In this document: positions 1 to 64,000 of the stretch, piece by piece | How the letters are laid out: each line of letters begins with the position of its first letter | Position numbering within the stretch: position 1 is the first letter of the stretch | DNA from: an uncultured Pseudomonadota bacterium | GTDB lineage: Bacteria > Pseudomonadota > Alphaproteobacteria > RF32 > CAG-239 | Reading direction: 5' to 3' | Length of the DNA: 64,000 bases | NCBI GenBank assembly: GCA_949295935.1 | Contig: CASFMW010000011.1 | Coordinates: forward strand, 6,822-70,821 | The notes under the pieces: model-generated | Databases searched by the model: none | Told to the model about the DNA's origin: nothing | The model's input: the letters and a program-made list of their open reading frames with translations, nothing else | Position numbers and translations under genes: made by a program

Positions 1-26
1 ATGATGGGCGGATTTTGTTAAAGAAT

Positions 27-497
27 TTAGAGATCACCGTTAAGCCGAAGTCTTTGCTCAAAACTTCTTATTACCACTTCCAGTTCTTGCTGCATTCGCT
101 TCTTGTTTCTAAAAATAGAGAAATAGAGTTGAATAAACTGGAGATAAGACTTGAATGTTTTGTGCGGCAACTTGAGCCGAAAATTTTTCTCCAACAAATT
201 TGCAGCCGCGCGAACTTCCGGAGAAATTTCAAACGCCAGAGGCTTTTGGAACGTTCCGGCATAAGCCTCGCAACGGTTTAAAATACTGGCCAACTCATGG
301 AGCAACATCTGCCCGCCACACAGCCCTTTGCCGTTGTAGTACTTCATCACCTCATCAATCGACTCTTCGATAACAAAGTAATATGACTTAACTTGTGGGG
401 CTTGCTGTGCCTGTGTCCGCTCCAATCTTAAGCTCAAGCGTTGGGTAACACACCATAACGTAACGTCGCCTTTGGCTGAAGCATTGGCAACGGCCAA
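27..497 (-). CDS. hypothetical protein (156-aa ORF, start uncertain)
   Basis: Longest ORF in the first 500 bp. No motif I recognise. An internal Met (MKYYNGKG) could be the true start. Confidence 0.35.
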   Translation of the reverse strand: MAVANASAKGDVTLWCVTQRLSLRLERTQAQQAPQVKSYYFVIEESIDEVMKYYNGKGLCGGQMLLHELASILNRCEAYAGTFQKPLAFEISPEVRAAANLLEKNFRLKLPHKTFKSYLQFIQLYFSIFRNKKRMQQELEVVIRSFEQRLRLNGDL

Positions 498-860
498 AAC
501 ATTATCACCGCTGTTACGCCCTTCGCCCAGACAAGTTCGGTTGATTATCCGGCCGGAAACTGGGAAAAACCAGCGTCCCCCGCAGCTGCCGGCGCCCTCA
601 ACCTCATCTTAGGCGGCGGAAACTTTTATCTTGCCTCCGGCAATGGCGCTCAATCCGAGCATTTTACTTATGGTTTTCTAAACCTGCTTACCTGGCCGAT
701 TTCAATTATTTGGGGCGTGCCGGAAGCCGCAATTGATGCAAACACGATTAATCAACGCGAGCTAATTTATTTCTACACATTTGACCCACAAGGCCAAGCC
801 GCCCTTAAAGAGCGAAATCTCCAGCTCAATAACCAAGGCATGGTTACCAAAATTAAATAA
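480..860 (+). pseudogene. start-less ORF, possible 5'-truncated gene remnant (glycine-rich/hydrophobic C-terminal domain)
   Basis: Hand translation of the frame ending at TAA 858-860 gives ...NLILGGGNFYLASGNGAQSEHFTYGFLNLLTWPISIIWGVPEAAIDANT...KIK. The frame is closed by TGA at 477-479. There is no ATG/GTG/TTG before a GTG near 715. The patch is locally GC-richer than its flanks. Confidence 0.3.
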
Positions 861-863
861 CCC

Positions 864-898
864 AAAAAAAAGGAACTTTGCTTAAAGTTCCTTTTTTT
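864..898. terminator. bidirectional rho-independent terminator
   Basis: A-run, stem aggaacttt (871-879), loop gctt, stem aaagttcct (884-892), T-run. Lies between convergent ORFs. Confidence 0.8.
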
Positions 899-904
899 CC
901 TTCT

Positions 905-1474
905 TTAAGAAAATAATTCTCCATAGCGAGCAAAAGCACTTGTTTCCTGATACTTTTGCCACAAATCTTGATTGTCCGGTGTTTGCAAAAACTGAATTGT
1001 CTTTTGTTTCAATCGCCTCGTCTGCCAGTACCATAACAAAAAGGTATCAACTTCTTTTTCCGTATTTTTCTCTCGACGAATGGAAATCAACTGAATCTCA
1101 TCTTCAGCGCTTAGTGAAAAATACTGTTCAAACAATACCAACAACTTAGCCTTTCCTCCTTTGAACAGTTCCTGCTTAAAATCGCTCAAACAGGTCTGAT
1201 AGCCATAAACTCCTGTCTTTCGCATTAGACTATGTTTAATCCAGCCCAAATAACACTCAATCTGAAAAAAATCATCTGCGGCAATCAGCCTTTTGATATT
1301 GTCTTCATTCCACAGATTATAAACAAAAAACAAAACAACCTTTATGCTTTTATCTTCTCCCTTTAACAAGTGATGAGCATACTTTCGGCGTTCTTCAATA
1401 GACATTTCTCTTAATGCACAAGCTGCTTTAGCATGAACACCTTCCAAATTTTTAATAATTTCTGCTTCTTTCAT
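905..1474 (-). CDS. hypothetical protein (189 aa)
   Basis: Clean ORF bracketed by terminator-like hairpins. No recognisable domain. Confidence 0.6.
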   Translation of the reverse strand: MKEAEIIKNLEGVHAKAACALREMSIEERRKYAHHLLKGEDKSIKVVLFFVYNLWNEDNIKRLIAADDFFQIECYLGWIKHSLMRKTGVYGYQTCLSDFKQELFKGGKAKLLVLFEQYFSLSAEDEIQLISIRREKNTEKEVDTFLLWYWQTRRLKQKTIQFLQTPDNQDLWQKYQETSAFARYGELFS

Positions 1475-1500
1475 AATTATAACGTTTTAAAAATAATACA

Positions 1501-1533
1501 AAAAACAGGGTAAAGTCTAAGACCTCACCCTGT
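1501..1533 (-). terminator. rho-independent terminator (minus strand)
   Basis: Stem acagggt (1505-1511) pairs with accctgt (1527-1533), followed by a T-run on the minus strand. Sits downstream of the 1554-1985 ORF. Confidence 0.6.
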
Positions 1534-1553
1534 TATTGTCAACTTATTTTCTT

Positions 1554-1985
1554 TCAAGCAAATTTCTTAGCAAAAGAAAATTTATCTTCACCATTAATTT
1601 TGGTGATGTTCGGATTTTCCAAAATGCTTGGAAGCTCTTGGCGACGGAAAACACTTCTGGCATCAGCTCCTGTCACAAACGCGGTCACATTGCCACGGCC
1701 GCCGTCGATAAAACGCTTGGAGGCAATCGACCAAATGTCAGCAATTTCTTCATTGCTTAATCCGCAGTCTCCGCTGGATAAACCAAGTTCAACAAGTTTG
1801 GCACCGCAATCCGTATGCTCAATCATCATACTTCCTGGATGAGATTTAACATAAGCAAAAGCCTTGTCCCTATTCTCTTTTGTTGGAAGATAACTAATGC
1901 TATACAGCACAATCCCGTCTTTGGGTGTACTGACATCATAGTCTTGAGCAATTCGAAAAGCTTGTTGAAATAATTTTGATGCCAT
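1554..1985 (-). CDS. hypothetical protein (143 aa) co-transcribed with clpB
   Basis: Its start codon lies 2 nt after the clpB stop. No recognisable domain. Confidence 0.6.
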   Translation of the reverse strand: MASKLFQQAFRIAQDYDVSTPKDGIVLYSISYLPTKENRDKAFAYVKSHPGSMMIEHTDCGAKLVELGLSSGDCGLSNEEIADIWSIASKRFIDGGRGNVTAFVTGADARSVFRRQELPSILENPNITKINGEDKFSFAKKFA

Positions 1986-1987
1986 CC

Positions 1988-4582
1988 TTATTTTTTCCTC
2001 TTATTCTTAACCACATCCAGTTGACCATCGCTGCCGACCACAATATCTGCCGTATCATTATCCTCTATCTCACCGGATAAAAGCTTTAACGCCAGCTTGT
2101 TTTCAATCTGATTTTTCAGCAACCGTCTGAGCGGACGCGCACCATAAACCGGATCATAACCATTATTAACAATCCAAACAAAGGCCTGATCCGTTACATT
2201 AAGCGTTATATTATGCTCTGACAAGCGTTTTTCAATATTGCTTATCATAATCTTCGCAATTTCCTTGATATTAGACTTATCAAGCTTGTGGAAGAAAATG
2301 ATTTCATCAATACGGTTAATAAACTCCGGACGGAATGAGGCTTTAACAATATCCATTATTTGTGCCTTAATCTTGCGGGCATCATCACCGCCGGTCGCAT
2401 TGGTCAAAATATCTGACCCAAGATTTGATGTCATGATGATAATGGTATTTTTAAAGTCAACTGTCCGACCTTTACCATCGGTCAAACGACCATCATCCAA
2501 TACCTGCAACAAAATATTGAAGATATCCGGATGCGCCTTTTCAACCTCATCAAACAAAATAACCTGATAAGGACGACGACGAACAGCTTCGGTCAACATA
2601 CCACCTTCATCATAGCCAACATATCCCGGAGGAGAACCAATCAAGCGAGCAACCGCATGCTTTTCCATATACTCACTCATATCAATACGCAACATCGCAT
2701 GTTCATCGTTAAACAGAAACTCTGCCAAGGCCTTTGAGAGCTCGGTTTTACCAACACCCGTCGGACCTAAGAACAAGAACGAGCCTATCGGTTGGTTTGC
2801 ATCAGAAATTCCGGCACGAGAACGACGAACTGCGTTAGAAATAGCAACAATCGCGTCTTTCTGCCCAACAACACGCTTTGAAAGATAATCTTCCATATGT
2901 AAAAGTTTTTCTCTTTCACCTTCCAGCATTTTATCAACCGGCACACCTGTCCATTTAGAAACAACAGCGGCAATATTTTCATCCGTTACAGTTTCACTGG
3001 CTTTGTTTTTGTTGCTCTTAGCCTCTTCTTCAAGCTCTTTTAGTTGATTTTCAAGCTGCGGAATAATGCTGTATTGCAACTCACCGGCACGTTCATAACG
3101 CCCGTCACGTTTGGCAATATCAACCTCGATTCTTGCCTTATCTAGCTTGTCTTTAATCGCCGTTAAGTCAACCAAGCCTTGCTTATCTTTTTTCCATTTT
3201 TCTTCCAGCGTTTTGGCCTTGCTTTCCAAACCAGAAATTTCATAGCCAATCAACTCCAAACGAGATTTAGACTGCTCATCGGTCTCTTTCTTCAAGGCCT
3301 CACGCTCAATCTTCAACTGCAAGATTCTACGATCAAGCTCATCAAGCTCTTCCGGCTTTGAGTCAACAGCCATACGAACGGAGCTTGCCGCCTCGTCCAT
3401 CAAGTCGATTGCCTTATCCGGCAAAAATCTGTCGGTAATATAGCGATTCGACAAAGTAGCTGCCGCAATCAACGCACTATCGGCAATACGAACACCGTGG
3501 TGTAATTCAAACTTGTCTTTAATACCGCGCAAAATCGAAATCGTTTCTTCGACACTCGGCTCTCCGACAAACACCGGCTGAAAACGACGCGCTAATGCCG
3601 CATCTTTCTCAACGTATTTTTTATATTCATTTAAGGTTGTTGCCCCCAAGCAATGGAGCTCACCTCTTGCCAAAGCCGGCTTTAACAAGTTTGACGCATC
3701 CATTGATCCTTCGGAAGCACCGGCACCAACAATCGTGTGCATTTCATCAATAAACAAAATGATGTTGCCATCGGATTCTTCAACTTCTTTCAGAACCGCT
3801 TTTAAGCGTTCTTCAAACTCACCACGGAATTTTGCACCAGCAATCAAAGCCCCCATATCCAGTGCCAACAAGCGTTTATGCTGCAAACTTTCAGGAACAT
3901 CGTTGTTTACAATTCTGATAGCCAACCCTTCGACAATAGCCGTTTTACCAACACCTGGTTCACCGATTAAAACCGGATTATTTTTGGTACGACGTGACAA
4001 AACTTGGATTGTACGACGAATTTCATGCTCACGCCCAATAACCGGATCAAGCTTTCCTTCTTGTGCCTTTGCTGTAATGTCTATTGCATATTTCTTCAAA
4101 GCATTAAAATTATCTTCGGCATTTTCAGAATCAGCCACCCGACCTTTCCGCATCTCATTAACAGCCTGATTCAAAGCCACCGGATTCGCTCCGCACTCTT
4201 TCAACAAATTATAGGCTTGTGTACCGGCAAGCTGAACCAAAGCCTGTAAAATACGCTCAACCGTAACATAGCTATCACCGGATTGCTCTGCCAGCTTTTC
4301 CGCTTCCATCATCACACGGGTAAAGTCCTGATTCATCACACTCTGAACCCCACTCCCCTCTACGGACGGAAGCTTTGCAATTTCCTCAGCCACACGTGCT
4401 TTAAGCCGATTAACATCAACACCGGACTGCTGCAACAGTTCTTTCACCGTTGTATCTTTGCCTTCCAGCATTCGGCTCAGCAAATGTTCTGGCGTAATAT
4501 ATTGATGATGTTCTTTGACGGCCTGATTCACCACATCTTGAACCAATTCTTTTGACTTTGCCGTTAGCTTTTCAAAATCCAT
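1988..4582 (-). CDS. clpB: ATP-dependent chaperone/disaggregase ClpB
   Basis: 864 aa. Clp N-domain, two AAA+ modules (GEPGVGKT and GPTGVGKT Walker A motifs) and a long coiled-coil middle domain. Confidence 0.97.
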
Positions 4583-4674
4583 TTTGCCTCACCTTTTCGT
4601 TATCTAAAAAATTCTTGTTCTTAATAATATATAAGAACGCCATGAGGTCAAAATCAATAAATATTAGAAATTTT

Positions 4675-5844
4675 TTATTTAACTTGTTTATTTTCTTGCG
4701 GCATAAGACGGATTAAAGTCAGTTCTGACGGCGCAAACAACCGCATCATCGGCCCCCATGTTCCATAACCGTTAGACACATACAAATCCATTCCTTTGAC
4801 TTTGTGCAAACCGGAAACATAATGATTAGCCAACTTCACCAAATGATGAAACGGATAAATTTGCCCACCATGCGTATGTCCCGAAACAATCAAATCAACA
4901 GCATTTTTATACAACCTGTCAGCAAAGACCGGACTATGAGATAACAAAATTTTATAGCTATCTTCTTTACGGTCTTTCAACAAACGATAAATATCAACCT
5001 TCAGCTCTGACGGCGCAGCTTTAACTGAATTATAATCAGGAATTCCACCCACAAAAATATTCAGCTCCGGAATATATTGACCGGTATTATACAAAAGCTG
5101 AAAACCCAGTTCATTAAACTTTGGCACCCAAGAATTCAACTCCGAATAAAATTCATGATTTCCCAAAGAGAGAAAAGTTCCATACTTTCCCCTGATTCCT
5201 TCCAAAAGTTTTGCTTGCTTATCCATAGCACCGGCACGATCATCAATCACATCCCCAGGCATCACCACAATTTCCGGCCGCAACCCTTTAATCTGAGCAA
5301 CTAACTTTCTAAGCCGTTTATCAGATGTTGTCCGATTAGCATGCAAATCATTCAAAACAACTATATCCACCGGTTGTTTAATTTTGTCGCTATAAAGCAC
5401 AACTTCTTTAATCGGCGGCGTCTTATAGCCTTCATGCAAGCCCCATACTGTCAGCATCACACAAAAGACAACCGCCACTGCATTTGCTCGGTTAATCAAA
5501 ACCCCATTCATCGGATCTAAAAAAGAAGACGGCTTTCCACACAACTGCGTAATCTTATGTATCCCGATCCACAAAAAATCTCTAACCAACAAAACACAAA
5601 ACAGCAAAAAGACAAAGCCAAACAAAGTATACAAAACATCATTAACCACAGCATAAGTCTGCCCTTCAAGCCAATGATGACGTCTAATCATCCCCAAGAT
5701 GAGTGGTGCCGTCCAGCCGGATAAAACCAACAAAGACACGCCCCACTTGAGCCAAATAGAATAATCGCTATAAGCGCATAATACCCGAATGGTAATTAAA
5801 GAGGCGGATAAAACAACAACAAAAAAAGCAATAAAAAAATACAC
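4675..5844 (-). CDS. membrane-anchored metallophosphoesterase (YkuE/YaeI-like)
   Basis: N-terminal TM helices followed by calcineurin-like motifs: DLHAN, GDVIDD, GNHEF, GHTHGGQ. Confidence 0.85.
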   Translation of the reverse strand: MYFFIAFFVVVLSASLITIRVLCAYSDYSIWLKWGVSLLVLSGWTAPLILGMIRRHHWLEGQTYAVVNDVLYTLFGFVFLLFCVLLVRDFLWIGIHKITQLCGKPSSFLDPMNGVLINRANAVAVVFCVMLTVWGLHEGYKTPPIKEVVLYSDKIKQPVDIVVLNDLHANRTTSDKRLRKLVAQIKGLRPEIVVMPGDVIDDRAGAMDKQAKLLEGIRGKYGTFLSLGNHEFYSELNSWVPKFNELGFQLLYNTGQYIPELNIFVGGIPDYNSVKAAPSELKVDIYRLLKDRKEDSYKILLSHSPVFADRLYKNAVDLIVSGHTHGGQIYPFHHLVKLANHYVSGLHKVKGMDLYVSNGYGTWGPMMRLFAPSELTLIRLMPQENKQVK

Positions 5845-5885
5845 TTCTCTCTCCCTCCTCCTCTTTTTTTAATTAAATCTGAGGG

Positions 5886-6395
5886 CTAAACTTCAGCGGC
5901 AACAGCAGCCGTCTTGCGACGATAAACTCTTTTTTTCGGAGCCGGAGCAGATTCACTTTCTGCTTTCGGAGCATCAGAAATTTCAATAACCGTAAAAGCT
6001 TTTTTCTCAACCACTGGAGCTTCTTCAACCGGCGCACTTGCTACTTCTGATGATTGAGCTTCCGTGCCATTATCATTCTCTGCAACTTGCTTATCAGCAA
6101 CATTTGCCTCAACAACATTTTCAGCATCATGATTAAAGTTATTGCGCTGCATTTTCTTCTCATTAATCTCGGTCACGATTTTACGATAATGTTCTGCATA
6201 TTGGCGATAAACTTCTGCGGTAATATAATCATTATTACTAACGCTGTCTTTAGCTAAATCATTATATCTTTTAATCAAATCCAACGCTGTTCCGGTAATT
6301 TTTCCTGCCGGACTTGTGCTGTCAAATTTATAATTAAGAGAATAGACCTGATTATTATAATTATTGTTGCGATATTTATTATTTAATTTTTTCAT
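5886..6395 (-). CDS. DUF4167-like protein
   Basis: The motif GTALDLIKRYNDLAKD...AEVYRQYAEHYRKI, an acidic/Ala-rich tail and a position next to prmC fit alphaproteobacterial DUF4167 as I recall it. Confidence 0.65.
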   Translation of the reverse strand: MKKLNNKYRNNNYNNQVYSLNYKFDSTSPAGKITGTALDLIKRYNDLAKDSVSNNDYITAEVYRQYAEHYRKIVTEINEKKMQRNNFNHDAENVVEANVADKQVAENDNGTEAQSSEVASAPVEEAPVVEKKAFTVIEISDAPKAESESAPAPKKRVYRRKTAAVAAEV

Positions 6396-6547
6396 ATTTA
6401 ATCCATAATTCGAGTAATGATTTCTACACGAAAATCTTTTCCTAAGTGATAAAAAAATAAGTTATTTCGGGAAAAAATTCTTAGTACTAAACCTAAAAAA
6501 ACAAGTACTTTCACGCTTATAATACATAATAATTTTTAATTTGCAAT

Positions 6548-7393
6548 TTATTTTTTCAAAATTATGCAACGCTCAATTCCAGCCAAATCCCTCAAGGTTT
6601 GACACCAAATAAACCCTTGTTTTTCAAAAATATTTCTTATTTCCTGAGCCTGATTAATTCCGCCTTCTAGCAAGATATATCCGCCTTTGCGCAAAATTTT
6701 TGGAGCAACTTCGGCAATCTTACGATAATGATCATAGCCGTCATCTCCGCCATCAAGTGCACTCAAAGGATCATAGCTTCTAACACAAACATCCAAATCA
6801 TCAATATCTTTACGCGGAATATAAGGCGGATTCGATACAATCATATCATATTCCACACCTGTTTTTTGAACAAAATCATCTTCAAACCAGCTCAAATTCA
6901 TCAACTGACAACGATTTCCAACGCCCAACCGCTTAGCATTCTCGGCAGCTATTGCCAAAGCTTTTTCCGAAGCATCAATTCCCACTCCGCTCAAAGATAG
7001 AAAATCAACTAACAACGACAACAAAATGCAGCCCGAACCTGTGCCGAAATCAATAATCTTTTCCATCTTATTTTGAAAAATTAATCTTCCGGCAGCCTCA
7101 ACCAAAACTTCTGTATCAGGCCGAGGAGAAAGCACATCTTCGCTCACCTTAAAGCGATATTTATAAAAATCTTTTTCTCCGAGTAACTTATCCAAGGGAG
7201 CTCCCTCTATTCTTTTCTGAAGAATATTTTTCAGATGCTCGCTTTGTTCCTCGGTTAAATCAAACGCGCCACTACCGATTTCATCACTGTCTTTTCCCAA
7301 GACAAAAGCAAGCACCATCCGCCCTTCCAATCTTGGCGAATCAACTTTTCCGACCAACTGTTTAACAACTTGTTCAAACGCTATATTTATCAT
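6548..7393 (-). CDS. prmC: release-factor glutamine N5-methyltransferase PrmC/HemK
   Basis: SAM-binding motif IDFGTGSGCI and catalytic NPPY. 281 aa. Confidence 0.9.
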   Translation of the reverse strand: MINIAFEQVVKQLVGKVDSPRLEGRMVLAFVLGKDSDEIGSGAFDLTEEQSEHLKNILQKRIEGAPLDKLLGEKDFYKYRFKVSEDVLSPRPDTEVLVEAAGRLIFQNKMEKIIDFGTGSGCILLSLLVDFLSLSGVGIDASEKALAIAAENAKRLGVGNRCQLMNLSWFEDDFVQKTGVEYDMIVSNPPYIPRKDIDDLDVCVRSYDPLSALDGGDDGYDHYRKIAEVAPKILRKGGYILLEGGINQAQEIRNIFEKQGFIWCQTLRDLAGIERCIILKK

Positions 7394-8703
7394 CTTAAAC
7401 TATAAATTGTTTTATCCGGCAAACTATTGACCAACCGCTGAATATAAAAACCTTGATACATGTTAATGCCAAGCGAATTTCCAACTTCCACCGCAGCAGG
7501 ATCGTCAACGCGACACAAAATCATTTTTGCACGTTCTGCCCGATTAACATAATCCATAAAATGCTTATCTTCGTGAATAACATCCATAAAGCTCGGATGC
7601 CAAATAATCTTGATAAGATCCGCATCCAGATTTTGCCGATTAATATATTTCAGCTTATCAACCGTAATACCGTCAATACAAATCTTATAGCCACGATACT
7701 GAGCAAAAGTCTTCGCCAGCATATAGGCCTTTATATCGCTGAAAATATCAACCAACTGCAACTCGAGCACAATCGTAGAGCGGGTTGTTGTATTAATTCC
7801 ATCATCAAAAGCTAAAAACTCATCTGACAATATGGTCGACACGTTCAAATTCAAACTAAAATTACTGGTCAAAGCACCATCATCATGCTGACTGACATGC
7901 TCCAAAACTCTTTTATCAAGCGTACCGGCTAGAGCTAAAAACAGCCACGGATTCGCCATAAAATCCAAATCCGGCAACAACATATCACGCAAATCGCTAA
8001 TTGCCACATAAGCTTCGTCAAACAACACCTGAGGAGAAGATTTCCCGATAATAGCACAAACTGACTGCCGACGAATCAAACTGGCAAAATCAGTCATCGA
8101 CAAGGCTTTTTGAATTTTTCCGAGCAGCGCCGGTGTCAACTCACGCCTTAGCTTTTTAACCTGAGGCTTAACAATGCGCCACTCATCGGTTTTATCAGAT
8201 GTTGTTTTTTTTCTAAGCGCAGAAAAGCTCTGCTCTGCAGCTGTTTTCATTGCGGCATCAATCGCCTGCTGAAAGCTGTTATCTAATTCATAATAAACAA
8301 CAAACCCGACTTTTTCTAAATCAAAAGAGTTTTTAATCAGCGGATCATCATGGAAAATATATTTTACTTTAATCAAACAGGCTAATATCTCTTCTTCCAT
8401 TTTTTTGTTATAAACAACTATCATATCATCATTTGGAAGACCGAAAATCTCACCTTCACCTTTTGCAGAAACAACCTCAAAAGTCTCTACCAAAGACTGC
8501 CGCGACAAATACTTTTGGTTAGCTTCACTCAGCTTGCTTGTGCACAAATATAAGGCTTTATAATCACTTTTGCTTGGCAATCTGGCCACATAATCATTTA
8601 TCAACACGTCTTTTTTTATTTCAGGCTGCAAAGACGGCGTCTGCACTTTCTTTTTATCTGATTTTTTGTTGTTTTTATTAAAAAAGAGCATATCCAACCT
8701 CAC
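7390..8703 (-). CDS. degenerate EAL-like domain protein (paralogue 1)
   Basis: The C-terminal half follows the EAL fold pattern (..LNLNVS.., ..VLELQLVD.., ..DADLIKIIW.., ..MYQGFYI). The EAL, DDFGTG and EGVE catalytic motifs are substituted. 4-nt overlaps with both neighbouring genes. Confidence 0.5.
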   Translation of the reverse strand: MRLDMLFFNKNNKKSDKKKVQTPSLQPEIKKDVLINDYVARLPSKSDYKALYLCTSKLSEANQKYLSRQSLVETFEVVSAKGEGEIFGLPNDDMIVVYNKKMEEEILACLIKVKYIFHDDPLIKNSFDLEKVGFVVYYELDNSFQQAIDAAMKTAAEQSFSALRKKTTSDKTDEWRIVKPQVKKLRRELTPALLGKIQKALSMTDFASLIRRQSVCAIIGKSSPQVLFDEAYVAISDLRDMLLPDLDFMANPWLFLALAGTLDKRVLEHVSQHDDGALTSNFSLNLNVSTILSDEFLAFDDGINTTTRSTIVLELQLVDIFSDIKAYMLAKTFAQYRGYKICIDGITVDKLKYINRQNLDADLIKIIWHPSFMDVIHEDKHFMDYVNRAERAKMILCRVDDPAAVEVGNSLGINMYQGFYIQRLVNSLPDKTIYSLR

Positions 8704-9980
8704 AACAATTTTTCAAGATTCTCTATCGAACCGCATTCATGCCGAAAATTTCCACGCAAAAGGCGACGACGTTTCAAACATTCAAGAGAAGTACATTTGT
8801 TAGCTAAAGGACAACTTTTGCGGATGAGTGCAGCCTCAATATTATCCATAAAAGGCCCCTGAAAAACAGATATTCCGTTTTTCAATCCCCATTTTAAAGC
8901 CTCTTGAGAATCACATTTTGCCAAAATCACATTTTTAGGACCAAGCTTCTCAATAGCAGCTTTCACACATTCATTCTCTGGCTCATAAGCCATCAAAGGC
9001 TCCCAAAACAACTTAATCATATCGGGTTGCAGTTGTTCCAAATTTATCATTTCCAAAGATTTTGGATTCAAAGAGTCTATTAACAGCAAATGCCCACCCT
9101 TATGCAAAAGCTCTTTCGTTTCATTATACTGAGGCAAATTATTCAAAACATCCATCATCTGCACTTCAACCACAACCGTTTGTTCTGGTTTCAAAAAATT
9201 CTTTGCAAACAAAACAAACTCTTTAGAAAAAACAGAAGACAGATTTAAATTTATGCTAATTTTCTCAGGCCATTGCTCAAGTTCTGCATAACCAAAAGCC
9301 GACAAAGTTTTTTTATCTAAAACCTGAGTCAGATATTGAAACAACCACCGACCCGCCGTCAAATCCAAATTTTCTGGAAAATAAGGGGTTAAATCCTTCA
9401 CTGCCACAAAAAATTCTTGCATACTAACATGAAAAGCACCATCGCCTTCAACGGTCAAGATACTCTGACGTTTAACCAACTCAGAAATATCAATATCATC
9501 CAACCGAGCAATAACCCCATCGATTTCTTCAGCTTTCAATGGGCGTTTAACATTTTTTTGCTCTGCAGCGGCATTAAGATGCTGCGCCTGCATCTGCTCT
9601 ATTTTGTTATAAAAGCTAACAAACTCGGTCGGAAAAGAATAAACCTTGGCAAAGTCTCGACTATCATGAGATAAAATCGGATCTGCGGCCAATCCTTCTC
9701 TCAATTTTTTAACAGCTTCATCAACTATCTCAGGGGGCGTATTTTTGCTCAAAATAGCAATATCGCCATTGCTCAAAACAAACATTACCCCTTTTGTGGT
9801 TCCGACCACACTATCAAATAAACGAGCAATAATTTTAACAAACTGCGGATGTCTGTTTTTGGGCTTAAGAAGAGAAATATTAACATACAAAACCGTATAG
9901 CCCATAGGATTGCGCGCAACCCTGTCCAACGCATCAAGAAGAATTTTTTCCGACAATATACTTTTTTGTTTTGCAGCCAT
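8700..9980 (-). CDS. degenerate EAL-like domain protein (paralogue 2)
   Basis: Same architecture as 7390-8703 (..INLNLSS.., ..VVVEVQMMD.., ..PDMIKLFW.., ..VFQGPFM). Confidence 0.5.
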   Translation of the reverse strand: MAAKQKSILSEKILLDALDRVARNPMGYTVLYVNISLLKPKNRHPQFVKIIARLFDSVVGTTKGVMFVLSNGDIAILSKNTPPEIVDEAVKKLREGLAADPILSHDSRDFAKVYSFPTEFVSFYNKIEQMQAQHLNAAAEQKNVKRPLKAEEIDGVIARLDDIDISELVKRQSILTVEGDGAFHVSMQEFFVAVKDLTPYFPENLDLTAGRWLFQYLTQVLDKKTLSAFGYAELEQWPEKISINLNLSSVFSKEFVLFAKNFLKPEQTVVVEVQMMDVLNNLPQYNETKELLHKGGHLLLIDSLNPKSLEMINLEQLQPDMIKLFWEPLMAYEPENECVKAAIEKLGPKNVILAKCDSQEALKWGLKNGISVFQGPFMDNIEAALIRKSCPLANKCTSLECLKRRRLLRGNFRHECGSIENLEKLL

Positions 9981-10034
9981 ATTATTCCATTAACCATTAT
10001 CCACAATATCTCATTATACAATATCACAGATTTT

Positions 10035-10952
10035 CTAATTTTTTGCTAACAAATTTATCAGTTTATCCACGGGTTCGCTTTCATGATAAGGCTTGAGCAG
10101 CAAAGTCGCGCGATTATCTCGCCCCAAAATATCTTTCAGCCCGTCATGAGCATCGCTGCCACTGATAAAGATAATAATTAAATTTGGATTTTTCTGCCGC
10201 AAAACGGCATATTCCTTAAGACTGCTTTTTCCCCAGAGCATAATGTCCAAATACAAAACATCAACTTTTTTATAATCAATCTGTTCAAACCGACTAAAAG
10301 ACACAACCGACACGCCTGCTTTTTTCAAAATAACAGTCAAAATTTGCTTCAAAACAGGTTCATCTTCAATCACTACCGCCTGAATTTTTCTCTGCGGAAC
10401 AAACGCCCTAAAACAGGTATCGCCGGATTCGGATTTTGCTTCAATACGACCGCCGCAAGCTTCCAAATCTTTCTTCACCGAGTATAACCCAAGCCCTTTA
10501 TGTTGTTTCTTTTTGCTACTATATCTTGGCAAAAATATTTTTTTTAGCAAAGATGGAGCAATACCTTTGCCGTTATCACAAACTTCAAACACCAAATAAT
10601 CACCATTGCTTTGAGTTTTGATAACAACCTTACCGTCTTTATTCACCGCCTCTGCTGCATTCTTTACCAAATTAATGACCATATCCTCAAACTTTTTCTT
10701 CTCCATCATTAACGGCAAAACCACTCGCTCCACAGCTACATCAAACTTAATATGAGGAAATTTTTTTTCAAAGCAACGCACAATATGCCATATACTGTCA
10801 CCAATTTCTTTTGGAGCAAATTCCGCCGCAATTTTACAAGCTTTACGGTTATTTTCATTATGCTGACGAACATGCCTTGCCAGCCGCAAATTTTTAATTG
10901 CGATACCGGCCACAATCACCCCTTCAAAAAATATTATTGCCTCAATAATCAC
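10035..10952 (-). CDS. compact hybrid sensor: TM helix + HATPase_c + receiver-like domain
   Basis: N box NLVKNAAEA, G boxes DNGKGI and GLGLYSV, then a CheY-like segment (VVIEDEP...LDIML...). I see no canonical H-box. Confidence 0.65.
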   Translation of the reverse strand: MIIEAIIFFEGVIVAGIAIKNLRLARHVRQHNENNRKACKIAAEFAPKEIGDSIWHIVRCFEKKFPHIKFDVAVERVVLPLMMEKKKFEDMVINLVKNAAEAVNKDGKVVIKTQSNGDYLVFEVCDNGKGIAPSLLKKIFLPRYSSKKKQHKGLGLYSVKKDLEACGGRIEAKSESGDTCFRAFVPQRKIQAVVIEDEPVLKQILTVILKKAGVSVVSFSRFEQIDYKKVDVLYLDIMLWGKSSLKEYAVLRQKNPNLIIIFISGSDAHDGLKDILGRDNRATLLLKPYHESEPVDKLINLLAKN

Positions 10953-11065
10953 AGATTCTTCTCCTCTTCATGCAAAATATCAAAAACTGATTGATTTTTA
11001 ATTAAGCCTCGCTATAATCATTTTGAATTTTTTGTAATTATAAATTTGTAGAGGATTTTTGGCAG

Positions 11066-12529
11066 ATGTTACCACAGAAAAATAACGTGGCTCCCATTCG
11101 TAATCAAATTATCATAAAAGTAGCTCAAAGCTTTATCAAAGACCGTTTTAAAAATGCAGATGCGATTCCATCTGAGATTATGCCGGACGGTTCGTTTTTT
11201 TATCACGCATCAATTGATATCGACCGCGAAATTATAAAAAATATTGCCATGGCGGTTATGGGCTTTTCTCCGGCTGATGAAGAAGGTAAAAATAAATCTT
11301 TGAACGAATATGGCCAAGAAGCCTTGAAAAGAGAAAAACTCTTGCCGAGCAAACTCTCCGTTATTAATGTTGCCTGCCAAGCCTGCATGAAACAACAACA
11401 CGTAGTCACCAATTATTGCCGTGGCTGTGTTGCTCGCCCCTGTCAGGTAAACTGCCCCAAAGGCGCCATTTCATTTACACCGGAAAATCGCGCCCACATT
11501 AATCCTGATTTGTGCATTAACTGCGGCATCTGCTTCAACAGCTGCCCTTATAATGCCATCATCAAAGTACCGGTTCCTTGTGAAGATTCTTGCCCTGTCG
11601 GAGCAATTACTAAAGACGAGTTTGGCAAAGAACACATCGACGCCGAAAAATGTATTTCCTGCGGCAAATGCTTGCGTTCTTGCCCCTTTGGCGCCATCGT
11701 AGAACCCTATCAGATGATTGACGTTCTCAAGGCCATTAAAGACGAAGGAAAAAAAGTTGCCGCCATGCTCGCACCGGCCGTTGTCGGCCAGTTCGGCGGC
11801 ACCATTAACAACCTGATTGGCGCAATGAAAAAACTCGGTTTTGCTGATGTCTTTGAAGTTGCCGTCGGCGCCGACATCACCACCGAAAAAGAAGCTGCCG
11901 AATTCATCGAGCGCATGGAAAAAGGCGAAAAATTCATGACCACATCTTGCTGTCCGGCATACTTCCGCGCCGCCAAAACTGCCATTCCGGAAATTGCTCA
12001 TTATGTATCAGACACTCACACGCCGATGTATTATGCAGCAGAACAAATCAAAAAAGAACATCCGGAATACACAACTGTTTTTGTTGGCCCTTGCTATGCC
12101 AAACGTGTTGAAGCAGAGTCTGACCCATTTGTAGATTATGTTATCACCTTCGAAGAATTGGGCGCAATGTTTGAAGCTGACGAAATAGATGTAGCCACCT
12201 CTCCGGCAGAAGAATTTTCTGAAATCTCTTGCTACCAAGGACGCCAATTTCCGGTTACCGGCGGTGTTGCCGGAGCCGTTAAGTCTTTGGTCGAAGGAAA
12301 GGCCGAGATTCGTCCTGAAATGGTTGACGGCTTAACCAAAGAAAGCCTCAAACTACTCAAACGTTACGCTCTCAAAGGCTGTGACAACAACATGATTGAA
12401 GTCATGTGCTGCGAAGGCGGTTGCGTTGCCGGCCCCGGCTGCTTAGCTATGCCAAAGAAAGCCGCTGTCGCTGTTGGTAATTATGTTAAAACCGGTCAGG
12501 ACTTAAAACAAAAGCTGGAATCAAAATAA
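11066..12529 (+). CDS. [FeFe]-hydrogenase-like protein (2x 4Fe-4S ferredoxin domains + H-cluster domain)
   Basis: CINCGICFNSCP and CISCGKCLRSCP clusters. H-cluster signatures TSCCPAY, GPCYAKR, EVMCCEGGCVAGPG. Confidence 0.85.
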   Translation: MLPQKNNVAPIRNQIIIKVAQSFIKDRFKNADAIPSEIMPDGSFFYHASIDIDREIIKNIAMAVMGFSPADEEGKNKSLNEYGQEALKREKLLPSKLSVINVACQACMKQQHVVTNYCRGCVARPCQVNCPKGAISFTPENRAHINPDLCINCGICFNSCPYNAIIKVPVPCEDSCPVGAITKDEFGKEHIDAEKCISCGKCLRSCPFGAIVEPYQMIDVLKAIKDEGKKVAAMLAPAVVGQFGGTINNLIGAMKKLGFADVFEVAVGADITTEKEAAEFIERMEKGEKFMTTSCCPAYFRAAKTAIPEIAHYVSDTHTPMYYAAEQIKKEHPEYTTVFVGPCYAKRVEAESDPFVDYVITFEELGAMFEADEIDVATSPAEEFSEISCYQGRQFPVTGGVAGAVKSLVEGKAEIRPEMVDGLTKESLKLLKRYALKGCDNNMIEVMCCEGGCVAGPGCLAMPKKAAVAVGNYVKTGQDLKQKLESK

Positions 12530-12558
12530 TTTTTCCCCAAAAGGAAGAAAGGACTGCC

Positions 12559-13854
12559 ATGAAAGTTGCAATTATCGGAACAGGCTATGTCGGATTGCCG
12601 ACAGGTGTGGGTTTGGCTGAACTCGGAAACGAAGTAATTTGCATAGACCGAGACCCTTCTAAAATAGAGCGCTTGAACAATGGCATTCTCACCATTTTTG
12701 AAGATGGCCTTGAAGAGCTTTTCAAAAAAAATGTCGCCCAAAAGCGGATTCGCTTTACCACATCAATGAAAGAAGGCGTCTCCGCTGCTGACATTGTTTT
12801 GATTGCCGTCGGCACACCACCACACCCAATAACCAAAGAAGCCGACATGAAATATATTCATGCCGCAGCGACCGAGCTTGCCGAATACTTAAACGGCTAC
12901 ACGGTTATTGCCACAAAATCAACCGTTCCCGTCGGAACCGGTGATGATGTCGAAACCCTGATTCGCAAAAAAAATCCAACTGCCGATTTTGACGTCGTAT
13001 CTTTGCCCGAGTTTTTGCGTGAAGGCTATGCCATTCATGACTTTTTTAATCCGGACAGAATCATCATCGGCGCCAATTCGGAACGCGCTTGCCAGCTTGT
13101 CAAACAGCTCTACACCCCCTTTGCTGACAAAACAACGATTCTCTGCGTCAAACGCCGCTCTTCGGAAACAATCAAATACGCCTCAAATGCTTTTTTAGCC
13201 ATGAAGATTCACTACATCAATGAGATGTCAAACTTCTGCGAAAAAACCGGCGCTGATGTTTTTGAGGTAGCGCAAGGCATGGGACTTGATTCGCGCATTG
13301 GCAACAAGTTTCTAAACCCCGGCCCCGGATACGGTGGCAGCTGTTTTCCCAAAGACACCAACGCCATGGCCTATATGGCTCGCCAAAACGGTGTTAACTT
13401 ATCGCTGATTGAAGCCACAATCAAAGGAAATGAAGCCCGTTATGGCCAAATGGCAGAAAAAATTCTAAAAGCAGCAAAATCCGATTCGCCCAAAGTCGGC
13501 GTCTTAGGTCTTGCTTTTAAGAATGGAACAGATGATTGCCGCATGTCACCGGCTCTGTCAATCGTACAAGAGCTCATTCAGCGCAATGCTCAACTAACTG
13601 CCTTTGATCCTAAGGCAATGGACAACGCCCGCCTCATTCTCGGCGATAAAATTTCTTATGCCCCAGATATATATGAGGTTATGAAAGATGCTGACGTATT
13701 GGCCATTTTGACCGAATGGAGCGACTTTAAAGACATTGACTTATCAAAAGCTGCTGAATTGATGAAACAGAAAGTTATTGTCGACTGCCGCAATCTGCTC
13801 AACAAAGACCAAGCAATTGAAGCCGGCTTTGAATATCAAGGCATTGGCCGCTAA
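12559..13854 (+). CDS. ugd: UDP-glucose 6-dehydrogenase
   Basis: N-terminal Rossmann motif IIGTGYVGL, catalytic GGSCFPKD. 431 aa. Confidence 0.92.
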   Translation: MKVAIIGTGYVGLPTGVGLAELGNEVICIDRDPSKIERLNNGILTIFEDGLEELFKKNVAQKRIRFTTSMKEGVSAADIVLIAVGTPPHPITKEADMKYIHAAATELAEYLNGYTVIATKSTVPVGTGDDVETLIRKKNPTADFDVVSLPEFLREGYAIHDFFNPDRIIIGANSERACQLVKQLYTPFADKTTILCVKRRSSETIKYASNAFLAMKIHYINEMSNFCEKTGADVFEVAQGMGLDSRIGNKFLNPGPGYGGSCFPKDTNAMAYMARQNGVNLSLIEATIKGNEARYGQMAEKILKAAKSDSPKVGVLGLAFKNGTDDCRMSPALSIVQELIQRNAQLTAFDPKAMDNARLILGDKISYAPDIYEVMKDADVLAILTEWSDFKDIDLSKAAELMKQKVIVDCRNLLNKDQAIEAGFEYQGIGR

Positions 13855-13869
13855 CTTTAATAAAATCAT

Positions 13870-14751
13870 TTAGCTGAAATAAATTCCCGTAACAGAAACA
13901 CTGCCCAATAAAACAGCAATCAGTTTCTTTACGGTGAATTTATCTGTCTTCAACACAACTGAGAGCAAAAACAACAAAAAAGCTCGCATCTGAGAAATAA
14001 CAATAACAACCGTCGGCGCATCATTATTAAAACTTATGGTCTCAAAAATATAATAGATTGCTTCAAAACAACCGATAAGCAAACAAAGCAGATAGATATT
14101 TCCCCACCTTTTGGAAGCAACATCTGACACTGCTTTATTTTCTTTTCCAAACCTAAAACTTTGATACGCAAAATAAGGCACAGCCAAAAGATAATAGCCA
14201 AGATTGATACCGATTTCATTTGCCCCATGAAAAGCCGCCAGCTTAACCAAATAAGGCCCTGCCAAATAGAGCAACACCGAAAGAATAATATACACAAAGC
14301 CAATGGTCTTTATGCTTTTAACACTGTCTTTTCCCTTTTTCAGGCTGTTTTCCGTAAACAGAAAAATCGAAAACACAAAAAGTGAGAGCATCAACACAAA
14401 ATAAAGCGTCAGCTCAACATAGCCCATAGCAGCATCAATCATAAAGGTCAAAAACAAACTGCTGGCTTCAATCAACCCGATAAGGGCTAAGGGAATATAT
14501 TTTAACGATTTCACAAAAAAGATATAACTGGCCAAGATTAAAACCGAATGCAACACAACCGCCCCGACAGAGGCTAAAGGAATGGCTATTCCCAACCCTA
14601 TTCCGACAAAAAATTGAACCAGCGCAGCCGTCAAGGCCGTTAAAAACAATACCTTGTGATAATTAAAACGATTAACCGAATAATCCAACAAAGAATCACA
14701 AAAAGAATTAGAAACGCTGGATATAATGGCTGTATATCGACTTGAACTCAA
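13870..14751 (-). CDS. polytopic membrane protein, DMT/EamA-like permease
   Basis: About 10 predicted TM helices in two similar halves. No stronger signature. Confidence 0.5.
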   Translation of the reverse strand: MSSSRYTAIISSVSNSFCDSLLDYSVNRFNYHKVLFLTALTAALVQFFVGIGLGIAIPLASVGAVVLHSVLILASYIFFVKSLKYIPLALIGLIEASSLFLTFMIDAAMGYVELTLYFVLMLSLFVFSIFLFTENSLKKGKDSVKSIKTIGFVYIILSVLLYLAGPYLVKLAAFHGANEIGINLGYYLLAVPYFAYQSFRFGKENKAVSDVASKRWGNIYLLCLLIGCFEAIYYIFETISFNNDAPTVVIVISQMRAFLLFLLSVVLKTDKFTVKKLIAVLLGSVSVTGIYFS

Positions 14752-14822
14752 AACGCCTCTCTCAATTGTTTCAGCTTATATATTTTAAATAACTTTGATT
14801 AAAATTTTATAAAGAGCAACAA

Positions 14823-14846
14823 TAAAAAAGCCGCCATAACGGCGGC
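14823..14846 (-). terminator. rho-independent terminator after tRNA-Pro
   Basis: gccgcc/ggcggc stem with a 5-nt loop, followed by a T-run on the minus strand. Confidence 0.8.
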
Positions 14847-14853
14847 TAATACT

Positions 14854-14930
14854 TGGTCGAAATGACTGGACTCGAACCAGCGACCTCTTCGTCCCGAACG
14901 AAGCGTTCTACCAGGCTGAACTACATTTCG
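14854..14930 (-). tRNA. tRNA-Pro (anticodon CGG)
   Basis: Hand-folded cloverleaf. Acceptor CGAAATG/CATTTCG, D stem GTTC/GAAC, anticodon stem CTTCG/CGAAG with loop TTCGGGA, T arm GCTGG-TTCGAGT-CCAGT, encoded ACCA. Confidence 0.9.
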
Positions 14931-15024
14931 AACAATCGAACAGTGATATGTTTATCACATAAAAAAATTTTTACAATACCTAATTTTAAATTTTTTTGAA
15001 AAAATTTAAATTAAAAGCCCAAAT

Positions 15025-15687
15025 TTACATTTCTATTTTTATTTCCAAGCGATTATTGAGCTTCTGATTCTGCGGAATAGTCTCGCCATAAGCATCCATA
15101 TTCGGATATTTAGGAGACACGCCTGCCATTCCGGTTGCCCGTAGCCGAACACTTTCAACACCCATACTAACCAGCTCACGCACCACGGCACCTGCTCTGG
15201 CTGAAGACAATTCCCAGTTAGATGGATAAATATCACTTTTGAAATCGCGATTATCGGTATGCCCTTCCACCACGATTCGATAGCGTTTATACTTATTGCT
15301 GTTCAGCAAAGCCGCAATCTTGCGCAAAGCCTCAACCCCATCAGGTTTTATAACAGCACTTCCTTCATCAAATAAAAACAATCCGGCAATATCCAAAACC
15401 GCACCATTAGGATCAGAACCCAAACCAACATTATCACCAAGTTTCAAATCTTTGGCATCTTCCAAAAAATTCAGCACAGAACCATTCATCTGATCTGCTG
15501 ATAATGTATGAAAAGCCGCCGCAAAAACATATTCCATCTGCCCCATTTTGGCCTTATCCAAACTAGATGAAGCAAATAACACAATAAACAACGCAAGGAG
15601 CAGAGTCAACAAATCCGAATAAGGAATAAGCCAGGTTTCGTCAGCATGTTCCTCATGCGGCTCTGAATGTGGCTTTTTCTTAACCAT
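15025..15687 (-). CDS. motB: flagellar motor stator protein MotB
   Basis: N-terminal TM with WLIPYSDLLTLLLALF and a C-terminal OmpA-like domain (VEGHTDN...SNWELSSARA). Confidence 0.88.
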   Translation of the reverse strand: MVKKKPHSEPHEEHADETWLIPYSDLLTLLLALFIVLFASSSLDKAKMGQMEYVFAAAFHTLSADQMNGSVLNFLEDAKDLKLGDNVGLGSDPNGAVLDIAGLFLFDEGSAVIKPDGVEALRKIAALLNSNKYKRYRIVVEGHTDNRDFKSDIYPSNWELSSARAGAVVRELVSMGVESVRLRATGMAGVSPKYPNMDAYGETIPQNQKLNNRLEIKIEM

Positions 15688-15690
15688 GGA

Positions 15691-16476
15691 TTATTTCTCC
15701 TCTTTGTCATCTTCTTGTTTTTTACGTTCCGAAACAGGAATAAAAGCCTGCAGCTTGGCTTCCATGGCTAAAGAAGAAGCACCTGACTGCAAAGCCAAAG
15801 CCCCTTCCATCACCATTTTTTTCACTTCAACTTCCTCTTGAGAAATTTGTTTAAGCTTGTTTGAAAACGGATGCCACAACACATAACCGGTAAAAATACC
15901 GAGCAATGTAGCAACGAAAGCCGCCGCGATTGAATGCCCAAGCTGATCAATATCAGACAAATTTCCAAGCGCAGCAATCAAACCGATAACCGCACCCAAC
16001 ACACCAAGCGTCGGCGCATACATACCGCATTGCGCAAAGACCAACGCACCGGAGCGATGCCGCTCTTCCATTTGCTTAATATCTGCTTCAAGCACTTCAT
16101 AAATAAAATCGGCATTAAAACCATCTGCAACAAGGGTCAAGCTGGTTTTAATAAACGGATCATCAACTTCATTGGCTTTTTTCTCAATAGCCATAACCCC
16201 TTCTTGTTTTGCAGCCTTTGCGGCCGAAACAAAAAGCTCCAAAACCTCCTGCTTGGAAGTAATTTTCTTTCCGCAAAAAATAATCTTAAAAAGCTTCGGA
16301 ACTTTTTTCAGCCCCTTCATGGTAAAGGCATTAAAAATAGCGGCAGCCGTTCCGGCAAAAATAATCAAAAAGGCCGCCGGATTAATCAAAGCATGAGGGT
16401 CGGCACCTTTCAACGCCATACCGACGCCAACGGCGGCAATACCGCCAAACACACCGATAAGAGTAGACTTTTCCAT
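15691..16476 (-). CDS. motA: flagellar motor stator protein MotA
   Basis: 261-aa four-TM MotA/TolQ/ExbB-type channel immediately upstream of motB. Confidence 0.88.
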   Translation of the reverse strand: MEKSTLIGVFGGIAAVGVGMALKGADPHALINPAAFLIIFAGTAAAIFNAFTMKGLKKVPKLFKIIFCGKKITSKQEVLELFVSAAKAAKQEGVMAIEKKANEVDDPFIKTSLTLVADGFNADFIYEVLEADIKQMEERHRSGALVFAQCGMYAPTLGVLGAVIGLIAALGNLSDIDQLGHSIAAAFVATLLGIFTGYVLWHPFSNKLKQISQEEVEVKKMVMEGALALQSGASSLAMEAKLQAFIPVSERKKQEDDKEEK

Positions 16477-16547
16477 AGTATTCCTTTCTATAAACTTATG
16501 ATTAACCTAGCAAACACTTGTTAAATTTCCGTTAAATCAGAAAGGAA

Positions 16548-17654
16548 TCAGTGTTTGAGCTTCCAATATTTTGCAACACCAGCGGCAACAATACCACAAA
16601 ACAGACTCAAAAGCGCTCCCATCTTGGCAGCATCTTTAAGAGTGTCTTCTTCAAAAGCAATATCTGCAATAAACAAAGACACCGTAAGCCCAACGCTAGC
16701 AACTAATCCAAGCAATAACAAATCACGATTAGCCAAACCTTTCCCTCGAGCAAAAGGCATTGCATAGGCCAATTTTGCAAAACCATAAATACCCAAAGTT
16801 TTACCCAAACATAAAGACAAAAAGACAATCAAACTCAAAGAAGAAATATTACTTAGAACTACACCGGCATTTGTCAAACCAAAAAAGAACAATCCCCAAT
16901 TGACCACCGGCTTAAGCAATACCTCAAGCTTGTGCAAAGGCAGAGAAGCGGATTTTCCATCTTTCATAAAAGGAACAATCCATACGAGAGCTAAGGCCGG
17001 ATGCAGCCCCGCACAAAACATTCCCACCCAAGAGATGACTGCCGGCAAAATATAAGGATAAAAAGAGGTCAAGCGGCACCGACGCAAACCATAGCTAAAC
17101 AGCATAGCAACGACTATCAGTATCAAAAATATCGGTTGCACGCTTTTTTCCGGCGAAGGATAAAACACTGCAATAATTCCCAGCCCGATAAAATCATCAA
17201 CCACCGCCAAAAACAGCAAAAAGATCAAGGCCGGATGCTTGTTTGGAAAAATCAATTTTGCAAAAAGCAAAGCAACCGCCACATCTGTTGCCGTCGCAAT
17301 CGCCCAACCGGAAGAATAAACCTCACTCCCCCAAACAGCATTCAAAACAAAAAACAAAATGATGGGAAGAACAACCCCACCCAAAGCGGCAAATATATTT
17401 GTGAGAGCCTTTCCTAAAGGATGAAGATTACCTTGCGGTGAAAACTCATGAACAATCTCAATAGAAATAAGCCCAAAAAACAACACTAAAAAAATCTCAT
17501 TAACAATAAAATGAAGATCAAGATTATAAAAAATTTTATAATGCAAAAAAGAAGAATAAGACTGATAATCAAAGTTTGCCCAAAAAAGAGCAATAAAAAT
17601 ACCAAAAATCAGTGGAAGAGAATTATTTTCTATAAAATGCAGAAATCTATTCAT
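16548..17654 (-). CDS. nhaA: Na+/H+ antiporter NhaA
   Basis: Polytopic protein with the NhaA signature LAVVDDFIGLGIIAVFY. Confidence 0.9.
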   Translation of the reverse strand: MNRFLHFIENNSLPLIFGIFIALFWANFDYQSYSSFLHYKIFYNLDLHFIVNEIFLVLFFGLISIEIVHEFSPQGNLHPLGKALTNIFAALGGVVLPIILFFVLNAVWGSEVYSSGWAIATATDVAVALLFAKLIFPNKHPALIFLLFLAVVDDFIGLGIIAVFYPSPEKSVQPIFLILIVVAMLFSYGLRRCRLTSFYPYILPAVISWVGMFCAGLHPALALVWIVPFMKDGKSASLPLHKLEVLLKPVVNWGLFFFGLTNAGVVLSNISSLSLIVFLSLCLGKTLGIYGFAKLAYAMPFARGKGLANRDLLLLGLVASVGLTVSLFIADIAFEEDTLKDAAKMGALLSLFCGIVAAGVAKYWKLKH

Positions 17655-17718
17655 ATCAAATTCCTCAGTAAAAAACCCTCTCTAGAAATAAGATAAAAAA
17701 ATAAAATAATCAAGAGAA

Positions 17719-17747
17719 ACAGGCCACCTTTAACATCGGTGACCTGT
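17719..17747 (-). terminator. probable cspA terminator
   Basis: 10-bp stem acaggccacc/ggtgacctgt (one mismatch) followed by T-rich sequence on the minus strand. Confidence 0.5.
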
Positions 17748-17808
17748 CTAAATTACTCGTAAACAACAAACAAAAAAGAACCGAGGAAATTTTTAGTTGT
17801 GAGAAAAA

Positions 17809-18027
17809 CTATTTTTTTGCATCAGCCAGAACTGCAAGATTTCCGGCAGCAATACGTCCTTTGTCATTGTAAAGTTCATAACTCATGCGAGATCCTTCAA
17901 TAATAGGATTAATGCCTGCTTTTTGCATTTGAGTAATATGAACAAACACATCTTTTCCACTGTCATCAGCAGTAATAAAACCATAACCTTTTTTAGAATT
18001 AAACCACTTCAAAACACCTGATAACAT
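17809..18027 (-). CDS. cspA: cold-shock protein (CspA family)
   Basis: 72 aa. RNP1/RNP2 motifs KGYGFI and VFVH. Confidence 0.93.
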   Translation of the reverse strand: MLSGVLKWFNSKKGYGFITADDSGKDVFVHITQMQKAGINPIIEGSRMSYELYNDKGRIAAGNLAVLADAKK

Positions 18028-18810
18028 AAAACCTCCTTCATTGCACAGAACAAATCTACTTTAAGTTGAATTAGTTTAACATTACACTAATATAAATAAT
18101 ACCATTAATTGTAGTTGTCAAACTAATTCTAATAAAATAAAACTAAAAATCAGTCCAAATTTTAGCCAACGACACAAAAGAACAATAGATTTTTTAACTA
18201 TAACATATTAAAATATCATAATATTCTAATAAATAGTTGCAAAAAAAGAACTGATATAAATTCATATCGAACAAACAAGCTCAAATATAAAATTTATGAT
18301 TAAAGTCCACCGACTCGCAAAAGCTAAATAATCCAAGCATAATATAAAGAAATTAATCATCTTATAAATTTAGTATAGAAAGGCTACACCAAAAAAGAAG
18401 ACTAAAATTTTATATAACTGAGATATAAAAAAAGCTATAGCGAGAGAATAAATTTGCCTCCAAAGTAACTATGTCACAAGAAACAAAATAGTCCAATTTC
18501 CCGTCCCAAACAAAAAATACATAATAACAAATTTCTTTATATTTATTAGAAAAGTCGAATATATTAATTTGTAAAAAAGATGTATTTTAATAGCAACGGT
18601 ACAACTTAAAAATAATATTATTAGGAAAAAATTCAATAGGTTACACAAAAAACAGATTCAACTGTGGATTAAATACATAGGACAAGGACAACTTTCCTAA
18701 AAGCTGATATTAAAATTTTTGAAAATAAATAAATTTCTTATAAAGATGCTTCAAGCAAACATTATATAAACTTTCCCTTGCAATATATTCTGTTGCTGTT
18801 TATACTCCAA

Positions 18811-18968
18811 CTGTCGGTTAGAGGTAACCGACGGTGCCTCAAAAACACCTACATAATAATAAAATCCTCCGCTTATATCGGGCGGAGTGCCGGTAATATA
18901 TAGAATAACGGCGACTGTATTATGTCAGTTTTTGAGCTCCGCCTGCCTTCTTGGCAGGCTTTGTTTTT
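18811..18968 (+). promoter_or_regulatory. orphan attenuator/riboswitch-like leader with three mutually exclusive helices and an intrinsic terminator
   Basis: A 10-bp hairpin with a GAGG loop lies at 18811-18834. Segment 18881-18887 (ggcggag) can pair with 18867-18872 or with 18937-18943. The latter pairing overlaps the 5' arm of the terminator gcctgcc(18941-47)/ggcaggc(18953-59), which is followed by tttgttttt. Confidence 0.35.
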
Positions 18969-19069
18969 ACGTTTTTGAATAAAACAAAAGGAGCTGAAAA
19001 TGGGAATAAAAAAAATAAATTGGGAAGAATGAGTCGAGTAGTAGGCGTCAAGGGCAAAAGTATCACTGC

Positions 19070-19160
19070 CGCAAAAGAAAGCACTTGAATGTGCTTTCTT
19101 TAAGGATAAGCAATGAGACTTTCCTTTGTTAGAATGCGACAGCTTTCGCAACAAAGGTTT
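19070..19160 (-). ncRNA. candidate small RNA (speculative)
   Basis: On the minus strand: a TATAAT box (19167-19172), the stem cctttgtt/aacaaagg, then a terminal hairpin gaaagcac/gtgctttc followed by TTTTG. No family identified. Confidence 0.2.
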
Positions 19161-19206
19161 AGGACCATTATACAAACTTTGTAAAAATTCGGAGAATAGT
19201 TACAGA

Positions 19207-19287
19207 TAGAGGCATTTCTAGCTGCGAGAAAAATTTTAGTGTACACAGAAGTACATGAATTTTTCGAGACAGCGTAAAATGCCTCTA
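19207..19287. repeat. 81-nt extended imperfect hairpin just downstream of the OMP gene stop
   Basis: Outer arms tagaggcattt (19207-17) and aaatgcctcta (19277-87). Inner matched blocks gaaaaatt/aatttttc and tgtac/gtaca. Confidence 0.5.
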
Positions 19288-19309
19288 GATGTGCTGTTAT
19301 ACGAATTTT

Positions 19310-19912
19310 TTAGAAGACGTAGCGCGCCCCCACATAAAACTCATGCGCTCTGACCGATGCATGGTCAATTTCACCCATGTGCCAAAAACGATAACCGATA
19401 TCAGCATTGATACGAGTTGTAACTTGAGCAGACAAACCACCACCAACGGCCCATGTGAAGTTGCTTTCGCTATAAGAATTTTTACGAAGATTTCCTTCTC
19501 CAAGCAACATAGTTGTAGAAGAATCAAGATTACTGATACCGATACCAGCCATAATATACGGTGTAAACATGGTATAAGGTGACAAATCAACATAAACGTT
19601 CCACATATAAGAATCGGACTCAAAATCAGAACCGGCACCAAAACCTTCGCTATGATCGGTTTTTTCTCTCCAAGTATATTCCAACTCTGTACGGAAATAT
19701 CCATAACGATAACCAAGAGCAATACCGGCAATCAAACTATTATCATCAACATCATAACGTGTATCAAGGGTTTTGGTATTATCACCGACATTATGATTAA
19801 TAATACCACCGCGAACCCCGACGTATAATCCGTCACAACCGGCTTGAGCCGTACCAGCCAATCCGAGAGTTAAAGCTGCTGCCGAAACGACTGTCAAAAA
19901 CTTTTTAGCCAT
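19310..19912 (-). CDS. small beta-barrel outer-membrane protein (Omp25/OmpA_membrane-like)
   Basis: Signal peptide MAKKFLTVVSAAALTLGLAGTAQA, alternating beta-strand pattern, C-terminal GARYVF. I chose the start at the second Met. Confidence 0.8.
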   Translation of the reverse strand: MAKKFLTVVSAAALTLGLAGTAQAGCDGLYVGVRGGIINHNVGDNTKTLDTRYDVDDNSLIAGIALGYRYGYFRTELEYTWREKTDHSEGFGAGSDFESDSYMWNVYVDLSPYTMFTPYIMAGIGISNLDSSTTMLLGEGNLRKNSYSESNFTWAVGGGLSAQVTTRINADIGYRFWHMGEIDHASVRAHEFYVGARYVF

Positions 19913-20075
19913 AAAAAGAACTCCTAAACTAAAGTGCAAACTTACAAATATTATTTATTTTGTCCAAAAATATACAATAATATTAGAAATTATGCAAGCT
20001 TTTTTTTCTAAAAAAACTAGCCTCAGCTTAGCAGACAAATCTTAATATGTGATTAACGTATAATTATTTGATTTT

Positions 20076-20816
20076 TCAAGAAAAAGAATTAACGAGTGAG
20101 CCAGCGAGCATATACCATCCGTCAATCAGCACAAAAAAGATTACCTTAAACGGCAAAGCCAAAACCGTTGGCGGCAGCATCATCATACCCATAGACATCA
20201 GTACGGAGGCGATCACCATATCAATAATCAAAAACGGAATAAAAATAAGAAAACCGATTTCAAAGGCGCGACGCAATTCGCTAATCATAAAAGCCGGCAC
20301 AGCAATTTTAAGCGGAGTATCCTCAACCTTTTCAGCAGGTTTTTCTTTAGCCAAATCCGTAAAAAGGAGCAAGTCTTTTTCACGCGTATTTTTCACCATA
20401 AATTCCTTAAGCGGAATAACAGCCTTATCGATTCCTTCAGAGATTTCAACTTTTTCCTCATACATAGGTTTAACCCCCTCTTCCCAAGATTTTTCAAGAA
20501 CAGGAGACATAATAAACAAGGTCATAAACAAGGCCAGAGAGATAAGAATCATATTGGGCGGAGTTGATTGAGTAGAAAGTGCACTGCGCGTAATAGAAAG
20601 CACCACGATGATTCGCGTAAACGAAGTCATCATCACCAAGATACTCGGCGCCAAAGACAATAGCGTAATCAATAAAATAACGTTAAAAATTCTGGCAACG
20701 GCAGACCCGCTCTCCTGCCCCTGAACATCAAGAGTCACACTCTGTGCCCAAGTCACATCGGCAGCAAAAAATACCACCGCAAAAATCAGCCCCAAAAACA
20801 AAAACCGCTTAGTCAT
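20076..20816 (-). CDS. fliP: flagellar export apparatus protein FliP
   Basis: Conserved FliP blocks (SFTRIIVVLS, PPNMILISLALF, FMISELRRAFEIGF). Start taken at MTKRF, overlapping fliO by 8 nt. Confidence 0.93.
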   Translation of the reverse strand: MTKRFLFLGLIFAVVFFAADVTWAQSVTLDVQGQESGSAVARIFNVILLITLLSLAPSILVMMTSFTRIIVVLSITRSALSTQSTPPNMILISLALFMTLFIMSPVLEKSWEEGVKPMYEEKVEISEGIDKAVIPLKEFMVKNTREKDLLLFTDLAKEKPAEKVEDTPLKIAVPAFMISELRRAFEIGFLIFIPFLIIDMVIASVLMSMGMMMLPPTVLALPFKVIFFVLIDGWYMLAGSLVNSFS

Positions 20817-21105
20817 TATGTCCTGCCTTTTTTTCAACAGAATTTTCATCCAGCAACAAAACCTGATTAGCCCCAAGCAAGACCAAAAACTCTTTATCAT
20901 CTTTACGCAAAAGCACAACCGAGTTTTTAGCATCAACGCGGCGCAATTCTTCTATATGGATTCTCTGAGTATCATTAATATTTTTGAACAACCGAGAATG
21001 AGGCACTTTTGTCTGAATATATTTTAAGCACCAAAGCGTCAGCAACAGCAGCCCGATAACAAAGACAAACGACAGCACTGCTTGCAAAATATCGCCCCAT
21101 TCCAT
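20809..21105 (-). CDS. fliO: flagellar biosynthesis protein FliO-like
   Basis: 98 aa with a single N-terminal TM helix, directly upstream of and overlapping fliP. Confidence 0.6.
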   Translation of the reverse strand: MEWGDILQAVLSFVFVIGLLLLTLWCLKYIQTKVPHSRLFKNINDTQRIHIEELRRVDAKNSVVLLRKDDKEFLVLLGANQVLLLDENSVEKKAGHND

Positions 21106-21187
21106 TAATCAAAATCCTCATATAAAAACATTTCATAAATGTTCTAGCATGTTGCTATTTAATTTTCAACATGTTAAGATAAACACT

Positions 21188-21721
21188 ATGAATAAAGTGG
21201 ACAACATCAGAAAAGAAGGCTCAACCCAAGGACTTTCGGCACTTTCCGGAACCTTGCTTCCTTTTGCAAAAAAACTTTTGGGCAGCAAGGGCTTTGTTGA
21301 GATTGATATTTTAACCGGCTGGGACAAAATCGTTGGCAAAGATCTGGCACAATTTAGCTTTCCGCAAAAAATAGACTTCAAAAAAGGACAAAAGAATAAC
21401 GGCATTCTCTATCTTGGCGTGCCCGCCGGCGCTTTTGCACTGGAAATTCAACATAAAAGCAAATATATTATAGATAAGATAAACACTTATTTTGGTTACA
21501 ATGCTGTTTCTGAGATTCGCATTATTCAAAACAGCAGCCTTTTACCGCAAGAAACCTCTATTCCCAAAACAAAAACACAAACAAACCTCTCTCCTGAAGA
21601 AAAAAATTACATTTCTGAGCTTGCAAACGGCATCAATAATCCCAATTTAAAGAATATATTAATCAAATTAGGACAGAATGTATTCAACGATAAAAAAACA
21701 AACAAACAGGAAAAAAAATGA
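21188..21721 (+). CDS. DUF721/DciA-like protein
   Basis: WDKIVGKDLAQFSFPQKIDF...GILYLGVPAGAFALEIQHKSKYIIDKIN matches the DUF721 pattern as I recall it. Start taken at MNKVDN. Confidence 0.6.
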   Translation: MNKVDNIRKEGSTQGLSALSGTLLPFAKKLLGSKGFVEIDILTGWDKIVGKDLAQFSFPQKIDFKKGQKNNGILYLGVPAGAFALEIQHKSKYIIDKINTYFGYNAVSEIRIIQNSSLLPQETSIPKTKTQTNLSPEEKNYISELANGINNPNLKNILIKLGQNVFNDKKTNKQEKK

Positions 21722-22431
21722 AATTAGATATAATTATCCGTCGTATCAGCGCTGTTTTAGCAGTTGTTCTGATATATTTGTTTGCCCTGAGTTTTTACTT
21801 AGGCTCTAAAGGTTTTTACTTTGACCCACAAGACAACAGCGTAAAATTCAAGCTCAATGAGGCCAATGCAGCAGAAACCCCAAAATCTCTGCCAATGAAC
21901 ATTGTATTGCCTTGGGGACATTCTCTTGGTTCAAACAAAGCCAAAGTCACCATTTATGAATACTCTTCCTTCGGCTGCAGCCATTGCGCCGACTTTCATT
22001 CGGTAACTTTACCAAAACTCCAAAAAGACTATATTGACACCGGCAAAGTTCGCTTGGTTTTCACCCCTTTTCCGCTTGACCAAAGCTCTCTGAAGGCCGC
22101 CGTTTTGGCAGACTGTGTCCCTGCATCAAAATATTTTGACTTTGCCAACAGTGTGTTTGAACATCAAATGAGCTGGGGGCTCTCACTGAATGCCGAAAAA
22201 TCTTTGGCCAAATTAGCTGAACCTTATGGCTTGTCAGAAGAAGATGCCTTAGCTTGTATGAAAAACACCAAAATTGCTCAAGAGATATTAAACTTAAGAC
22301 AAGAAGCATCAAAGCTAATAAACATCCAAGGCACGCCGACTTTTGTCATCTCATCACCCAAAGGCCGAGAAGTCTATTTCGGAGCAATGAACTATACAAA
22401 ACTTCAAGAACTGATTAACAAAAATCTTTAA
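21718..22431 (+). CDS. DsbA-family thiol:disulfide oxidoreductase
   Basis: N-terminal TM anchor and thioredoxin fold with the CSHC active site. Confidence 0.85.
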   Translation: MKLDIIIRRISAVLAVVLIYLFALSFYLGSKGFYFDPQDNSVKFKLNEANAAETPKSLPMNIVLPWGHSLGSNKAKVTIYEYSSFGCSHCADFHSVTLPKLQKDYIDTGKVRLVFTPFPLDQSSLKAAVLADCVPASKYFDFANSVFEHQMSWGLSLNAEKSLAKLAEPYGLSEEDALACMKNTKIAQEILNLRQEASKLINIQGTPTFVISSPKGREVYFGAMNYTKLQELINKNL

Positions 22432-22453
22432 GATTTTAATAAGTCAGTAATAT

Positions 22454-22783
22454 TTGATGATTTATAGTAAGGCAGAAATGAATAAAAAACCAGAAGACAT
22501 CAAAAAACTGGAAGAGCAGATAAAAGCTCTAAGCAAAAAAGAACAACAAGCGCGCGCCACACGCACCGGCAACGAATATACCAATGCGGCACAAACCGGC
22601 ATGAGAGTTGCCACAGAGCTTGTTTCCGGCGTCATTGTCGGCGCAGCGATTGGCTGGTTTTTAGATGATATCTTCGGTACCAAACCGCTGTTTTTGACCA
22701 TATTATTACTTTTGGGCGGAGCAGCCGGATTTTTGAACGTTTACCGCTTTGTCAAAAGCGAAGAACAAAAAACAAAGGAGTAA
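22454..22783 (+). CDS. atpI: ATP synthase protein I (AtpI-like)
   Basis: Small two-TM protein (VSGVIVGAAIGWFLD...LGGAAGFLNVYR) immediately upstream of atpB. Start uncertain (ATG 22457 or 22478). Confidence 0.7.
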   Translation: MMIYSKAEMNKKPEDIKKLEEQIKALSKKEQQARATRTGNEYTNAAQTGMRVATELVSGVIVGAAIGWFLDDIFGTKPLFLTILLLLGGAAGFLNVYRFVKSEEQKTKE

Positions 22784-22787
22784 AGCA

Positions 22788-23510
22788 GTGGCAAACCCGA
22801 TGGAACAATTTGAGATAAAACCGCTGATAAATTTAGAACTCGGTGGCTTTGACATCTCATTCACCAATTCATCTCTGTGCATGGTTAGTGCCGTTGTGGC
22901 CGCCAGCCTGATATTCGGATTCTGCTTAAGAAAAAGAACCATTGTCCCCAGCGTGGCTCAATCAATTCCAGAAGGCATATATAGTTTTATTCACAACCTC
23001 CTGCTTGAAAACGTCGGCAAAGACGGACTAAAATACTTTTCATTTATATTCTCGGTATTTTTGTTTGTCTTGTTTGGAAACTTAATCGGCCTTTTCCCTT
23101 ACTCTTTTACCTATACATCTCATCTGGCAGCCGTCGGAACTTTGTCTTTGACAGCTCTGATGTTTAATATCTGCATCGGTATCAAAAAGAAAAAACTTGG
23201 CTACCTCAGAACCTTTTTACCGAGAGGAATTCCTTTGGCCTTAGCCCCACTGATTGTTCCGATAGAAATGATATCGTTTTTATCAAAACCATTCAGCCTG
23301 ACGGTACGTCTTGTTGCCAACATGACCGTTGGCCACATCATGCTGAAAATAATCGCAGGCTTCATCGCCGGACTTGGGCTTCTCGGAATAGTACCATTCT
23401 TATTCGACGCCGGTATCATTGTTTTTGAAATTTTCATTGCAATGTTACAAGCGTTTATCTACACCGTATTAAGCTGCATTTACTTAGGAGACGCCATTCA
23501 CGAACACTAA
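22788..23510 (+). CDS. atpB: F0F1 ATP synthase subunit a
   Basis: Conserved LTVRLVANMTVGH and PMEQFEI motifs. GTG start 7 nt after the AAAGGAG Shine-Dalgarno. Confidence 0.93.
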   Translation: MANPMEQFEIKPLINLELGGFDISFTNSSLCMVSAVVAASLIFGFCLRKRTIVPSVAQSIPEGIYSFIHNLLLENVGKDGLKYFSFIFSVFLFVLFGNLIGLFPYSFTYTSHLAAVGTLSLTALMFNICIGIKKKKLGYLRTFLPRGIPLALAPLIVPIEMISFLSKPFSLTVRLVANMTVGHIMLKIIAGFIAGLGLLGIVPFLFDAGIIVFEIFIAMLQAFIYTVLSCIYLGDAIHEH

Positions 23511-23590
23511 GCAAAAGCAGCCACGGCAAATGCCCATGGCATAACAAATTATTATAAATTGTGTTTTAACTCAAACAAAGGAAACAAACT

Positions 23591-23812
23591 ATGGATTCTA
23601 TGGCTTTTATCGGAGCAGGTATGTGCGCTCTGTCAATGACTGTCGCAGCTTGGGGCGTTGCTCAGGTATGGACAACAATTATTTCAACCGTCGGCCGCAA
23701 CCCGCAAGTAAAGAAAGAAGTTGATATTTACGGTTGGGCAGGATTCGCCGCTGTTGAAGCTATTGCACTCTATGCATTAGTTATCGCATTGGTAATGCTT
23801 ACCGGAAAATAA
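23591..23812 (+). CDS. atpE: F0F1 ATP synthase subunit c
   Basis: 73-aa hairpin proteolipid with RNP loop (GRNPQ) and a conserved carboxylate (AAVEAIALY). Confidence 0.93.
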   Translation: MDSMAFIGAGMCALSMTVAAWGVAQVWTTIISTVGRNPQVKKEVDIYGWAGFAAVEAIALYALVIALVMLTGK

Positions 23813-23894
23813 AAAAAACACGGCAGAGCAAGCTTTATCACAAATAACAAAGACTTGCCCTGCCTTTTCAAGATTCTCGTTTAAGGAAAGAAGA

Positions 23895-24380
23895 ATGCCT
23901 CAGTTAGAAATCCAAAGCTATCCGTCCCAAATCTTTTGGCTGATAGTCTGTTTTTTCAGCATGTACTTCATCATGGCCCAAATAGTCATCCCCAAAATCG
24001 CGGATATTATGGAGCAGCGCCGTCAAAAAATTGACAGCGCCCTTGAAAAAGCAATGGAAATAAAACAAAAGGCGGAAAAGTCACTTCAAAAATATGAAGA
24101 TGCACTTGCCAAAGCCACCGCTGAAGCAGAAAAATCCTTAAGCAAAACTCAAGAAGAGCTAAACCGCATGGTTGCCGAAAAACAAGCTGAACTCGAAAAA
24201 AGCTTGAAAGAAAAAATCGCTGCCGGAGAAGCGCAAATTCGCCAAAGCAAAGAAGAAGCCCTCAAAGAGGTCAAAACTTCTTCAGAAAAACTAGCATTGG
24301 AAGTCACCCAAAAACTCGGAATAAAAGATATAAACGCGGCCAACATCAAAGCCGCTTTGAAGAAAGTAGAGGGAGAGTAA
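23895..24380 (+). CDS. F0F1 ATP synthase subunit b'
   Basis: Single N-terminal TM plus a long charged helix. First of two b-type genes, the order typical of Alphaproteobacteria. Confidence 0.8.
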   Translation: MPQLEIQSYPSQIFWLIVCFFSMYFIMAQIVIPKIADIMEQRRQKIDSALEKAMEIKQKAEKSLQKYEDALAKATAEAEKSLSKTQEELNRMVAEKQAELEKSLKEKIAAGEAQIRQSKEEALKEVKTSSEKLALEVTQKLGIKDINAANIKAALKKVEGE

Positions 24381-24985
24381 TGAGCATCTCTAACCTATCA
24401 ATAATCGGCGGAGAAAAGCTGATAAAATTAGCCCAAAACACCGCACCGAACGTCCAAGAAATCACTACCAACGCAGCACAAGAAGCCCACCACGCTTTGC
24501 CTTTTTATCTTGAAGGTGAATTCTGGGTCGGTATGGCTTTTGTCTTTGTAATTTTAGCTTTGGCCAAACCGATATGCAAAATTGCCAATGCCATGATTCA
24601 CAAAAGAATAGACGGCATAAAGCAAAGAATTAGTGATTCCGAGCAGTTACTGGAAGATGCTCAGAAACTACTTAAAGATTACGAAAAAAAATATCGTAAT
24701 GCCAAAAAAGAAGCTCAGGCAATATTAGAAAGATCGGAAAAACAAATTAATTATATTAAAACCGAAAAATTGAGCCAGCTTGAACAAGAAATTAAAACCA
24801 AAGAAAAAGACGCCGCAGATAGAATTCGCTCTTCGCAAGAAGACGCTGACAAAGAGCTGACCGCACTCACCTCTGAATTAACCATAAAATTAGTGAAACA
24901 AGCGGTTAATGATAATCTGAGCACAAGTGTCCAAAACAAAATGATTGATGAATCAATAAAAAATATCGGACGTTTGAACAAATAA
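24380..24985 (+). CDS. atpF: F0F1 ATP synthase subunit b
   Basis: Second b-type subunit (TM plus coiled coil). Its start overlaps the stop of the b' gene. Confidence 0.8.
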   Translation: MSISNLSIIGGEKLIKLAQNTAPNVQEITTNAAQEAHHALPFYLEGEFWVGMAFVFVILALAKPICKIANAMIHKRIDGIKQRISDSEQLLEDAQKLLKDYEKKYRNAKKEAQAILERSEKQINYIKTEKLSQLEQEIKTKEKDAADRIRSSQEDADKELTALTSELTIKLVKQAVNDNLSTSVQNKMIDESIKNIGRLNK

Positions 24986-25018
24986 TAAAAAAGGCGTTTC
25001 ACTGAAACGCCTTTTTTA
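24986..25018. terminator. bidirectional rho-independent terminator
   Basis: A-run, aggcgtttc/gaaacgcct stem, T-run. Lies between convergent atpF and pheA. Confidence 0.8.
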
Positions 25019-25843
25019 TTACGCACAACGACAATATGTTCCAAGAATATGAATACTCTCGGAAAAGAATTTAAGCTCTTCCAGCGCATTTTGAAAAGCC
25101 TTACGTGCCGGATGAGATTCTACCTCAACATAAAATTGAGCTGAAACAAAAGTCCCCGATTCGAGATAACTTTCAATTTTAATCATATTAATTCCATTAG
25201 TAGCAAAACCACCGAGCGCCTTGTACAATGCCGCAGGAATATTCCGTGCCTTAAAAATAAATGAGGTCACAAAATCAGAGCCATCATCTTCTGGAATCAT
25301 CTGATTTTTAGACATGATTAAAAAGCGCGTGGTATTATTATCCATGGTTTCAATATTTGAGGCGATTACCTCCAAGCCATAGATATCCGCCGCCATTGCC
25401 GAAGCAATTGCCGCGCGTGATTTGTCACCATATTCAAGCACAAATTCACAAGACTTAGCTGTATCGATTCGCTGCTCAGGATAGATATGGTGCTTTTTCA
25501 AAAACTCTGCACTCTGCGCCAAAGCTTGCGGATGAGACATCGCCACCCGAATATCCTCAAGCTTTGTTCCTTTAAGGCCCAAAAGCTGATGATGAATAGG
25601 CAGCTTATATTCACCCACAATAAACAAGTTTGTTTTCGGCAGAAGAAAATGCACATCAGAAACACGTCCGGCAGTCGAATTTTCAACCGGAATCATAGCA
25701 AAATCAACTTCACCGCGCTGCACCATATCCATTGCATCTTCAAATGTATTGCAAGGAACATAATCACTGTCGGGATAAACATTTTTGGCGGCAATATTCG
25801 AATAAGCGCCGGCCACTCCTTGATAAGCAATTTTAAGCTTCAT
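25019..25843 (-). CDS. pheA: prephenate dehydratase
   Basis: PDT domain (IAYQGVAGAYS, TRF motif) plus a C-terminal ACT domain. 274 aa. Confidence 0.88.
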   Translation of the reverse strand: MKLKIAYQGVAGAYSNIAAKNVYPDSDYVPCNTFEDAMDMVQRGEVDFAMIPVENSTAGRVSDVHFLLPKTNLFIVGEYKLPIHHQLLGLKGTKLEDIRVAMSHPQALAQSAEFLKKHHIYPEQRIDTAKSCEFVLEYGDKSRAAIASAMAADIYGLEVIASNIETMDNNTTRFLIMSKNQMIPEDDGSDFVTSFIFKARNIPAALYKALGGFATNGINMIKIESYLESGTFVSAQFYVEVESHPARKAFQNALEELKFFSESIHILGTYCRCA

Positions 25844-25922
25844 AATCTTTTACCTAATAAAAAACTCTTGCGTCTAAAGAGTGTATATACTATAACGACT
25901 AAAAAAAACAAGGACAAAAACA

Positions 25923-27005
25923 ATGCAGGTAGATATTTTTGATTTTGATTTTGACCGCAGTCTGATTGCCGACAAACCGGCCTCACCGCGTGACAGCTCT
26001 CGCTTACTGGATTTATCGGAAGAAGGCGAGATTCACGACCGCCATTTTTATGACTTGCCTGATTTATTAAAAAAGGGCGACCTCTTAGTATTCAACGACA
26101 CTAAAGTCATACCGGCCAGACTTTATGGACAACGCGGAGAAGCACTGGTAGAAGTCACCTTATACCACCCGATAGACGGGCTGAGCTGGATGTCTTTCAT
26201 AAAGAATGCAAAGCGCCTGCATGTAGGAGATGAAATCAGCTTTTATACCGATGAAATCACGGCAGAAAACTCTGACTTCAAAGCCAAAGTCATAAATAAA
26301 CAAGGAGAAGAAGGCGTCGAGCTCCGCTTTGAATGTGACGCTAAAGACTTAGGTCACCTTCTTGAAAAATACGGCTCCATGCCCCTACCGCCTTATATTA
26401 AAAGAGAAAAGCCGGGAAATAGCCTCTGGAACAAATATAATGATAAAGAAGATTACCAAACCGTTTATGCCAAGCATGAAGGCGCCGTTGCCGCTCCGAC
26501 CGCCGGTCTGCATTTTACCGACCGCGTGTTTAAAGCCTTAGAAAAAAAAGGCGTTGAAAAAGTCTTTTTAACACTCCACGTCGGTGCCGGAACATTTCTG
26601 CCGGTTAAAGTTGCTGATACCAAAGACCATAAAATGCACGCCGAATATGGCATTATCACCGAAGACGCCTGCGAAAAAATTAATAAAGCAAAAAAAGAAG
26701 GCCGTCGCATCATCGCTGTCGGCACAACCTCGCTGCGCTTACTTGAATCTGCCGCTGATGATAAGGGAATACTTCATCCTTTCATCGGAGAGACAGATAT
26801 CTTCATCACCCCTGGCTACAAGTTTAAAACCATAGACATGATGATAACTAACTTCCACTTGCCAAAATCAACTCTATTTATGCTCATTTGCGCCGTCGCC
26901 GGAACAGAGAGAATGAAAGCAGCATATAAGCACGCCATGGAAAAAAGATATCGCTTTTATTCCTATGGAGACAGCTCAATTTTAAAATGCGTAAATAAAA
27001 TTTAA
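25923..27005 (+). CDS. queA: S-adenosylmethionine:tRNA ribosyltransferase-isomerase
   Basis: Full-length QueA pattern (FDFDRSLIADKPASPRDSSRLL, GAVAAPTAGLHFT, AVGTTSLR). Confidence 0.95.
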   Translation: MQVDIFDFDFDRSLIADKPASPRDSSRLLDLSEEGEIHDRHFYDLPDLLKKGDLLVFNDTKVIPARLYGQRGEALVEVTLYHPIDGLSWMSFIKNAKRLHVGDEISFYTDEITAENSDFKAKVINKQGEEGVELRFECDAKDLGHLLEKYGSMPLPPYIKREKPGNSLWNKYNDKEDYQTVYAKHEGAVAAPTAGLHFTDRVFKALEKKGVEKVFLTLHVGAGTFLPVKVADTKDHKMHAEYGIITEDACEKINKAKKEGRRIIAVGTTSLRLLESAADDKGILHPFIGETDIFITPGYKFKTIDMMITNFHLPKSTLFMLICAVAGTERMKAAYKHAMEKRYRFYSYGDSSILKCVNKI

Positions 27006-27061
27006 ACCATATTGAGATACAATCTGCGCAAATAAAAAAAGCAATAAATAAGGAAACAATT

Positions 27062-28225
27062 TTGCGCAAAATACTCAAGCAATTGGAAGAATTTTTTCCG
27101 CTGTTAAAAAACACGACCTTACCGGCCATGATATTTGCCGTTGCCGTGCTTTTTTTCTATGCCGGCGAACCTTTTTCCAATGAAACCTTGTTAACCTTAA
27201 ACGCTGTTTTTTATATCGCCCAAGGACTAATTTTTATCGCACTACTAATATTCAACCGCAGCAAACCGATATTTATATCTCTGATAAGCCTGCTGAGCTA
27301 CATCATCATAAATGCTTTAAAGCAAAGCTACGGATCTGAATTTAGCACCACGGCAGCCTTTCATAATCTCACCACTTTAGCAATCATAAATTTTACAATC
27401 TTTTACTTTTTACCTGAGAAAAAATTTTTCAGAACTCACAACATCTACGGATTACTGTTTATCTTACTTGAATTCAGCTTAATAGAACACTTAAGCAACC
27501 TTAACATAACACTTATTTCCACCACAGAAGATTTAACCAATCAAATAAACCTCCTGCTGTTTGGGATAGCTTTACTCTGCTTATTTATCAGTTTTTCATA
27601 CAGCGGCAGCATTTTAGACAGCGGACTGTTTTTTGCCATATTCAACTATGGCCTAGGATTTACATATAGCAACACGGCCAGCGGACAAATCACATTTTTC
27701 TGCGCCGGCACAATCACTTTGGCCATAACTTTGGGCGAACATATATACTACACAATGTTTCATGACCTAGAAACCGGATTATCAAGCCGAAAGTCATTTA
27801 TGCAACACGCAAAAACCTTCCCGCCCAAATGCAGCCTCGGCATTATCCTGATTGACGACTACGACAGACTAAAAAAAATCTTTAAACGACAAGGCATCAA
27901 AAACATCGTAAAAATGCTAAGCCGTAAAATAAACGAGGTCGAAACCGAGGCCCAAATCTACCGCTACGAAGCTGATGAATTTGTACTGATATTCCGTGGC
28001 AAAAACCAAAAAGAAGCTTTCGACCGAGTAGAAACAATACGCCGCGCCATAGCCTCATCGTCTTTTGGTATCAGAGGAATAAACAAACCCTTAAAGCTCA
28101 CTGTTTCAGGAGCCGTAACCGAACAAAAAAGAAGCGACGGCTCAGCAATAGAAGTTTTACTGCGTGCGGATAAAGCCCTGCAAAAGAGCTACCGCTTTGC
28201 TCAAAACATCACAACTAAAGCTTAA
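27062..28225 (+). CDS. polytopic membrane protein with degenerate GGDEF domain
   Basis: C-terminal DLETGLSSRKSF ... RYEADEF (EADEF in place of GGDEF). TTG start in the ORF track; true start uncertain. Confidence 0.7.
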   Translation: MRKILKQLEEFFPLLKNTTLPAMIFAVAVLFFYAGEPFSNETLLTLNAVFYIAQGLIFIALLIFNRSKPIFISLISLLSYIIINALKQSYGSEFSTTAAFHNLTTLAIINFTIFYFLPEKKFFRTHNIYGLLFILLEFSLIEHLSNLNITLISTTEDLTNQINLLLFGIALLCLFISFSYSGSILDSGLFFAIFNYGLGFTYSNTASGQITFFCAGTITLAITLGEHIYYTMFHDLETGLSSRKSFMQHAKTFPPKCSLGIILIDDYDRLKKIFKRQGIKNIVKMLSRKINEVETEAQIYRYEADEFVLIFRGKNQKEAFDRVETIRRAIASSSFGIRGINKPLKLTVSGAVTEQKRSDGSAIEVLLRADKALQKSYRFAQNITTKA

Positions 28226-29019
28226 TCAACACGTGGCTTCCGCCATACAAAAATTAAAACCACGATTCCGAGCAAAATCAAAGGCACAGAAAGCAGCTGT
28301 CCCATGGTAAAGTTTCCAAAGAAAAATCCCATATGAGCATCCGGCTCTCTAAATTGCTCCATCAAAATTCTAAAAATTCCATAAAGCAAAACAAACAAGG
28401 CCGAAACCGTTCCGCAATGCTTGCGCACTCCTTCTTTCCGCCAAAGAAGATTAAGGATAACAAACAAGCAAATCCCCTCCAAAAAAGACTCATAAAGCTG
28501 AGAAGGATGACGCGGTAAAAAACCACCGGAAGGAAAGCGCACTGCCCATGGAACATCGGTCACACGCCCCCAAAGCTCATCATTTACAAAATTAGCAATT
28601 CGCCCCAAGAAGAGGCCGATAGGCGCAACCAAAACCACCAAATCCGCCAGTTGCAAAAACGGAAAACGATATTTTCTGGCAAACAGAGCCATCGCCACAA
28701 TCACACCGAGAGCCCCACCATGGAACGACATTCCGCCCTTCCAAATAGCAAAAACTTCAAACCAGTTGTCCTGAAAAACTTTTTCCCCATAAAACAAAAC
28801 ATAACCGACACGCCCACCAAGAATAATTCCAAGTGTTAAATAAAATACAAAATCTTCAAGCTGAGCAGAAGAAAGACGCAAACCATATTTTTTAACATAA
28901 TGCCGAATAAGCAGCCACCCAAAAACGATTCCGAAAAGATAAGCCATTGAATACCACCGAATGGCAATCGGACCGATTTGCAGCATAATCGGAGAAATTT
29001 CAGGATAAGTCAAACCCAT
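28222..29019 (-). CDS. lgt: prolipoprotein diacylglyceryl transferase
   Basis: Conserved Lgt blocks (IRWYSMAYLFG, GGRVGYVLFY, GMSFHGG, GRIANFVNDELWG). Confidence 0.93.
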   Translation of the reverse strand: MGLTYPEISPIMLQIGPIAIRWYSMAYLFGIVFGWLLIRHYVKKYGLRLSSAQLEDFVFYLTLGIILGGRVGYVLFYGEKVFQDNWFEVFAIWKGGMSFHGGALGVIVAMALFARKYRFPFLQLADLVVLVAPIGLFLGRIANFVNDELWGRVTDVPWAVRFPSGGFLPRHPSQLYESFLEGICLFVILNLLWRKEGVRKHCGTVSALFVLLYGIFRILMEQFREPDAHMGFFFGNFTMGQLLSVPLILLGIVVLIFVWRKPRVD

Positions 29020-29182
29020 AGGATAGCCCCTTCCAAAAAAGCTTAATTCAAAAATTTATTTAACATTATCTTAATAAGAAAAAATAATCCACACCTATTC
29101 CCGAAGGACTCCGAGTCGAATTTTATAACTCATTGAAATAAGGAAACAAAAAAAATAATCCACAACTTTTTGAATCCGCGAG

Positions 29183-29779
29183 GTGGAAAACTTTGCAAAC
29201 AATATTGTATTAAACGACTCGCTAAGGCAATCTAGATTTATCGCGTCCGTAGTCACTTTTTTTATCTGGAGAAAAACCGTGAATCTGGCAAAGAATTATG
29301 CCTTAAATTACAATCCGATAGATATTATTGAAACCATTTTCAGCGGAAGAAATTACGAATTTGAACGCCGCTCCGGAAATGAAGTCGTTGTCGAAATCGA
29401 AGGCAAATGGAACAACATGCTCCTGTTCTTTAATTGGGAAGAAAACATGCGCTGCCTTCACCTCTCTTGCCTGATGAACATCAAAACCCAGATAGAAGAT
29501 CGCAGTAAAGTTTTTGAACTTATGGCCTTGGCCAACGAAGATTTGTGGCTTGGACATTTTTCTTATTGGGCGGAACAAAATATGCCGGTGTTCAAACATT
29601 CTTTGATTATTGATGACACCGACGAATTTAGTATTGAAAGCAAAATCGCACAGGTGATTGAGATTGCGGTTAAAGAATGTGAGCGGATGTATCCAGCATT
29701 CAATGTCGTTTTAACCAAAGGCTTATCGCCGCAATACGCGCTTAACCCCTTGAGCATAGCAGTTGCCGGACAAGCATAA
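29183..29779 (+). CDS. YbjN-like domain protein
   Basis: Pattern NPIDIIETIF...VVVEIEGKWNNMLLFFNW...LHLSC resembles YbjN-type chaperone-like proteins. The true start may be an internal GTG near 29278. Confidence 0.5.
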   Translation: MENFANNIVLNDSLRQSRFIASVVTFFIWRKTVNLAKNYALNYNPIDIIETIFSGRNYEFERRSGNEVVVEIEGKWNNMLLFFNWEENMRCLHLSCLMNIKTQIEDRSKVFELMALANEDLWLGHFSYWAEQNMPVFKHSLIIDDTDEFSIESKIAQVIEIAVKECERMYPAFNVVLTKGLSPQYALNPLSIAVAGQA

Positions 29780-29848
29780 AAAACATAGTCGTTAAGGATT
29801 AGATCTGGTAATCTTATCAATAACTGACTATGTTTTAGTGAGATATCA

Positions 29849-30808
29849 TTACTTTTTAGACAAGGTTTTTACCCAGTTTTTAACATTTTTGTTATGCTCT
29901 TTTAGGGTTGTCGAAAAATTATGCCCGCCATTTCCGTCAGCCACAAAGAATAAAAAGTCACTTTCTTCAGGATGAGCCGCCGCATGAATAGATTCTTTCC
30001 CTGGGTTGCAAATCGGCGTTGGCGGCAAACCAAAATACTTATAAGTATTATATGGGCTGTCGATTGACAAGTCCTTACGGCGCAAAGAACGCCCAAGCTC
30101 TTCTTTTCCTTGTGTAAGGGCATAAATCACGGTTGGATCAGTCTGCAGCTTCATCCCTTTACGCAAACGATTAACAAACACAGAAGAAACTAAACCTCTT
30201 TCTTCAGGCACACCCGTTTCTTTTTCAATAATTGACGCCAAGATTAAAAGTTCTTCAGGAGATTTTAACGGGACATCTGGATTACGATTTTTCCATTCAA
30301 AGGCCAAAACTTTATCAAGACTATTTTGAGCATCAATTAACACATCTTGCTTTGAATCACCAAATTTATAGGTATAAGTTTCAGGCAAAATAGAACCTTC
30401 ATCAGGAAGCTCAACAATTTCACCGGTAAGCATGGGGTTTTCATTAAGCAGCTCAACAATTTGAGAAGACATCAATCCTTCCGGCAAAGTCATCTTGCGA
30501 TAATAAATATCACCTTCATTGATTTGATTTAAGACCTGCGCCATAGACACATGTGGAGCGAACTGATACTCTCCGGCTTTTAGGCGCTTATCCAACCCTT
30601 TAAAACGTGCGGCAAGACGAAACAACATCGGACGAGAGATAACCCCCGATTCGAACAACTTCTGAGCCACGATCCGAGAATTAGCCCCTCTCGGAATAAT
30701 AACAAAGGCCTCTTGCGATAACGGCCCCGCCATTTCATAACAACGCTTAACTGCCACTAAAACAAATAAAAGCGCAACAAATAAAAAGAACAAAACCTTT
30801 TTCATCAA
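29849..30808 (-). CDS. mltG: endolytic murein transglycosylase MltG (YceG-like)
   Basis: N-terminal TM and a YceG domain with LASIIEKE, VFVNRL, LQTDPTVIY, YNTY. Confidence 0.9.
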   Translation of the reverse strand: MMKKVLFFLFVALLFVLVAVKRCYEMAGPLSQEAFVIIPRGANSRIVAQKLFESGVISRPMLFRLAARFKGLDKRLKAGEYQFAPHVSMAQVLNQINEGDIYYRKMTLPEGLMSSQIVELLNENPMLTGEIVELPDEGSILPETYTYKFGDSKQDVLIDAQNSLDKVLAFEWKNRNPDVPLKSPEELLILASIIEKETGVPEERGLVSSVFVNRLRKGMKLQTDPTVIYALTQGKEELGRSLRRKDLSIDSPYNTYKYFGLPPTPICNPGKESIHAAAHPEESDFLFFVADGNGGHNFSTTLKEHNKNVKNWVKTLSKK

Positions 30809-30916
30809 AGCCCCTCCTAAAAACCGGATATAAGGCTACCCTTATGCCAAGAGAGAGTCAATAACAGAAAAAAATATCCAAAGCACAAAAAAAACAGCCC
30901 CCCTCAAAAAATACCA

Positions 30917-30950
30917 CAAAAAAAGCCTCCTGCCTCACGGCAGAAAGCTT
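30917..30950 (-). terminator. rho-independent terminator
   Basis: Stem around cctgcc/ggcag with flanking aagc/gctt, followed by a 7-T run on the minus strand. Confidence 0.65.
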
Positions 30951-30957
30951 TATTCCA

Positions 30958-31455
30958 TTAACGTAGCGTAAAACACTCTGAAAAATCATGCTTAAACTTA
31001 TATTCCGTCAGATAAAAATACATTGAAGAGCTACTATTTCTCCAATCAATATAACGCCCTGAAGCCTTATATTTATCTAACAAGAATTCCCAAAATGCAC
31101 TAGGGATAACCCGATTAGAACACATTCTTAAAGTTGTCCAATCAACCGGCATCCAACCTTGCTTGGCTTTTACCAAAATATCAAAAATCAAATCTATCGG
31201 CATATAAGACCACGCTTCTTGCATACCGGATAAATAAAACATACAATACCGAGCAAAAACACGCTTTGTTGTCTTGTATTGCCCTTTGTTCCTAAAAAAC
31301 TTACGGTAATCATAACCAATATCGTTCAAGGCTTTATGCAAAGAAAAAACTTCACTCACCTTGGGTCCGGTTAAAAACCAATTCAAAACCGCCGAAAGTC
31401 TTTTTTCAAAGTCATCACCAGCAAAATCTTTGATAATCTCAATAGTGTCTTTCAT
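30958..31455 (-). CDS. hypothetical protein (165 aa, Trp-rich)
   Basis: Clean ORF with its own terminator. No recognisable domain. Confidence 0.55.
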   Translation of the reverse strand: MKDTIEIIKDFAGDDFEKRLSAVLNWFLTGPKVSEVFSLHKALNDIGYDYRKFFRNKGQYKTTKRVFARYCMFYLSGMQEAWSYMPIDLIFDILVKAKQGWMPVDWTTLRMCSNRVIPSAFWEFLLDKYKASGRYIDWRNSSSSMYFYLTEYKFKHDFSECFTLR

Positions 31456-31532
31456 AATGATAAGTGTTAATTATATAAAACAAATAATATTAAAGTACAA
31501 ACACAGTATAACGATTTTTTATAAAACACAAC

Positions 31533-31579
31533 AAAAAAAACACGGCCAAAGCCTTCTCTGCTCCGAACCGTGTTTTTTT
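31533..31579 (-). terminator. probable fabF terminator
   Basis: aaaaacacgg/ccgtgttttt stem with a large loop and flanking A/T runs. Confidence 0.55.
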
Positions 31580-31596
31580 ACTAAACAAGAACCAAA

Positions 31597-32871
31597 CTAA
31601 TCTTCATAAACTTTCAAAATTAAAGAAGAGTTTGTGCCACCAAAGCCAAATGAGTTTGACATAGCAGCCTTAATGGCTTTTTTCTTAGCTTTAAGCGGAA
31701 CCAAATCCATATCTTTAACTTCCTCTGCCGGATTCTCAAGATTGAGCGTCGGCGGGCAAATTTGGTCTTGCAAAGCTTTGATTGTGAAAACGGCCTCAAC
31801 CGCACCTGCCGCACCAAGCAAATGCCCGATAGCAGACTTAGTCGAAGACATAGAAACATACTTCATATCATCGCCAAACAAGCGCTTAACAGCCAACGCC
31901 TCTCCAACATCGCCTGCCGGAGTAGACGTACCATGAGCGTTGATATAATTAATATCTTTAAGCTCAACACCATGTTCTTTAGCATGGTCAGCGGCCATTT
32001 TCATAGCGCGATAAGCACCATCACCTGAAGGAGCTGTAATGTGGTAAGCATCACCACTCATACCATAACCGACAACCTCGGCATAAATCTTAGCACCGCG
32101 AGCTTTGGCATGTTCTAATTCTTCCAATACAACCGCACCGGAACCTTCACCCATAACAAAACCGCTACGGTCCTGATCCCACGGACGAGAAGCCTTTTCC
32201 GGAGCGTCGTTAAAAGCAGAAGTAACCGCTTTCATACGAGCAAAACCAGACAAGCCCAAAACGTTAACAGCCGATTCGGCGCCACCAGCCAACATCATAT
32301 CAGCATCACCGCGGGCAATAATATTTGCAGCATCACCAATCGCGTGCGTACCGGTTGAACAAGCTGTAACACAAGCATGATTCGGACCTTTAAGCTGATA
32401 TTTGATAGAAAGATTTCCCGAGACCAAATTAATCAAACAAGAAGGAATAAAGAACGGAGAAATTCTTTTCATACCATTTTCATGGAAAGAAACCGAGTTT
32501 TCATAAATCACGTCAAGACCGCCAATACCTGAACCCATCATAACGCCAAAACGATATTTCTCTTCTTCAGAAGCCGTTTCGGGATTCCAACCGGCATCTT
32601 CAATAGCATCACCGCCGGCAGCCATTCCATAAAGAATAAAGCGGTCATTTTTCTTCTGATCTTTAGGAGCCATAACCGTATCGGGATCAAACTCATGCTC
32701 ACCTTTTCCGGTAGGAACTTGCCCCGCAATCTGAACTGGAATATCCTTCAAATCAATATTTTCGATTTTGCGAATACCTGACTTTCCTTCCAGAATAGAT
32801 TTCCAGTTATAATCAACGCCTCTACCAAAGGGAGAAACAATACCCAAACCGGTAACAACAACTCTTCTCAT
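31597..32871 (-). CDS. fabF: 3-oxoacyl-ACP synthase II
   Basis: 424 aa. Active-site ACSTG Cys, HGTSTPAGD and NSFGFGG motifs. Confidence 0.95.
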   Translation of the reverse strand: MRRVVVTGLGIVSPFGRGVDYNWKSILEGKSGIRKIENIDLKDIPVQIAGQVPTGKGEHEFDPDTVMAPKDQKKNDRFILYGMAAGGDAIEDAGWNPETASEEEKYRFGVMMGSGIGGLDVIYENSVSFHENGMKRISPFFIPSCLINLVSGNLSIKYQLKGPNHACVTACSTGTHAIGDAANIIARGDADMMLAGGAESAVNVLGLSGFARMKAVTSAFNDAPEKASRPWDQDRSGFVMGEGSGAVVLEELEHAKARGAKIYAEVVGYGMSGDAYHITAPSGDGAYRAMKMAADHAKEHGVELKDINYINAHGTSTPAGDVGEALAVKRLFGDDMKYVSMSSTKSAIGHLLGAAGAVEAVFTIKALQDQICPPTLNLENPAEEVKDMDLVPLKAKKKAIKAAMSNSFGFGGTNSSLILKVYED

Positions 32872-32897
32872 ACAATACCCTCAAATATAAATTAAAG

Positions 32898-32932
32898 ATA
32901 AAACTCGCCTAAAGAGCTAGAGCGAGTTTTAT
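32898..32932 (-). terminator. probable acpP terminator
   Basis: 11-bp stem ataaaactcgc/gcgagttttat. Confidence 0.55.
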
Positions 32933-32957
32933 CCAACCTAAATCCATGATTAAAGAC

Positions 32958-33191
32958 TTACGCATTCTTAGAAAGATAATCGATAGCATCTTTAACAGTG
33001 AGAATTTTTTCAGCAGCTTCATCAGGAATTTCGCAACCGAATTCTTCTTCAAAAGCCATAACCAATTCTACTGTATCCAAACTGTCAGCGCCCAAATCGT
33101 CAATGAAGCTAGCGGTTTCAGTAACTTTAGATTCTTCAACGCCAAGATGTTCAGCAACAATTTTCTTAACGCGATTAGCTATATCAGTCAT
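32958..33191 (-). CDS. acpP: acyl carrier protein
   Basis: 77 aa starting at [10 protein letters not shown], with the phosphopantetheine site [13 protein letters not shown]. The longer ORF in the track is an upstream extension. Confidence 0.95.
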
Positions 33192-33503
33192 TATGATTAA
33201 CCTCAAAAAAATTAAAACAAATTGATCAGACCACAACGGCCTGTGAGACCTTGTTAGCACAAAAATATATAATTTGACAAGCATTATTTTAAAAAACCGC
33301 ACTTAATAAAGGGCATAAAAAACAAAAAAACAAGAAAAAACATAAAATTAGCTTATTTAAAAACAAGTGGATAAAACAGTAAAAAAATACATTATTTTCA
33401 ACATTTAGCTTATGGAAAAGCCCCAAATGGGAGTTGCAAAGGAAAAAAATTTATTATAATTTATAAAGCAGAATTCAGAAAAGAAACATATCGGAGACAA
33501 ATA

Positions 33504-33743
33504 ATGAAAAAAGTATTCTACATAGCACTGGTTTTGGTTGCTTTGATGGTCATCGGACGCCTGTTAAACCGCAAACCCATAGAAAACGCAACGGTGGAAT
33601 ATCAAGCAACTATAGAGAAACAACCGATAGTTAAAGAAGATGCTAATGGCAACATGACCGTTGACGGAGAAATCGTAGAAGATATCGAAGAAACAAATCC
33701 TTCCGAAACCAGCGATGAAGAAGAAACGATCATCAGCAAGTAA
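33504..33743 (+). CDS. small secreted or membrane-anchored acidic protein (79 aa)
   Basis: GGAGA Shine-Dalgarno 7 nt upstream, an N-terminal hydrophobic helix, and a strong terminator directly after. Confidence 0.55.
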   Translation: MKKVFYIALVLVALMVIGRLLNRKPIENATVEYQATIEKQPIVKEDANGNMTVDGEIVEDIEETNPSETSDEEETIISK

Positions 33744-33772
33744 CAATCAGCAAAAATTTGTTACAAACTTTT

Positions 33773-33795
33773 GGCTGGGCAAACCAGCCTTTTTT
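33773..33795 (+). terminator. rho-independent terminator
   Basis: ggctgg-gcaaa-ccagcc followed by TTTTTT. Confidence 0.85.
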
Positions 33796-33857
33796 ATTGC
33801 CAATAAAAAAATAAACACTATATATAGAACAGAACAATATTTTAAGGAGATAATGAA

Positions 33858-34805
33858 ATGAAAGTAGGAATAATCGGAGCCGGCTCAGTCGGCGCTGCAA
33901 CAGCTTTCGCCTTAGTCATGAAAGGCGTTGCCCGCAAAGTTGTTTTAATTGACGCAAACCAAAAAAAGGCTGAAGCCGAGGCCGCAGATATTGCACATGC
34001 CGCACCTTTTGCTTATGCAAACAAAATCAAAGCCGGAACTTATGATGACTTGAAAGGCTGCGAGATTGTTATCGTCACCGCCGGTGCAAATCAAAAACCC
34101 GGAGAAACCAGAATAGATTTGCTCGGCCGCAATGTTAAAATTTTTGAAAGTATCATTCCGCAAATAGCCAAAGCTGAACCCAATACAACCTTAATCATTA
34201 CCGCCAATCCGGCTGATATCATGACCGAAGTTGCAATTAAGCTCTCCGGTTTTCCAAAAGAAAGAGTCATCGGCTCAGGCACGGTTTTAGACACTTCCCG
34301 CTTTAGAACTTTGCTGGGCTACCATTTAGGCGTATCTCCGCAATCTGTCCACGCAAATGTTATTGGCGAACATGGCGACAGTGAAGTTTTAGTATGGTCA
34401 GCAGGCGATGCCGGTACCGTTTCCCTTGATAAATTGGCAGAAGAAGTCGGAAAACCGTTTAATGCCGAAACCAAAGCCAAGATTGACGACGGTGTTCGTA
34501 ATGCGGCTTACAAAATTATCGACGGCAAAGGAGCAACCTATTTTGGCATTGCCGGCGCATTAACCCGCATTTGCGCAGCCATCACCAATAACGAATACGC
34601 CATTTTGACCGTTTCTTCTCATCAAGAAGATGTTGAGGGTGTTAAAGGCGTATGTGTTTCTTTGCCAACAGTTTTGGGCAAAAGAGGCGTTCACAAGGTT
34701 ATCTATCCGGTTTTGAATACTGAAGAAAAAGCTGCTTTGAAAAAGAGCGCAGAAGCTATGAAAGAATATTCCGACCAAGCTCTGGCCATGATTTCAGCAC
34801 AATAA
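33858..34805 (+). CDS. ldh: L-lactate dehydrogenase
   Basis: GAGSVG Rossmann motif. AGANQKPGETR has the LDH-type Gln at the specificity position where MDH has Arg. IGEHGDS catalytic His. Confidence 0.85.
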   Translation: MKVGIIGAGSVGAATAFALVMKGVARKVVLIDANQKKAEAEAADIAHAAPFAYANKIKAGTYDDLKGCEIVIVTAGANQKPGETRIDLLGRNVKIFESIIPQIAKAEPNTTLIITANPADIMTEVAIKLSGFPKERVIGSGTVLDTSRFRTLLGYHLGVSPQSVHANVIGEHGDSEVLVWSAGDAGTVSLDKLAEEVGKPFNAETKAKIDDGVRNAAYKIIDGKGATYFGIAGALTRICAAITNNEYAILTVSSHQEDVEGVKGVCVSLPTVLGKRGVHKVIYPVLNTEEKAALKKSAEAMKEYSDQALAMISAQ

Positions 34806-34820
34806 AAAAACTCCTTATCT

Positions 34821-34853
34821 AAAAAAAACTCTGCCATCGGGCAGAGTTTTTTT
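34821..34853. terminator. bidirectional terminator 1 of 2
   Basis: A-run, actctgcc-atcg-ggcagagt, T-run. Confidence 0.8.
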
Positions 34854-34861
34854 GTATGCAC

Positions 34862-34895
34862 AAAAAAAAGACCTTCCCGAAGGAAGGTCTTTTTT
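34862..34895. terminator. bidirectional terminator 2 of 2
   Basis: A-run, agaccttcc-cgaa-ggaaggtct, T-run. Confidence 0.8.
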
Positions 34896-34914
34896 AAGGT
34901 CAAGAATGTTCAAA

Positions 34915-35667
34915 TTAGAACAAAACTTTAGCTCTAAGACCAATGGTGTAGTCATCAGTACCTTCACCACCGATACCATAGTCACCATAAGCACCAACAG
35001 CGAGCTTATCCATCGGATAGTAATCAGCACCGGCTTCAGCATAAACACCATTAGCATTCTTACCATCGGTTTCAAAGTCATAACGGATACCACCATCAGC
35101 AGCCCATTTTCCGGCATATTTATGAACACCGAGGAAGGCACTCTGATTGAACTCACGATCAGCACTATCAATCTGACCAGAGAATTTATAAGAAGCATAA
35201 GGCACCAAACCATCGCACATATCAGCGCCGAGTTTAACTTCGCCGTTAATATATTTCTGCCAACGATCATTTTGTCCTCTAACTTCTGGTTCATAATCAT
35301 TACCAAACCAAGATTTAGGATCATAGGTATAATAAGAAGCAGCAACCTGAGCTTTAATACGGCCATGTTCCATATTGTATTTAGCACCGATTTCATAATC
35401 AAAGTTATGGCTGTTATTGAATTCACCATTACGGTCAAAATAGTTGTTAATAGTACCAACAATAGCCAAGTTATCGGTCAAACCATAAGCCAATTCTTCA
35501 GAAGCTGAGAAATTATACTCACCATCATTACGGAAATACTGAGCTTTAGTATCAGATGTCATCTGACCTTTACCCGGCAAATAGAACGGGTTGGTTAAGT
35601 CCGCAGCAACAGCAGAACCGGCAAACAAAACGGCAGCTGAGGCCAATAAAACAGATTTTAACTTCAT
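34915..35667 (-). CDS. beta-barrel outer-membrane protein (porin-like)
   Basis: Signal peptide ending AVAADL, Gly/Tyr/Asp-rich alternating strands, terminal aromatic (..RAKVLF). Confidence 0.75.
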   Translation of the reverse strand: MKLKSVLLASAAVLFAGSAVAADLTNPFYLPGKGQMTSDTKAQYFRNDGEYNFSASEELAYGLTDNLAIVGTINNYFDRNGEFNNSHNFDYEIGAKYNMEHGRIKAQVAASYYTYDPKSWFGNDYEPEVRGQNDRWQKYINGEVKLGADMCDGLVPYASYKFSGQIDSADREFNQSAFLGVHKYAGKWAADGGIRYDFETDGKNANGVYAEAGADYYPMDKLAVGAYGDYGIGGEGTDDYTIGLRAKVLF

Positions 35668-35875
35668 TTAGAGATCTCCCTATATGTTTTTTATCTAATA
35701 AATTCGCCATAACCGCAAGTATAGGTATCGCGAATACGGATATCATATACACAAAAAGTTAATAAATCAATAAATTAAATTCATCACTCACAATCACAAA
35801 ATAAAACGAAATATGACACTTGCGAAATTTTGAAATATTTTATAGAATAAACAAGATGTAAGCAAAAGGAGAAAC

Positions 35876-36925
35876 ATGGTACAAGTAATAACTTTCGGCT
35901 GTCGATTAAATGCCTATGAGGCAGAAATTTTCAAAGAAAAATTAAAAAATGCCGACAACGATATAATCATAATCAATAGCTGCGCCGTCACCAAAGAGGC
36001 CGAACGCCAGTGCCGACAAACGATTCGCAAATTGCGCAAAGAAAACCCTGCCGCCAAAATCATTGTCACCGGCTGTGCGGCTCAAATTGCGGCAGCCAAA
36101 TTTGCAGCCATGGAAGAAGTCGATTTAGTACTGGGAAATAAGGAAAAAACCGAGATTGAAAAATACATAACCCCACCCTATCCGACAGATAAAATCATCG
36201 TAAGAGATATATTTGAATACGAAAATTACGACCGCTATTTAATCACCGGTTTTGAAGGTCGCCAAAGAGCGTTTGTACAGATTCAACAAGGCTGCGACCA
36301 CCGCTGCACCTATTGCATCATTCCTTACGCCCGCGGAGCCAACCGCTCGGTAAACGCAGAGGTTATAAAAACACAAATCCAAACACTGCTTGATGAAGGC
36401 TTTGAAGAAATTTGCTTAACCGGTGTTGACGCTTGTTCTTACAAGCCCTCATTCAGCGGCTTGGTTGAAGACATTTTACAAAGCTTTCCAAACCTGCCGT
36501 CCCTGCAGTTTGGCTCGCTCGACCCCGCCGCGGTTGATGAAAAGTTTATTGAATTGGTTGGCAAATATAAAAATATTTATCCTTATTTTCATTTATCGAT
36601 TCAATCCGGGGATAACTTAGTATTAAAACGCATGGGAAGACGCCATAGTCGCGAAGATATAATTAATCTTTGCCGCAAAATCAGAGCGATTCGTCCGGAA
36701 GCTCGTTTCGGAGCTGATTTTATCTGTGGCTTTCCGACCGAAACGGATGAGGCTTTTCAAAATACGGTTAAGTTAGTATCAGAAGCCGGCATAGACAAGC
36801 TCCACGTTTTTCCATACTCGGAACGCCCCGGAACACCGGCCGCCAAAATGCCGCAAGTACCGATGGCGATTCGTAGAGAACGCGCAAAGATTTTAAGAGA
36901 AGTAGGAGAAGCAAGAAATGGCTAA
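35876..36925 (+). CDS. mtaB: radical-SAM methylthiotransferase, MtaB/MiaB-like (no TRAM domain)
   Basis: N-terminal UPF0004 Cys triad (FGCRLN...SCAV...GC) and radical-SAM CDHRCTYC. It ends after 349 aa, so the usual C-terminal TRAM domain is absent. Confidence 0.75.
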   Translation: MVQVITFGCRLNAYEAEIFKEKLKNADNDIIIINSCAVTKEAERQCRQTIRKLRKENPAAKIIVTGCAAQIAAAKFAAMEEVDLVLGNKEKTEIEKYITPPYPTDKIIVRDIFEYENYDRYLITGFEGRQRAFVQIQQGCDHRCTYCIIPYARGANRSVNAEVIKTQIQTLLDEGFEEICLTGVDACSYKPSFSGLVEDILQSFPNLPSLQFGSLDPAAVDEKFIELVGKYKNIYPYFHLSIQSGDNLVLKRMGRRHSREDIINLCRKIRAIRPEARFGADFICGFPTETDEAFQNTVKLVSEAGIDKLHVFPYSERPGTPAAKMPQVPMAIRRERAKILREVGEARNG

Positions 36926-37838
36926 CTTTTTTCAAAAACTCGGATTCGGCTTAAAAAAAAGCTCCAACAAATTAACCGAAGGGATAAGCGGCATTTTCAC
37001 CAAGAAAAAAGTCGATTCGCAAACTCTGGAAGATTTGAGTGACTTACTGATAAGCAGCGATATGGGCGTTAAAGCCACAACCAAGATTATCGATTCGTTT
37101 TCCAAACGCCGCTTGGATAAAGAACTCTCAACGGAAGACATCAAAAAAGAACTCGCCGTTGAAATCGAAAAAATCATCGCCCCTTGTGAAAAAAAGTTTG
37201 AATTAAACCAAGAGTCAACCCCGCAAATTATCTTAATGGTCGGCGTAAACGGTGCAGGAAAAACCACCACGATTGGCAAACTTGCCGCTAAATTAACCAA
37301 ACAAGGCAAACAAATCTCATTCATCGCCGGAGATACGTTTCGTGCCGCCGCGGTCGAACAACTAAGCGTCTGGGGCGAAAAAAACAAGATTCGCGTTTTT
37401 AAAGGAGCGAACGGTTGCGATTCGGCCGGCCTGTGCTATGACGGTATTAACGAGGCGATTCGCCAAAAGGATGACGTGGTGTTTATAGACACCGCCGGCC
37501 GTTTGCAAAACAAAACCGGCTTGATGGATGAACTAAAAAAAATCATCCGCGTTATTCAAAAAATTATCCCCGAAGCACCGCATCAAACCCTTTTAACTAT
37601 TGACGCCACCACCGGTCAAAACGCTTTGGAACAAGTCCAAACCTTCAAACAAATATGCAAGATTGACGGCCTTGTCATAACCAAACTCGACGGCTCGGCA
37701 AAAGGCGGCATTTTGGTCGCCATTGCTGAAGAAGCACCGCTTCCGGTTTATTTCATAGGCATCGGTGAAGGAATTGATGACTTAGATGAGTTCAAAGCCT
37801 CTGACTATGCCTTAAACCTTCTCGGATTAGAAAACTAA
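36918..37838 (+). CDS. ftsY: signal recognition particle receptor FtsY
   Basis: NG domain with GVNGAGKTTT, DTAGR, TKLD. 8-nt overlap with the upstream gene. Confidence 0.93.
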   Translation: MANFFQKLGFGLKKSSNKLTEGISGIFTKKKVDSQTLEDLSDLLISSDMGVKATTKIIDSFSKRRLDKELSTEDIKKELAVEIEKIIAPCEKKFELNQESTPQIILMVGVNGAGKTTTIGKLAAKLTKQGKQISFIAGDTFRAAAVEQLSVWGEKNKIRVFKGANGCDSAGLCYDGINEAIRQKDDVVFIDTAGRLQNKTGLMDELKKIIRVIQKIIPEAPHQTLLTIDATTGQNALEQVQTFKQICKIDGLVITKLDGSAKGGILVAIAEEAPLPVYFIGIGEGIDDLDEFKASDYALNLLGLEN

Positions 37839-37841
37839 CAC

Positions 37842-37875
37842 AAAAAAAGGAGCGCCGAAGCGCTCCTAAATTTTT
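37842..37875. terminator. bidirectional rho-independent terminator
   Basis: A-run, aggagcgc-cgaa-gcgctcct, T-rich tail. Confidence 0.8.
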
Positions 37876-37886
37876 AACCAAAGGGA

Positions 37887-39047
37887 TTAGAGTTTTGCCA
37901 AAATCTCCTCCTTTGAATAAGGATTTTCAGCTGCAACTATTATAGTTGGCTTGGTTCTGAAGATATCTATTGCGATATCTTTAACATCGCGAGCCGACAC
38001 CAAGAATGTTGCATTGATTCTCTCATCAATATCATACATTCCCTTACGACCTAATTCCTGCCATGATGCTTCGACTGCAGCATCCTGAGGTTGAGAAAAC
38101 TTTGCTAACTTCTCAGTTGCCGCACGTTGACGAGATGTCTCAATACGACGATCCGATGCCAAAGTTGTACGTAGTCTCTTGATATTGGCACAAAGGATAT
38201 CAATATAAGGATTAATATCCTCATCAGCCCCCACCACAATTGACACACGCAAAGTTCGCATACCGTAGTAACCTGCAATCTTCACTTCACGTACAGCTTT
38301 TGTTCCTGCCAAACCGCGTTCCAAACGACCGGAAAGCATCGACATCAAAACATTGGCCTCTGCCACATTGGAAAGATCAGAAACATCCCAGCCGATAGCA
38401 ATGGTTTTATAACCACCAATAACAGGAAGGACCGCATAACCACCGGTATATTCAAGCTTTTCAAACTGCTGTTTTTTACCGGTCGGCAGATTACCAAAAT
38501 ACTTATCCATCAGCTCATGGAGTGTCTTGATTGGCAAATCACAAGCCACACCAATAACCATGTTTGATGCTGTATAATAAGTATCGACCACAGACTCCAA
38601 ATCCTCAGTCTTCAAAGATTTAACCGAAGCAATATAGGCATCTGCATTCCATACCAAATCAGTAGAACCAAACGCCGTATGCTTATAACGAAGCTTCCAC
38701 TGGCGTTCAGGCAACGGAGCCAAATCGTGAGTATGCTGAGCCACATCTTCAGCAGCAGCATCAATCAATTCCTGAGACAAATCAGGATTTTTCAAAACAT
38801 CGGAAATTTTTTTCAACAAACCTTCGAATTCTTTAGGATAAGCACCTGTAGAAAAAGAAGTGATTGTTCCTCCCTGAATTGCCACAGCATCATTAAGCTG
38901 CTTTGCTAACACCTTTTCGCAAACCGCTGCAAGGCCAAGTCTTGGTTCATTTAGATGACCTATGCCGACTGTTACTGACAAAGAATAAACAGAAGCATTA
39001 CTGGTTTTAACAACTCTCAATCCGTTTGGTAAAAGTATTTTTTTCAT
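37887..39047 (-). CDS. M16 peptidase-like protein, probably non-catalytic
   Basis: M16 N-terminal pattern (LPNGLRVV...). The HxxEH zinc site reads AVCEK. Confidence 0.65.
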   Translation of the reverse strand: MKKILLPNGLRVVKTSNASVYSLSVTVGIGHLNEPRLGLAAVCEKVLAKQLNDAVAIQGGTITSFSTGAYPKEFEGLLKKISDVLKNPDLSQELIDAAAEDVAQHTHDLAPLPERQWKLRYKHTAFGSTDLVWNADAYIASVKSLKTEDLESVVDTYYTASNMVIGVACDLPIKTLHELMDKYFGNLPTGKKQQFEKLEYTGGYAVLPVIGGYKTIAIGWDVSDLSNVAEANVLMSMLSGRLERGLAGTKAVREVKIAGYYGMRTLRVSIVVGADEDINPYIDILCANIKRLRTTLASDRRIETSRQRAATEKLAKFSQPQDAAVEASWQELGRKGMYDIDERINATFLVSARDVKDIAIDIFRTKPTIIVAAENPYSKEEILAKL

Positions 39048-39270
39048 AATTATAAAAATTATTAATTAAACAATAAAGAATAATAAATCACGTAGCCAAA
39101 TATATACTACCGTCCAAAAATTTTGTCAATAACTTTTATAAAAAAATTTAAAAATATTTTATATCACGCATAAAATATAAAAAAAGCAAGCAATAACAAA
39201 AACATTATTGACAGAAAGAAAAAGAACAAATAGCCTTTACTACGAAATATAAAAACACAAGACAAAAGAA

Positions 39271-39606
39271 ATGATAAAAATTTTTGCATCAATTTTCTGC
39301 CTTTTATGCTTATGGGGCTGCCAACAACCTCAGCTTAAAGAAGTAAGTGGGATCTTACGAATCGGACATGAAGTCCGCTCTTTTACCGACATTCAAGACC
39401 AAAGAGAATACTGGATTATCGATAAATCAGGAACCCTGATAAAAGAATATCAAAAAACTATTGGAACAAATATTGTCAACAACCAACCGGTAAGCGCAGT
39501 CTTAAAAGTTAAAAACATTGGAAAAATTGATGAAGGTTTTGGCGCAGAATACGACGGCGCCTATGAAGTCAAAAAAATAATTTCTCTGCAAAAAACTGAG
39601 CAATAA
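39271..39606 (+). CDS. putative lipoprotein (111 aa)
   Basis: Signal peptide with a lipobox-like LWGC. Confidence 0.55.
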   Translation: MIKIFASIFCLLCLWGCQQPQLKEVSGILRIGHEVRSFTDIQDQREYWIIDKSGTLIKEYQKTIGTNIVNNQPVSAVLKVKNIGKIDEGFGAEYDGAYEVKKIISLQKTEQ

Positions 39607-39720
39607 TTACAAAAATAAGAAGTCTTGACATTTGAAAAATTATTATAGATAATCCCCTTAAAAGTGAATTTATGCCAACTTGTCCCACTTTAACCAAACG
39701 GACTAAACAGGAGAAATATA

Positions 39721-40203
39721 ATGACAGCCAGATTTTATATTCAGGCCCCTACGCCTGATAAGCAAGTGTTGCAAGCATTGTTTGATAACTTAGACTTATT
39801 GCAACAGCATCAAGATTTAGTTTTATCTAATTCTAAATATTACAATATTCATATCCAAGGTAGCGGTGTTTTTGCCTCATTTATTCAAGGATTTTCTTTG
39901 TGCTTGGGAGAACTGTTGCTTTTGTGGCAGCACACACCTTGGAAACAGGACAATAGCTACTTTTATTGCATTACCGGTAGCATTCTTTCAGGAATCAATA
40001 CATCAAGATATTGGAGCAAAGAACAAGGTCTAGCTAACAAATATACGCCAACCTTCGGCAAACAAATCAGCTCGGCAGTATTCGTCCGCCGAACCGGTAG
40101 CCCGATTTATGATGAACATAAACCGACACCGGTTTCCGTTCCCAAGCTTCAAGCCTCAGATATGACTATCTTTGAACTGATTGAAGAATTAAAACAAATC
40201 TAA
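39721..40203 (+). CDS. hypothetical protein (160 aa)
   Basis: ORF preceded by GGAGA. No recognisable domain. Confidence 0.5.
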   Translation: MTARFYIQAPTPDKQVLQALFDNLDLLQQHQDLVLSNSKYYNIHIQGSGVFASFIQGFSLCLGELLLLWQHTPWKQDNSYFYCITGSILSGINTSRYWSKEQGLANKYTPTFGKQISSAVFVRRTGSPIYDEHKPTPVSVPKLQASDMTIFELIEELKQI

Positions 40204-40483
40204 CAAGAAAGCATAGATTCACTTTTTAGCTATATCCTACAAACATGAGTTATAAAAAATACCCTTTATTAATAATGTAATAGCAAATCAACTAACCACA
40301 ACACAACAATATATTAAATATAACACCAAGCTCATAAAAAAATAATTGAAAAGCTATACAATAAAAAAATAAAATACTTTATTAATATCAAAAATAACTT
40401 TTATTTGATTTGAAAAAGAAATAATTTGCATATGTCAGAAATTGTCATACAATTACTTTACCTTAATAGTAGGAGAAGTAATC

Positions 40484-41431
40484 ATGGCATACGAAAAGAC
40501 ATACGATTTACTTGATTTAGCCGTCTGGATGCAGTCAAACCGTGAAGGTGTCAGCTTAAAAGATATTGCTGAGAAATATCAAGTTTCGCGCCGCACGGCG
40601 GAGCGTATGCGTGATATGATTATAACTCGATTTCCGCAAACAGAAGAAATTATTTGCGAAAACAATCAAAAACGCTGGTACATTCCGCAAGGAACATTAA
40701 AGGATTTGATAAACTTTTCCGCCGAAGAATTATCGGTGTTAGAAACAGCTAAAGAGTTGTTTGAAAATAAGCAAATGATCGAAAAACAGTTTGTTCTTGA
40801 TAAAGTTATAGCAAAAATTAAAGCTTGTATAAAACCGGATGTAATCAGACGGATTGAGCCCGATACCGAAGCCTTGCTTGAAGCAGAAGGTTTTATTTGC
40901 CGCCCTGGACCAAAGCTTGTTATAGATGAAAAGATTATCGCTACGATTCGCCAAGCCATTTTGGAATGTCGGCAGATTAAAATTAAATATTATAATAAGA
41001 ATAGCGGAAAAATTAGTACCAATACACTTAACCCTTATGGTTTTCTTTATGGTGAGCGCAATCACTACTTAGTTGCACATCATGCCGATGGTTATTTTGG
41101 TAATGAAGTTCATAACTTTATTTTGAGCAATATTCGAGAAGTGGCAATATTAGATAGTGTAATCGTAAATTTACCAAATTTTAGCTTGCAAAAATATGCT
41201 GAAGAGTCTTTTGGTGCTTATCACGAAGAGCCTTTCGAAGTTGAATGGTTGTTTGATAAAGAAGTATCAGAAGAAGCCTCTCACTATATTTTTCATCCCA
41301 CACAAGCCATGATAAAAAATCCGGACGGAACATTAACCGTTAAATTCAGAGCCGGTGGCAAATTAGAAATGGATTGGCATCTCTACACATGGGGCAATCA
41401 TGTAAAAGTCATCAAACCGGAGAATTGGTAA
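40484..41431 (+). CDS. WYL-domain transcriptional regulator (BrxR/CapW/PafBC-like: wHTH + WYL + WCX)
   Basis: N-terminal HTH (SLKDIAEKYQVSRRTAERMRDMI). WYL-type core (IKIKYYNKNS...LNPYGFLY..HYLVAHH...FILSNIREV). C-terminal WCX-like segment (FHPTQ...GNHVKVIKPENW). ATG 40484 has AGGAGA 8 nt upstream. Confidence 0.8.
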   Translation: MAYEKTYDLLDLAVWMQSNREGVSLKDIAEKYQVSRRTAERMRDMIITRFPQTEEIICENNQKRWYIPQGTLKDLINFSAEELSVLETAKELFENKQMIEKQFVLDKVIAKIKACIKPDVIRRIEPDTEALLEAEGFICRPGPKLVIDEKIIATIRQAILECRQIKIKYYNKNSGKISTNTLNPYGFLYGERNHYLVAHHADGYFGNEVHNFILSNIREVAILDSVIVNLPNFSLQKYAEESFGAYHEEPFEVEWLFDKEVSEEASHYIFHPTQAMIKNPDGTLTVKFRAGGKLEMDWHLYTWGNHVKVIKPENW

Positions 41432-41509
41432 AAATAAATATCATTAAGCAAGTGTTTAGTATTTGACTCATTTTGTTTTTTGTATTATTAATTCTGTTCA
41501 TGGAAGAAT

Positions 41510-42834
41510 ATAAAAATATCATATCGTTAGACAACACAACTCCGGATAAAGCTCATATCGGAGGAGGAAAATTTGTTGGCTTAGCACAAATCAAACCATT
41601 ATTGGCAAAATACAAAGAACAATATGGTGTTGATTTTGACTTGCCCAAAACTTTTGCAATAACAACAGATGCTTTTAAGAAATATGATATTGCCCATAAT
41701 GGCATACCTGAGGATGTTATTAACCAAGCCATGCAATGCATGGTAGCTTGCGGAGGGAATGTTGCGGTTCGTTCTTCTGCGGATATAGAAGATTTATCAG
41801 GCAAAACACATAGCGGCGAGTTTGAATCGGTTTTATCCGTTAAAAACAAACAACAAATTATAGCGGCATTACAAAAGGTATATCAGTCAGCGCAAAATGT
41901 TAACGGCGCTCAAATGGGGGTGATTATTCAACCCATGATAGATACACCTACGATGGCGGGAGTCCTTTATTCTCAGGATTTTAACGGTGACCCTTTAGTC
42001 GCAATTAACTGGACACAAGGTAAGCCGGCTAATTTTTTGTTAGTTAATAAAGAACAAGGCAATTTAACTAAAATCAGTAAATATGTTCGAACAGATGATG
42101 GTTATAAATTGTTTGAATTTCCTGATATAAAGACAAGGAATAGCCATAATATCCTGCATTCTGCCTTTGATAACTGTATGGGAATGGTTCCTGTAAAGTG
42201 TTTACAAGACCGGAATATGCAATATATTACGCAGTTAACAGCTTTAGCTAATCATCTTGAAAAAGATTTGGGCTATCCTGTCGATGTGGAATTTGCAATA
42301 TCAAAAAATGGTAAAATTTCTGTTTTGCAACAACGGCCCTATATTATGAATAATAACTATGTGGTAAAACAGTTAGAAAACGGAGATTTAGTCGGATATA
42401 ATAAAAACAATCCTATTGTCGCCGGTGAAGTTAAGATAGTTGATTATTTTATATCCACTGAAGAATTTAAACGAGCAAAAGAAAATAAAGATTTTGCAAA
42501 TAAAATATTATTATCCAAAAACGCTCGCAGAAATGATAGTTTTGCAATATTGGCCTGTGTCGATAGTGATGAAAATGTTTTGCAATCAAAATTAAAAATA
42601 GATGCGTGTTACAGAATACATTCCGAGCTTTACGGACATTATGGCAACCAATTTAGAGAAAGAGGCACGCCTTTTTTCTCAACACAAAGAAATGCTGAAT
42701 TTCAACATGTCAAAGACGGTGATTGGCTCAAAATCGATTTACGAACCGGAACCTTTAAAACATTCCCACAAAAAGATAAATCATTTAATATTGCCAATGT
42801 CGTTCAAATGCTTCAAAACTGCCATTATAAATAA
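41510..42834 (+). CDS. PEP-utilising-family phosphotransferase: PPDK_N ATP-grasp + swivel phospho-His-like domain, no recognisable substrate domain
   Basis: IGGGKFVGL, VAVRSSADIEDLSGKTHSGEF, MGVIIQPMI, VDVEFAISKNGKISVLQQRPY (PPDK_N). Then ILLSKNARRND..ELYGHYGNQFRERGTPF..VKDGDWLKIDLRTGTF (mobile His domain pattern). ATG 41510 is preferred over TTG 41473. Confidence 0.7.
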
Positions 42835-42866
42835 ATTCCACAGTAAAAATTTCCTCTTGCGTAAGT

Positions 42867-43583
42867 TTATTTCTTTTTGACAGTTTTATTGCCAATAGGT
42901 GTGTCTTGCTGCGCTGCGATTGATGGAGAATTGTCAAAACCATTTTTGACTTCATGAACCCCTTTTGCAAAACAATACAAGGAAGCAAGTACAGAAAAAA
43001 TACAAAGTAATCTAAAAAAATCTCCAATTTTTTGTGCGGCTATTTCCTTCTGCTTTTCTATGAAAATTTTCATATTAGTATCTTGAATACAATCATCGAT
43101 TCTATTAAGTTGTGTATCTATAAATTCCTGATTATCAGATTTCCGTTCACTACAAACAAAAAGTTTTTCTTCATCATATTTATTATTGCGCAATTTTAAC
43201 ATACTCTGTTGATTTATACTTGCAGAATGATTTTGATAAAAGGTTTGAGCTACATATGCTAATAAAATACATATTACTGCACACATTGCTCCATAGGAAA
43301 AATGTGTCACAGAATTCAATAGAGGTTCATACATATTTTGTATCTTTAAGGAAGTTGAGGTAAACAATGTTAACACGGTAACCGCAGCAGACCCATTTAA
43401 AAGAAAAATGGCTTTTATCCCCATTTTTGCAAAATCGATAACATGCTGTAACATAGTAAAATCATGATTGTCAAATTGTTGTTCCGCCATAAATAATTCT
43501 TGATTTTGTTTATTTAACAAAGTTGAAATATTACTTGCAAACTCTCTTTTATCTTGTCCATTCATATCAATATACTCCTGCAA
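42867..43583 (-). CDS. three-TM membrane protein (238 aa)
   Basis: Hydrophobic helices at about residues 55-75, 95-115 and 195-215. Convergent with the phosphotransferase gene. No known domain. Confidence 0.5.
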   Translation of the reverse strand: MQEYIDMNGQDKREFASNISTLLNKQNQELFMAEQQFDNHDFTMLQHVIDFAKMGIKAIFLLNGSAAVTVLTLFTSTSLKIQNMYEPLLNSVTHFSYGAMCAVICILLAYVAQTFYQNHSASINQQSMLKLRNNKYDEEKLFVCSERKSDNQEFIDTQLNRIDDCIQDTNMKIFIEKQKEIAAQKIGDFFRLLCIFSVLASLYCFAKGVHEVKNGFDNSPSIAAQQDTPIGNKTVKKK

Positions 43584-43776
43584 AATACTTAAAATGTTTT
43601 TTCTTTACCATAATGGTTATAACATGTTACAAAATACGAGTTAAAGAAATTATAGCTAGATTTTAGCGTTTAATCATCAATCTATGCAAGAGTAATAAGA
43701 TTGCTTAATAGTTTTTTTGTGTGTGTTTGTTTAAGCTGAAATTATATAAAATATCTTCTAATAGTGAGACTATAGT

Positions 43777-43791
43777 GGGACAAATTGTCCC
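43777..43791. repeat. perfect 7-1-7 palindrome GGGACAA-A-TTGTCCC
   Basis: Read directly from the sequence. Possible protein-binding site next to the att-like fragment. Confidence 0.5.
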
Positions 43792-43800
43792 GCAGAGGCA

Positions 43801-43834
43801 AAAGAAAAAGGCTTTGAGAATTTTCTCAAAGCCT
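43801..43834 (-). terminator. rho-independent terminator immediately after the tRNA-fMet 3' fragment
   Basis: aggctttgag/ctcaaagcct 10-bp stem followed by tttttcttt on the minus strand. Confidence 0.7.
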
Positions 43835-43845
43835 TGGTTTCTAAG

Positions 43846-43862
43846 TGGTTGCGGGGGCAGGA
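43846..43862 (-). other. 17-nt tRNA-fMet 3'-end fragment (att-like direct repeat)
   Basis: The minus strand reads TCCTGCCCCCGCAACCA (T-stem 3' strand, acceptor CCCCGCA, ACCA). The flanking sequence is not tRNA-like. Confidence 0.55.
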
Positions 43863-44027
43863 CGCTCAACCACAATACACACTAACATATTGAAAAATAT
43901 TAAATTTATTCTAAAAATAGCCCCATATTTTTTGGTTGGTGTGATACATAGTTTGGCACCTTATACCCCTTCATTTTAGATACGTCAAGAGCAAATTTAC
44001 AATATTAAAATTCCCTAATTACAAAAT

Positions 44028-44039
44028 TTAATTGATAAA
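44028..44039 (+). repeat. 12-mer TTAATTGATAAA, copy 1 of 3
   Basis: Exact 12-mer, about 230 bp upstream of the Rep-like ORF. Confidence 0.6.
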
Positions 44040-44104
44040 GAATAAATAAAATTGAGTATTTTATTTTTGTATTTTGGCCAGAATATGAAGTAAAATATCT
44101 CTGT

Positions 44105-44146
44105 GCTGATGATTTTAGGGAATATCAATCATCAGCAGATATTCCC
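44105..44146. repeat. two interleaved inverted repeats (possible nick site or origin hairpins)
   Basis: GCTGATGATT (44105-14) pairs with AATCATCAGC (44127-36). GGGAATAT (44118-25) pairs with ATATTCCC (44139-46). Confidence 0.55.
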
Positions 44147-44266
44147 AAAATAAAAGATTTATTGCGATGGTGTTGTTTATTCGCCCATACAAGATAAATC
44201 TTCAAAAAAACTACAAACAAGCGATAAACCATCGCTATTATTAACTATTACCCAAAGGAAATTATT

Positions 44267-44677
44267 ATGAAAATATTTATGACATTTAACCCACATATTG
44301 AAAATTTATCACAAAGAAATTTAATGATAAATTTTAGAAAATCACTTCAAAAATATTACAGGAAAACACTAGGGTCTCGTTATTTCAAACACAAAGACAA
44401 ACAATATCAAATAGGTGTGTTTCAAGAAGTAGGGGCTAGGGACTTCAAACAACCACATTTACATATCATTATTGATTTACCACTAAACAAGGTCAAAGAA
44501 CTACACCACTTTTTAAGCAATGAGCTTAAAAACATTTATTCATCATTAACCACAGATTGCCAAATTATCAAATCTGGCAAATATGACGAGCAAAATGTTT
44601 ATTTTTATTGCCTTAAAGAAGGGCAATCTATCACAACAAATTCAGACCTATATTTGCCAATTACAGATTTTAATTGA
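44267..44677 (+). CDS. HUH-endonuclease-like Rep protein (short, 136 aa; YagK/YfjJ-inovirus Gp2-like)
   Basis: Motif order FMTFNP (I), PHLHIIID (HUH, II), YFYCLKEG (YxxK, III). Confidence 0.45.
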   Translation: MKIFMTFNPHIENLSQRNLMINFRKSLQKYYRKTLGSRYFKHKDKQYQIGVFQEVGARDFKQPHLHIIIDLPLNKVKELHHFLSNELKNIYSSLTTDCQIIKSGKYDEQNVYFYCLKEGQSITTNSDLYLPITDFN

Positions 44678-44681
44678 TAAA
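44670..44681 (+). repeat. 12-mer TTAATTGATAAA, copy 2 of 3
   Basis: Exact copy spanning the stop of the Rep-like ORF, 20 nt upstream of the next ATG. Confidence 0.6.
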
Positions 44682-44700
44682 TACCTAAAAAGGAGAATAA

Positions 44701-45174
44701 ATGAATTTAGAGAAAACCGTAATAAATGACCGTATAGCAGCACTAATGAAAGATAATAAGGCAATCAACAACAAATTAAAATATACCTCACCAGAGAGCT
44801 TTAAAAAGGCATTAAAAGATAAAAAAGCTAAAAACAATGACGAATTACGCAAAGAAAGAACAAAACGCTATACTTTAGAGCAAGAAGAAGATGCCGAATT
44901 TATTAAAGAATGTTGCCAATATTTGCAAAAATTAGGCATAGTAAAAAGCCAAAGGCAATTCAGCCAACAATTTTTAAGTAAAAGCCAAGATTATTTAGGT
45001 GTAATAATCTGTGAAAAAAGACAACCACCGATTAACCTATTACATCGCCTTGTTCAAAATCTTATTCAAATTCAGCCAATTTATGAAGACAAATACACCA
45101 TCAGCAATTATTTAGATACCTTAATTAACAAGGGTAATCAAATAATCACTCAAAGATTACTAAAATATCTATAA
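44701..45174 (+). CDS. hypothetical protein (157 aa)
   Basis: AGGAGA Shine-Dalgarno. Lys-rich N-terminus. No recognisable domain. Confidence 0.5.
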   Translation: MNLEKTVINDRIAALMKDNKAINNKLKYTSPESFKKALKDKKAKNNDELRKERTKRYTLEQEEDAEFIKECCQYLQKLGIVKSQRQFSQQFLSKSQDYLGVIICEKRQPPINLLHRLVQNLIQIQPIYEDKYTISNYLDTLINKGNQIITQRLLKYL

Positions 45175-45197
45175 ATTAACCCTACTTTCAATTTTCG

Positions 45198-45209
45198 TTA
45201 ATTGATAAA
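45198..45209 (+). repeat. 12-mer TTAATTGATAAA, copy 3 of 3
   Basis: Exact copy about 28 nt upstream of the 45237 ORF. Confidence 0.6.
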
Positions 45210-45236
45210 TTTTGATTTTTATAAAAAAATTAAGGA

Positions 45237-45428
45237 TTGAAAATGGAAATAATCAGAGCATATCAGCAGTTAATGACCTACAATAAAAAATATTCATATA
45301 TCCAAAGCGATGGTAAAATTGTATTTAATCAAAATTGGGCTTGGATTGTTGTCTTCCAAGCCATTAACAAACATAATTTTGCTATCGTAAAATATGACAG
45401 CGGAAAATATACGGTTATAGAGATTTAA
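45237..45428 (+). CDS. hypothetical small protein (63 aa)
   Basis: Short ORF (TTG, or ATG at 45243) followed by a 9-bp hairpin (45435-45458). Confidence 0.35.
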   Translation: MKMEIIRAYQQLMTYNKKYSYIQSDGKIVFNQNWAWIVVFQAINKHNFAIVKYDSGKYTVIEI

Positions 45429-45501
45429 AGGAGAGGCTGTATAATTGCTTATACAGCCCGAGACCTCTTATATGAAAAAAACTATTACTTACCTGACAAG
45501 G

Positions 45502-46119
45502 TTAGAAAGCATATCTTGCACCAAGCAGGAACTCATGAGAAGTAGAGTCAAATTTTACCTTACCCCAATCTTCTTTAATAGTAACATCGCCGGAGTCCAT
45601 ATATCTATAACCAGCATCCAAAGAAAGGTTGTCAGTCATAGCATAAGAAACGCCAGCACCGACCTGCCAAGCGAAATTTGTTTTGCTTTTGCTGATGCTT
45701 TCGTCTGTATCAGCAACTTTACCTTTTAGGCGAGCCATACCGATACCGGCACCGACATAAGGAGTAAATTTAGTTCCTGTGTCAATATCATAGTAAGCAT
45801 TCAACATAATGGAGTTATTTTCCAAAGAGTTCTTCCAGGATTCGCCGTCTTCGGTGTATTTCTTTTCAGCATCTTCGTGAATATTTAATTCAAGTTCGGT
45901 TCTTACCGCACCTGCTTTAATACCGTAAGCGAAACTGCCGCCCAATACATTGTCATCGGCTTTTTCTTTTGCGCCACCGTCTTCTTCCGTATATTTAACG
46001 TCATTAGACATATCGGAATAGGTCAATTTACCAGATACATATTGTTTCAGTTCAACCGCATTTGCATTTGCAGTAAACAAGCAAGCAGCAACACCTGCCA
46101 ATAATAAAGTTTTATTCAT
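45502..46119 (-). CDS. small beta-barrel outer-membrane protein, island-borne paralogue of 19310-19912
   Basis: Signal peptide ..ANANA. Shared blocks with the core copy: FTPY(V/I).AGIG, NF(A/T)W.VG.G(V/L)S, D(A/I)GYR(Y/F), HEF..GARY.F. Confidence 0.8.
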   Translation of the reverse strand: MNKTLLLAGVAACLFTANANAVELKQYVSGKLTYSDMSNDVKYTEEDGGAKEKADDNVLGGSFAYGIKAGAVRTELELNIHEDAEKKYTEDGESWKNSLENNSIMLNAYYDIDTGTKFTPYVGAGIGMARLKGKVADTDESISKSKTNFAWQVGAGVSYAMTDNLSLDAGYRYMDSGDVTIKEDWGKVKFDSTSHEFLLGARYAF

Positions 46120-46404
46120 TATATTTTTTCCTTTTATAAAAGTTTTTTACATAACAAACTGTTCAATCAGCTAAAATATTGCTAAAAACCGAACAGATTT
46201 ATCCCAAAAAATATATAAGAAACAAAAACAAACAATAGAATCCAAGAAAAAACAAGAAAATCAAAGAGACAGGGATAAAAAAATAAATTTATTTGACTTT
46301 TAAAAAGATAGATTTAATATGGAAAAGAATTGTTCCTTTATTTTCAATCACATACAAGTATTTAAAACTTAATCTTTTTAATAAATAAATTAAAAGGATT
46401 AGTT

Positions 46405-47001
46405 ATGATTTACGCATATATTAGAATATCAACTGACTTACAACATCAAGAAAACCAAAAATTTGAAATAGAAAATTTTGCTAAAACAAATAATATCAAT
46501 ATTGATAAATGGATTATGGAAACAATATCATCAAAAAAACCATTAGAAGAACGAAAATTAGGAAAAATATTAAAAAAATTAAAACAAGATGATATTTTAA
46601 TAACTTCTGAAATTTCAAGATTAGGCAGAAATTTATTACAAATTATGTATATACTTCATCACTGTATGAATGTTGGTTGTCAGATATGGACGATTAAAGA
46701 TAATTATAGATTGGGAACAGATATACAGTCGAAGGTATTGGCTTTTGCTTTTGGATTAAGTGCTGAAATAGAAAGAGATTTAATATCTCAAAGAACTAAA
46801 CAATGTTTAGCAAGATTAAAAGCTGATGGAAAACATATAGGACGACCAATAGGAAGAAAAAATAAAATAACTAAATTATCAGGAAAAGAAGATTTAATTG
46901 ATAAATTATTATCACAAAACATCAAAAAAACTAAAATTGCTAAAATGCTAAATGTAGATTATTCAACATTTTATAAATTCTTAAAACAAAAGGCGGTATA
47001 A
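46405..47001 (+). CDS. serine recombinase (resolvase/invertase family)
   Basis: N-terminal YIRISTDLQ catalytic Ser motif, SRLGRN, ERDLISQRT, C-terminal HTH. Confidence 0.88.
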   Translation: MIYAYIRISTDLQHQENQKFEIENFAKTNNINIDKWIMETISSKKPLEERKLGKILKKLKQDDILITSEISRLGRNLLQIMYILHHCMNVGCQIWTIKDNYRLGTDIQSKVLAFAFGLSAEIERDLISQRTKQCLARLKADGKHIGRPIGRKNKITKLSGKEDLIDKLLSQNIKKTKIAKMLNVDYSTFYKFLKQKAV

Positions 47002-47016
47002 ATCCGCCTTATTTTT
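46984..47016. terminator. bidirectional terminator shared by the convergent recombinase genes
   Basis: aaggcgg-tataaat-ccgcctt. Both stop codons lie inside or adjacent to the hairpin. Confidence 0.75.
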
Positions 47017-47557
47017 CTATATAGCTATATACAGTTGGTCTTGTTATTTCAAATTTTCTCGCAATTTCAGCAACGGCAACACCATTTTTATATAAATTGT
47101 TTAATTCTATTACTTGTTCATCAGATAATTTATTTTTACCACCTTTATATTTTCCTTTCGCTTTTGCCAATGCTACACCTTCTCTAACTCTATCATTGAT
47201 TAAAGAACGCTCCAAAGAACTAACCGCAGCCAACATTGTCATCATCATTTCTTGATAAGGGTCTTTTTTATCCAGTGAGAAAGTTAAATTTTCTTTATGA
47301 AATTTAATTGTTGCTCCAATATTGTTTATTTCTTCAACAATATTTAATAAATCACGAGTATTTCTTGCTAATCTATCCATAGAATGAACATTAACAACAT
47401 CACCGGCACGCAAATTTGACAACATCGCTTCTAATTGAGGACGCTCTCTATTTTTACCAGACAATTTATCTTCATATTCCCTATCACAAGGAACATCAAT
47501 TAACTGTCTTTCAGTAGATTGGATTAAAGTTGAAACTCTTTTATAGTTAAAAATCAT
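47009..47557 (-). CDS. serine recombinase (resolvase-like, 182 aa)
   Basis: YKRVSTLIQ, DRLARN, ERSLINDRVREG, C-terminal HTH (VAEIARKFEITRPTVYSY). Confidence 0.9.
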   Translation of the reverse strand: MIFNYKRVSTLIQSTERQLIDVPCDREYEDKLSGKNRERPQLEAMLSNLRAGDVVNVHSMDRLARNTRDLLNIVEEINNIGATIKFHKENLTFSLDKKDPYQEMMMTMLAAVSSLERSLINDRVREGVALAKAKGKYKGGKNKLSDEQVIELNNLYKNGVAVAEIARKFEITRPTVYSYIEK

Positions 47558-47574
47558 TTTTAAAATTCCTCAAA

Positions 47575-47693
47575 TGTAAAATCAATATCTTTAATATGAC
47601 TTTACATTACATAAAAAGTGTAAAATTGTCAAGTATTTTATGTTGGATTTTACACTTTTTTATAATTAAATTTGATTATAGTTTGATTTTACA
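47575..47693. promoter_or_regulatory. res-like cluster of four TGTAAAAT/ATTTTACA half-sites upstream of the resolvase gene
   Basis: TGTAAAAT at 47575 and 47619. ATTTTACA at 47647 and 47686. The inner pair extends to a 9-bp inverted repeat with a 20-bp spacer. Confidence 0.45.
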
Positions 47694-47861
47694 AGTATTT
47701 GAGCAACTTTTAAACAATCAGATATAACAAAAAAGCATAATAAAACTATATTATAACTATTATTTAATAATCTTTGTGTATAAGAGAAATACAATAATTG
47801 ACATTAAAAATATAATATATCCATAATTTAACATCATTAACATATATACGGAGAATAAAAA

Positions 47862-48314
47862 ATGGCTGAAAATTCTAATTCAAACAATAAAAAAACAACA
47901 TTAAACTTCACAGGTCTTGATATGAATGTAGAAAAAGCAAATGTTTTTAACGCAAAAGTTAATTCAATCAAGGCAAAAATCGCCGATAGTATTCAAAAAA
48001 ATCTTAATTACGAAAACAGTATTGAAAATAAATCCGCTCCCGCATCTCAATTATCGCCATCTATGCGTATTTTGAAGGATAGCGGAGATTACACTGTAAT
48101 TACCTTGCGTTGTGGTGCTTATCCAATTTTTAAGAACACTACTAAAAAAAGCGAATATACGCACACTAAAATTTTGTCTTCATTAAAATCAATGCTTGAA
48201 GAAGGACAATTTGACGAGGAAATAAAGGCATATGCCAAGAAAAAACGCACAAGAAAATCAAACGAAGATGAAACAGAAGAAAATTCATCTAAAACCAAAG
48301 CAAAGAAAAAATAA
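47862..48314 (+). CDS. hypothetical protein with Lys-rich tail (150 aa)
   Basis: GGAGA Shine-Dalgarno. Basic C-terminal tail. No domain recognised. Confidence 0.5.
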   Translation: MAENSNSNNKKTTLNFTGLDMNVEKANVFNAKVNSIKAKIADSIQKNLNYENSIENKSAPASQLSPSMRILKDSGDYTVITLRCGAYPIFKNTTKKSEYTHTKILSSLKSMLEEGQFDEEIKAYAKKKRTRKSNEDETEENSSKTKAKKK

Positions 48315-48326
48315 TATATAATATTA

Positions 48327-48353
48327 AAGGGGGATAAATTCCCCCTTATTTTT
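48327..48353. terminator. bidirectional terminator
   Basis: aaggggg-ataaatt-ccccctt followed by attttt. Overlaps the integrase stop codon. Confidence 0.75.
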
Positions 48354-50112
48354 CATTTAATTTCTTTATTTCTTCTAAATTTTTATCTAAAAATGGATAT
48401 TGCAATTTGCAAATTTCTTGATAAAGCACCTTAATTGGAATTTCACCACCATACACACGCTCCCCTATATCACTGGCAGACCAACCGCAAATAGCATTTT
48501 GATACTCTTGCGAAATACCAGCATCTCTTAAATATGGTTTTACAGTATGGCGGAACGAGTGAAATACCTTATTTCTTCCTTCAATTTTTAATCCTTTTAG
48601 ATAACGAGCAAACCACATACTCATAGCATGAGTATAATGATTTTTGGAGCTATACTCAAATTGATAAAATAATCTATCTTTTTTTGCTTCTCTAATGCTT
48701 TTTACAAAGTCAATAAAACCTAATTCTATCAATTTGGGATGTATAGGAACTAATCTTTTTGATTGTTTATTTTTTAGACTTTGGTCTGACCGCTCATTCG
48801 TTAATCTAAAATACCAAATACGATTTAAATACTTAACATCATCAACATATAACTGACAAATCTCATTTAGTCGCATACCTGTATATATCCCAATTAGAGG
48901 AATCCAATACCGCCACGCATAATATATACTATTTTTAGGCGGATAAAATGACGGATTAAAAATATTTTGTAATTCTTCACGATTAAACGCATCAATTTTT
49001 ATAGGGTCTCTCCTCTTTGGAACTTCAATATCATCACTAAAACTTTCCGGAATAAATCTTCTCTTTTTACAATATAAAAGGAACTCCTTAAATGTCCGCA
49101 AATACTTATTGACCGATGTAATTGATATTCTATTTGTTGTTTCTGTTTTTAACAACTCTCTTAATTCTTCTGGCTTATATTTCTCATTCCAACGCTTAGG
49201 AAGTTTATACATTAGCAAAGATAATTTTTGACAATCTTGATAAGTAACATTTTCAATATATTGCTTATCTAATATTGAAAAAGCGGTATAAAGACACAAC
49301 TCATTTTCTTTAATTGAATTTTCACTAATTTTATTATTGCGTTTCTTCTCCGCAAAATCCTTAAATACTCTCTTCCATGGTGTTTGGGTGTTGCTGGATT
49401 TTATTGCCTTTGTATTCTTTGCTAATTCAATAGCAGCAATACACCTTTTAACTCTCTGGTTAATTCCCACAACATCTTCTCCGTTCTGAATGGCGATGGT
49501 GTTCTTATCGATATAGGCATCAACCCCCTTCAAAACTTTTTTAGTATCAATGACCCATTGGCTTATTTTTTCGGGATGAGAAATAATTTTAATATCCTCG
49601 CTATCCAACCGCCCAATCATTTTTACCGTTTGTATTGGCGAACGTTTATCTCGCTTTAAATCGTTAAAATATTCACGAATATACAATTCGACACACTTCA
49701 ACTCTGGTGTAATTGGCGATTGTATAGTTTGTTGTTTTGCCTTATCTAATTTTTCTGGTGAAAATACTTTAACATCATCAAGCTTAAAGGAACCATCAGC
49801 AATATCTTCATAGTTATTTTCAAAAAGTTTTTCGACCTCTTCCAATTTATGAATCACAAGCTTGTCGATATCTGTATCGTCAAGAAATAACTCACCATTT
49901 TTGATTTTCATGTCAATAGCCCTTAACAAATTGATTTTCATATCAATTTTATAGCTTTCTTTTCGCACTTTTTCAAGGGCTTCATAGTAGTTATGCGTTC
50001 TTAATGAATAATTGAACTGAACAGATTTCGCTAAATATACCAATGCTGACGGTATTCTGGCTCTAATGTAGTAAGTGGTGTTTCGCCTAACGAGTCGTGT
50101 ATGCCCATTCAT
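48346..50112 (-). CDS. large tyrosine recombinase/integrase (DUF6538-like N-terminus)
   Basis: N-terminal RRNTTYYIRARIPSAL. C-terminal catalytic region with RLNE, HSFRHT and a terminal Tyr region. Start taken at MNGHTR, with GAGAGG 8 nt upstream; the track ORF extends to 50151. Confidence 0.85.
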   Translation of the reverse strand: MNGHTRLVRRNTTYYIRARIPSALVYLAKSVQFNYSLRTHNYYEALEKVRKESYKIDMKINLLRAIDMKIKNGELFLDDTDIDKLVIHKLEEVEKLFENNYEDIADGSFKLDDVKVFSPEKLDKAKQQTIQSPITPELKCVELYIREYFNDLKRDKRSPIQTVKMIGRLDSEDIKIISHPEKISQWVIDTKKVLKGVDAYIDKNTIAIQNGEDVVGINQRVKRCIAAIELAKNTKAIKSSNTQTPWKRVFKDFAEKKRNNKISENSIKENELCLYTAFSILDKQYIENVTYQDCQKLSLLMYKLPKRWNEKYKPEELRELLKTETTNRISITSVNKYLRTFKEFLLYCKKRRFIPESFSDDIEVPKRRDPIKIDAFNREELQNIFNPSFYPPKNSIYYAWRYWIPLIGIYTGMRLNEICQLYVDDVKYLNRIWYFRLTNERSDQSLKNKQSKRLVPIHPKLIELGFIDFVKSIREAKKDRLFYQFEYSSKNHYTHAMSMWFARYLKGLKIEGRNKVFHSFRHTVKPYLRDAGISQEYQNAICGWSASDIGERVYGGEIPIKVLYQEICKLQYPFLDKNLEEIKKLNEK

Positions 50113-50194
50113 CTTATCGCCTCTCTCTTGTGATACAGGGCTGTGATACACTTGCCGGCAATGCCAAAATAGCGTTTTTAGAATAAAAAAATAA

Positions 50195-50218
50195 CACCTA
50201 ACTTCAATATGTTAGGTG
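50195..50218 (-). terminator. terminator hairpin abutting the tRNA fragment
   Basis: cacctaac/gttaggtg 8-bp stem followed by ttattttttt on the minus strand. Confidence 0.6.
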
Positions 50219-50260
50219 GCGGGGGCAGGATTTGAACCTACGACCTTCAGGTTATGAGTC
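50215..50260 (-). other. about 46-nt 3' portion of an initiator-like tRNA-Met (anticodon loop to ACC), att-like; not a complete tRNA
   Basis: The minus strand reads GACTCATAACCTGAAGGTCGTAGGTTCAAATCCTGCCCCCGCCACC (CAT anticodon loop, T arm, acceptor 3' strand). The sequence 5' of it cannot form the anticodon-stem partner, a D arm or the acceptor 5' strand. Confidence 0.65.
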
Positions 50261-50349
50261 TTGTCCTTTGAGTTTTATTTAATTTGACTTTCACAAGGCT
50301 ATTTTTACTAACTCATTGTTTTATCGTTATCAATTTTAAATACAAACGC

Positions 50350-50378
50350 TTGACTTCCTTTACTGAACTGGATAAAAT
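50350..50378 (+). promoter_or_regulatory. sigma70-like promoter for the integrase gene
   Basis: TTGACT, 17-nt spacer, TAAAAT. Sits 60 nt upstream of ATG 50438. Confidence 0.5.
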
Positions 50379-50390
50379 TTGCTTAAATGT

Positions 50391-50409
50391 GTAGCACCAG
50401 CGTAGCACC
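50391..50409 (+). repeat. tandem GTAGCACC x2 (3-nt spacer) in the integrase leader
   Basis: Read directly from the sequence. Possible arm-type or operator site. Confidence 0.4.
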
Positions 50410-50437
50410 GAAACGACCATCAGGTAAGAGATAAAAT

Positions 50438-51595
50438 ATGGAAAGCAATAAATTTAAATTCACAAAGAGTAATATTGAAAAATTACAGCCTAGTAACAAA
50501 CGCAGTTACTATTACGATACTGCTGAACCTAATCTTGTGCTCCAAGTAACCCCTAACGGAACTAAAACATACTATGTATATAAAAGAATACAAGGTAGGC
50601 CTGTCAGAACATATCTAGGCACAACAGATATTTTGACTCCCGAGATGGCAAGAATAAAGGCAAATGAAGTTAAAGTATCAATTAACAAAGGTGAAAATCC
50701 TCATAAACAAAGCACCAAATACAATGAAAATACAACTTTACAACAACTTTTTGATGATTTTGTAAAAGAACGTGAGCGTTTTATTGGTGAGCGGACAATG
50801 GTTGGTTATAAAAGTATGTGGAACACTAAAATATCCAAGCTTGCTAAAAGAAGATTAAGCGATATTTCCGGAGATGATTTGAAAATCTTACACCGTAAAA
50901 TATCTGAAAACTTTGGAAACTACACTGGTAATCATTGTCTGGTTTTAATCAAAACCGTTTATAACTACGCAATTAAAGAAGAGCGATTTGATGGGAGAAA
51001 TCCTGCAATATCCGTAAAATTAAACAAAACGGAACCTAGAGTAAGATATATGGAACATGCCGAACTTCAAAGATTCTTTGCCGTTTTGGATGAATATGAT
51101 AATGAAATCTCCCGAGACGCAATTTTAATGCTCATCTATACGGGAGCTCGCAAAAGAAACGTTTTGGAGATGAAATGGGCAGATATTGATATGGAAGCAA
51201 AAATCTGGAAAATTCCTCAAACCAAAACCGCCAAAAACGTAACTATAGCCCTAGTTGAACCGGCTATGGAAGTTTTACAAAGGCGTTGGAAGCAAGCTGA
51301 AAACGAATGGGTATTTTATTCTCCGACATCAAAATCAGGTCATGTGGAAGATATAAAGCGAGCCTGGGCAAGTATATTAGAAAAAGCTCAAATCACCAAT
51401 TTAAGAATTCACGATTTACGCCATACACTTGCTACCTATTTGATTGCCAACGGAGCAGATGCCTTTATCGTTCAAAGAGCTTTAACTCATAAAAGCCTTC
51501 AAAGCACGCAAGTTTATGTAAATTTGGGTGTTGAACATTTGCGGGATAAATTAAACGATACCGTTAATAAAATGCTGAATATTGGTAAAAAGTAG
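50438..51595 (+). CDS. P4-type tyrosine integrase (DUF4102 arm-binding N-terminus)
   Basis: N-terminal YYYDTAEPNLVLQVTPNGTKTYYVYKR. Catalytic region GARKRN, HDLRHT, ..TQVYV. Confidence 0.9.
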   Translation: MESNKFKFTKSNIEKLQPSNKRSYYYDTAEPNLVLQVTPNGTKTYYVYKRIQGRPVRTYLGTTDILTPEMARIKANEVKVSINKGENPHKQSTKYNENTTLQQLFDDFVKERERFIGERTMVGYKSMWNTKISKLAKRRLSDISGDDLKILHRKISENFGNYTGNHCLVLIKTVYNYAIKEERFDGRNPAISVKLNKTEPRVRYMEHAELQRFFAVLDEYDNEISRDAILMLIYTGARKRNVLEMKWADIDMEAKIWKIPQTKTAKNVTIALVEPAMEVLQRRWKQAENEWVFYSPTSKSGHVEDIKRAWASILEKAQITNLRIHDLRHTLATYLIANGADAFIVQRALTHKSLQSTQVYVNLGVEHLRDKLNDTVNKMLNIGKK

Positions 51596-51736
51596 CAAAA
51601 AATGACTTTGTTGTCCATTTCTAGAGGCAATATCACAGATATGGAATATCAAATCATCTCTAATGTTGTAAAACAACAAAGAAAACATTGAAAATAGTCG
51701 AATATATTTATAATATTGAGTCGGAGATGTAAGATA

Positions 51737-52405
51737 ATGCCACAAATACCGGAACAGATACTTTTATTTCATTTTACTGCTATTAGTAATCTTGATAGCA
51801 TATTTAGGTGTGGTTGCTTAAAAAGTTATAATATACTAGCTCAAGAAGGACAACTCTATACAAATATAGCATATGCAAGTGTCCAAGAAAAAAGGCATCT
51901 TAAATTAGTCCCAAATACAAATACAAATTTGCATGATTATGTTCCTTTTATGTTTGCTCCCCGCTCTCCAATGCTTTATACTCTAATTAACGGCAATGTT
52001 GAAGAAGCTCAGGAAAATAAGCAAGAAAATATAATCTATTTTGTAACCGACTTTAATACCGTTTCTGATTTAGACTATGTTTTTACTGACTATCATGCTA
52101 TTTTAGAATATGCAGGATATTATACAAAACCTCAAGATTTTGATAAAATTCAATGGCAATTGTTTTTTGAGCCACCTTTATTAGGAGGATATTGTAAATA
52201 TTTTCAGAGTAACATGAAAAAAACTGAATATGCTAAAAGGAAAGAAGCTCGTGAAGCAGAATTTTTAATAAAAAATAAAATAAATCTTGAAAAAATATTG
52301 TATATTGCAGTATTTAATGAAGAAACTCAAAGACTTGTTGAACAAAAATTAAGATTTTTAGGATTAAATATAAGTGTTCAGATAAAAAGAGATTGGTATT
52401 TTTGA
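51737..52405 (+). CDS. darT: DarT-like DNA ADP-ribosyltransferase toxin (DUF4433)
   Basis: LLFHFTAISNLDSI N-terminal motif, YVPFMFAPRSPMLY, and REAEFLIKN (catalytic Glu context). GGAGA Shine-Dalgarno 9 nt upstream of the ATG. Confidence 0.8.
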   Translation: MPQIPEQILLFHFTAISNLDSIFRCGCLKSYNILAQEGQLYTNIAYASVQEKRHLKLVPNTNTNLHDYVPFMFAPRSPMLYTLINGNVEEAQENKQENIIYFVTDFNTVSDLDYVFTDYHAILEYAGYYTKPQDFDKIQWQLFFEPPLLGGYCKYFQSNMKKTEYAKRKEAREAEFLIKNKINLEKILYIAVFNEETQRLVEQKLRFLGLNISVQIKRDWYF

Positions 52406-53427
52406 TGATATATTTTGAAAAAAATAAAAACATATTTGAAAGAGAAGTTGATGCCATCATCAACACGGTTAATTGTGTCGGCGTCATGGGAAAAGGTATC
52501 GCTCTTCAATTTAAACAACTGTATCCAGATAACTTCAAACAATATAAAAAAGCCTGCGATAAAAAAGAGATTATTCCGGGGAAAATGTTTGTATATGATA
52601 ATGGTTTTTTGAACAAACCCAATTATATTATAAACTTCCCAACAAAAAATCATTGGCGAGAAAAATCTAAGATAGAATATATTACGACAGGTCTAAATGA
52701 TTTATGTAAGGTCATAGAAAAGCTGAAAATAAAATCTATTTCCATTCCTCCGCTTGGTTGTGGAAACGGTGGTCTTGATTGGAATATTGTAAAAAAATAT
52801 ATTGTAGAGAAATTAAGTCAATACAGTGATATTGATTGCTATATTTACGAACCTACAAATAACTTTACTAATATACAAAATAAAGAAAAAGCTACACTCA
52901 CATCATTTAGAGCAGTCTTTCTAAAATCAATACAGATATATAATGATGCCTTGTATGAACTCAGCAGCATAGAAATTCAAAAATTAGTTTATTTTATAAA
53001 TTTGCTAATGAAAAACGGCAAATTAAAATACACTAAAGCCCCTTATGGGCCATTCTGTGCAAATTTACACAATGCAATAGATAATCTATCTGGATACTAT
53101 ATCACAGGATTAAAAGATGGCACGGAAGTAAATCACATAAAATTATGTGATGGAATTCTCTCTGAAGTAGATGATTTTATTGCCAAATCAACAGAAAATT
53201 TATCCCAATATATTGAAAAAATAAAACAAATTATTAGTGGATTTGAAACACCCTTTGGTATGGAGCTTTTGGGAACCGTTCATTGGGTTGTTGCACAAGA
53301 AGGTGCAAGAAATATTGATGAAACAATAATAAAAGTTCATAACTGGAACGACCGAAAAAAACAATTAATGTCACCTCAAGACATTACAATAGCATATAAT
53401 CATCTTAAAATGTGCGGACTAATATAA
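52405..53427 (+). CDS. darG: DarG-like macrodomain antitoxin
   Basis: N-terminal macrodomain (VDAIINTVNCVGVMGKGIALQFK ... IPPLGCGNGGLDW) plus a C-terminal extension. The start overlaps the darT stop (TGATG). Confidence 0.8.
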   Translation: MIYFEKNKNIFEREVDAIINTVNCVGVMGKGIALQFKQLYPDNFKQYKKACDKKEIIPGKMFVYDNGFLNKPNYIINFPTKNHWREKSKIEYITTGLNDLCKVIEKLKIKSISIPPLGCGNGGLDWNIVKKYIVEKLSQYSDIDCYIYEPTNNFTNIQNKEKATLTSFRAVFLKSIQIYNDALYELSSIEIQKLVYFINLLMKNGKLKYTKAPYGPFCANLHNAIDNLSGYYITGLKDGTEVNHIKLCDGILSEVDDFIAKSTENLSQYIEKIKQIISGFETPFGMELLGTVHWVVAQEGARNIDETIIKVHNWNDRKKQLMSPQDITIAYNHLKMCGLI

Positions 53428-53446
53428 AAACATTAAGAAAATAACC

Positions 53447-54394
53447 ATGGCAAAGCTATATAACGAAGATAAACATTGTGATTTAGACTTGTTTTACAGC
53501 AAGAAGACAGCCTTTTTTGACAATATTGATTTTTCGCAAGCTTCACCGGAAGAAATTAACAAAATAATGAATTTGGCAATTTCTGAGATTTTCTTTGATG
53601 ATTGTATATTTACAAATTTGAACCTTAGCAATAAAAAATTCTTTAGAAAAATAACTTTTAATAAATGTTTATTCAAAGGAAATACAAATTTCTCCAATAG
53701 TCAATTTGAGGATTTTATAAGCTTTGACCGTTCAACTTTTGACGGGATAACCAAGTTTAATGATACGGTTTTTAATGCCGGAGTAAGCTTTGTTGAAATT
53801 CATACAAAACCAGCTCGTGGTGGCTATTTCTACTACCGCGGAGATGGTATTGATTACAGTAAATACCCCAAATATTATGAAAATGTTTTGGATTTTTCAG
53901 GAGCGAAGTTTGAAACCGAAGTTTCATTTTTCGGTCGCCGCTTTTTTGAAGACACCTCATTTAGTCGTGCCACATTTTATAACAAATTCTGGTTTTCAGA
54001 ATGCAATATCGGCTTAAAAACCAATTTTAACGCCAATTTTGCTTGTGATGGTATTAAAAATATTGATATGTGCTACCGCATTTTGAAGGATGTATTAAGC
54101 AAAGAGGGATATTCAATTCAAGCTCGCACGATTGAACGTTTGGAACAAAAAATTATAGATAAACAAAACAAAGATGATTTACTGCCCTCTCCGACCAAGC
54201 CCAATACACCTAACAAACACAATTCTGATTTACTGACAACGGCTGAGGCCGCTGAGTATCTGGGCTTAAAAATCAACACATTGGAACGTTGGCGTAGTCA
54301 ATTCCCCAATCGATTACCCTTTGTAAAAATCGGCAGAACCGTAAAATACCGCTTGGAAGACTTACAAGCATACATCAGCAAGAATATAAAATAA
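53447..54394 (+). CDS. pentapeptide-repeat domain fused to an excisionase-family HTH
   Basis: N-terminal run of pentapeptide-like repeats (CIFTNLNLSNKKFFRKITFNKCLFKGNTNFSNSQFEDFISFDRSTFDGITKFNDTVF..). C-terminal LLTTAEAAEYLGLKINTLERWRSQ..PFVKIGRTVKYRLEDLQAYI. Confidence 0.7.
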   Translation: MAKLYNEDKHCDLDLFYSKKTAFFDNIDFSQASPEEINKIMNLAISEIFFDDCIFTNLNLSNKKFFRKITFNKCLFKGNTNFSNSQFEDFISFDRSTFDGITKFNDTVFNAGVSFVEIHTKPARGGYFYYRGDGIDYSKYPKYYENVLDFSGAKFETEVSFFGRRFFEDTSFSRATFYNKFWFSECNIGLKTNFNANFACDGIKNIDMCYRILKDVLSKEGYSIQARTIERLEQKIIDKQNKDDLLPSPTKPNTPNKHNSDLLTTAEAAEYLGLKINTLERWRSQFPNRLPFVKIGRTVKYRLEDLQAYISKNIK

Positions 54395-54494
54395 AGGGAC
54401 TAACCTGCACCTACCTACAGTAAAGCTATTCTTGACAACAACCATAAAGTGTATCAAGGTATAAATATCAGAAATTTTAGCTCCGGGAGATAAT

Positions 54495-56612
54495 ATGACA
54501 AAAAAAACTAATATCAATCAAAATTTTGATAACCAAGATTGGTGGAAGACTGCTACTTTAGAAGATGTCTTAAACGAAATATCAAAAGGAGCAGATTTAA
54601 ATCATTTTTCTAAAGGTCTTTTTATGCAAAACTCATTTAGTTACGCCATGAGGAACAAGACTAAAGAAAGGTTTGAAATATTGAAGACTCTTGTAAAAAA
54701 AGGGGCTGAATTCGAGCATGAGCTTCCTGATTTGTTTGCATATTATTCTATTGATGAAGCTATATATTTTTTAGAACAAGCAAGTCCCATAGAAACATAT
54801 GTATTAAACAGTATCTTCTGTTATCTAATACAGTATAATCGTATAGAACCTTTAAAATATATATTAAATCGCTATCAAGACATAATTTTTACTTTAGAAG
54901 AAACGTATAAACTTGCACGTATTAAAGACAAAGATATTATATCCATCTTTTTAAACAAAGTTATTATACCGCATAAAGAGGAGCTCAATCTTATTACTAC
55001 CATTGTGTCTGAGGCGTGTAAGCAAGAAAACGCAACTTTATTAAATGTCTTATTAGATAAAGTATTTACTAGCAAATTTCCTGAAAATATATGCGATAAT
55101 ATACTGACATCCAATGCTCTAAATAGAGAACTAATTCTCAAATTTCTGGAAAAAGGTGTTGATAAAAATTTAAAAGACAGCCATGGGAGAACATTATTAA
55201 ACCAGCTTACCAATATCTATTGTCAAAGATTTAACCCCGAAGAAACATCTCTTAAATTAATAAAAGAAGACATCCTTTATTGGATTGATTATGGCATGGA
55301 TGTTAATATACCCTGTAACAACGGTAGCACACCTCTATTAAACATGTGTTCTGCAACGGTTCCGTCATTAGAAATTATATCAAAGTTGATTTCCAAAGGA
55401 GCTGATGTTAATGTTAAAAGGAAGGATTATGTCAAAATTAAATTATCTGAATTATACAGAGCCGCACCTACTGATAACGATACACCTTTGTATAATGCCA
55501 TTGATAAAAGTGCAAATACTGAGTTGATACACTTATTATTAGATTCTGGGGCTAACGTTAATGCTTACGACAGAAACAATGATGTATCTATTATTGATAT
55601 TGCAATAAAGAGAGAATGTAACACCGAAACGATAGATAAAATATTAAAATCTGGTATTAATGACTATTATAAAAAACGCGGTTTTTTAAGACTTATAAGA
55701 CAAGGTGGTTCTTTTGATATTTTTAATGTTTTCATTAACAATGGAATTGATATAAATGAAAAATTCACTGGATACGTTGAATGGGTGTGGTGGTGCAAAG
55801 ATTATACTCCATTAATGATGGCTTGTTACTGTGGTAATTTAGATTATGTAAAATTATTAATAGATTTAGGAGCAGACACTAATGTCAAAGATGAAAAAGG
55901 AAGGTCATTATTGTCTATTGCTTGCCTGGCCACATTTCCAGAACCATCTTTAATAGAATTTTTAATAAAATTAGGCTTTGACGTTAATGAACAAGATGAT
56001 GAAGGAAATACACCGTTAATGATAAGCTATCAAAATGGAGACCTCGCTAGTATTTTCAATGTGTTAATTAAAAATGGAGCAGATATCAATAAAAGAAATC
56101 ATAATGGGGATAATATTTTATTAGTCAAATATTATCCGATTAATTCTCGAACAAATATCGATAGGGTTTGTGTAAAACATGGTGCCGATGTAACAGTCGT
56201 AAATAATAATGGGAAAAAGGTAAATGAATATTATATTTCATTACATGAAGAATTATTTGATACCGTTATTGACAGAAAAAAAATAGATAAAGAAGTTGAA
56301 AATAAATTGAAAAACAAAGAAGCAAAACAAAACTCAAAAATTAATACCCCCAACCTTTTTAAGAATAAAGTTGTTTGTTTTGCAGGATTTAAAAACAAAA
56401 AGCTATCTGATTATATCAAAAGTCATGGTGGCAAGTATGTTACTTCTTTAATTGATGACTGTAATCTGCTAATCAGAAAGCATCAATATCGGGGAACAAC
56501 TAGTGAAGATTCCTTAGTTAGAGAAGCAATTGAAAAAGTAATTAAGACAGAACCACTTTGTGAAATTGAAAATAAAATACAAGAATATGGAGACATAGAA
56601 CAATTGCGTTAG
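54495..56612 (+). CDS. ankyrin-repeat protein with C-terminal BRCT-like domain (705 aa)
   Basis: Multiple ANK units (G.TPL..A......i..LL..GADVN pattern, e.g. DEGNTPLMISYQNGDLASIFNVLIKNGADIN). C-terminal NKVVCFAGFKNKKLSDYIKSHGGKYVTSLIDDCNLLI resembles the LigA-type BRCT. Confidence 0.75.
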   Translation: MTKKTNINQNFDNQDWWKTATLEDVLNEISKGADLNHFSKGLFMQNSFSYAMRNKTKERFEILKTLVKKGAEFEHELPDLFAYYSIDEAIYFLEQASPIETYVLNSIFCYLIQYNRIEPLKYILNRYQDIIFTLEETYKLARIKDKDIISIFLNKVIIPHKEELNLITTIVSEACKQENATLLNVLLDKVFTSKFPENICDNILTSNALNRELILKFLEKGVDKNLKDSHGRTLLNQLTNIYCQRFNPEETSLKLIKEDILYWIDYGMDVNIPCNNGSTPLLNMCSATVPSLEIISKLISKGADVNVKRKDYVKIKLSELYRAAPTDNDTPLYNAIDKSANTELIHLLLDSGANVNAYDRNNDVSIIDIAIKRECNTETIDKILKSGINDYYKKRGFLRLIRQGGSFDIFNVFINNGIDINEKFTGYVEWVWWCKDYTPLMMACYCGNLDYVKLLIDLGADTNVKDEKGRSLLSIACLATFPEPSLIEFLIKLGFDVNEQDDEGNTPLMISYQNGDLASIFNVLIKNGADINKRNHNGDNILLVKYYPINSRTNIDRVCVKHGADVTVVNNNGKKVNEYYISLHEELFDTVIDRKKIDKEVENKLKNKEAKQNSKINTPNLFKNKVVCFAGFKNKKLSDYIKSHGGKYVTSLIDDCNLLIRKHQYRGTTSEDSLVREAIEKVIKTEPLCEIENKIQEYGDIEQLR

Positions 56613-56628
56613 TTTTCAACATCCCTAC

Positions 56629-56656
56629 AGAATCGCCATAAATGGATTCTTTTTTC
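56629..56656 (+). terminator. weak terminator after the ankyrin gene
   Basis: agaatc/gattct stem followed by a T-run. Confidence 0.4.
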
Positions 56657-56751
56657 TGCAATTAAACAGATATTCTTATTGAAAAATAAACCTTTTTACT
56701 TTAGGCTTTGAGGCATTAGAAATATACCAATAAAGTCTAGAGGAATTTGGA

Positions 56752-58461
56752 ATGTCTATAAACGGAAATATCAATCAAAAAGCAAATTTAATCTGGTCAA
56801 TAGCTGATGTTTTGACCGGAACATATAAACCTCATGAATATGGCGAAGTTATTTTGCCAATGATGGTTATTAAGCGTTTTGATTGTATTTTGGAAGACAC
56901 CAAGGAAGCTGTATTGAAAAAATTGCCTGAAGTTAGCAATTTACCGATGAAAGATATCTTTCTAAAAAAGGCAAGCGGACATCCGTTTTACAATACAAGT
57001 AAATTTAATTTCAAACGATTATTAGACGCTCCTGACAGTATTGAAATAAATTTCCGTTCATATTTGAATGATTTTTCCGATAATGTAAAAGATATTTTAG
57101 AGCATTTTGAATTTGAACGCCATATTGAAAGATTAGCTTCGCATGATTTGCTTTATATGATTATAAAAAAGTTTAGCACTCCTGACGCTGATTTACACCC
57201 CTCAAAAATTAGCAACTTGGAAATGGGATATATTTTTGAAGAAATTATTCGCCGCTTTTCAGAAGCTCATAACGAAGATGCTGGACAACACTATACCCCA
57301 AGAGAAGTCATAGAACTTATGGTTAATATACTTTTCAATAATGATAATAGCATATTGACCGGAAATGTTGCAAAAACACTATATGACCCAACCGTAGGAA
57401 CGGGCGGAATGCTTTCCGTTGCGGAAGAATATCTTTCAAGACTAAACAAAAATGCAAAGCTTATTTGTTATGGACAAGAGATAAATGACCAAACCTTTGC
57501 TATTTGCAAAGGAGATATGCTCATTAAAGGAAATGATGCAAACAACATTAAATGCGGCAATACATTATCTGATGACCAATTTGCAGATGATAAGTTTGAT
57601 TATATATTATCGAATCCGCCTTTTGGTAGAGAATGGAAAAATGATAAAAACGCCGTGGAAAAAGAAGCAAAATTGGGGTTTGCTGGGCGTTTTGGTGCCG
57701 GATTACCGCCTATTAGCGATGGACAAATGCTCTTTTTGCAAACAGCAATCCACAAAATGAGACCGGAAGGTTCAAAAGTTGCTATTATTCAAAATGGTTC
57801 TCCGTTATTTAGTGGTGATGCCGGAAGCGGACAATCAGAAATACGCAAATATATATTGGAAAACGATTTGTTAGAAGCTATCGTTGCTCTACCTAATGAT
57901 TTGTTTTATAATACCGGCATTGCAACCTATATTTGGGTATTTAACAACAAAAAGCCTGTGGAAAGAAAAGGCAAGGTTCAACTTATAAATGCCAATGGAT
58001 TATATGAAAAACGCCGTAAATCATTAGGAAATAAGAGAAACGACATTCCGCAAAAGTATATAGATAAAATTACACAAATTTACGGAGATTTCAAAGAAAA
58101 TGAAATTAGCAAGATTTTTAATAACGAAGACTTTGGTTATGCAAAAATTGTAGTTGAACGCCCGCAAAGGGATGAAAATGGCGAAATTATCTTGAAAAAA
58201 GGTAAGCCGATAGCGGATTCTGAATTAAGAGATACAGAAAACGTGCCTTTAACAGAAGATATTCATGAATATTTTCAGCGAGAAGTTATTCCTTTTGCTC
58301 CGGATGCATGGATAGATGAAAGCAAAACTAAAATTGGCTATGAAATTCCATTTACAAGATATTTTTACAAATATGTTCCACCTCGCCCATCTGATGAGGT
58401 TTTGTCAGAAATTATGACTTTACAAAAAGATTTGGAACAAACCTTGAAAGGATTGTTTTAA
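56752..58461 (+). CDS. hsdM: type I restriction-modification methyltransferase subunit HsdM
   Basis: HsdM N-domain (LWSIADVLTG), SAM motif DPTVGTGGML, catalytic NPPFG. Confidence 0.95.
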   Translation: MSINGNINQKANLIWSIADVLTGTYKPHEYGEVILPMMVIKRFDCILEDTKEAVLKKLPEVSNLPMKDIFLKKASGHPFYNTSKFNFKRLLDAPDSIEINFRSYLNDFSDNVKDILEHFEFERHIERLASHDLLYMIIKKFSTPDADLHPSKISNLEMGYIFEEIIRRFSEAHNEDAGQHYTPREVIELMVNILFNNDNSILTGNVAKTLYDPTVGTGGMLSVAEEYLSRLNKNAKLICYGQEINDQTFAICKGDMLIKGNDANNIKCGNTLSDDQFADDKFDYILSNPPFGREWKNDKNAVEKEAKLGFAGRFGAGLPPISDGQMLFLQTAIHKMRPEGSKVAIIQNGSPLFSGDAGSGQSEIRKYILENDLLEAIVALPNDLFYNTGIATYIWVFNNKKPVERKGKVQLINANGLYEKRRKSLGNKRNDIPQKYIDKITQIYGDFKENEISKIFNNEDFGYAKIVVERPQRDENGEIILKKGKPIADSELRDTENVPLTEDIHEYFQREVIPFAPDAWIDESKTKIGYEIPFTRYFYKYVPPRPSDEVLSEIMTLQKDLEQTLKGLF

Positions 58462-58462
58462 G

Positions 58463-59140
58463 ATGAGTGAAGCAACAGAAAACCATACAATTACAAATAT
58501 TGGAGCTGGAATAGCCAAAGCTGTTATGAACTCGAATCCAATAACCGGTTTTGTTCAAACCATATATGATGAGTATGCATCAAGACAATGGCAGCAGAGA
58601 AGAGAAAAATGGGAAGAAGTTTTTGAGGAAAAACTTAAGGATATTCAAAACGATGTTGATTTTTTAAAGATAAATTCTATTCCAAATTTTGCTCAAATAC
58701 TAGCCAATGCCACACAGGGAGCTATGTCTGATATAGAAGAAGATAAAGTGGGATTGTATGCTAATGCGGTTATCAATTCTATCAAGAGCGAAAATATTGA
58801 TAATACTAAAACGCATATATTTTTAAATATGTTGCGAGACTTCACAAAACTCCATATAGAAGTATTACAAGAACTAGCTTTGTTAGATAATGGAATACAC
58901 CCAAATTTACGCCACGGCAGAGATAGTTATATAAAACAAAGAATTAGAGAAAAAAATCCACAACTCATAGAAGATATAGGAATGTTTAGGCTGACAGCTT
59001 TAGAATTACAACAAAAAGGTCTGTGTGTTGTAACTGTTATTGATATGGCAGATAACAGTGATTATGACAATGTAATAACCACTTCATTAGGCCAAGAATT
59101 TCTTCAATTCATAGCAGAACAGGAGAATAGTAATGGGTAA
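58463..59140 (+). CDS. unknown protein X1 (225 aa), Abi-alpha/DUF4393-like core motif; paralogue of X2
   Basis: Starts 1 nt after the hsdM stop. The block DIEEDKVGLYANAVINSIK..IDNTK.HIFLNMLR and the tail LGQEFLQFIAEQE are shared with X2. Confidence 0.75.
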   Translation: MSEATENHTITNIGAGIAKAVMNSNPITGFVQTIYDEYASRQWQQRREKWEEVFEEKLKDIQNDVDFLKINSIPNFAQILANATQGAMSDIEEDKVGLYANAVINSIKSENIDNTKTHIFLNMLRDFTKLHIEVLQELALLDNGIHPNLRHGRDSYIKQRIREKNPQLIEDIGMFRLTALELQQKGLCVVTVIDMADNSDYDNVITTSLGQEFLQFIAEQENSNG

Positions 59141-59825
59141 GAAAGAGGAAATGCTAGAGTGCCTAAAAAATATAACAATAGCAGGAGCACCTCTCATTTT
59201 AACACCTGTTGGAGCAGCCTTGTTATCATTAGCAAATGAATGCTTTAATTCAACAGCTCAAACAAGACAAGATAAATGGAATGAAGAAATTGTAACAAAA
59301 ATATCTAATTTATCGGAAGATTTTGAAGAGAAATTTAATACGTGCTCTAATTTTGCCAGTATATTAGCCACAGCACAAAGGGGGGCATTGGAAGATATAG
59401 AAGAAGATAAAGTGGGTTTGTATGCTAATGCAGTTATAAATTCTATTAAAAATGAAGATATTGATAATACAAAAATACATATCTTTTTGAATATGTTGAG
59501 AAAATATTCAAAACTACATTTAGGTATATTGCAAAAATTTTCCCCCACTTCGGGAAATAATATTTATGAAATATTGAAAGATATTTTTTGTAAAAGGTCT
59601 AATTACCATGATAATGATTTAGATACTCAAATAAAAGCAATATTTCATCAAAAAGATAAATTTAATCCTGTGGAATATACAATAGTTAATGAATTATATA
59701 ATGACAATTTGTTTTCTGTGCAAGTAAGTCCAGAGCACATCTCATATAAGGAAAGTAATTTGGATATTCAGATAACGCCATTAGGACAAGAATTTCTTCA
59801 ATTCATTGCAGAACAGGAGAAATAA
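59133..59825 (+). CDS. unknown protein X2 (230 aa), paralogue of X1
   Basis: 8-nt overlap with X1, with AGGAGA 6 nt upstream. Shares the conserved central block and C-terminal tail with X1. Confidence 0.75.
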   Translation: MGKKEEMLECLKNITIAGAPLILTPVGAALLSLANECFNSTAQTRQDKWNEEIVTKISNLSEDFEEKFNTCSNFASILATAQRGALEDIEEDKVGLYANAVINSIKNEDIDNTKIHIFLNMLRKYSKLHLGILQKFSPTSGNNIYEILKDIFCKRSNYHDNDLDTQIKAIFHQKDKFNPVEYTIVNELYNDNLFSVQVSPEHISYKESNLDIQITPLGQEFLQFIAEQEK

Positions 59826-59826
59826 G

Positions 59827-60768
59827 ATGAGGCATAAAAAGTCAGAGCATAATGAAACACAAACATCAAGAGAAAGATTTGTATTTCATATAGATACAAC
59901 AAAGCCTGAAATCACATTGCAGGATTTCATAGAAATCTCAAAGTCTTTAGAAGTAACTTGTAAATCAGTTTCTGCGTTGGTTTTTAATAATGCTCCATGC
60001 CAGATTATAATTGAAACCCCTGAGAATGGTTCATTAAAGTTAGTATATAAAATTGCAATGGCTGTTGGTATTGCTTTAGCTCCAGATATTACTAATGGAA
60101 TATTGGAAGAATACACAAATCATGATGTTAAATATTATGCAGGAAAGGCTAGCAGAGCTTTTACAGATTGTGTTAGTGGCATTTATTCTGCGTCAATGGA
60201 TAAACTAAAAAAAACATTAAGGGGGCTTCCAGAAGAAAACAAGGATAAATTTGAGAGAATAATAAAAGCTCAAAATGATTTTTACGGAACATTAAATAAG
60301 ACTAAAGAATTTAAAGGTGTTGGATTTTCTGATGACTATAACTTTCCTGTATCTAGAAAAGAGTTTTCCATTCATACAACAAATGATATAGAAAGAATTT
60401 TACCAACAGAACAAGCTCTTAAACATCTCGTCATTTACAAATCATTGAATGTTAATGAGGACGGAAAATGGGAGTTTAAAGATAAAGCAGATGGTAGCCA
60501 TTTTTCAGCTAATATTGAAGATGAGTTCTTTAAAAAACAGTTTCTAAATGGTAAGAATCCGTTAAAAAAGACAAAAAAAGATGATGAAATTATAGCTTTA
60601 GTGGAATATGAAAAAAAGATAAAAAACGGTTCAGCAATAGAACAAAACAGAGTTATCAAAGAGATTTATACATTTAATAATAAAGAATTAAGAAAAACTC
60701 CGGAAAATTTAATTATGAATCTAATGAAAAAGAAAGAAGATAAGCAAGGGGATTTGTTTGATGACTAG
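59827..60768 (+). CDS. unknown protein X3 (313 aa)
   Basis: ATG 59827 lies 1 nt after the X2 stop, with AGGAGA 6 nt upstream; the track start 59806 is less likely. No recognisable motif. Confidence 0.7.
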   Translation: MRHKKSEHNETQTSRERFVFHIDTTKPEITLQDFIEISKSLEVTCKSVSALVFNNAPCQIIIETPENGSLKLVYKIAMAVGIALAPDITNGILEEYTNHDVKYYAGKASRAFTDCVSGIYSASMDKLKKTLRGLPEENKDKFERIIKAQNDFYGTLNKTKEFKGVGFSDDYNFPVSRKEFSIHTTNDIERILPTEQALKHLVIYKSLNVNEDGKWEFKDKADGSHFSANIEDEFFKKQFLNGKNPLKKTKKDDEIIALVEYEKKIKNGSAIEQNRVIKEIYTFNNKELRKTPENLIMNLMKKKEDKQGDLFDD

Positions 60769-62008
60769 GGCGATGAAAGATAGCGGAATTGAATGGATTG
60801 GTCAAATTCCTGAAAATTGGAATATTTCTAAATTAAAAAATTTTAATAAAATCATAATGGGGCAATCTCCATCTTCTGAAGATTATAATTTAGATAATAT
60901 AGGCTTCCCTTTTTTGCAAGGGAATGCTGATTTTACTAATTTATATCCTAAAGAACGTGTTTATACAAAATCTGCCACAAAGTTTTCAAAACCCCTAGAT
61001 ATTCTGTTTTCAGTGAGAGCTCCTGTAGGAGAAAAAAATATTGCAAACAAAAGATATGCTATTGGTAGAGGTCTATGTGCTATCTGTCCAATGTCTCATA
61101 TAATGAAGTATGTATGGTATTTTTTAGATGTGGTAAAAAAAGAATTAGATAGTATTTCTAGTGGTTCAACATTTGATTCTGTATCAGTAGCTGAAATAAA
61201 AAACGCTTGTTATGTTTTTCCTGAAATTACCGAACAACAAAAAATAGCGGATTATTTGGATAAAAGATGTGAGAAGATTGATACTGCTATAGATAATCAG
61301 AAGCAAATCATAGAAAAACTCAAAGAATATAAACAATCTTTGATTACAGAAACCGTAACCAAAGGTCTGAACCCAAATGTAAAATTGAAAGATAGTGGAA
61401 TTGAATGGATTGGCTCAATCCCCGAACATTGGGAAATTCGAAAGCTATCTCGTTTATTTAAAGAAAGAAAATGCAAAAACACAGGAATGAAAGAGCATAA
61501 TGTACTTTCTTTAAGTTACGGTAAAATCAAAAAACGAGATATAGAAAATAATATGGGGTTGCTTCCTGAAAGTTTTGAAACATACAATATAGTTATTCCA
61601 GGAAATATTGTTTTGCGTCTAACAGATTTACAAAACGACCATAGAAGCTTACGTACAGGTTTAGTAAAGGAAGTAGGAATTATTACGTCAGCATACGTAA
61701 CTATGGAAAGAATAATGGATATTGATGAGGATTACTATCACAAATTATTACATACATTTGATATAATGAAAGGCTTTTATAATATGGGTGATGGAGTACG
61801 ACAAAGTTTGAAGTTTAATGAGTTGAATAAGCTACTACTGCCTCAGCCCCCTCTTTCTGAGCAGAAAGAAATAGCAGAGTATTTAGATAAGAAATGTAAC
61901 CAAATAGATGAAGCAATCAAACAAAAAGAAGAAACTATTAGCAAATTGGAAGAATATAAAAAATCCTTAATCTTTGAATGTGTAACCGGCAAAAAAGAGG
62001 TAGCCTAG
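60761..62008 (+). CDS. hsdS: type I R-M specificity subunit HsdS
   Basis: Two target-recognition domains, each opened by KDSGIEWIG.IPE.W. Each is followed by a conserved helical spacer (QQKIADYLDKRCEKID..LKEYKQSLI and EQKEIAEYLDKKCNQID..LEEYKKSLI). Confidence 0.92.
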   Translation: MTRAMKDSGIEWIGQIPENWNISKLKNFNKIIMGQSPSSEDYNLDNIGFPFLQGNADFTNLYPKERVYTKSATKFSKPLDILFSVRAPVGEKNIANKRYAIGRGLCAICPMSHIMKYVWYFLDVVKKELDSISSGSTFDSVSVAEIKNACYVFPEITEQQKIADYLDKRCEKIDTAIDNQKQIIEKLKEYKQSLITETVTKGLNPNVKLKDSGIEWIGSIPEHWEIRKLSRLFKERKCKNTGMKEHNVLSLSYGKIKKRDIENNMGLLPESFETYNIVIPGNIVLRLTDLQNDHRSLRTGLVKEVGIITSAYVTMERIMDIDEDYYHKLLHTFDIMKGFYNMGDGVRQSLKFNELNKLLLPQPPLSEQKEIAEYLDKKCNQIDEAIKQKEETISKLEEYKKSLIFECVTGKKEVA

Positions 62009-62009
62009 C

Positions 62010-62405
62010 ATGACATGGTCTGATTTCTTTTCATCTCAAATCTTTGGTGTTATTATCGGTGCTATTTTAACAGCAGGATTTACTTGGTTTATAGAATATT
62101 TAAGAGCTAAAAGAGATGAAAAATTGTATGTAAAAAGAAAAAGAGAAGAAGTTTATCTTAAGTTATTAGATTTATTAAATGAATATGTTGAACTCCATAA
62201 TGACAATAAAACACCCAATGATGTTGAAATGAAAGAATTTTGGGTAAGATACAAACAATTACGCCCAGCTGTAAAAGTGTATGCATCTCAACACATCGAG
62301 GAATGGTTTTTAGAATCTCTTGATGAAGCCTTTAAAGGAGGTATAAAAGGTCAAGTTAATGGTTTGGCAAAAGAAATTCGTAAAGAACTCGGTATAAAGG
62401 ATTAA
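62010..62405 (+). CDS. unknown single-pass membrane protein Y1 (131 aa), paralogue of Y2
   Basis: Starts 1 nt after the hsdS stop. N-terminal TM (IFGVIIGAILTAGFTWFI), shared KRKREEVY.KL motif and IRKELGIKD tail. Confidence 0.7.
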   Translation: MTWSDFFSSQIFGVIIGAILTAGFTWFIEYLRAKRDEKLYVKRKREEVYLKLLDLLNEYVELHNDNKTPNDVEMKEFWVRYKQLRPAVKVYASQHIEEWFLESLDEAFKGGIKGQVNGLAKEIRKELGIKD

Positions 62406-62408
62406 GCT

Positions 62409-62864
62409 ATGGAATGGTCACAGCTTATTATATCTGCATTATCTGGTATTTTAGGAGCTGCTGTTGGCGGTTTTGCAACTTATAAAACTACAACAAAGCA
62501 ATTCAAATTTATGGCAAAACAAGAGTTGCAGAAGCAAAGAAGAGATGATGAACTTTATTTAAAAAGAAAAAGAGAAGAAGTTTATGTAAAGCTATACGAT
62601 TTTCTAATGAGATTAGAAAAAGATATTCGTATCAGAAAAAATACCTATATGAGCGAAGAAACCAAAAATTATTATAATAATTTAGAAATGCAAACAATTT
62701 GGGCTTCAAATAAGGTTTCAGACAAATTTTATGATTTATGTGAGGCTTTGTGTCAAAGTGCGAATGAATATAAAAAAGATGTAAATAAAGCCCATAACAA
62801 AAATAATAAGAAAATATTAGCCTTTAAGGATTATATTCGTAAAGAGTTGAGCATAAAAGATTAG
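62409..62864 (+). CDS. unknown single-pass membrane protein Y2 (151 aa), paralogue of Y1
   Basis: N-terminal TM (IISALSGILGAAVGGFA), KRKREEVYVKL motif, IRKELSIKD tail. 3-nt gap after Y1. Confidence 0.7.
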   Translation: MEWSQLIISALSGILGAAVGGFATYKTTTKQFKFMAKQELQKQRRDDELYLKRKREEVYVKLYDFLMRLEKDIRIRKNTYMSEETKNYYNNLEMQTIWASNKVSDKFYDLCEALCQSANEYKKDVNKAHNKNNKKILAFKDYIRKELSIKD

Positions 62865-62874
62865 GAGAACGCCA

Positions 62875-64000
62875 ATGGCTGAAGATAACTTAAAAGAAAT
62901 AAATTTAGAAGAAGCAATTGAGCATTCTCTTATTACCCTAGGAGGATACCAAAAAGGTAATCCAGCCAATTTTGACCGAAAATTGGCTCTTGATACTGAA
63001 ACTTTGCTTAATTTTATTAAAACAACTCAGCCTAAGGCTTGGAAACGTTATCAAACTCATTATCCTGTTAATCCGGAAGAATGTTTTATTTCTAACTTAT
63101 GCAAGGCAATAAAGGATAACGGTTTGCTCAAATGTTTGAGAAAACCGTTCCAAGACCGAGGTGTAAAGTTTTATCTATGTTATTTTAAGCCGGAAAGCCA
63201 TATCAACCAAGAGGCCGTTGATTTATATAATCAAAATATTCTACATTGCACTCGCCAATTGCACTATTCTTTATCTAATGAAAACAGTATAGATATTGTT
63301 TTGTTCTTAAATGGTATTCCGTTAGTTTCTATGGAATTAAAAAATCAATTTACCGGACAAGATTATAGCAATGCAATTTCTCAATATAAATTTGACAGAG
63401 CCGGAAAAGATGCCATTTTTGAATTTAAGAATAGAGTATTGGTTCATTTTGCCGTAGATTTGTATAATGTTTATATGACAACCAGATTACAGGGAGACAG
63501 CACTTATTTTCTACCTTTTAACCAAGGTTCAAATGGAGCCGGCAATGTTGGAGGTAAAGGAAATCCTGTTAATCCGAATGGGTTTGCAACATCTTATCTT
63601 TGGGAGAAAATCCTTGCTAAAGATAGTTTTATGGAAATTGTGCAAAAATATCTGCATTTGCAAATTATAAAAGATAAAAAAGGTGTCAAAACCAAAGAAA
63701 TTATGATTTTTCCAAGATATCATCAGTTAGATGTTGTTACCAAACTATTAGCTGATGTAAAGACAAATGGGGTAGGAAAAAATTATTTAATTCAACACTC
63801 GGCTGGTTCAGGAAAATCTAACTCTATTGCTTGGCTGGCTCATCAATTGGCCGGACTTCACGACAACCATGATGAAAATATCTTTAATTCTATTATTGTT
63901 TTAACCGACAGAAGAGTTTTAGATGCTCAGTTACAAGATACAATCTATCAATTTGACCATGTAGCCGGTGTGGTTAAAAAAGTGAAAAATGGTTCAAAAG
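62875..64000 (+). CDS. hsdR: type I restriction enzyme R subunit HsdR (5' part; continues beyond the window)
   Basis: Not in the ORF track because the frame is still open at the window end. Hand translation from ATG 62875 (AGGAGA Shine-Dalgarno) gives MAEDNLKEINLEEAIEH.., the nuclease-domain motif IDIVLFLNGIPLVSMELK, FPRYHQ and the Walker A motif HSAGSGKSNS. Confidence 0.9.
   Translation, partial: MAEDNLKEINLEEAIEHSLITLGGYQKGNPANFDRKLALDTETLLNFIKTTQPKAWKRYQTHYPVNPEECFISNLCKAIKDNGLLKCLRKPFQDRGVKFYLCYFKPESHINQEAVDLYNQNILHCTRQLHYSLSNENSIDIVLFLNGIPLVSMELKNQFTGQDYSNAISQYKFDRAGKDAIFEFKNRVLVHFAVDLYNVYMTTRLQGDSTYFLPFNQGSNGAGNVGGKGNPVNPNGFATSYLWEKILAKDSFMEIVQKYLHLQIIKDKKGVKTKEIMIFPRYHQLDVVTKLLADVKTNGVGKNYLIQHSAGSGKSNSIAWLAHQLAGLHDNHDENIFNSIIVLTDRRVLDAQLQDTIYQFDHVAGVVKKVKNGSK

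Follow-up and report, generated by a model that had tools for sequence, protein, structure and literature searches.

The 444-residue phosphotransferase-like enzyme encoded at this locus is best explained, with moderate confidence, as a minimal His-dikinase that travels as an autonomous single-gene cassette and is lodged in the cargo slot of a DriD-type regulator, with no dedicated two- or three-gene system around it. The locus lies in a 64,000-nt stretch of DNA (hereafter the window), whose positions 40484-43583 contain three predicted open reading frames (ORFs), all of them real (Table 1). A first-pass annotation had listed the same three genes, a WYL regulator, a phosphotransferase-like enzyme and a convergent protein with three transmembrane segments (3-TM protein), and had interpreted them as a regulator-enzyme pair with BrxR/CapW affinities. 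Its domain calls hold and the enzyme is not a fragment, but the conserved pairing, the 3-TM partner and the BrxR/CapW kinship do not survive. The gene boundaries also shift. The enzyme ORF opens with a TTG at 41473 and homologues begin at the ATG at 41500, so that the protein has 444 residues and starts 68 nt after the WYL stop codon, instead of the 441 residues and 78-nt gap given originally. The gene adjacency sits within one unitig of the source run and is seen again in independent assemblies, and is therefore not an assembly artefact. The runs holding the stretch, searched for RNA evidence of co-transcription, are DNA metagenomes only.

Table 1 Features of the locus, in window coordinates.
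Feature	Position	Strand	Remarks
DriD-type operator box, predicted, TATGTC-N7-GTCATA	40431..40449	.	homologue-promoter consensus TAYGWC-N7-GWCRTA
DriD-family wHTH-WYL-WCX transcription regulator, 315 aa	40484..41431	+	Pfam WYL + WCX; phmmer vs PDB
5' edge of enzyme cassette, promoter-like	41460..41499	+	-35-like TTGACT, -10-like TATTAA/TATTAT
Minimal His-dikinase (predicted), 444 aa	41500..42834	+	ATP-grasp ~1-285, swivel ~285-425
His380 codon (CAT), predicted phospho-carrier	42637..42639	+	motif LYGHyGNxxRE; invariant in 47 homologues
Convergent 3-TM protein, ~232 aa	42867..43565	-	three hydrophobic segments; ORF extends to TTG 43583

The genomic contexts of the enzyme family speak for autonomy. 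Searching with all window neighbours (tblastn), we found none of them, WYL and TM homologues included, at any of ~26 non-redundant enzyme-family loci (36 fetched), and the enzyme is likewise absent from all 42 loci fetched through WYL homologues (tblastn). The trio recurs only in one chicken-gut lineage of 94% identity. Regulator and enzyme are thus neighbours in one lineage only and not a conserved system, and the pair that the first-pass annotation had proposed is not conserved elsewhere, i.e. outside this ~94%-identical lineage. Enzyme copies of 88-90% identity are found in three other contexts with the gene alone, and DNA homology with these copies is confined to 41460-42836, that is, the ORF plus 40 nt, with its onset at 41460-41463. 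The extra 40 nt carry a promoter-like element at just ~8 nt from the ATG, with no Shine-Dalgarno sequence, and TTGAYT...TATTAT is kept upstream of the enzyme gene in four loci (L005, L012, L133 and L135). Judged from its sequence, this element may act as a promoter. Since the gene brings its own promoter-like 40 nt everywhere, WYL control should not be required for enzyme expression, which would probably start from the short promoter of the cassette itself. Some additional read-through from the WYL promoter is possible in this lineage, given the 68-nt gap and the lack of a predicted terminator. Within the lineage, the WYL and enzyme genes have remained side by side and diverged in step (dS 0.32 and 0.29) across two distinct flanking contexts, which is also the pattern expected of a functional pair. 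All-against-all clustering of neighbouring genes returned only synteny among close relatives, and no family proved enriched when 114 neighbours were tallied by Pfam and PADLOC; the enrichment near defence genes that the first-pass annotation had suggested looking for is not seen among them. Downstream HD-domain genes at two loci (L003 and L011) were considered as a partner lead and dropped, as the two HD proteins failed to cluster together.

The regulator has the wHTH-WYL-WCX architecture assigned to it at first pass: Pfam recovers WYL (4.5e-10) and WCX (4.3e-6), with weak N-terminal matches to HTH_11/HTH_23. It has 836 homologues at E<=1e-10, and its gene has a dN/dS of ~0.08-0.09. Its nearest solved and characterised relative is DriD of Caulobacter crescentus, which phmmer against the PDB matches over residues 1-313 (9pfq/9pfv/9pga, 1.8e-50; 8tp8, 2.1e-50; the 9PF* entries are DriD according to PMC13004042). 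The same search gave no match to a BrxR or CapW structure at E<=0.01, so that the earlier "BrxR/CapW-like" label gives way to DriD. DriD (8TP8, 9PFQ, 9PFV, 9PGA), an ssDNA-sensing activator of the DNA-damage response (PMC13004042), shares the wHTH/WYL/WCX architecture of the regulator, and both come from Alphaproteobacteria. The strict Caulobacter DriD box, allowing <=3 mismatches, gave nothing near the locus and one chance-level match at 16982. We replaced it with a consensus derived from homologue promoters, TAYGWC-N7-GWCRTA, which is the sole conserved block across the aligned upstream regions of nine WYL homologues. The consensus has one exact match in the 64-kb window, the box of Table 1, and three matches once one mismatch is allowed, vs. 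0.6 expected by chance. The box overlaps the predicted WYL promoter, between a -35-like TTTGCA and a -10-like TACAAT, and resembles the Caulobacter didA site ATACGAC-N7-GTCGCAA (PMC13004042), with the same half-sites and spacing (TAYGAC-N7-GTCRTA here vs. ATACGAC-N7-GTCG... in Caulobacter). DriD is, however, a global activator that acts at distant promoters and does not regulate its own gene (PMC13004042), whereas the box here sits in the regulator's own promoter with the cargo genes in the same orientation, a geometry nearer to that of the CapW/BrxR repressors. No DriD box precedes the enzyme gene.

What lies behind the regulator varies. Its homologues are followed by same-strand cargo, often across tiny or overlapping gaps, and this cargo differs from one homologue to another: type I restriction-modification (R-M) genes at two loci (L111 and L114), PDDEXK_4/PDC-S26 with a Cas4-like protein at L091-93, and a McrB-like AAA_5 ATPase at L104. 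At L133 the trio fills exactly the slot between WYL and psd, where L094 has an 88-aa ORF and PDDEXK_4. BrxR and CapW are wHTH-WYL-WCX repressors of defence systems (PMC9122601, PMC11662680). The regulator shares their domain architecture, and its homologues are followed by diverse defence-like cargo; unlike at BrxR/CapW loci, the cargo in this window is in no defence catalogue, and PADLOC matches it to no defence model. From the same-strand cargo of the homologues it is plausible that the WYL regulator controls downstream genes, as originally proposed, although expression of the enzyme need not depend on it. We read the regulator as a DriD-family, ssDNA/DNA-damage-type protein with a variable cargo slot behind it on the same strand. 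This arrangement links the Caulobacter DNA-damage activator to the island-heading arrangement of BrxR/CapW, and the slot offers a handle for mining cargo genes in uncultured gut Alphaproteobacteria.

Because regulator homologues head a variable, defence-like cargo slot, a defence role for the enzyme is possible; neither PADLOC nor the neighbour-gene tally supports it. The enzyme could be a WYL-controlled effector against phages or other mobile elements, which we consider unlikely: phage ssDNA or DNA damage would release or activate the regulator, and the induced dikinase would block infection by phosphorylating a phage or host macromolecule or a nucleotide, or by burning ATP to AMP + 2 Pi. The defence-like cargo listed above is consistent with this, as is the position of the enzyme in that slot at L133. 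The window's island also holds DarT-DarG, type I R-M genes, integrases and resolvases, some closer homologues of the enzyme lie near Fic (PADLOC SoFic), a DUF4143 ATPase (PDC-S01), NERD and an integrase, and the enzyme gene behaves as a single-gene cassette, in the manner typical of defence genes. Against it, the pair is confined to one lineage, the enzyme lacks a DriD box and has its own promoter-like element, and only a handful of the 114 neighbours match any defence model, none of them recurrently. Within the trio, PADLOC matches only the WYL protein, to generic WYL models, and neither the enzyme nor the 3-TM protein has a PADLOC or PHROG match, in line with the earlier remark that no named defence system is known to contain this enzyme. 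A literature search for PPDK_N or PEP-synthase-like proteins in phage defence found nothing relevant. Distant family members keep a stable synteny with housekeeping genes: they follow nusA-infB or the end of the ribosomal operon at rplO. Moreover, DriD-type regulators also control DNA repair, and the PDDEXK, Cas4-like, UDG and MBL-nuclease neighbours would suit repair equally well. The bolder form of this idea, a new single-gene immune effector induced by DNA damage or phage via a DriD-type regulator that phosphorylates its target or depletes ATP, seems to us distinctly unlikely. If true, such an effector would transfer phosphate from His380~P to a nucleotide or a macromolecule of phage or host, or else would stop after the second partial reaction and, as a pyrophosphatase turning ATP into AMP, starve the infected cell. 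Neither chemistry has yet been described for a defence system.

Returning to the enzyme as a self-contained cassette, its domain content agrees with the first-pass description of an ATP-grasp domain followed by a swivel phospho-His domain, with neither TIM barrel nor substrate domain. The motifs quoted at the time are present (...SELYGHYGNQFRERGTPF...VKDGDWLKIDLRTGTF...). PPDK_N (PF01326) matches residues 69-287 at 5.2e-25 (88.8 bits vs. a cut-off of 27), and no PEP-utilizers_C TIM barrel or any further domain is detected by Pfam, NCBIfam or in the 444-aa model. NCBIfam returns matches to dikinase equivalogs only, far under their cut-offs. The swivel domain goes unseen by Pfam PF00391 in the C-terminal 144 residues, even at E<=1, and was therefore tested by HMM, profile-profile comparison and structure. 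In the family HMM, LYGHyGN..RE aligns continuously onto the canonical ..TAHASIVSRE.. of PF00391-positive proteins, and hhalign, comparing residues 285-444 with an alignment of swivel domains (probability 86%, E 5e-6), places His380 on the catalytic His. For a model of the isolated domain (pLDDT 87.6), Foldseek gives as best matches rifampin phosphotransferase (RPH), the N-terminal domain of PTS enzyme I and further beta/beta/alpha folds of the swivelling type (E 2e-3 to 7e-3, probability >=0.97). For the whole enzyme (AF2 model, pLDDT 87.8, pTM 0.84), the best Foldseek matches in the PDB are RPH (5fbs, 3.8e-16), PEP synthase (PpsA; 2ols) and pyruvate phosphate dikinase (PPDK; 1kbl), with E-values for the three from 1e-16 to 1e-12, and the same three are closest in sequence; these are the very proteins with which the first-pass annotation had proposed a comparison.

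The predicted catalytic residues are conserved. Across 47 aligned homologues G22, K24, R91, S92, S93, E97, D98, D262, E264, Q277, Q278, R279, P280, H380, G382 and N383 are invariant, and K24, R91, D262, E264, Q278 and R279 align with the same motifs in PpsA 2OLS and RPH. We take the catalytic residues to be the equivalents of PPDK K22, R92, E323, Q335 and R337. The T/SxxGGxxxH loop signature that precedes the His in the dikinase superfamily (PMC12167813) is missing from the enzyme: the family motif is ..(D)x8 LYGHxGN, and relative to the His it has neither a GG at -5/-4 nor a conserved T or S at -8. As this signature is missing and the swivel domain is sub-threshold in Pfam, competence for phosphotransfer is not guaranteed.

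The family is small and distinct. It comprises ~50 clusters at 90% identity, with 35 representatives at E<=1e-30 among 1.84 billion, below which scores fall sharply to ATP-grasp-only matches. Its hosts are only gut and rumen Alphaproteobacteria (metagenome-assembled genomes), and within these it is present in a minority of genomes, patchy and accessory. No enzyme match was found by tblastn in 50,697 phage records, and PLSDB plasmids hold no full-length homologue, their matches being partial ones in which ordinary PpsA-like genes align with the ATP-grasp part. The homologues are full length and the gene is under purifying selection (dN/dS 0.05-0.15, about 0.14); together with the invariant catalytic residues, this lays to rest the concern voiced at first pass that the enzyme might be a PpsA fragment or pseudogene. 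Two apparent fusions, P0016 and P0175, proved to be tandem duplications with neither the His nor the QQRP motif left in the second copy, and were discarded as informative.

From the homology and the conserved residues we infer catalytic activity and the following order of reactions. The ATP-grasp domain would bind ATP via K24 (GGGK), R91 (AVRSSA), D262/E264 (DxEF) and Q278/R279 (LQQRP); the beta-gamma pyrophosphoryl group would then pass to His380 of the C-terminal swivel domain as AMP leaves, the gamma-phosphate would go to water as Pi, and the beta-phosphate would be handed from His380~P to an acceptor. Since the enzyme itself lacks an acceptor-binding domain and its gene has no conserved partner, the acceptor must dock directly on the two-domain core; it could be a small molecule at the grasp/swivel interface or a macromolecule with its own binding surface. 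To our knowledge all characterised members of the PpsA/PPDK/RPH superfamily possess a domain or subunit for acceptor binding, and a partner may therefore be encoded elsewhere in the genome. The two-component phenolic dikinases HpeHI, CreHI and PpsAB belong to the same superfamily (PMC12167813) and show its domains repackaged across polypeptides; HpeI (PDB 9GOJ) is among both the Foldseek and the sequence matches of our enzyme. HpeI is the ATP-grasp alone and HpeH combines swivel and substrate binding, whereas the enzyme here keeps the swivel with the ATP-grasp and, unlike HpeHI-type dikinases, has no substrate-binding module in the protein or beside the gene. A purifying-selected family with only the catalytic engine poses the question of what an acceptor-less phospho-His carrier phosphorylates. 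Its target could be a protein, a polymer or a metabolite bound between the domains, or it may have none and simply hydrolyse ATP. Discovery of the acceptor would widen the range known for dikinases. In practical terms the importance is modest, as the family is small, taxonomically narrow and as yet without a tie to defence or resistance.

The structural likeness to RPH raises the possibility of a resistance or detoxification kinase that phosphorylates, and so inactivates, a gut antibiotic or xenobiotic. RPH (5FBS, 5HV1), like the enzyme, joins an ATP-grasp to a C-terminal phospho-His swivel and is the top Foldseek match for both the whole model (with 5hv2 also among the best) and the C-terminal domain; the chemistry expected of the enzyme is RPH-like, ATP giving AMP, Pi and a phosphorylated acceptor via a His intermediate. 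An accessory, patchy family that is mobile among gut and rumen bacteria would also fit. However, RPH has ~860 residues with a large rifampin-binding domain (~400 residues) between the shared domains, which is absent from the direct fusion seen here, and its swivel motif is ..GG..TSH vs. LYGH. NCBIfam RIF_Ptrans_rph (NF041857) reaches 29.5 bits, with its cut-off at 999, and aligns over the ATP-grasp part only, and neither the plasmid search nor the neighbourhoods, where no resistance genes were seen, lend support. We regard this role as decidedly improbable. A split or degenerate PEP synthase/PPDK, either the N-terminal two-thirds working with a separate TIM-barrel protein or a decaying fragment, is highly improbable and was set aside on conservation, selection and the absence of a TIM-barrel gene beside the enzyme gene among the non-redundant loci examined: PpsA and PPDK have the same ATP-grasp-then-swivel order, the motifs GGK, V-R-S-S (its Arg), DxEF and LQxR are conserved, the family HMM is co-linear with PpsA-like proteins through the swivel domain and short canonical PPDK_N + PEP-utilizers proteins do occur in metagenomes (P0235, P0287), but PpsA and PPDK are core metabolic enzymes with a C-terminal PEP/pyruvate TIM barrel, identity to them is just ~13-18%, TIGR01418 (47 bits vs. 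739.75) and NF005057 (54 vs. 598) fall far short, the motif around the His is non-canonical, the gene moves as a cassette in a minority of genomes, and full-length purifying selection rules out a pseudogene.

The convergent 3-TM gene exists as first described, but its role as a partner finds no footing: its homologues form six clusters only, and in the one context examined, that of a 46% homologue, neither WYL regulator nor enzyme is nearby. Searches against Pfam, PADLOC, NCBIfam and PHROG returned no match for the protein. It probably starts at the ATG at 43565, since its homologues have 232 residues, and its hydrophobic segments span residues 54-77, 91-117 and 186-210 (Kyte-Doolittle). The gene shares 99% identity with the copy at L133, compared with 92% for the two neighbouring genes.

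The best-supported reading of this locus is that of a regulator of the DriD family whose cargo slot is variable and here holds an autonomous cassette for a minimal His-dependent dikinase. The first-pass annotation had described a WYL regulator, a stand-alone PEP-utilising-type phosphotransferase on the same strand and a convergent 3-TM protein, and all three ORFs are present in the window. Its interpretation holds in part: the domain assignments are correct, the notion of a conserved system is not. The enzyme gene does follow the WYL gene, but its start is ATG 41500, chosen because all homologues start there, giving 444 aa and a 68-nt gap rather than the 441 aa and 78 nt first proposed. Pfam places PPDK_N on residues 69–287 (5.2e-25), and in NCBIfam only the PEP synthase, RPH and PigC-type equivalog models match, far under their cut-offs and over the ATP-grasp part only. 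As first claimed, the protein has no PEP/pyruvate-binding TIM barrel, and neither Pfam nor NCBIfam detects any further domain. The catalytic motifs of the grasp domain (GGGK24, AVR91SSA, D262xE264F and LQQ278R279P) are invariant among 47 homologues and line up with the equivalent motifs of PpsA and RPH. An AlphaFold2 model of the whole enzyme (pLDDT 87.8, pTM 0.84) is nearest to RPH (5fbs, 3.8e-16), PpsA (2ols) and PPDK (1kbl), the three enzymes initially suggested for comparison. The best viral structural match to this model is Gp139 of Bacillus phage G (BFVD G3MBK5; E 1.9e-17, TM 0.53/0.63), a small phage-encoded PPDK_N-like protein of 365 aa.

Features of the locus and of the surrounding island, in window coordinates
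Position	Strand	Feature
40431-40449		Exact, unique TAYGWC-N7-GWCRTA box, between -35-like and -10-like hexamers
40484-41431	+	WYL regulator gene, 315 aa
41500-42834	+	Enzyme gene (predicted minimal His-dikinase)
42867-43583	-	TM protein gene
44267-45174		Small ORF, faint replication protein ORF2/G2P match; then DUF6626/EAD9 (effector-associated domain) protein
46405-47001	+	Serine resolvase gene
47009-47557	-	Serine resolvase gene, tail to tail with the former, 7 nt apart
47595-47613		One-mismatch DriD-type box (TATGACTTTACATTACATA)
48346-50151	-	Tyrosine integrase gene, with DUF6538
50438-51595	+	Tyrosine integrase gene
51716-53427		DarT (PF14487, 1.3e-48) and macro-domain DarG-like gene pair
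53447-54394		Pentapeptide-repeat and HTH_17 protein gene
54495-56612		705-aa protein, ankyrin repeats and C-terminal BRCT domain
56752-58461		hsdM (type I R-M genes, 56752-62008)
58463-60768		Three unannotated ORFs, faint PHROG matches only
60758-62008		hsdS

The C-terminal domain has no PF00391 match in Pfam even at E<=1, and the T/SxxGGxxxH signature given for the dikinase superfamily (PMC12167813) is absent from it. The initial assignment as a phospho-His swivel domain is nevertheless backed by four independent results. A family HMM built from 47 members aligns without a break to short PpsA-like, PF00391-positive proteins, starting in the ATP-grasp domain and running on to their C-terminus, and sets LYGHyGNmlrE against their ..TAHASIVSRE.. 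and ikeGDylridl.tGkf against their ..LKDGEIITVDGFRGKI. In profile-profile comparison, residues 285–444 align with canonical swivel domains (probability 86%, E 5e-6, 109 columns), with His380 on the canonical catalytic His. For the isolated domain, modelled with AlphaFold2 at pLDDT 87.6, the top-ranking PDB structures are those of RPH and of the N-terminal His domain from PTS enzyme I, along with further swivelling beta/beta/alpha folds (probability >=0.97, E 2e-3 to 7e-3). Finally, His380, G382 and N383 are invariant in 47/47 homologues, and R386 and E387 nearly so. The swivel domain is divergent, and the enzyme adds a new variant of minimal architecture to the known dikinase superfamily. It is probable that the protein is an active His-dikinase. 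By homology to PpsA, PPDK and RPH, ATP would react with His380 to give His380~PP and AMP, the gamma-phosphate would leave as Pi, and His380~P would then give the beta-phosphate to an acceptor. Since there is neither an acceptor domain nor a conserved partner gene, this acceptor would have to bind the two-domain core directly. The interest of the enzyme is moderate and lies chiefly in the biochemistry of that acceptor.

The enzyme family is small. A word-indexed search yields 53 homologue clusters, nearly all full length (410–480 aa). When 1.84 billion representatives are searched exhaustively with a profile, only 35 reach E<=1e-30, and under ~250 bits there is a sharp score fall to ATP-grasp-only matches. 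Across species-representative genomes it is confined to MAGs of gut and rumen Alphaproteobacteria, including Candidatus Enterousia; no homologue was found in phage genomes, and the PLSDB plasmids contain partial ATP-grasp matches only. The catalytic residues are invariant and dN/dS against relatives is 0.05–0.15, which rules out both a pseudogene and a PpsA fragment in decay, outcomes that the first-pass annotation had named as possible. Two longer members, P0016 (L024 5983-8133, 716 aa) and P0175 (786 aa), are tandem duplications. In both, the catalytic His and the QQRP motif are gone from the second copy, which makes it a pseudo-enzyme half, and the arrangement hints that the family may work as a dimer.

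Pfam recognises WYL (4.5e-10), WCX (4.3e-6) and a weak N-terminal HTH in the regulator, in agreement with the initial call. Its further labelling as BrxR/CapW-like has to be replaced by DriD-like: no BrxR or CapW structure matches at E<=0.01 in a PDB sequence search, and the nearest solved relatives, over the full length, are structures of Caulobacter DriD (9PFQ/9PFV/9PGA, 1.8e-50; 8TP8, 2.1e-50). DriD is an ssDNA sensor and an activator of a non-SOS DNA-damage response. The 9PF*-series codes are those of DriD (PMC13004042), and TAYGWC-N7-GWCRTA, the sole conserved block upstream of the regulator homologues, shares half-sites and spacing with the Caulobacter didA site ATACGAC-N7-GTCGCAA (PMC13004042). 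The regulator belongs to a far bigger family than the enzyme does, one of 836 homologues at E<=1e-10. Its close homologues occupy a conserved chromosomal locus, with genes for an AAA ATPase and a ~330-aa protein and a divergent MBL-fold gene upstream, and a variable same-strand position downstream, behind which psd-pssA-der lies in L094-L096 and L133. This position holds PDDEXK_4 (PADLOC PDC-S26) plus a Cas4-like DUF2779 protein (L091-93), an 88-aa ORF plus PDDEXK_4 (L094-97), type I HsdR plus HsdM (L111, L114), a McrB-like AAA_5 ATPase (L104) or a UDG-like protein (L106); the same-strand cargo gene is absent from L098.

Conservation of the WYL-enzyme pair across genomes was one of the checks proposed at first, and the pair is not kept beyond one lineage. 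The WYL gene, TM gene and other window neighbours are missing from all ~26 non-redundant enzyme-family loci (34–92% identity), as are the enzyme and TM protein from all 42 loci fetched via WYL homologues. The sole exception is the three-gene block shared with two chicken-gut contigs (L133, L134), where enzyme and TM protein fill the slot, and with short contigs of another gut metagenome. Enzyme genes 88–90% identical to that of the window lie in at least three other contexts: next to a divergent OMP gene (L005-L009), next to a DUF4143 ATPase gene (L012) and in a third, separate setting (L135, L136). Each of these copies matches the window at the DNA level only from 41460–41463 to the stop codon (42836). 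The common 40 nt upstream contain a conserved promoter-like element, TTGAYT...TATTAT, a few bases from the ATG, and no Shine-Dalgarno sequence. Given these homology limits and the promoter-like stretch, the gene behaves as a one-gene cassette that probably brings a promoter of its own. At its 5' edge, L133 (6405-6491, compared with window 41429-41502) and the run X2 contigs have 12 extra nucleotides (TATTTGACAAAA) inserted behind window position 41459, which doubles the -35-like TTGAC. No DriD-type box precedes the enzyme gene; read-through from the WYL gene may be possible, since the interval between the genes has no predicted terminator. That the regulator influences enzyme expression in this lineage is conceivable, if somewhat doubtful.

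All results on this locus rest on metagenome assemblies, and the runs that contain the stretch are all DNA metagenomes. The shared block is 93.7% identical over 40484-43732, and its flanks in the other contigs are unrelated to those of the window. Between the window and L133, the WYL and enzyme genes have co-diverged (~92% nucleotide identity, dS 0.32 and 0.29), whereas the two TM genes share 99% identity (dS 0.02). Because of this difference in dS the block is a mosaic, and the data suggest that its TM segment was exchanged recently. The source run assembles the block as one unitig (40174-43928), so the three-gene adjacency itself is secure. The junctions to the flanks cross short unitigs at 3–4x flank depth (39661-40158 and 43846-43928), which are repeats or strain-shared sequence bordering the block, and loose assembly ends lie at 39639, 39661 and 43846. 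The wider context of the window could be mixed, or one of several assembly paths.

The TM protein has the three hydrophobic segments described at first and matches no family in Pfam, PADLOC, NCBIfam or PHROG. It has only six homologue clusters. One homologue, 46% identical, is located in related genomes within a variable stretch on the ftsY/miaB side. Its neighbours there are Macro, DUF4143, Fic, HD and His_Phos_1 genes, and neither WYL regulator nor enzyme is nearby. An accessory-gene neighbourhood with Macro, AAA_14-DUF4143 ATPase, Fic, HD, His_Phos_1 and Bro-N genes recurs on the ftsY/miaB-like side in related gut Alphaproteobacteria (L137-L140, ~1–10.6 kb; L001, L002, L011, L012). TM homologues and several closer enzyme homologues sit among such genes; both proteins draw on a common accessory-gene pool, and the TM protein is not the enzyme's partner.

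As to the role of the enzyme, the larger share of our expectation goes to some other metabolic or physiological function. A defence function, supported by the contents of the regulator homologues' cargo slot and by the DarTG, type I R-M, integrase and resolvase genes of the window's island, is unlikely. The enzyme has no catalogue match, its pairing with the regulator is not conserved, and distant members of the family are stably syntenic with housekeeping genes, following nusA-infB or located where the ribosomal protein operon ends. DriD-type regulators also control DNA-repair functions, and such a role would suit the neighbouring nucleases, UDG and MBL proteins equally well. Nor is there the proposed enrichment near defence genes: when 114 neighbours are tallied with Pfam and PADLOC, no family stands out as recurrent (highest counts: IF-2 and GNAT, 3 each; Sir2, Fic, HD and integrase, 2 each) and defence-model matches are scattered. 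A kinase acting on drugs or xenobiotics is less likely still.

Around the cassette, G+C falls from ~40% to ~30% from ~40 kb to the window end. The ORFs just past the TM gene may be a small mobile element remnant, and the resolvase-integrase region (46405-51595) resembles a composite island, mobile or variable, beside ftsY. The one-mismatch DriD-type box, between a resolvase gene and an ORF at 47862, may be chance. Because the DarT and DarG-like ORFs overlap on the same strand, they probably form a DarTG toxin-antitoxin/defence module. No hsdR is seen up to the window end. The ankyrin/BRCT protein, whose gene follows that of the pentapeptide-repeat protein, is unusual in a bacterium.

Follow-up and report, generated by a model that had tools for sequence, protein, structure and literature searches.

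Defence cargo embedded at the hsdM-hsdS and hsdS-hsdR junctions of type I restriction-modification (R-M) operons is well established, with PrrC in EcoprrI, TgvAB, DarTG2 and 'guilt-by-embedding' (Payne et al.) as precedents. PrrC is an ABC-ATPase anticodon nuclease, TgvAB is an independent system embedded in the type I R-M operon of V. cholerae VPI-2, and DarTG2 lies between hsdS and hsdR in EPEC, a junction previously proposed to be a potential hotspot of recombination. PADLOC lists as PDC candidates genes that were found embedded within type I R-M, BREX or DISARM systems, with mobilome and housekeeping functions excluded. In Ronin, HsdMS is combined with RonA, a 61-aa transmembrane effector that is sequestered by HsdMS and always hsd-linked, and hsdR is missing. 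Two proteins described in other settings also bear on the present locus. The Abi-alpha protein EF2833 of E. faecalis V583 prophage 6 has been shown experimentally to mediate abortive infection with premature lysis (PMC6356687), and genes of its family (DUF4393) are over-represented among programmed inversion targets. SocB, the toxin of the SocAB toxin-antitoxin system of Caulobacter, binds DnaN by a motif of the beta-clamp-binding consensus type QL[S/D]LF / QxxLF (PMC9690074, PMC11952451) and blocks replication elongation.

Here we analysed a type I R-M operon that reads from position 56752 to the end of a 64,000-nt window, i.e. the whole stretch of DNA under study, to which all coordinates refer. 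Like the embedded-cargo operons it carries co-oriented accessory genes at both hsd junctions, and its cargo varies among similar operons. It differs from them in that other families are involved, that three cassettes comprising five genes fill both slots together, and that these cassettes have no recognisable enzymatic domain. We consider it probable that three accessory cassettes, unrelated to each other and independently mobile, occupy the junction slots of this operon and have putative second-line anti-phage functions.

Results

Organization of the operon and its island

All eight ORFs lie on the + strand in the order hsdM-X1-X2-X3-hsdS-Y1-Y2-hsdR (coordinates re-checked, Table 1). This agrees with the initial annotation, which had described eight co-oriented genes with junctions between an 8-nt overlap and a 10-nt gap; in order, these are a 1-nt gap, an 8-nt overlap, a 1-nt gap, an 8-nt overlap and gaps of 1, 3 and 10 nt. 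The embedded AGGAGA sites that it reported are present upstream of the X2, X3 and hsdR starts, while the remaining starts have weaker GGA/GGGG sites instead. Short intergenic junctions are frequent among operons of the same genome, so the spacing marks an operon and is not unusual per se. Given this spacing, and since no strong terminators were found inside the operon, the eight genes are probably co-transcribed. The gene order was found again in independent metagenomes (L001, L002, L037, L054), and X1, X2, X3, Y1 and Y2 are thus real, conserved genes.

Table 1. Coordinates of the operon, its accessory genes and neighbouring island genes in the window
Feature	Description	Position	Strand	Basis or remark
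Integrase	tyrosine integrase	50438-51595	+	protein 100% identical to L001 Phage_integrase gene
DarT		51716-52405	+	protein 100% identical to L001 DarT gene
DarG/Macro		52393-53427	+	protein 100% identical to L001 Macro gene
hsdM	type I methyltransferase subunit, 569 aa	56752-58461	+	Pfam, PADLOC
X1	Abi-alpha-like protein, 225 aa	58463-59140	+	family search, AF2 model
X2	X1 paralogue, 230 aa; N- and C-variable modules differ from X1	59133-59825	+	
X conserved core joint	copies in X1 and X2	58685-58873 (X1); 59349-59537 (X2)	+	direct repeat D1, 77% DNA identity
X conserved 3' tail joint	copies in X1 and X2	59085-59127 (X1); 59779-59821 (X2)	+	direct repeat D4, 95% DNA identity
X3	313 aa	59827-60768	+	ATG start; upstream TTG at 59806
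X3 C-terminal QGDLF	residues 307-311 of 313	60745-60759	+	clamp-binding-type short motif
hsdS	specificity subunit, 415 aa	60761-62008	+	ATG start; TTG at 60758
Y1	131 aa, N-terminal transmembrane helix	62010-62405	+	KD19 1.87 at residues 10-28
Y2	Y1 paralogue, 151 aa	62409-62864	+	KD19 1.85 at residues 6-24
hsdR	restriction subunit, first 375 aa (gene cut by window end)	62875-64000	+	Pfam

The domains of all three type I subunits are present. HsdM matches HsdM_N (1.8e-26) and N6_Mtase (3.6e-65) in Pfam and MTase_I in PADLOC (6e-259). HsdS contains two Methylase_S target-recognition domains (Pfam, two stretches, 1.6e-21) and matches PADLOC Specificity_I over residues 6-415 (8e-91), and its gene carries internal conserved repeats (direct repeats D3 and D5). 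The first 375 residues of HsdR match HSDR_N (1.7e-14), SWI2_SNF2 and ResIII in Pfam, and the full-length protein comprises 1003 aa in the sister loci L001 and L002. The region has the appearance of a functional type I R-M operon. It is part of an integrase-borne defence island, which contains DarTG as well and has a tRNA-like remnant at its boundary. Across loci, the neighbours are overwhelmingly defence genes (R-M types I, III and IV, SIR2, PIN_12, DarTG, HipA, RhuM and NOV_C).

Five accessory genes form three exchangeable cassettes

The two tandem paralogue pairs proposed from the initial reading hold up: X1 and X2 are 39% identical (E 8e-41), Y1 and Y2 29% (E 1e-11). Likewise, no nuclease, P-loop or kinase domain was detected in any of the five accessory proteins with Pfam, NCBIfam or PADLOC, and none of them reached a curated family assignment in these collections. 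PrrC or RloC identity was rejected, as no ABC-type ATPase or nuclease domain was found in the same searches.

Among 61 related loci the accessory genes occur in varying combinations. Type I operons show the arrangements M-X-S-R (L010, L017-20), M-X3-S-R (L025), M-X3-S-PIN_12-R (L028), M-X-SIR2-S-Y-Y-R (L009, L021-24), M-X-X3-S-Y-Y-R (L002, L037) and M-X-X-X3-S-PIN_12-Y(-Y)-R (L001, L054); in some of them a bona fide SIR2 effector (PADLOC SIR2 1e-16) occupies the slot that is otherwise taken by X3. X is also found in type III operons as Mod-X-Res (L011, L014), behind GmrSD (L003), in an X-SIR2 pair alone (L006) and upstream of a tail-tube gene in two prophages (L015, L061). Since in this comparison X, X3 and Y were each found without the other two and outside type I operons, the five genes represent three independent cassettes, X1/X2, X3 and Y1/Y2.

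Sister operons have exchanged cassettes within a near-identical hsdM/hsdR scaffold, and identity breaks off at conserved joints. On either side, hsdM and hsdR share 91-99% DNA identity (proteins about 99%), while the interior is swapped, i.e. X3 versus SIR2, with or without PIN_12, one or two X and one or two Y. For hsdM alone the DNA identity is 91-99% at about 99% protein identity; the shared part of hsdR is 97.6% identical to L001 in DNA and 97.6-98.7% across L001 and L002. Breakpoints map to both conserved parts of X (core and tail), to the conserved regions of hsdS and to the Y motif. Identity to the sister loci is lost at about 58837, inside the X1 core joint, and identity to L002 and L037 is regained at about 59775, near the X2 tail joint. 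Compared with L001, L021 and L037, HsdS has swapped target-recognition domains, the joints lying at 61232-61443 and 61847-62007, and PIN_12 is inserted in sister operons exactly at 62007/62025.

X1/X2 are putative distant relatives of Abi-alpha

X1 consists of an N-module, a conserved core, a variable C-module and a conserved tail. Between X1 and X2 the core is 75% and the tail 88% identical, compared to 11-28% for the variable modules, so that X appears to share the architecture of HsdS, where conserved joints separate variable modules. The 3' tail joint codes for LGQEFLQFIAEQE and holds the AGGAGA site of the next gene. The AF2 model of X1 is all-alpha (pLDDT 70.5) and has no match in the PDB; fold matches of the C-terminal part to winged-helix-like proteins are weak and non-significant.

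A homology search yielded 139 homologues of X1. X1 and X2 themselves do not match PF14337 (Abi-alpha/DUF4393; model length 196, gathering threshold 29 bits) in Pfam even at E<=1 and thus stay below the family threshold. Four of 45 X family members match this model at E<=0.01 and one passes the gathering score. Three proteins that are 64-65% identical to X1 (P0036, P0032 and P0035) reach 29.5, 27.8 and 26.7 bits, aligned to model positions 6-151 of 196. This transitive link via intermediates suggests that X1/X2 are a distant branch of the Abi-alpha family. X and EF2833 alike act as a single all-helical polypeptide of about 220-270 aa, prophages and defence islands harbour members of both families, and the modular mosaic of X fits the enrichment of DUF4393 genes as programmed inversion targets. 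In contrast to the Abi-alpha proteins of Firmicute prophages, X1/X2 reside in restriction operons of gut Alphaproteobacteria, are tandem duplicates and fall below every Pfam threshold. Beyond type I operons the contexts of X comprise restriction operons of types III and IV, SIR2 pairs and prophages, and the same version of the N-module follows both hsdM and GmrSD.

X3 belongs to a superfamily with a C-terminal QxxLF motif

X3, which has a hydrophobic stretch at residues 70-88, matches PADLOC PDC-S42 with E 7e-7 (27 bits; residues 173-278, model positions 185-285 of 302) and NCBIfam LAPAL_fam (NF053583) with E 5e-8 and 32.6 bits, below the curated cutoff of 60 bits. The superfamily comprises 218 representative clusters at 50% identity. 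Among 86 members, the three PDC-S42 models are matched by 32, 20 and 12 (best 2.6e-16), and LAPAL_fam by 43 of 86 X3 relatives at E<=0.001 (best 2.1e-14). X3 is thus probably a distant branch of the superfamily that holds the candidate PDC-S42. Both proteins have about 300 aa, although the match of X3 is partial and confined to about 100 C-terminal residues. X3 and its relatives sit between hsdM and hsdS, i.e. they show the embedding by which PDC candidates are defined; relatives also stand alone at this position, and an X3-like gene is located on a Paracoccus plasmid. As PDC-S42 is a candidate only, no mechanism can be transferred to X3. The AF2 model of X3 (pLDDT 73) has no PDB match and retrieved only uncharacterised prophage proteins from BFVD.

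Together these results revise the view that the arrangement can be matched to nothing named: X links to Abi-alpha and X3 to PDC-S42, while the Y family is uncatalogued.

Near its C-terminus X3 carries QGDLF, whose Q, G, L and F are shared by all close relatives, within a tail predicted to be disordered (pLDDT <50). Q..LF occurs within the last 15 aa of 53 out of 134 superfamily members (0.24 expected) and in none of 666 background ORFs. The C-terminal QxxLF matches the beta-clamp (DnaN) binding consensus and is a candidate binding motif; no description of this tail in the X3/PDC-S42 superfamily was found in the literature searched. At the level of the motif X3 resembles SocB; it has no adjoining gene for a cognate antitoxin or protease adaptor.

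Y1/Y2 are small membrane proteins

Y1 contains a KRKREEVY motif and ends in IRKELGIKD (family alignment); it has no match in Pfam, PADLOC or NCBIfam. Y2 differs from Y1 in its N-terminal anchor and has a longer C-terminal part. By sequence, Y1/Y2 are small single-pass membrane proteins of an uncatalogued family. The majority of the Y2 homologues (n=52) lie outside R-M operons. In at least 17 loci without R-M, Y follows a 459-aa membrane protein (Z459-Y pair); some loci with this arrangement adjoin ribosomal protein genes. These common contexts of Y are not obviously defence islands. Ronin membership was rejected, given the presence of hsdR and the fact that most Y homologues are not hsd-linked. 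Compared by description, Y proteins are also longer (131-151 aa, versus 61 aa for RonA) and mostly found outside R-M.

Discussion

In the reading that we favour as probable, the hsdM-hsdS and hsdS-hsdR junctions would act as cargo slots, and the three cassettes, all co-oriented with the hsd genes, would be coupled to them in translation. X1/X2 may represent a diversifying phage-sensing abortive-infection protein, X3 may dock on the DnaN sliding clamp and interfere with or monitor DNA replication, and Y1/Y2 could have an effector or accessory role at the membrane. Each cassette would then provide a second-line anti-phage function co-expressed with restriction.

A different mode of action is known from PrrC and Ronin, where a small transmembrane protein or Abi effector tightly linked to hsdS/hsdM provides backup immunity atop restriction. 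By analogy, the embedded proteins might be kept inactive by the HsdM/HsdS complex and released when an anti-restriction protein of the Ocr/ArdA type disables or binds the R-M complex, leading to cell death or arrest. Translational coupling suggests that the embedded proteins are made together with HsdM and HsdS, X directly follows the methyltransferase or restriction gene in type I, III and IV operons, and Y1/Y2 as small transmembrane proteins beside hsdS recall RonA and PrrC. However, X (L006, L015, L061), the X3-like plasmid gene of Paracoccus and the Z459-Y pairs occur without an R-M neighbour, the X modules show no covariation with the gene upstream, and the Pfam search gave no ABC ATPase and no sequence link to PrrC or RloC. 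We consider such a guard or decoy arrangement unlikely here. The independent occurrence of X, X3 and Y is compatible with functional cooperation, and the three may cooperate with HsdMS once embedded.

It appears improbable that the cargo serves purposes other than defence, such as addiction or maintenance modules, regulators of restriction (alleviation, establishment control) or membrane and replication factors of the island. X, X3 and Y are defence candidates by sequence and context, some Y genes have housekeeping neighbours, and clamp-binding tails are found in toxins of toxin-antitoxin systems, too, as in SocB; the winged-helix-like matches of the C-terminal part of X, non-significant as they are, would point in the same direction. 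On the other hand, the neighbours are overwhelmingly defence-related, X has its closest characterised relative among Abi proteins, and PDC-S42, the nearest relative of X3, was chosen after removal of mobilome and housekeeping functions. The idea of one integrated system, in which the five proteins function only as a set with HsdRMS, has very little left to recommend it: the eight co-oriented genes are closely coupled and their complete order is shared by several metagenomes (L001, L054), but near-identical hsd scaffolds hold different subsets (X3, SIR2 or neither; zero to two Y) and each family is also found on its own elsewhere. What stands of the initial interpretation is the presence of accessory genes at the hsd junctions as plausible anti-phage cargo; the single undescribed module does not, as the families occur independently.

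With the three-cassette reading, the hitch-hiking of defence cargo in hsd operons was already known, and the HsdS-like modularity of X and the QxxLF motif of the X3 superfamily are new leads. That X3/PDC-S42/LAPAL proteins dock on the sliding clamp via QxxLF and, jointly, that the Abi-alpha-like X proteins are modular sensors in the style of HsdS is a tentative proposal that we regard as possible yet doubtful. If true, the variable modules of X would shuffle at conserved joints and track phage diversity, and the widespread R-M-embedded or prophage-borne X3 superfamily would consist of defence or toxin proteins acting on replication at the clamp, either as sensors or as poisons.

Results

The operon lies in an integrative island

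The hsd operon makes up the distal portion of an integrative island. A DarTG pair lies directly 3' of the integrase and upstream of the operon, followed by pentapeptide/HTH_17 and ankyrin/BRCT proteins. All of these, the integrase included, show 100% or almost 100% identity to annotated genes of L001, one of the sister loci sharing a near-identical hsd scaffold. Relatives of the HTH_17 and Ank genes also lie beside the hsd operon in several sister loci. DNA identity with L001 (blastn) starts at position 50233, inside a minus-strand tRNA-like sequence with anticodon loop CTCATAA (anticodon CAT), T-loop GGTTCAAATCC and a 7-nt acceptor strand. At this left boundary the sequence resembles a tRNA reduced to its 3' half; neither ARAGORN nor Rfam calls it, as expected for a tRNA fragment, and hence we infer its identity from the sequence. 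As the identity with L001 starts inside this element, integrase-mediated insertion into a tRNA gene is suggested. Almost all homologues come from gut or rumen Alphaproteobacteria MAGs.

Coordinates of features in the window and, where a locus is named, in related loci
Feature	Position	Strand	Basis or remark
tRNA-like sequence	50222-50266	-	island left boundary
Tyrosine integrase	50438-51595	+	~100% identical to L001 annotated gene
DarT and DarG (DarTG toxin-antitoxin defence pair)	51716-53427	+	100% identical to L001 PF14487 DarT, PF01661 Macro
Pentapeptide-repeat protein with C-terminal excisionase-type HTH_17	53447-54394	+	between DarTG and hsdM
705-aa ankyrin-repeat protein, weak C-terminal BRCT match	54495-56612	+	between DarTG and hsdM
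hsdM	56752-58461	+	ORF list; HsdM unambiguous
X1	58463-59140	+	ORF list
X2	59133-59825	+	ORF list
X3	59827-60768	+	ORF list
hsdS	60761-62008	+	ORF list; HsdS unambiguous
Y1	62010-62405	+	ORF list
Y2	62409-62864	+	ORF list
hsdR	62875 to window end (cut)	+	ORF list; HsdR unambiguous
Breakpoint	~58837		conserved core of X
Breakpoint	~59775		43-nt conserved tail of X
Breakpoints	61232-61443, 61847-62007		two classical conserved regions of hsdS
Breakpoint	62046-62173		KRKRE-motif region of Y
Last 14 codons of X	59085-59127, 59779-59821		LGQEFLQFIAEQE
X N-module	residues 1-74		region-by-region comparison
X conserved core	residues 75-135		region-by-region comparison
X C-variable module	residues 136-205		region-by-region comparison
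X conserved tail	residues 206-221		region-by-region comparison
X3 C-terminal motif	residues 307-311 of 313 (QGDLF)		Q307, L310, F311 in motif
SIR2-like gene after X	L021 7149-8144 (in type I operon); L006 10635-11666 (standalone)		PADLOC SIR2 1e-16, 3e-13; 48% identical mutually
PIN_12-domain gene, ~370 aa	L001 12549-13682; L028 4693-5796; L054		exactly at hsdS/Y1 or hsdS/hsdR junction
413-459-aa one-predicted-TM protein, then single Y	L029 5563-7444; L033 5581-7456; at least 15 further loci		without R-M nearby; gut Alphaproteobacteria
Prophage X genes upstream of tail-tube gene	L015 9968-11641; L061 7968-9682		Holdemanella genome; IMG/VR contig
Split hsdR	L018 9903-12876		M-X-S-R operon, one NCBI assembly

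From hsdM onward all eight genes lie on the plus strand, with exactly the gaps and overlaps read in the initial annotation, from an 8-nt overlap to a 10-nt gap (ORF list, junction sequences). AGGAGA precedes the starts of X2, X3 and hsdR, and the remaining starts have weaker purine-rich sites. Internal promoter and terminator scans of the operon stayed at background level, and no RNA family was recognised by Rfam across 49500-64000. The hsdR gene is intact in sister contigs (1003 aa). At L018 hsdR is broken up into a 388-aa and a 617-aa ORF, probably a frameshift or pseudogene; the sister contigs of that locus have an uninterrupted gene (990 aa).

The two proposed paralogue pairs were also recovered (X1/X2, 39% identity, E 8e-41; Y1/Y2, 29%, E 1e-11). 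None of X1, X2, X3, Y1 and Y2 reached a curated family in profile-HMM scans of Pfam, NCBIfam, PHROGs and PADLOC, which gave sub-threshold matches only.

The cassettes are distributed independently of each other

We gathered 61 related loci, which were annotated by family HMMs and phmmer, with Pfam and PADLOC applied to selected neighbours.

Gene order of the type I operons (M, S, R, hsd genes; X, Y, families of the paralogue pairs)
Arrangement	Loci
M-X-S-R	L010, L017-20
M-X3-S-R	L025
M-X3-S-PIN_12-R	L028
M-X-SIR2-S-Y-Y-R	L009, L021-24
M-X-X3-S-Y-Y-R	L002, L037
M-X-X-X3-S-PIN_12-Y(-Y)-R	L001, L054
M-X-X-X3-S-Y-Y-R	the window

Beyond type I operons, X is located between mod and res of type III operons (L011, L014), immediately 3' of GmrSD, a type IV gene (L003), in a standalone X-SIR2 pair (L006) and next to NOV_C, RhuM or Sir2 genes (L004, L050, L013). 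The prophage X genes of L015 and L061 lie directly upstream of a tail-tube gene (Phage_tube_2, 1e-54 and 1e-46), a moron-like position in the structural module that echoes the prophage origin of Abi-alpha, the PF14337/DUF4393 abortive-infection family. Y most commonly follows a 459-aa one-TM protein, in at least 17 loci that lack R-M in the vicinity; elsewhere it comes after other proteins, most of them membrane proteins. One distant relative of X3 is found by itself on a Paracoccus plasmid, with a recombinase and a type II R-M/Vsr cluster next to it. Searches of phages and plasmids (tblastn of X1, X3 and the homologues P0036, P0229 and P0190) gave single weak matches at most, and profile searches of the three families against PDB sequences nothing meaningful. 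Scans of viral contigs turned up a single locus for X and none for X3; the broad alignment of X3 was too divergent for use in scanning.

The view that hsd junctions take up accessory cargo holds, and in the account that we consider probable the hsdM/hsdS and hsdS/hsdR junctions of this type I operon are cargo slots. Three separate cassettes, X1/X2, X3 and Y1/Y2, would fill them and be expressed together with restriction, probably as anti-phage functions. The main rival is a guard of the PrrC/Ronin type, where HsdMS would keep an embedded effector in check until the arrival of an anti-restriction protein. It is consistent with the embedded X always adjoining a methylase or restriction gene and with Y being a small TM protein; however, X, X3 and Y are all frequently found independent of R-M, and we regard such a guard as unlikely. 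Cargo with a role other than defence appears less likely still. A single integrated five-protein system is highly improbable: the initial annotation had taken the five genes for one undescribed module, a reading that fails because the architectures vary and the X, X3 and Y families occur separately, also outside type I operons.

Cargo is exchanged at conserved joints

When the window was compared with sister loci by blastn, the hsdM and hsdR arms were 91-99% identical while the interior was replaced, so that a near-identical scaffold holds differing cargo in differing strains. The breakpoints fall within X, hsdS and Y, and their blocks recur as direct repeats within the operon. In L001 the PIN_12 gene, absent from the window, is inserted exactly between 62007 and 62025, the hsdS/Y1 junction.

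X is a mosaic protein probably related to Abi-alpha

A few X homologues, 64-65% identical to X1, reach Abi_alpha (PF14337). One of them has 29.5 bits (cutoff 29) and covers model positions 6-151 of 196, and in all 4 of 45 X-family members match at E<=0.01; X1 and X2 themselves do not reach this model. Single-gene abortive infection with premature lysis has been shown experimentally for the Abi-alpha member EF2833 (PMC6356687). In its AF2 model (pLDDT 70.5) X1 is all-helical, with no significant fold match in the PDB; winged-helix-like matches to its C-terminal part were weak (probability <=0.35) and were not used.

Like HsdS specificity subunits, X seems to be built of exchangeable modules between conserved parts. 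The X protein of L002 combines the N-module of the window X1 (98% identical) with the C-module of L021 (96% identical). This mosaic agrees with the 23-fold enrichment of DUF4393 genes among programmed-inversion targets (PMC9881135). The variable modules follow neither the gene before X nor the gene after it, and co-evolution of X with a downstream partner as sensor plus effector was rejected. The X that precedes SIR2 in L021 shares 70% identity with the X that precedes X3 in L002, and only 35% with the one that precedes SIR2 in L006. X is, we infer, a recognition or Abi protein that diversifies, and the tandem X1/X2 would supply two differing module combinations. The last 14 codons are the most conserved part of X (95% at the DNA level, likewise in the protein) and this 3' end includes the ribosome-binding site of whichever gene comes next. 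It may thus be a recombination joint and a translational coupler at once.

X3 has a clamp-type C-terminal tail

X3 has 10 close relatives, and an exhaustive profile search extended the superfamily to 218 representative clusters of full-length proteins of ~300 aa. Among aligned members, 32 of 86 match the PADLOC phage defence candidate family PDC-S42 and 43 of 86 the NCBIfam family LAPAL_fam; X3 itself matches both weakly. PDC families are candidates only; they were picked by 'guilt-by-embedding', with BREX, DISARM and type I R-M as the host systems. The AF2 model of X3 (pLDDT 73) has no significant match in the PDB, and its BFVD matches are all to uncharacterised prophage proteins (TM 0.30).

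A Lys-rich linker precedes the C-terminal QGDLF, the tail is modelled at pLDDT <50, and the Q, G, L and F of the motif are invariant in close relatives. Q..LF occurs within the last 15 residues of 53 of 134 full-length superfamily members (QLSLF, QLNLF, QMSLF etc.), where shuffles give an expectation of 0.24, and in 0 of 666 background ORFs. The tail fits the bacterial clamp-binding consensus QL[S/D]LF / QxxLF, a motif that is often C-terminal and depends critically on positions 1, 4 and 5; the replication toxin SocB has a motif of this type (PMC9690074, PMC11952451). Judged by this pattern, the PDC-S42 family likely has a clamp-docking tail, and no report of a clamp-type tail in a defence family was found in the literature searched. 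In 7 of the 134 members, including P0195, P0199, P0201, P0203, P0213 and P0226, a conserved P-M-[D/E]-x-x-W tail replaces QxxLF and may be an alternative docking motif.

Y is a small membrane protein family

An N-terminal transmembrane-type helix is present in Y1 and Y2 (KD19 ~1.85) and in 22 of 26 family members. The two proteins also have in common a KRKRE..Y motif, which is invariant, and the C-terminus IRKELGIKD. The family is again mosaic: in the homologue P0133 the N-terminus is of the Y1 type and the C-terminus of the Y2 type. Y had no match among families (Pfam, NCBIfam, PADLOC), structures (PDB sequence profile) or the literature. Its usual place is last, after a membrane protein. The 459-aa partner was tried as a clue to Y and gave coiled-coil-type noise only (DruC/LmuB, E ~1e-5). 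Y may be a membrane-acting accessory or effector protein, a tentative assignment and the weakest part of our account.

Discussion

Embedded cargo in hsd operons is already established for PrrC, TgvAB, DarTG2 and the 145 PDC candidates. The arrangement had been described as unmatched to a named system; Y is uncatalogued, and X and X3 are probable distant branches of a named and a candidate family, respectively. The locus illustrates clearly, in a natural setting, how hsd junctions act as plug-in slots, with joints visible at nucleotide resolution.

Three testable leads follow. Abi-alpha-like proteins are apparently modular, in the manner of specificity subunits; PDC-S42 likely carries a clamp-docking tail, which would place its action at the replisome; and Y represents an uncatalogued family of small membrane proteins in gut Alphaproteobacteria. 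The modularity of X and the clamp-type tail of X3 are useful leads rather than surprises; they leave current views in place and narrow the experiments.

What the first reader, a model, noticed from the sequence alone, without database searches (positions are those of the whole stretch)
58463..59825. X1/X2 tandem paralogues with mosaic conservation and an Abi-alpha-like core
Seen: the two proteins (225 and 230 aa) are strongly diverged over most of their length. They share a 36-codon block at 58730-58837 versus 59394-59501, where my hand alignment gives 94 of 108 nt identical. They also share a C-terminal LGQEFLQFIAEQE block at 59087-59125 versus 59781-59819, with 37 of 39 nt identical. That block carries the AGGAGA ribosome-binding site of the next gene in both copies. 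This suggests duplication of a gene-end-plus-RBS module, or ongoing gene conversion or constraint on two short segments. Inference from memory of the family: the core (..FAQIL...DIEEDKVGLYANAVINSI....H.FLNMLR..LH..L) resembles the hallmark region of Abi-alpha/DUF4393 abortive-infection proteins (acidic stretch, then an (M/L)(W/Y)ANLL-type helix, then H..F...L).
Basis: partly seen in the sequence, partly recalled or inferred. Interest (0 to 1): 0.7.

Follow-up and report, generated by a model that had tools for sequence, protein, structure and literature searches.

The report
Module-shuffling Abi-alpha-like genes inside restriction operon
Two neighbouring genes inside a type I restriction-modification operon of a gut alphaproteobacterium belong to a large unannotated protein family, distantly related to the Abi-alpha phage-defence protein, and the two short stretches they share are the points where strains swap the variable halves of these genes by recombination.

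Summary

X1 and X2 are tightly packed (1-nt gaps or short overlaps) in one operon: hsdM-X1-X2-ORF3-hsdS-two small proteins-hsdR. They belong to a family of about 220-aa proteins (1836 representative clusters) with no usable annotation. Each has a variable N module, a near-invariant helical core, a hypervariable C module resembling a winged helix, and a conserved C-terminal helix.

Related strains are about 97-100% identical around these genes but carry a foreign N or C module. One strain joins X2's N module to X1's C module. The blocks are therefore both constrained protein segments and recombination junctions, much as in hsdS.

The Abi-alpha link is remote. X1 and X2 give no PF14337 hit. A 64%-identical relative reaches the gathering score (29.5 against 29). 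Profile-profile probability against genuine phage Abi-alpha proteins is 58-80%, but 16% for the close clade alone.

Relatives also follow GmrSD, lie between type III mod and res, precede SIR2-like genes, or stand alone in prophages. A phage-defence role is inferred, not shown.

The parts
56752..58461 (+). hsdM, the type I R-M methyltransferase. It is the first gene of the operon, and its stop lies 1 nt before the X1 start.
   Evidence: Pfam N6_Mtase 3.6e-65 and HsdM_N 1.8e-26.
58463..59140 (+). X1, 225 aa, a member of the modular Abi-alpha-like family (N module type N0, C module type C1).
   Evidence: ORF. 139 homologues found. Module typing. AF2 model has pLDDT 71.7 and is all-helical with a short C-terminal hairpin.
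58463..58684 (+). X1 variable N module. Strain L015 carries a different module here.
   Evidence: Window vs L015 identity is 0.4-0.6 over 58461-58730, against 0.97-1.0 on both sides.
58685..58858 (+). X1 conserved core (NFAQIL...HIFLNMLR..T.LHI).
   Evidence: 22 invariant columns among 50 homologues, most of them in this stretch. The L001 core is X1-like on its left side and X2-like on its right. Nucleotide identity exceeds expectation.
58859..59086 (+). X1 hypervariable C module (type C1).
   Evidence: 21 C types at 50% identity clustering. The same module, at 97-100% nt identity, sits in the second gene of L052.
59087..59125 (+). X1 conserved tail LGQEFLQFIAEQE. Its 3' end forms most of the ribosome-binding site AGGAGA (59121-59126) for X2.
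   Evidence: The LGxEFLxFI motif is conserved in distant relatives.
59133..59825 (+). X2, 230 aa, the paralogue (N module type N2, C module type C4). It overlaps the end of X1 by 8 nt.
   Evidence: AF2 model built on a deep alignment has pLDDT 79 and pTM 0.76.
59349..59522 (+).
59523..59780 (+). X2 hypervariable C module (type C4). It is replaced in L054 (type C2) and in L052 (type C1).
59781..59819 (+). X2 conserved tail. Its 3' end forms most of the ribosome-binding site AGGAGA (59815-59820) for ORF3. It is the right-hand junction of the L001 replacement.
   Evidence: L001 identity to the window jumps from about 0.45 to 1.0 at 59781.
59827..60768 (+). ORF3, 313 aa, a facultative third cargo gene.
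   Evidence: Weak hits to PADLOC PDC-S42 (6.9e-7), NCBIfam LAPAL_fam (5e-8, below cut-off) and phrog_3243. Absent in L052 and L054. A SIR2_2 gene takes its place in L008.
60758..62008 (+). hsdS, the specificity subunit.
   Evidence: Pfam Methylase_S 1.6e-21, two stretches. Mosaic identity to L008 and L015, as expected from exchange of target-recognition domains.
62010..62864 (+). Two small paralogous proteins with hydrophobic N-termini (62010-62405 and 62409-62864), filling a second cargo slot between hsdS and hsdR.
   Evidence: 29% identity, E 1e-11. Kyte-Doolittle 19-residue maxima of 1.87 and 1.85 at the N-terminus. Other strains carry a PIN_12 gene plus a small ORF in this slot.
62875..64000 (+). 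hsdR, 5' part only (it runs off the end of the window).
   Evidence: Open frame containing HSAGSGKS. It aligns at 98% to loci whose full 1003-aa product carries HSDR_N, ResIII and T1R_D3.

Best explanation
X1 and X2 are two tightly packed, probably co-transcribed cargo genes inside a type I restriction-modification operon (hsdM-X1-X2-ORF3-hsdS-small ORFs-hsdR) of an uncultured gut alphaproteobacterium. They belong to a large, unannotated family of acidic proteins of about 220 aa that is a probable remote sister of the Abi-alpha (PF14337/DUF4393) abortive-infection family.

Each protein has four parts: a variable N module, a near-invariant helical core, a hypervariable C module that looks like a winged helix, and a conserved C-terminal helix.

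Shown: the two conserved DNA blocks are where homologous recombination joins different modules. N and C modules reassort between the two tandem genes and between strains, giving many combinations, in the same way as the target-recognition domains of the neighbouring hsdS.

Inferred: the proteins act in phage defence alongside restriction. The hypervariable C module would recognise a phage-derived or restriction-related trigger. The conserved core and tail would provide the common scaffold or the contact between the paralogues. The output would be Abi-like, or delivered through a neighbouring effector such as ORF3 or a SIR2-like protein.
For: Operon and coupling: 1-nt gaps or short overlaps between all genes, and no excess of promoter-like sites.

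Family: 139 close homologues. A profile search of 1.84 billion representatives finds 1836 clusters at E < 1e-3, nearly all 210-250 aa and matched over their full length. hhalign of the close set against the distant set gives probability 100%, E 8e-47.

Modularity: 3 main N types and 21 C types, and the same C type occurs on different N types.

Recombination at the DNA level:
- L015 equals the window except for the N module; identity jumps from about 0.5 to 0.97 at 58731.
- L001 equals the window up to 58834, then carries a foreign 273-nt C module, then equals the window again from 59775. Its core is X1-like on the left and X2-like on the right.
- The second gene of L052 is X2's N module plus X1's C module, each at 97-100% nt identity.
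- Nucleotide identity of the two blocks exceeds the codon-usage expectation.

Abi-alpha link.

Defence context: relatives sit directly after hsdM of two type I systems, after GmrSD, between type III mod and res, upstream of and overlapping SIR2_2 genes, and as accessory genes in prophages.

Literature: Abi-alpha causes premature lysis of infected cells (PMC6356687). 'DUF4393 domain-containing protein' is the second most enriched annotation among targets of programmed inversions, odds ratio 23 (PMC9881135, Table 1). Genes embedded in type I R-M, BREX and DISARM systems often encode defences (bioRxiv 10.1101/2024.01.29.577857; PMC11411939).
Against: There is no experimental or direct computational evidence for any biochemical activity. 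X1 and X2 hit no catalytic domain in Pfam, NCBIfam, PADLOC or PHROGs.

The Abi-alpha homology is weak. X1, X2 and the close-clade consensus do not hit PF14337, and hhalign for the close clade alone gives only 16%. Foldseek finds nothing significant in PDB or BFVD, so the winged-helix reading of the C module rests on sub-threshold matches.

Both proteins are acidic (pI about 4.8-5.0), which argues against DNA binding by that domain.

The mechanism of Abi-alpha itself is unknown, so 'works like Abi-alpha' explains little.

Most recombinant loci come from closely related metagenome-assembled strains, and assembly chimeras across repeats cannot be fully excluded. However, the same architectures recur in independent samples.
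Confidence: 0.6

Rival explanations
1. X proteins are accessory subunits or regulators of restriction enzymes, not an autonomous defence. For example, they might control assembly or activity, or guard the enzyme against anti-restriction proteins. Their variable modules would then match the partner enzyme or its inhibitors.
For: In the close clade the gene lies within a few nucleotides after hsdM (two different type I systems), after GmrSD, and between type III mod and res. The PrrC-EcoprrI precedent for a guard embedded in a type I system is cited in bioRxiv 10.1101/2024.01.29.577857.
Against: N-module type does not track the upstream enzyme: hsdM is followed by N0, N1 or N2. Distant family members are mostly stand-alone genes with no restriction genes in the 5-kb flanks examined, and some lie in phages. 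The same hsdM, 97% identical, tolerates one or two X genes with different modules.
Confidence: 0.2
2. X proteins are sensors or adaptors for a separate downstream effector (ORF3 here, SIR2-like NADases elsewhere). On this view X1-X2-ORF3 is one three-gene defence system.
For: In L005/L023 the X gene overlaps a SIR2_2 gene. In L008 a SIR2_2 gene takes the place of X2 and ORF3. ORF3 weakly matches the PADLOC defence candidate PDC-S42. An HNH-fused family member and an HNH_5 neighbour also exist.
Against: The X-X pair occurs without ORF3 in L052 and L054, and a single X occurs without any such partner in hsdM-X-hsdS-hsdR operons. Most distant relatives are singletons.
Confidence: 0.15
3. The mosaic pattern reflects only strong purifying selection on a functional core and tail after an old duplication, with no recombination.
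For: The core and tail are conserved at protein level in relatives that are only about 20% identical.
Against: Nucleotide identity exceeds the expectation from amino acids plus codon usage. Alleles from near-identical operons are chimeric, with sharp identity steps at the blocks. N and C types reassort.
Confidence: 0.05
4. X1 and X2 are a phase-variable shufflon, rearranged within a clone by a site-specific recombinase, as reported for genes annotated as DUF4393.
For: 'DUF4393 domain-containing protein' is strongly enriched among targets of programmed inversions (PMC9881135, Table 1).
Against: The two genes are in direct orientation. The only long repeats are the two direct blocks. No inverted copy or silent cassette exists in the 64-kb window, and no recombinase gene adjoins the operon in the window.
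Confidence: 0.03

Closest known systems
Abi-alpha / DUF4393 (Pfam PF14337; E. faecalis EF2833; S. aureus phage phiNM1 ABF73047)
   Same: Both are single-domain, mostly helical proteins of 220-290 aa with no catalytic motif. The order of conserved elements is shared. An N-terminal P/G-containing segment comes first. A central helix pair follows: '..(F/Y)A..(I/V)....K....H.F...(I/L)' (HHSFVEIIKQ in Abi-alpha, HIFLNMLR in X). Next comes a variable region that includes a '(L)..GL(I)' helix. The C-terminal end is 'G..F'. Some X-family members reach the PF14337 gathering score. Some relatives are prophage accessory genes, as Abi-alpha is.
   Different: X1 and X2 do not hit PF14337 at all, and the profile-profile probability is only 16-80%. 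X proteins are shorter than Abi-alpha. The close clade is embedded in restriction operons, often as a tandem pair, and shows cassette-like reassortment of modules. No phenotype is known.
HsdS specificity subunits of type I R-M (exchange of target-recognition domains)
   Same: The layout alternates variable and conserved parts (variable - conserved - variable - conserved). Homologous recombination in the conserved parts creates new combinations. The hsdS gene of this same operon shows this pattern between strains.
   Different: There is no sequence or domain relationship, and no Methylase_S domain. What the X modules recognise is unknown.
Defence genes embedded in restriction systems (PrrC in EcoprrI; TgvAB in the V. 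cholerae type I R-M; PADLOC 'PDC' candidates)
   Same: X1 and X2 lie between hsd genes in the same operon. The content of the slot varies between strains (PMC11411939; bioRxiv 10.1101/2024.01.29.577857).
   Different: X has no ABC-ATPase/anticodon-nuclease or GmrSD domains. X1 and X2 match no PADLOC-DB v2 model convincingly.
PadR/MarR-type winged-helix domains with a C-terminal helix
   Same: In the X2 model the C module plus tail has the topology H-H-H-beta-beta-H. The top Foldseek matches are PadR (LmrR), MarR, TubR and ORC winged-helix domains over about 100 columns.
   Different: No match reaches E < 0.1. The module is acidic (pI 4.7) and hypervariable, so a role in binding protein or ligand is more likely than binding DNA.

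Membership tests
Pfam Abi_alpha (PF14337 / DUF4393) | Score at or above the curated gathering cut-off (29 bits) against the PF14337 HMM | tested here: not met
   X1 and X2 give no PF14337 hit at E <= 1, and the close-clade consensus gives none. The distant-clade consensus scores 22.4 bits. Relative P0036, 64% identical to X1, scores 29.5 bits. The positive control phiNM1 ABF73047 scores 153.6 bits.
Pfam Abi_alpha (PF14337 / DUF4393) | Profile-profile homology to genuine members over most of the domain | tested here: inconclusive
   hhalign against nine phage Abi-alpha proteins (alignment A3): A2 gives 80.4%, E 1.3e-5, 162 columns; A4 gives 57.6%, E 1e-4; A1 gives 15.8%, E 1.6e-3. The register is the same each time.
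Pfam Abi_alpha (PF14337 / DUF4393) | Same three-dimensional fold | tested here: inconclusive
   Neither family has a solved relative by sequence. Foldseek of the X1 model against BFVD viral models found nothing significant.
Pfam Abi_alpha (PF14337 / DUF4393) | Abortive-infection phenotype (premature lysis of infected cells; PMC6356687) | not testable with these tools
   This needs phage infection assays.
Restriction-embedded accessory defence genes (guilt by embedding) | Located between the genes of a restriction system, in the same orientation and tightly packed, with content that varies between strains | tested here: met
   The order is hsdM-X1-X2-ORF3-hsdS, with 1-nt gaps or short overlaps. 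The slot holds X, X-X, X-X-ORF3, X-ORF3 or X-SIR2_2 in related strains.
PrrC-type guard of type I R-M | ABC-ATPase N domain plus an anticodon-nuclease C domain | tested here: not met
   No such domains were found in Pfam, NCBIfam or PADLOC.
HsdS-like modular specificity proteins | Methylase_S (target-recognition) domains | tested here: not met
   There is no Methylase_S hit for X1 or X2. Only the evolutionary mode (module exchange at conserved segments) is shared.
Programmed-inversion shufflons (reported for genes annotated DUF4393; PMC9881135) | Inverted repeats within or next to the gene, silent inverted cassettes, and an adjacent invertase | tested here: not met
   Only direct repeats are present. 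No inverted copy was found in the 64-kb window, and no recombinase lies next to the operon.
Known defence systems in PADLOC-DB v2.0.0 | A significant match to any PADLOC model | tested here: not met
   X1's best hit is RTasHEPN at E 0.018 over 66 residues, and X2 has none. Only ORF3 matches a candidate model (PDC-S42, 6.9e-7).

The most novel reading that the evidence does not exclude
The X family could be a combinatorial specificity system for phage defence, a protein counterpart of HsdS. On this reading the N and C modules are independent recognition or output cassettes. They would be reshuffled at two fixed recombination junctions between tandem and dispersed paralogues. The X(N0/N1)-X(N2) pair would form a heteromer through the invariant core and tail. 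That heteromer would watch several classes of restriction enzyme (types I, III and IV) for attack by phage anti-restriction proteins and trigger an abortive response.
Probability: 0.15. Interest if true: 0.8.

Novelty: new variant of a known kind. Interest (0 to 1): 0.55.

Why it matters
The work gives a name and an anatomy to a very large family that public records call only 'hypothetical protein': 1836 representative clusters, found in bacteria, archaea and phages. It links that family, cautiously, to Abi-alpha, a defence protein whose mechanism is still unknown.

It also shows, at nucleotide resolution, that these genes diversify by exchanging cassettes at two fixed junctions. That is the signature of a component that sets specificity in an arms race. 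It tells experimenters where to cut and paste modules to test what each one does.

The repeated placement directly after hsdM and GmrSD, and between type III mod and res, makes a functional link between restriction and this family directly testable.

Tried and rejected
1. Direct scans of X1 and X2 against Pfam, PADLOC, NCBIfam and PHROGs gave only sub-threshold or noise hits. The best was phrog_11520 (function unknown) at 7e-5 for X2.

2. PDB sequence searches with profiles A1 and A4 found nothing meaningful.

3. Foldseek of both models against PDB, and of the X1 model against BFVD, gave no hit at E < 1e-3.

4. To obtain a genuine Abi-alpha protein, I first guessed that phiNM1 ABF73033 (the gene between the excisionase and the repressor) was the DUF4393 protein. 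I spent the last homologue search on it. It has no PF14337 hit, so this was a dead end. The correct gene is ABF73047.

5. The search for related loci with ABF73047 in genome contigs returned nothing. Homologues were collected from phage records instead.

6. I looked for silent or inverted cassettes and further copies in the window and found none.

7. I looked for internal promoters and terminators. Promoter-like sites are not enriched. One GC-rich hairpin lies inside X2 and is of uncertain meaning.

8. I tested whether ORF3 is a diverged SIR2-like protein. It shows no similarity, and it has no PDB relative.

9. I considered a transmembrane anchor in the N module. Only X2 passes a hydropathy threshold (1.88). 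That stretch contains the family-conserved proline and is modelled as a low-confidence loop, so the call is left open.

10. No supplementary files were held for PMC9881135, so its DUF4393 inversion loci could not be examined.
Full report
**1. Observation**

The region holds two same-strand ORFs, X1 (58463-59140, 225 aa) and X2 (59133-59825, 230 aa). They are paralogues: BLASTP gives 39% identity, E 8e-41.

58730-58837 vs 59394-59501 gives 94/108 nt and 33/36 aa identical. 59087-59125 vs 59781-59819 gives 37/39 nt, and both stretches encode LGQEFLQFIAEQE. Elsewhere, codon-aligned nt identity is about 0.3-0.6.

Each tail ends in AGGAGA, 6 nt before the next start codon (sequence).

I redrew codons from the window's own usage while keeping the amino acids. 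This predicts 83.2 +/- 3.3 identical nt for the core block (P = 0.0008) and 31.7 +/- 1.9 for the tail (P = 0.005). The DNA is therefore more alike than protein constraint requires. The block edges were chosen by eye, which flatters these P values somewhat.

No other copy exists on either strand of the window.

**2. Setting**

The genes sit in a type I restriction-modification operon:
- hsdM, 56752-58461 (N6_Mtase, HsdM_N)
- X1, X2
- ORF3, 59827-60768
- hsdS, 60758-62008 (Methylase_S)
- two small paralogous proteins with hydrophobic N-termini
- the 5' part of hsdR, from 62875

Gaps are 1 nt, or the genes overlap, and promoter-like sites are not enriched. The close relatives come mainly from uncultured gut Alphaproteobacteria. 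One each comes from a Melainabacteria, a Clostridia and a Holdemanella assembly.

**3. The family**

X1 has 139 detectable homologues in the 5.8-billion-protein set. None carries an informative name.

A profile of 50 of them, searched against 1.84 billion representatives, finds 1836 clusters at E < 1e-3. Nearly all are 210-250 aa and match over their full length.

Close (A1) and distant (A2, about 20% identical) members align end to end: hhalign probability 100%, E 8e-47.

Public names are 'hypothetical protein' throughout. The sources include Desulfuromonas, Pseudomonas, Amycolatopsis, Mycolicibacterium, Dehalococcoidia, methanogens and Nitrososphaeraceae, B. cereus plasmids and a Pseudomonas phage.

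**4. Anatomy**

The alignment shows four parts:
- a variable N module (X1 residues about 1-74)
- a near-invariant core (about 75-135: NFAxILAxAxxGAxxDIEEDKVxLYANAVINxIKxExIDNTKxHIFLNMLR..T.LHI)
- a hypervariable C module (about 136-208)
- a conserved tail, LGxEFLxFI

The AlphaFold models have pLDDT 71.7 (X1) and 79.0, pTM 0.76 (X2, built on a 107-sequence alignment). They are helical, with the core at pLDDT 86-96. The C module plus tail forms H-H-H-beta-beta-H.

Foldseek finds nothing significant. For X2, however, the top of the PDB list is dominated by winged-helix proteins with a C-terminal helix: PadR/LmrR, MarR, TubR and ORC winged-helix domains.

Both proteins are acidic (pI about 4.8-5.0). 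Only X2's N module passes a hydropathy threshold, and that stretch contains the family-conserved proline and is modelled with low confidence.

**5. What the conserved blocks are**

I clustered 98 full-length close homologues at 50% identity. This gives 3 main N types and 21 C types, and the same C type occurs on different N types. For example, C1 occurs with N0 six times, with N1 fifteen times and with N2 three times.

DNA comparisons with near-identical operons show the mechanism:
- **L015.** Identity to the window is 97-100% on both sides of the N module and about 0.4-0.6 within it.
- **L001.** It matches the window at 96.7% up to 58834. It then carries an unrelated 273-nt C module. It matches again at 98.8% from 59775, so it has a single X gene. 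Within its core, the left part is X1-like and the right part X2-like.
- **L052.** Its second gene is X2's N module joined to X1's C module, each at 97-100% nt identity.
- **L054.** It keeps X1 but has another C module in X2.

The two blocks are therefore constrained protein segments and also the crossover zones for module exchange, both between the tandem genes and between strains. The adjacent hsdS shows the classical equivalent of this pattern.

The tail's protein conservation does not depend on the downstream ribosome-binding site. The LGxEFLxFI motif is also conserved in distant relatives that are only about 20% identical.

**6. The Abi-alpha question**

- The proposed test, hmmscan against PF14337, is negative for X1 and X2 at E <= 1.
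- At family level, 7/50 close and 6/86 distant members hit PF14337.
- P0036 (64% identical to X1) scores 29.5 bits against the cut-off of 29. It covers residues 54-197 against profile positions 6-151.
- The distant-clade consensus scores 22.4 bits in the same register. The close-clade consensus scores nothing.

For a proper profile-profile test I identified a genuine Abi-alpha protein, phiNM1 ABF73047 (153.6 bits). This followed a wrong first guess. I then collected eight diverse phage homologues.

hhalign against this set gives 80.4% (A2), 57.6% (A4) and 15.8% (A1) probability, always in the same register. The shared elements are the '(F/Y)A..(I/V)' helix, a K....H.F...(I/L) motif, a '..L...GL(I)' helix and a terminal G..F.

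My reading is probable remote homology, that is a sister family, but not membership of PF14337.

**7. Context in relatives**

The close clade appears in these arrangements:
- hsdM-X-X-ORF3-hsdS (window, L015-19)
- hsdM-X-X-hsdS without ORF3 (L052, L054)
- hsdM-X-ORF3-hsdS (L001)
- hsdM-X-SIR2_2-hsdS (L008)
- X overlapping a SIR2_2 gene (L005/L023)
- a second type I system, hsdM-X-hsdS-hsdR (L009, L032-34)
- directly after GmrSD (L002, L020, L022, L029-31)
- between type III mod and res (L010)
- in a prophage or viral contig, upstream of a tail-tube gene (L013/L028)

In tandem pairs the first gene is N0 or N1 and the second is N2.

Distant members are mostly singletons in variable regions. One has an HNH_5 neighbour and one is an HNH fusion.

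**8. Mechanism**

Shown: operon membership, modular architecture, and recombination at the two blocks.

Inferred: a phage-defence role that complements restriction. Three lines of argument support this. The family recurs inside four kinds of restriction locus and next to SIR2-like effectors. It is remotely related to Abi-alpha, which causes premature lysis of infected cells (PMC6356687). Embedded genes in restriction systems are often defences (PMC11411939; bioRxiv 10.1101/2024.01.29.577857).

The hypervariable, reassorting C module is the natural candidate for a trigger-recognition surface. The invariant core and tail are candidates for a shared scaffold or for contact between the paralogues. 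By analogy, the C-terminal helix of PadR-type proteins mediates dimerisation; this rests on established knowledge, not on a test made here.

'DUF4393 domain-containing protein' is the second most enriched annotation among targets of programmed inversions (PMC9881135, Table 1). Sequence shuffling in this superfamily therefore has a precedent. Here the repeats are direct and no invertase is present, so the exchange is by general recombination rather than a programmed switch.

**9. Verdict**

This is a new variant of known kinds: Abi-alpha-like proteins, cargo embedded in restriction systems, and HsdS-style module exchange. It is of moderate interest, mainly because it defines a large unannotated family and gives precise, testable module boundaries.

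Noticed in passing
window 62010-62405 and 62409-62864: A second tandem paralogue pair lies between hsdS and hsdR: 131 and 151 aa, 29% identical, E 1e-11. Both have hydrophobic N-termini and share the motifs KRKREEVY and a C-terminal IRKEL(G/S)IKD. In related strains this slot instead holds a PIN_12 gene plus a small ORF, or a single small ORF.
   Followed up: partly
window 59827-60768 (ORF3): This 313-aa protein has only weak matches: PADLOC candidate PDC-S42 (6.9e-7), NCBIfam LAPAL_fam (32.7 bits, cut-off 60) and phrog_3243. It has no PDB relative. It is present in some strains and absent in others, and L008 carries a SIR2_2 gene in its place.
   Followed up: partly
window 54495-56612: A 705-aa protein with many ankyrin repeats and a C-terminal BRCT domain lies directly upstream of hsdM. 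Related strains carry a 549-aa protein with faint pentapeptide-repeat hits at this position, preceded by Fic-domain genes.
   Followed up: no
window 60758-62008 (hsdS) vs L008, L015, L018: Identity of hsdS between strains is mosaic. Conserved segments lie around 60761-60838, 61232-61437 and 61841-62001, with unrelated stretches between them. This is the classical pattern of target-recognition-domain exchange.
   Followed up: partly
window 59539-59557: A G+C-rich hairpin (TTTCCCCCACTTCGGGAAA) followed by a T-rich run lies inside X2, just after the conserved core, in otherwise A+T-rich DNA. The scan flagged it as terminator-like on both strands. It may be chance.
   Followed up: no
L010 5940-11807 (Melainabacteria MAG): An X-family gene is wedged between the mod gene (N6_N4_Mtase, 671 aa) and the res gene (ResIII plus RE_endonuc, 1049 aa) of a type III restriction system. 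The gaps are 1-10 nt.
   Followed up: partly
L005 7929-9666, L023, L008 4588-6262: An X-family gene is followed by a gene for a SIR2_2-domain protein of about 340 aa. The two genes overlap in L005/L023, and in L008 the second lies immediately after the first. This may be a recurrent two-gene module.
   Followed up: partly
P0353 (355 aa) and L048 3766-5666: One distant family member is fused to HNH and HNH_5 nuclease domains. In Desulfuromonas an HNH_5 gene lies directly upstream of the X homologue.
   Followed up: no
L029-L031, about 4200-8650: The GmrSD-X pair lies in an island with a WYL-domain gene, an HI_0787_N-domain gene and an integrase. The cargo downstream of it varies: either unknown 306-aa and 933-aa proteins, or a fused methylase (719 aa), an HsdS-like protein and an AAA ATPase.
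   Followed up: no
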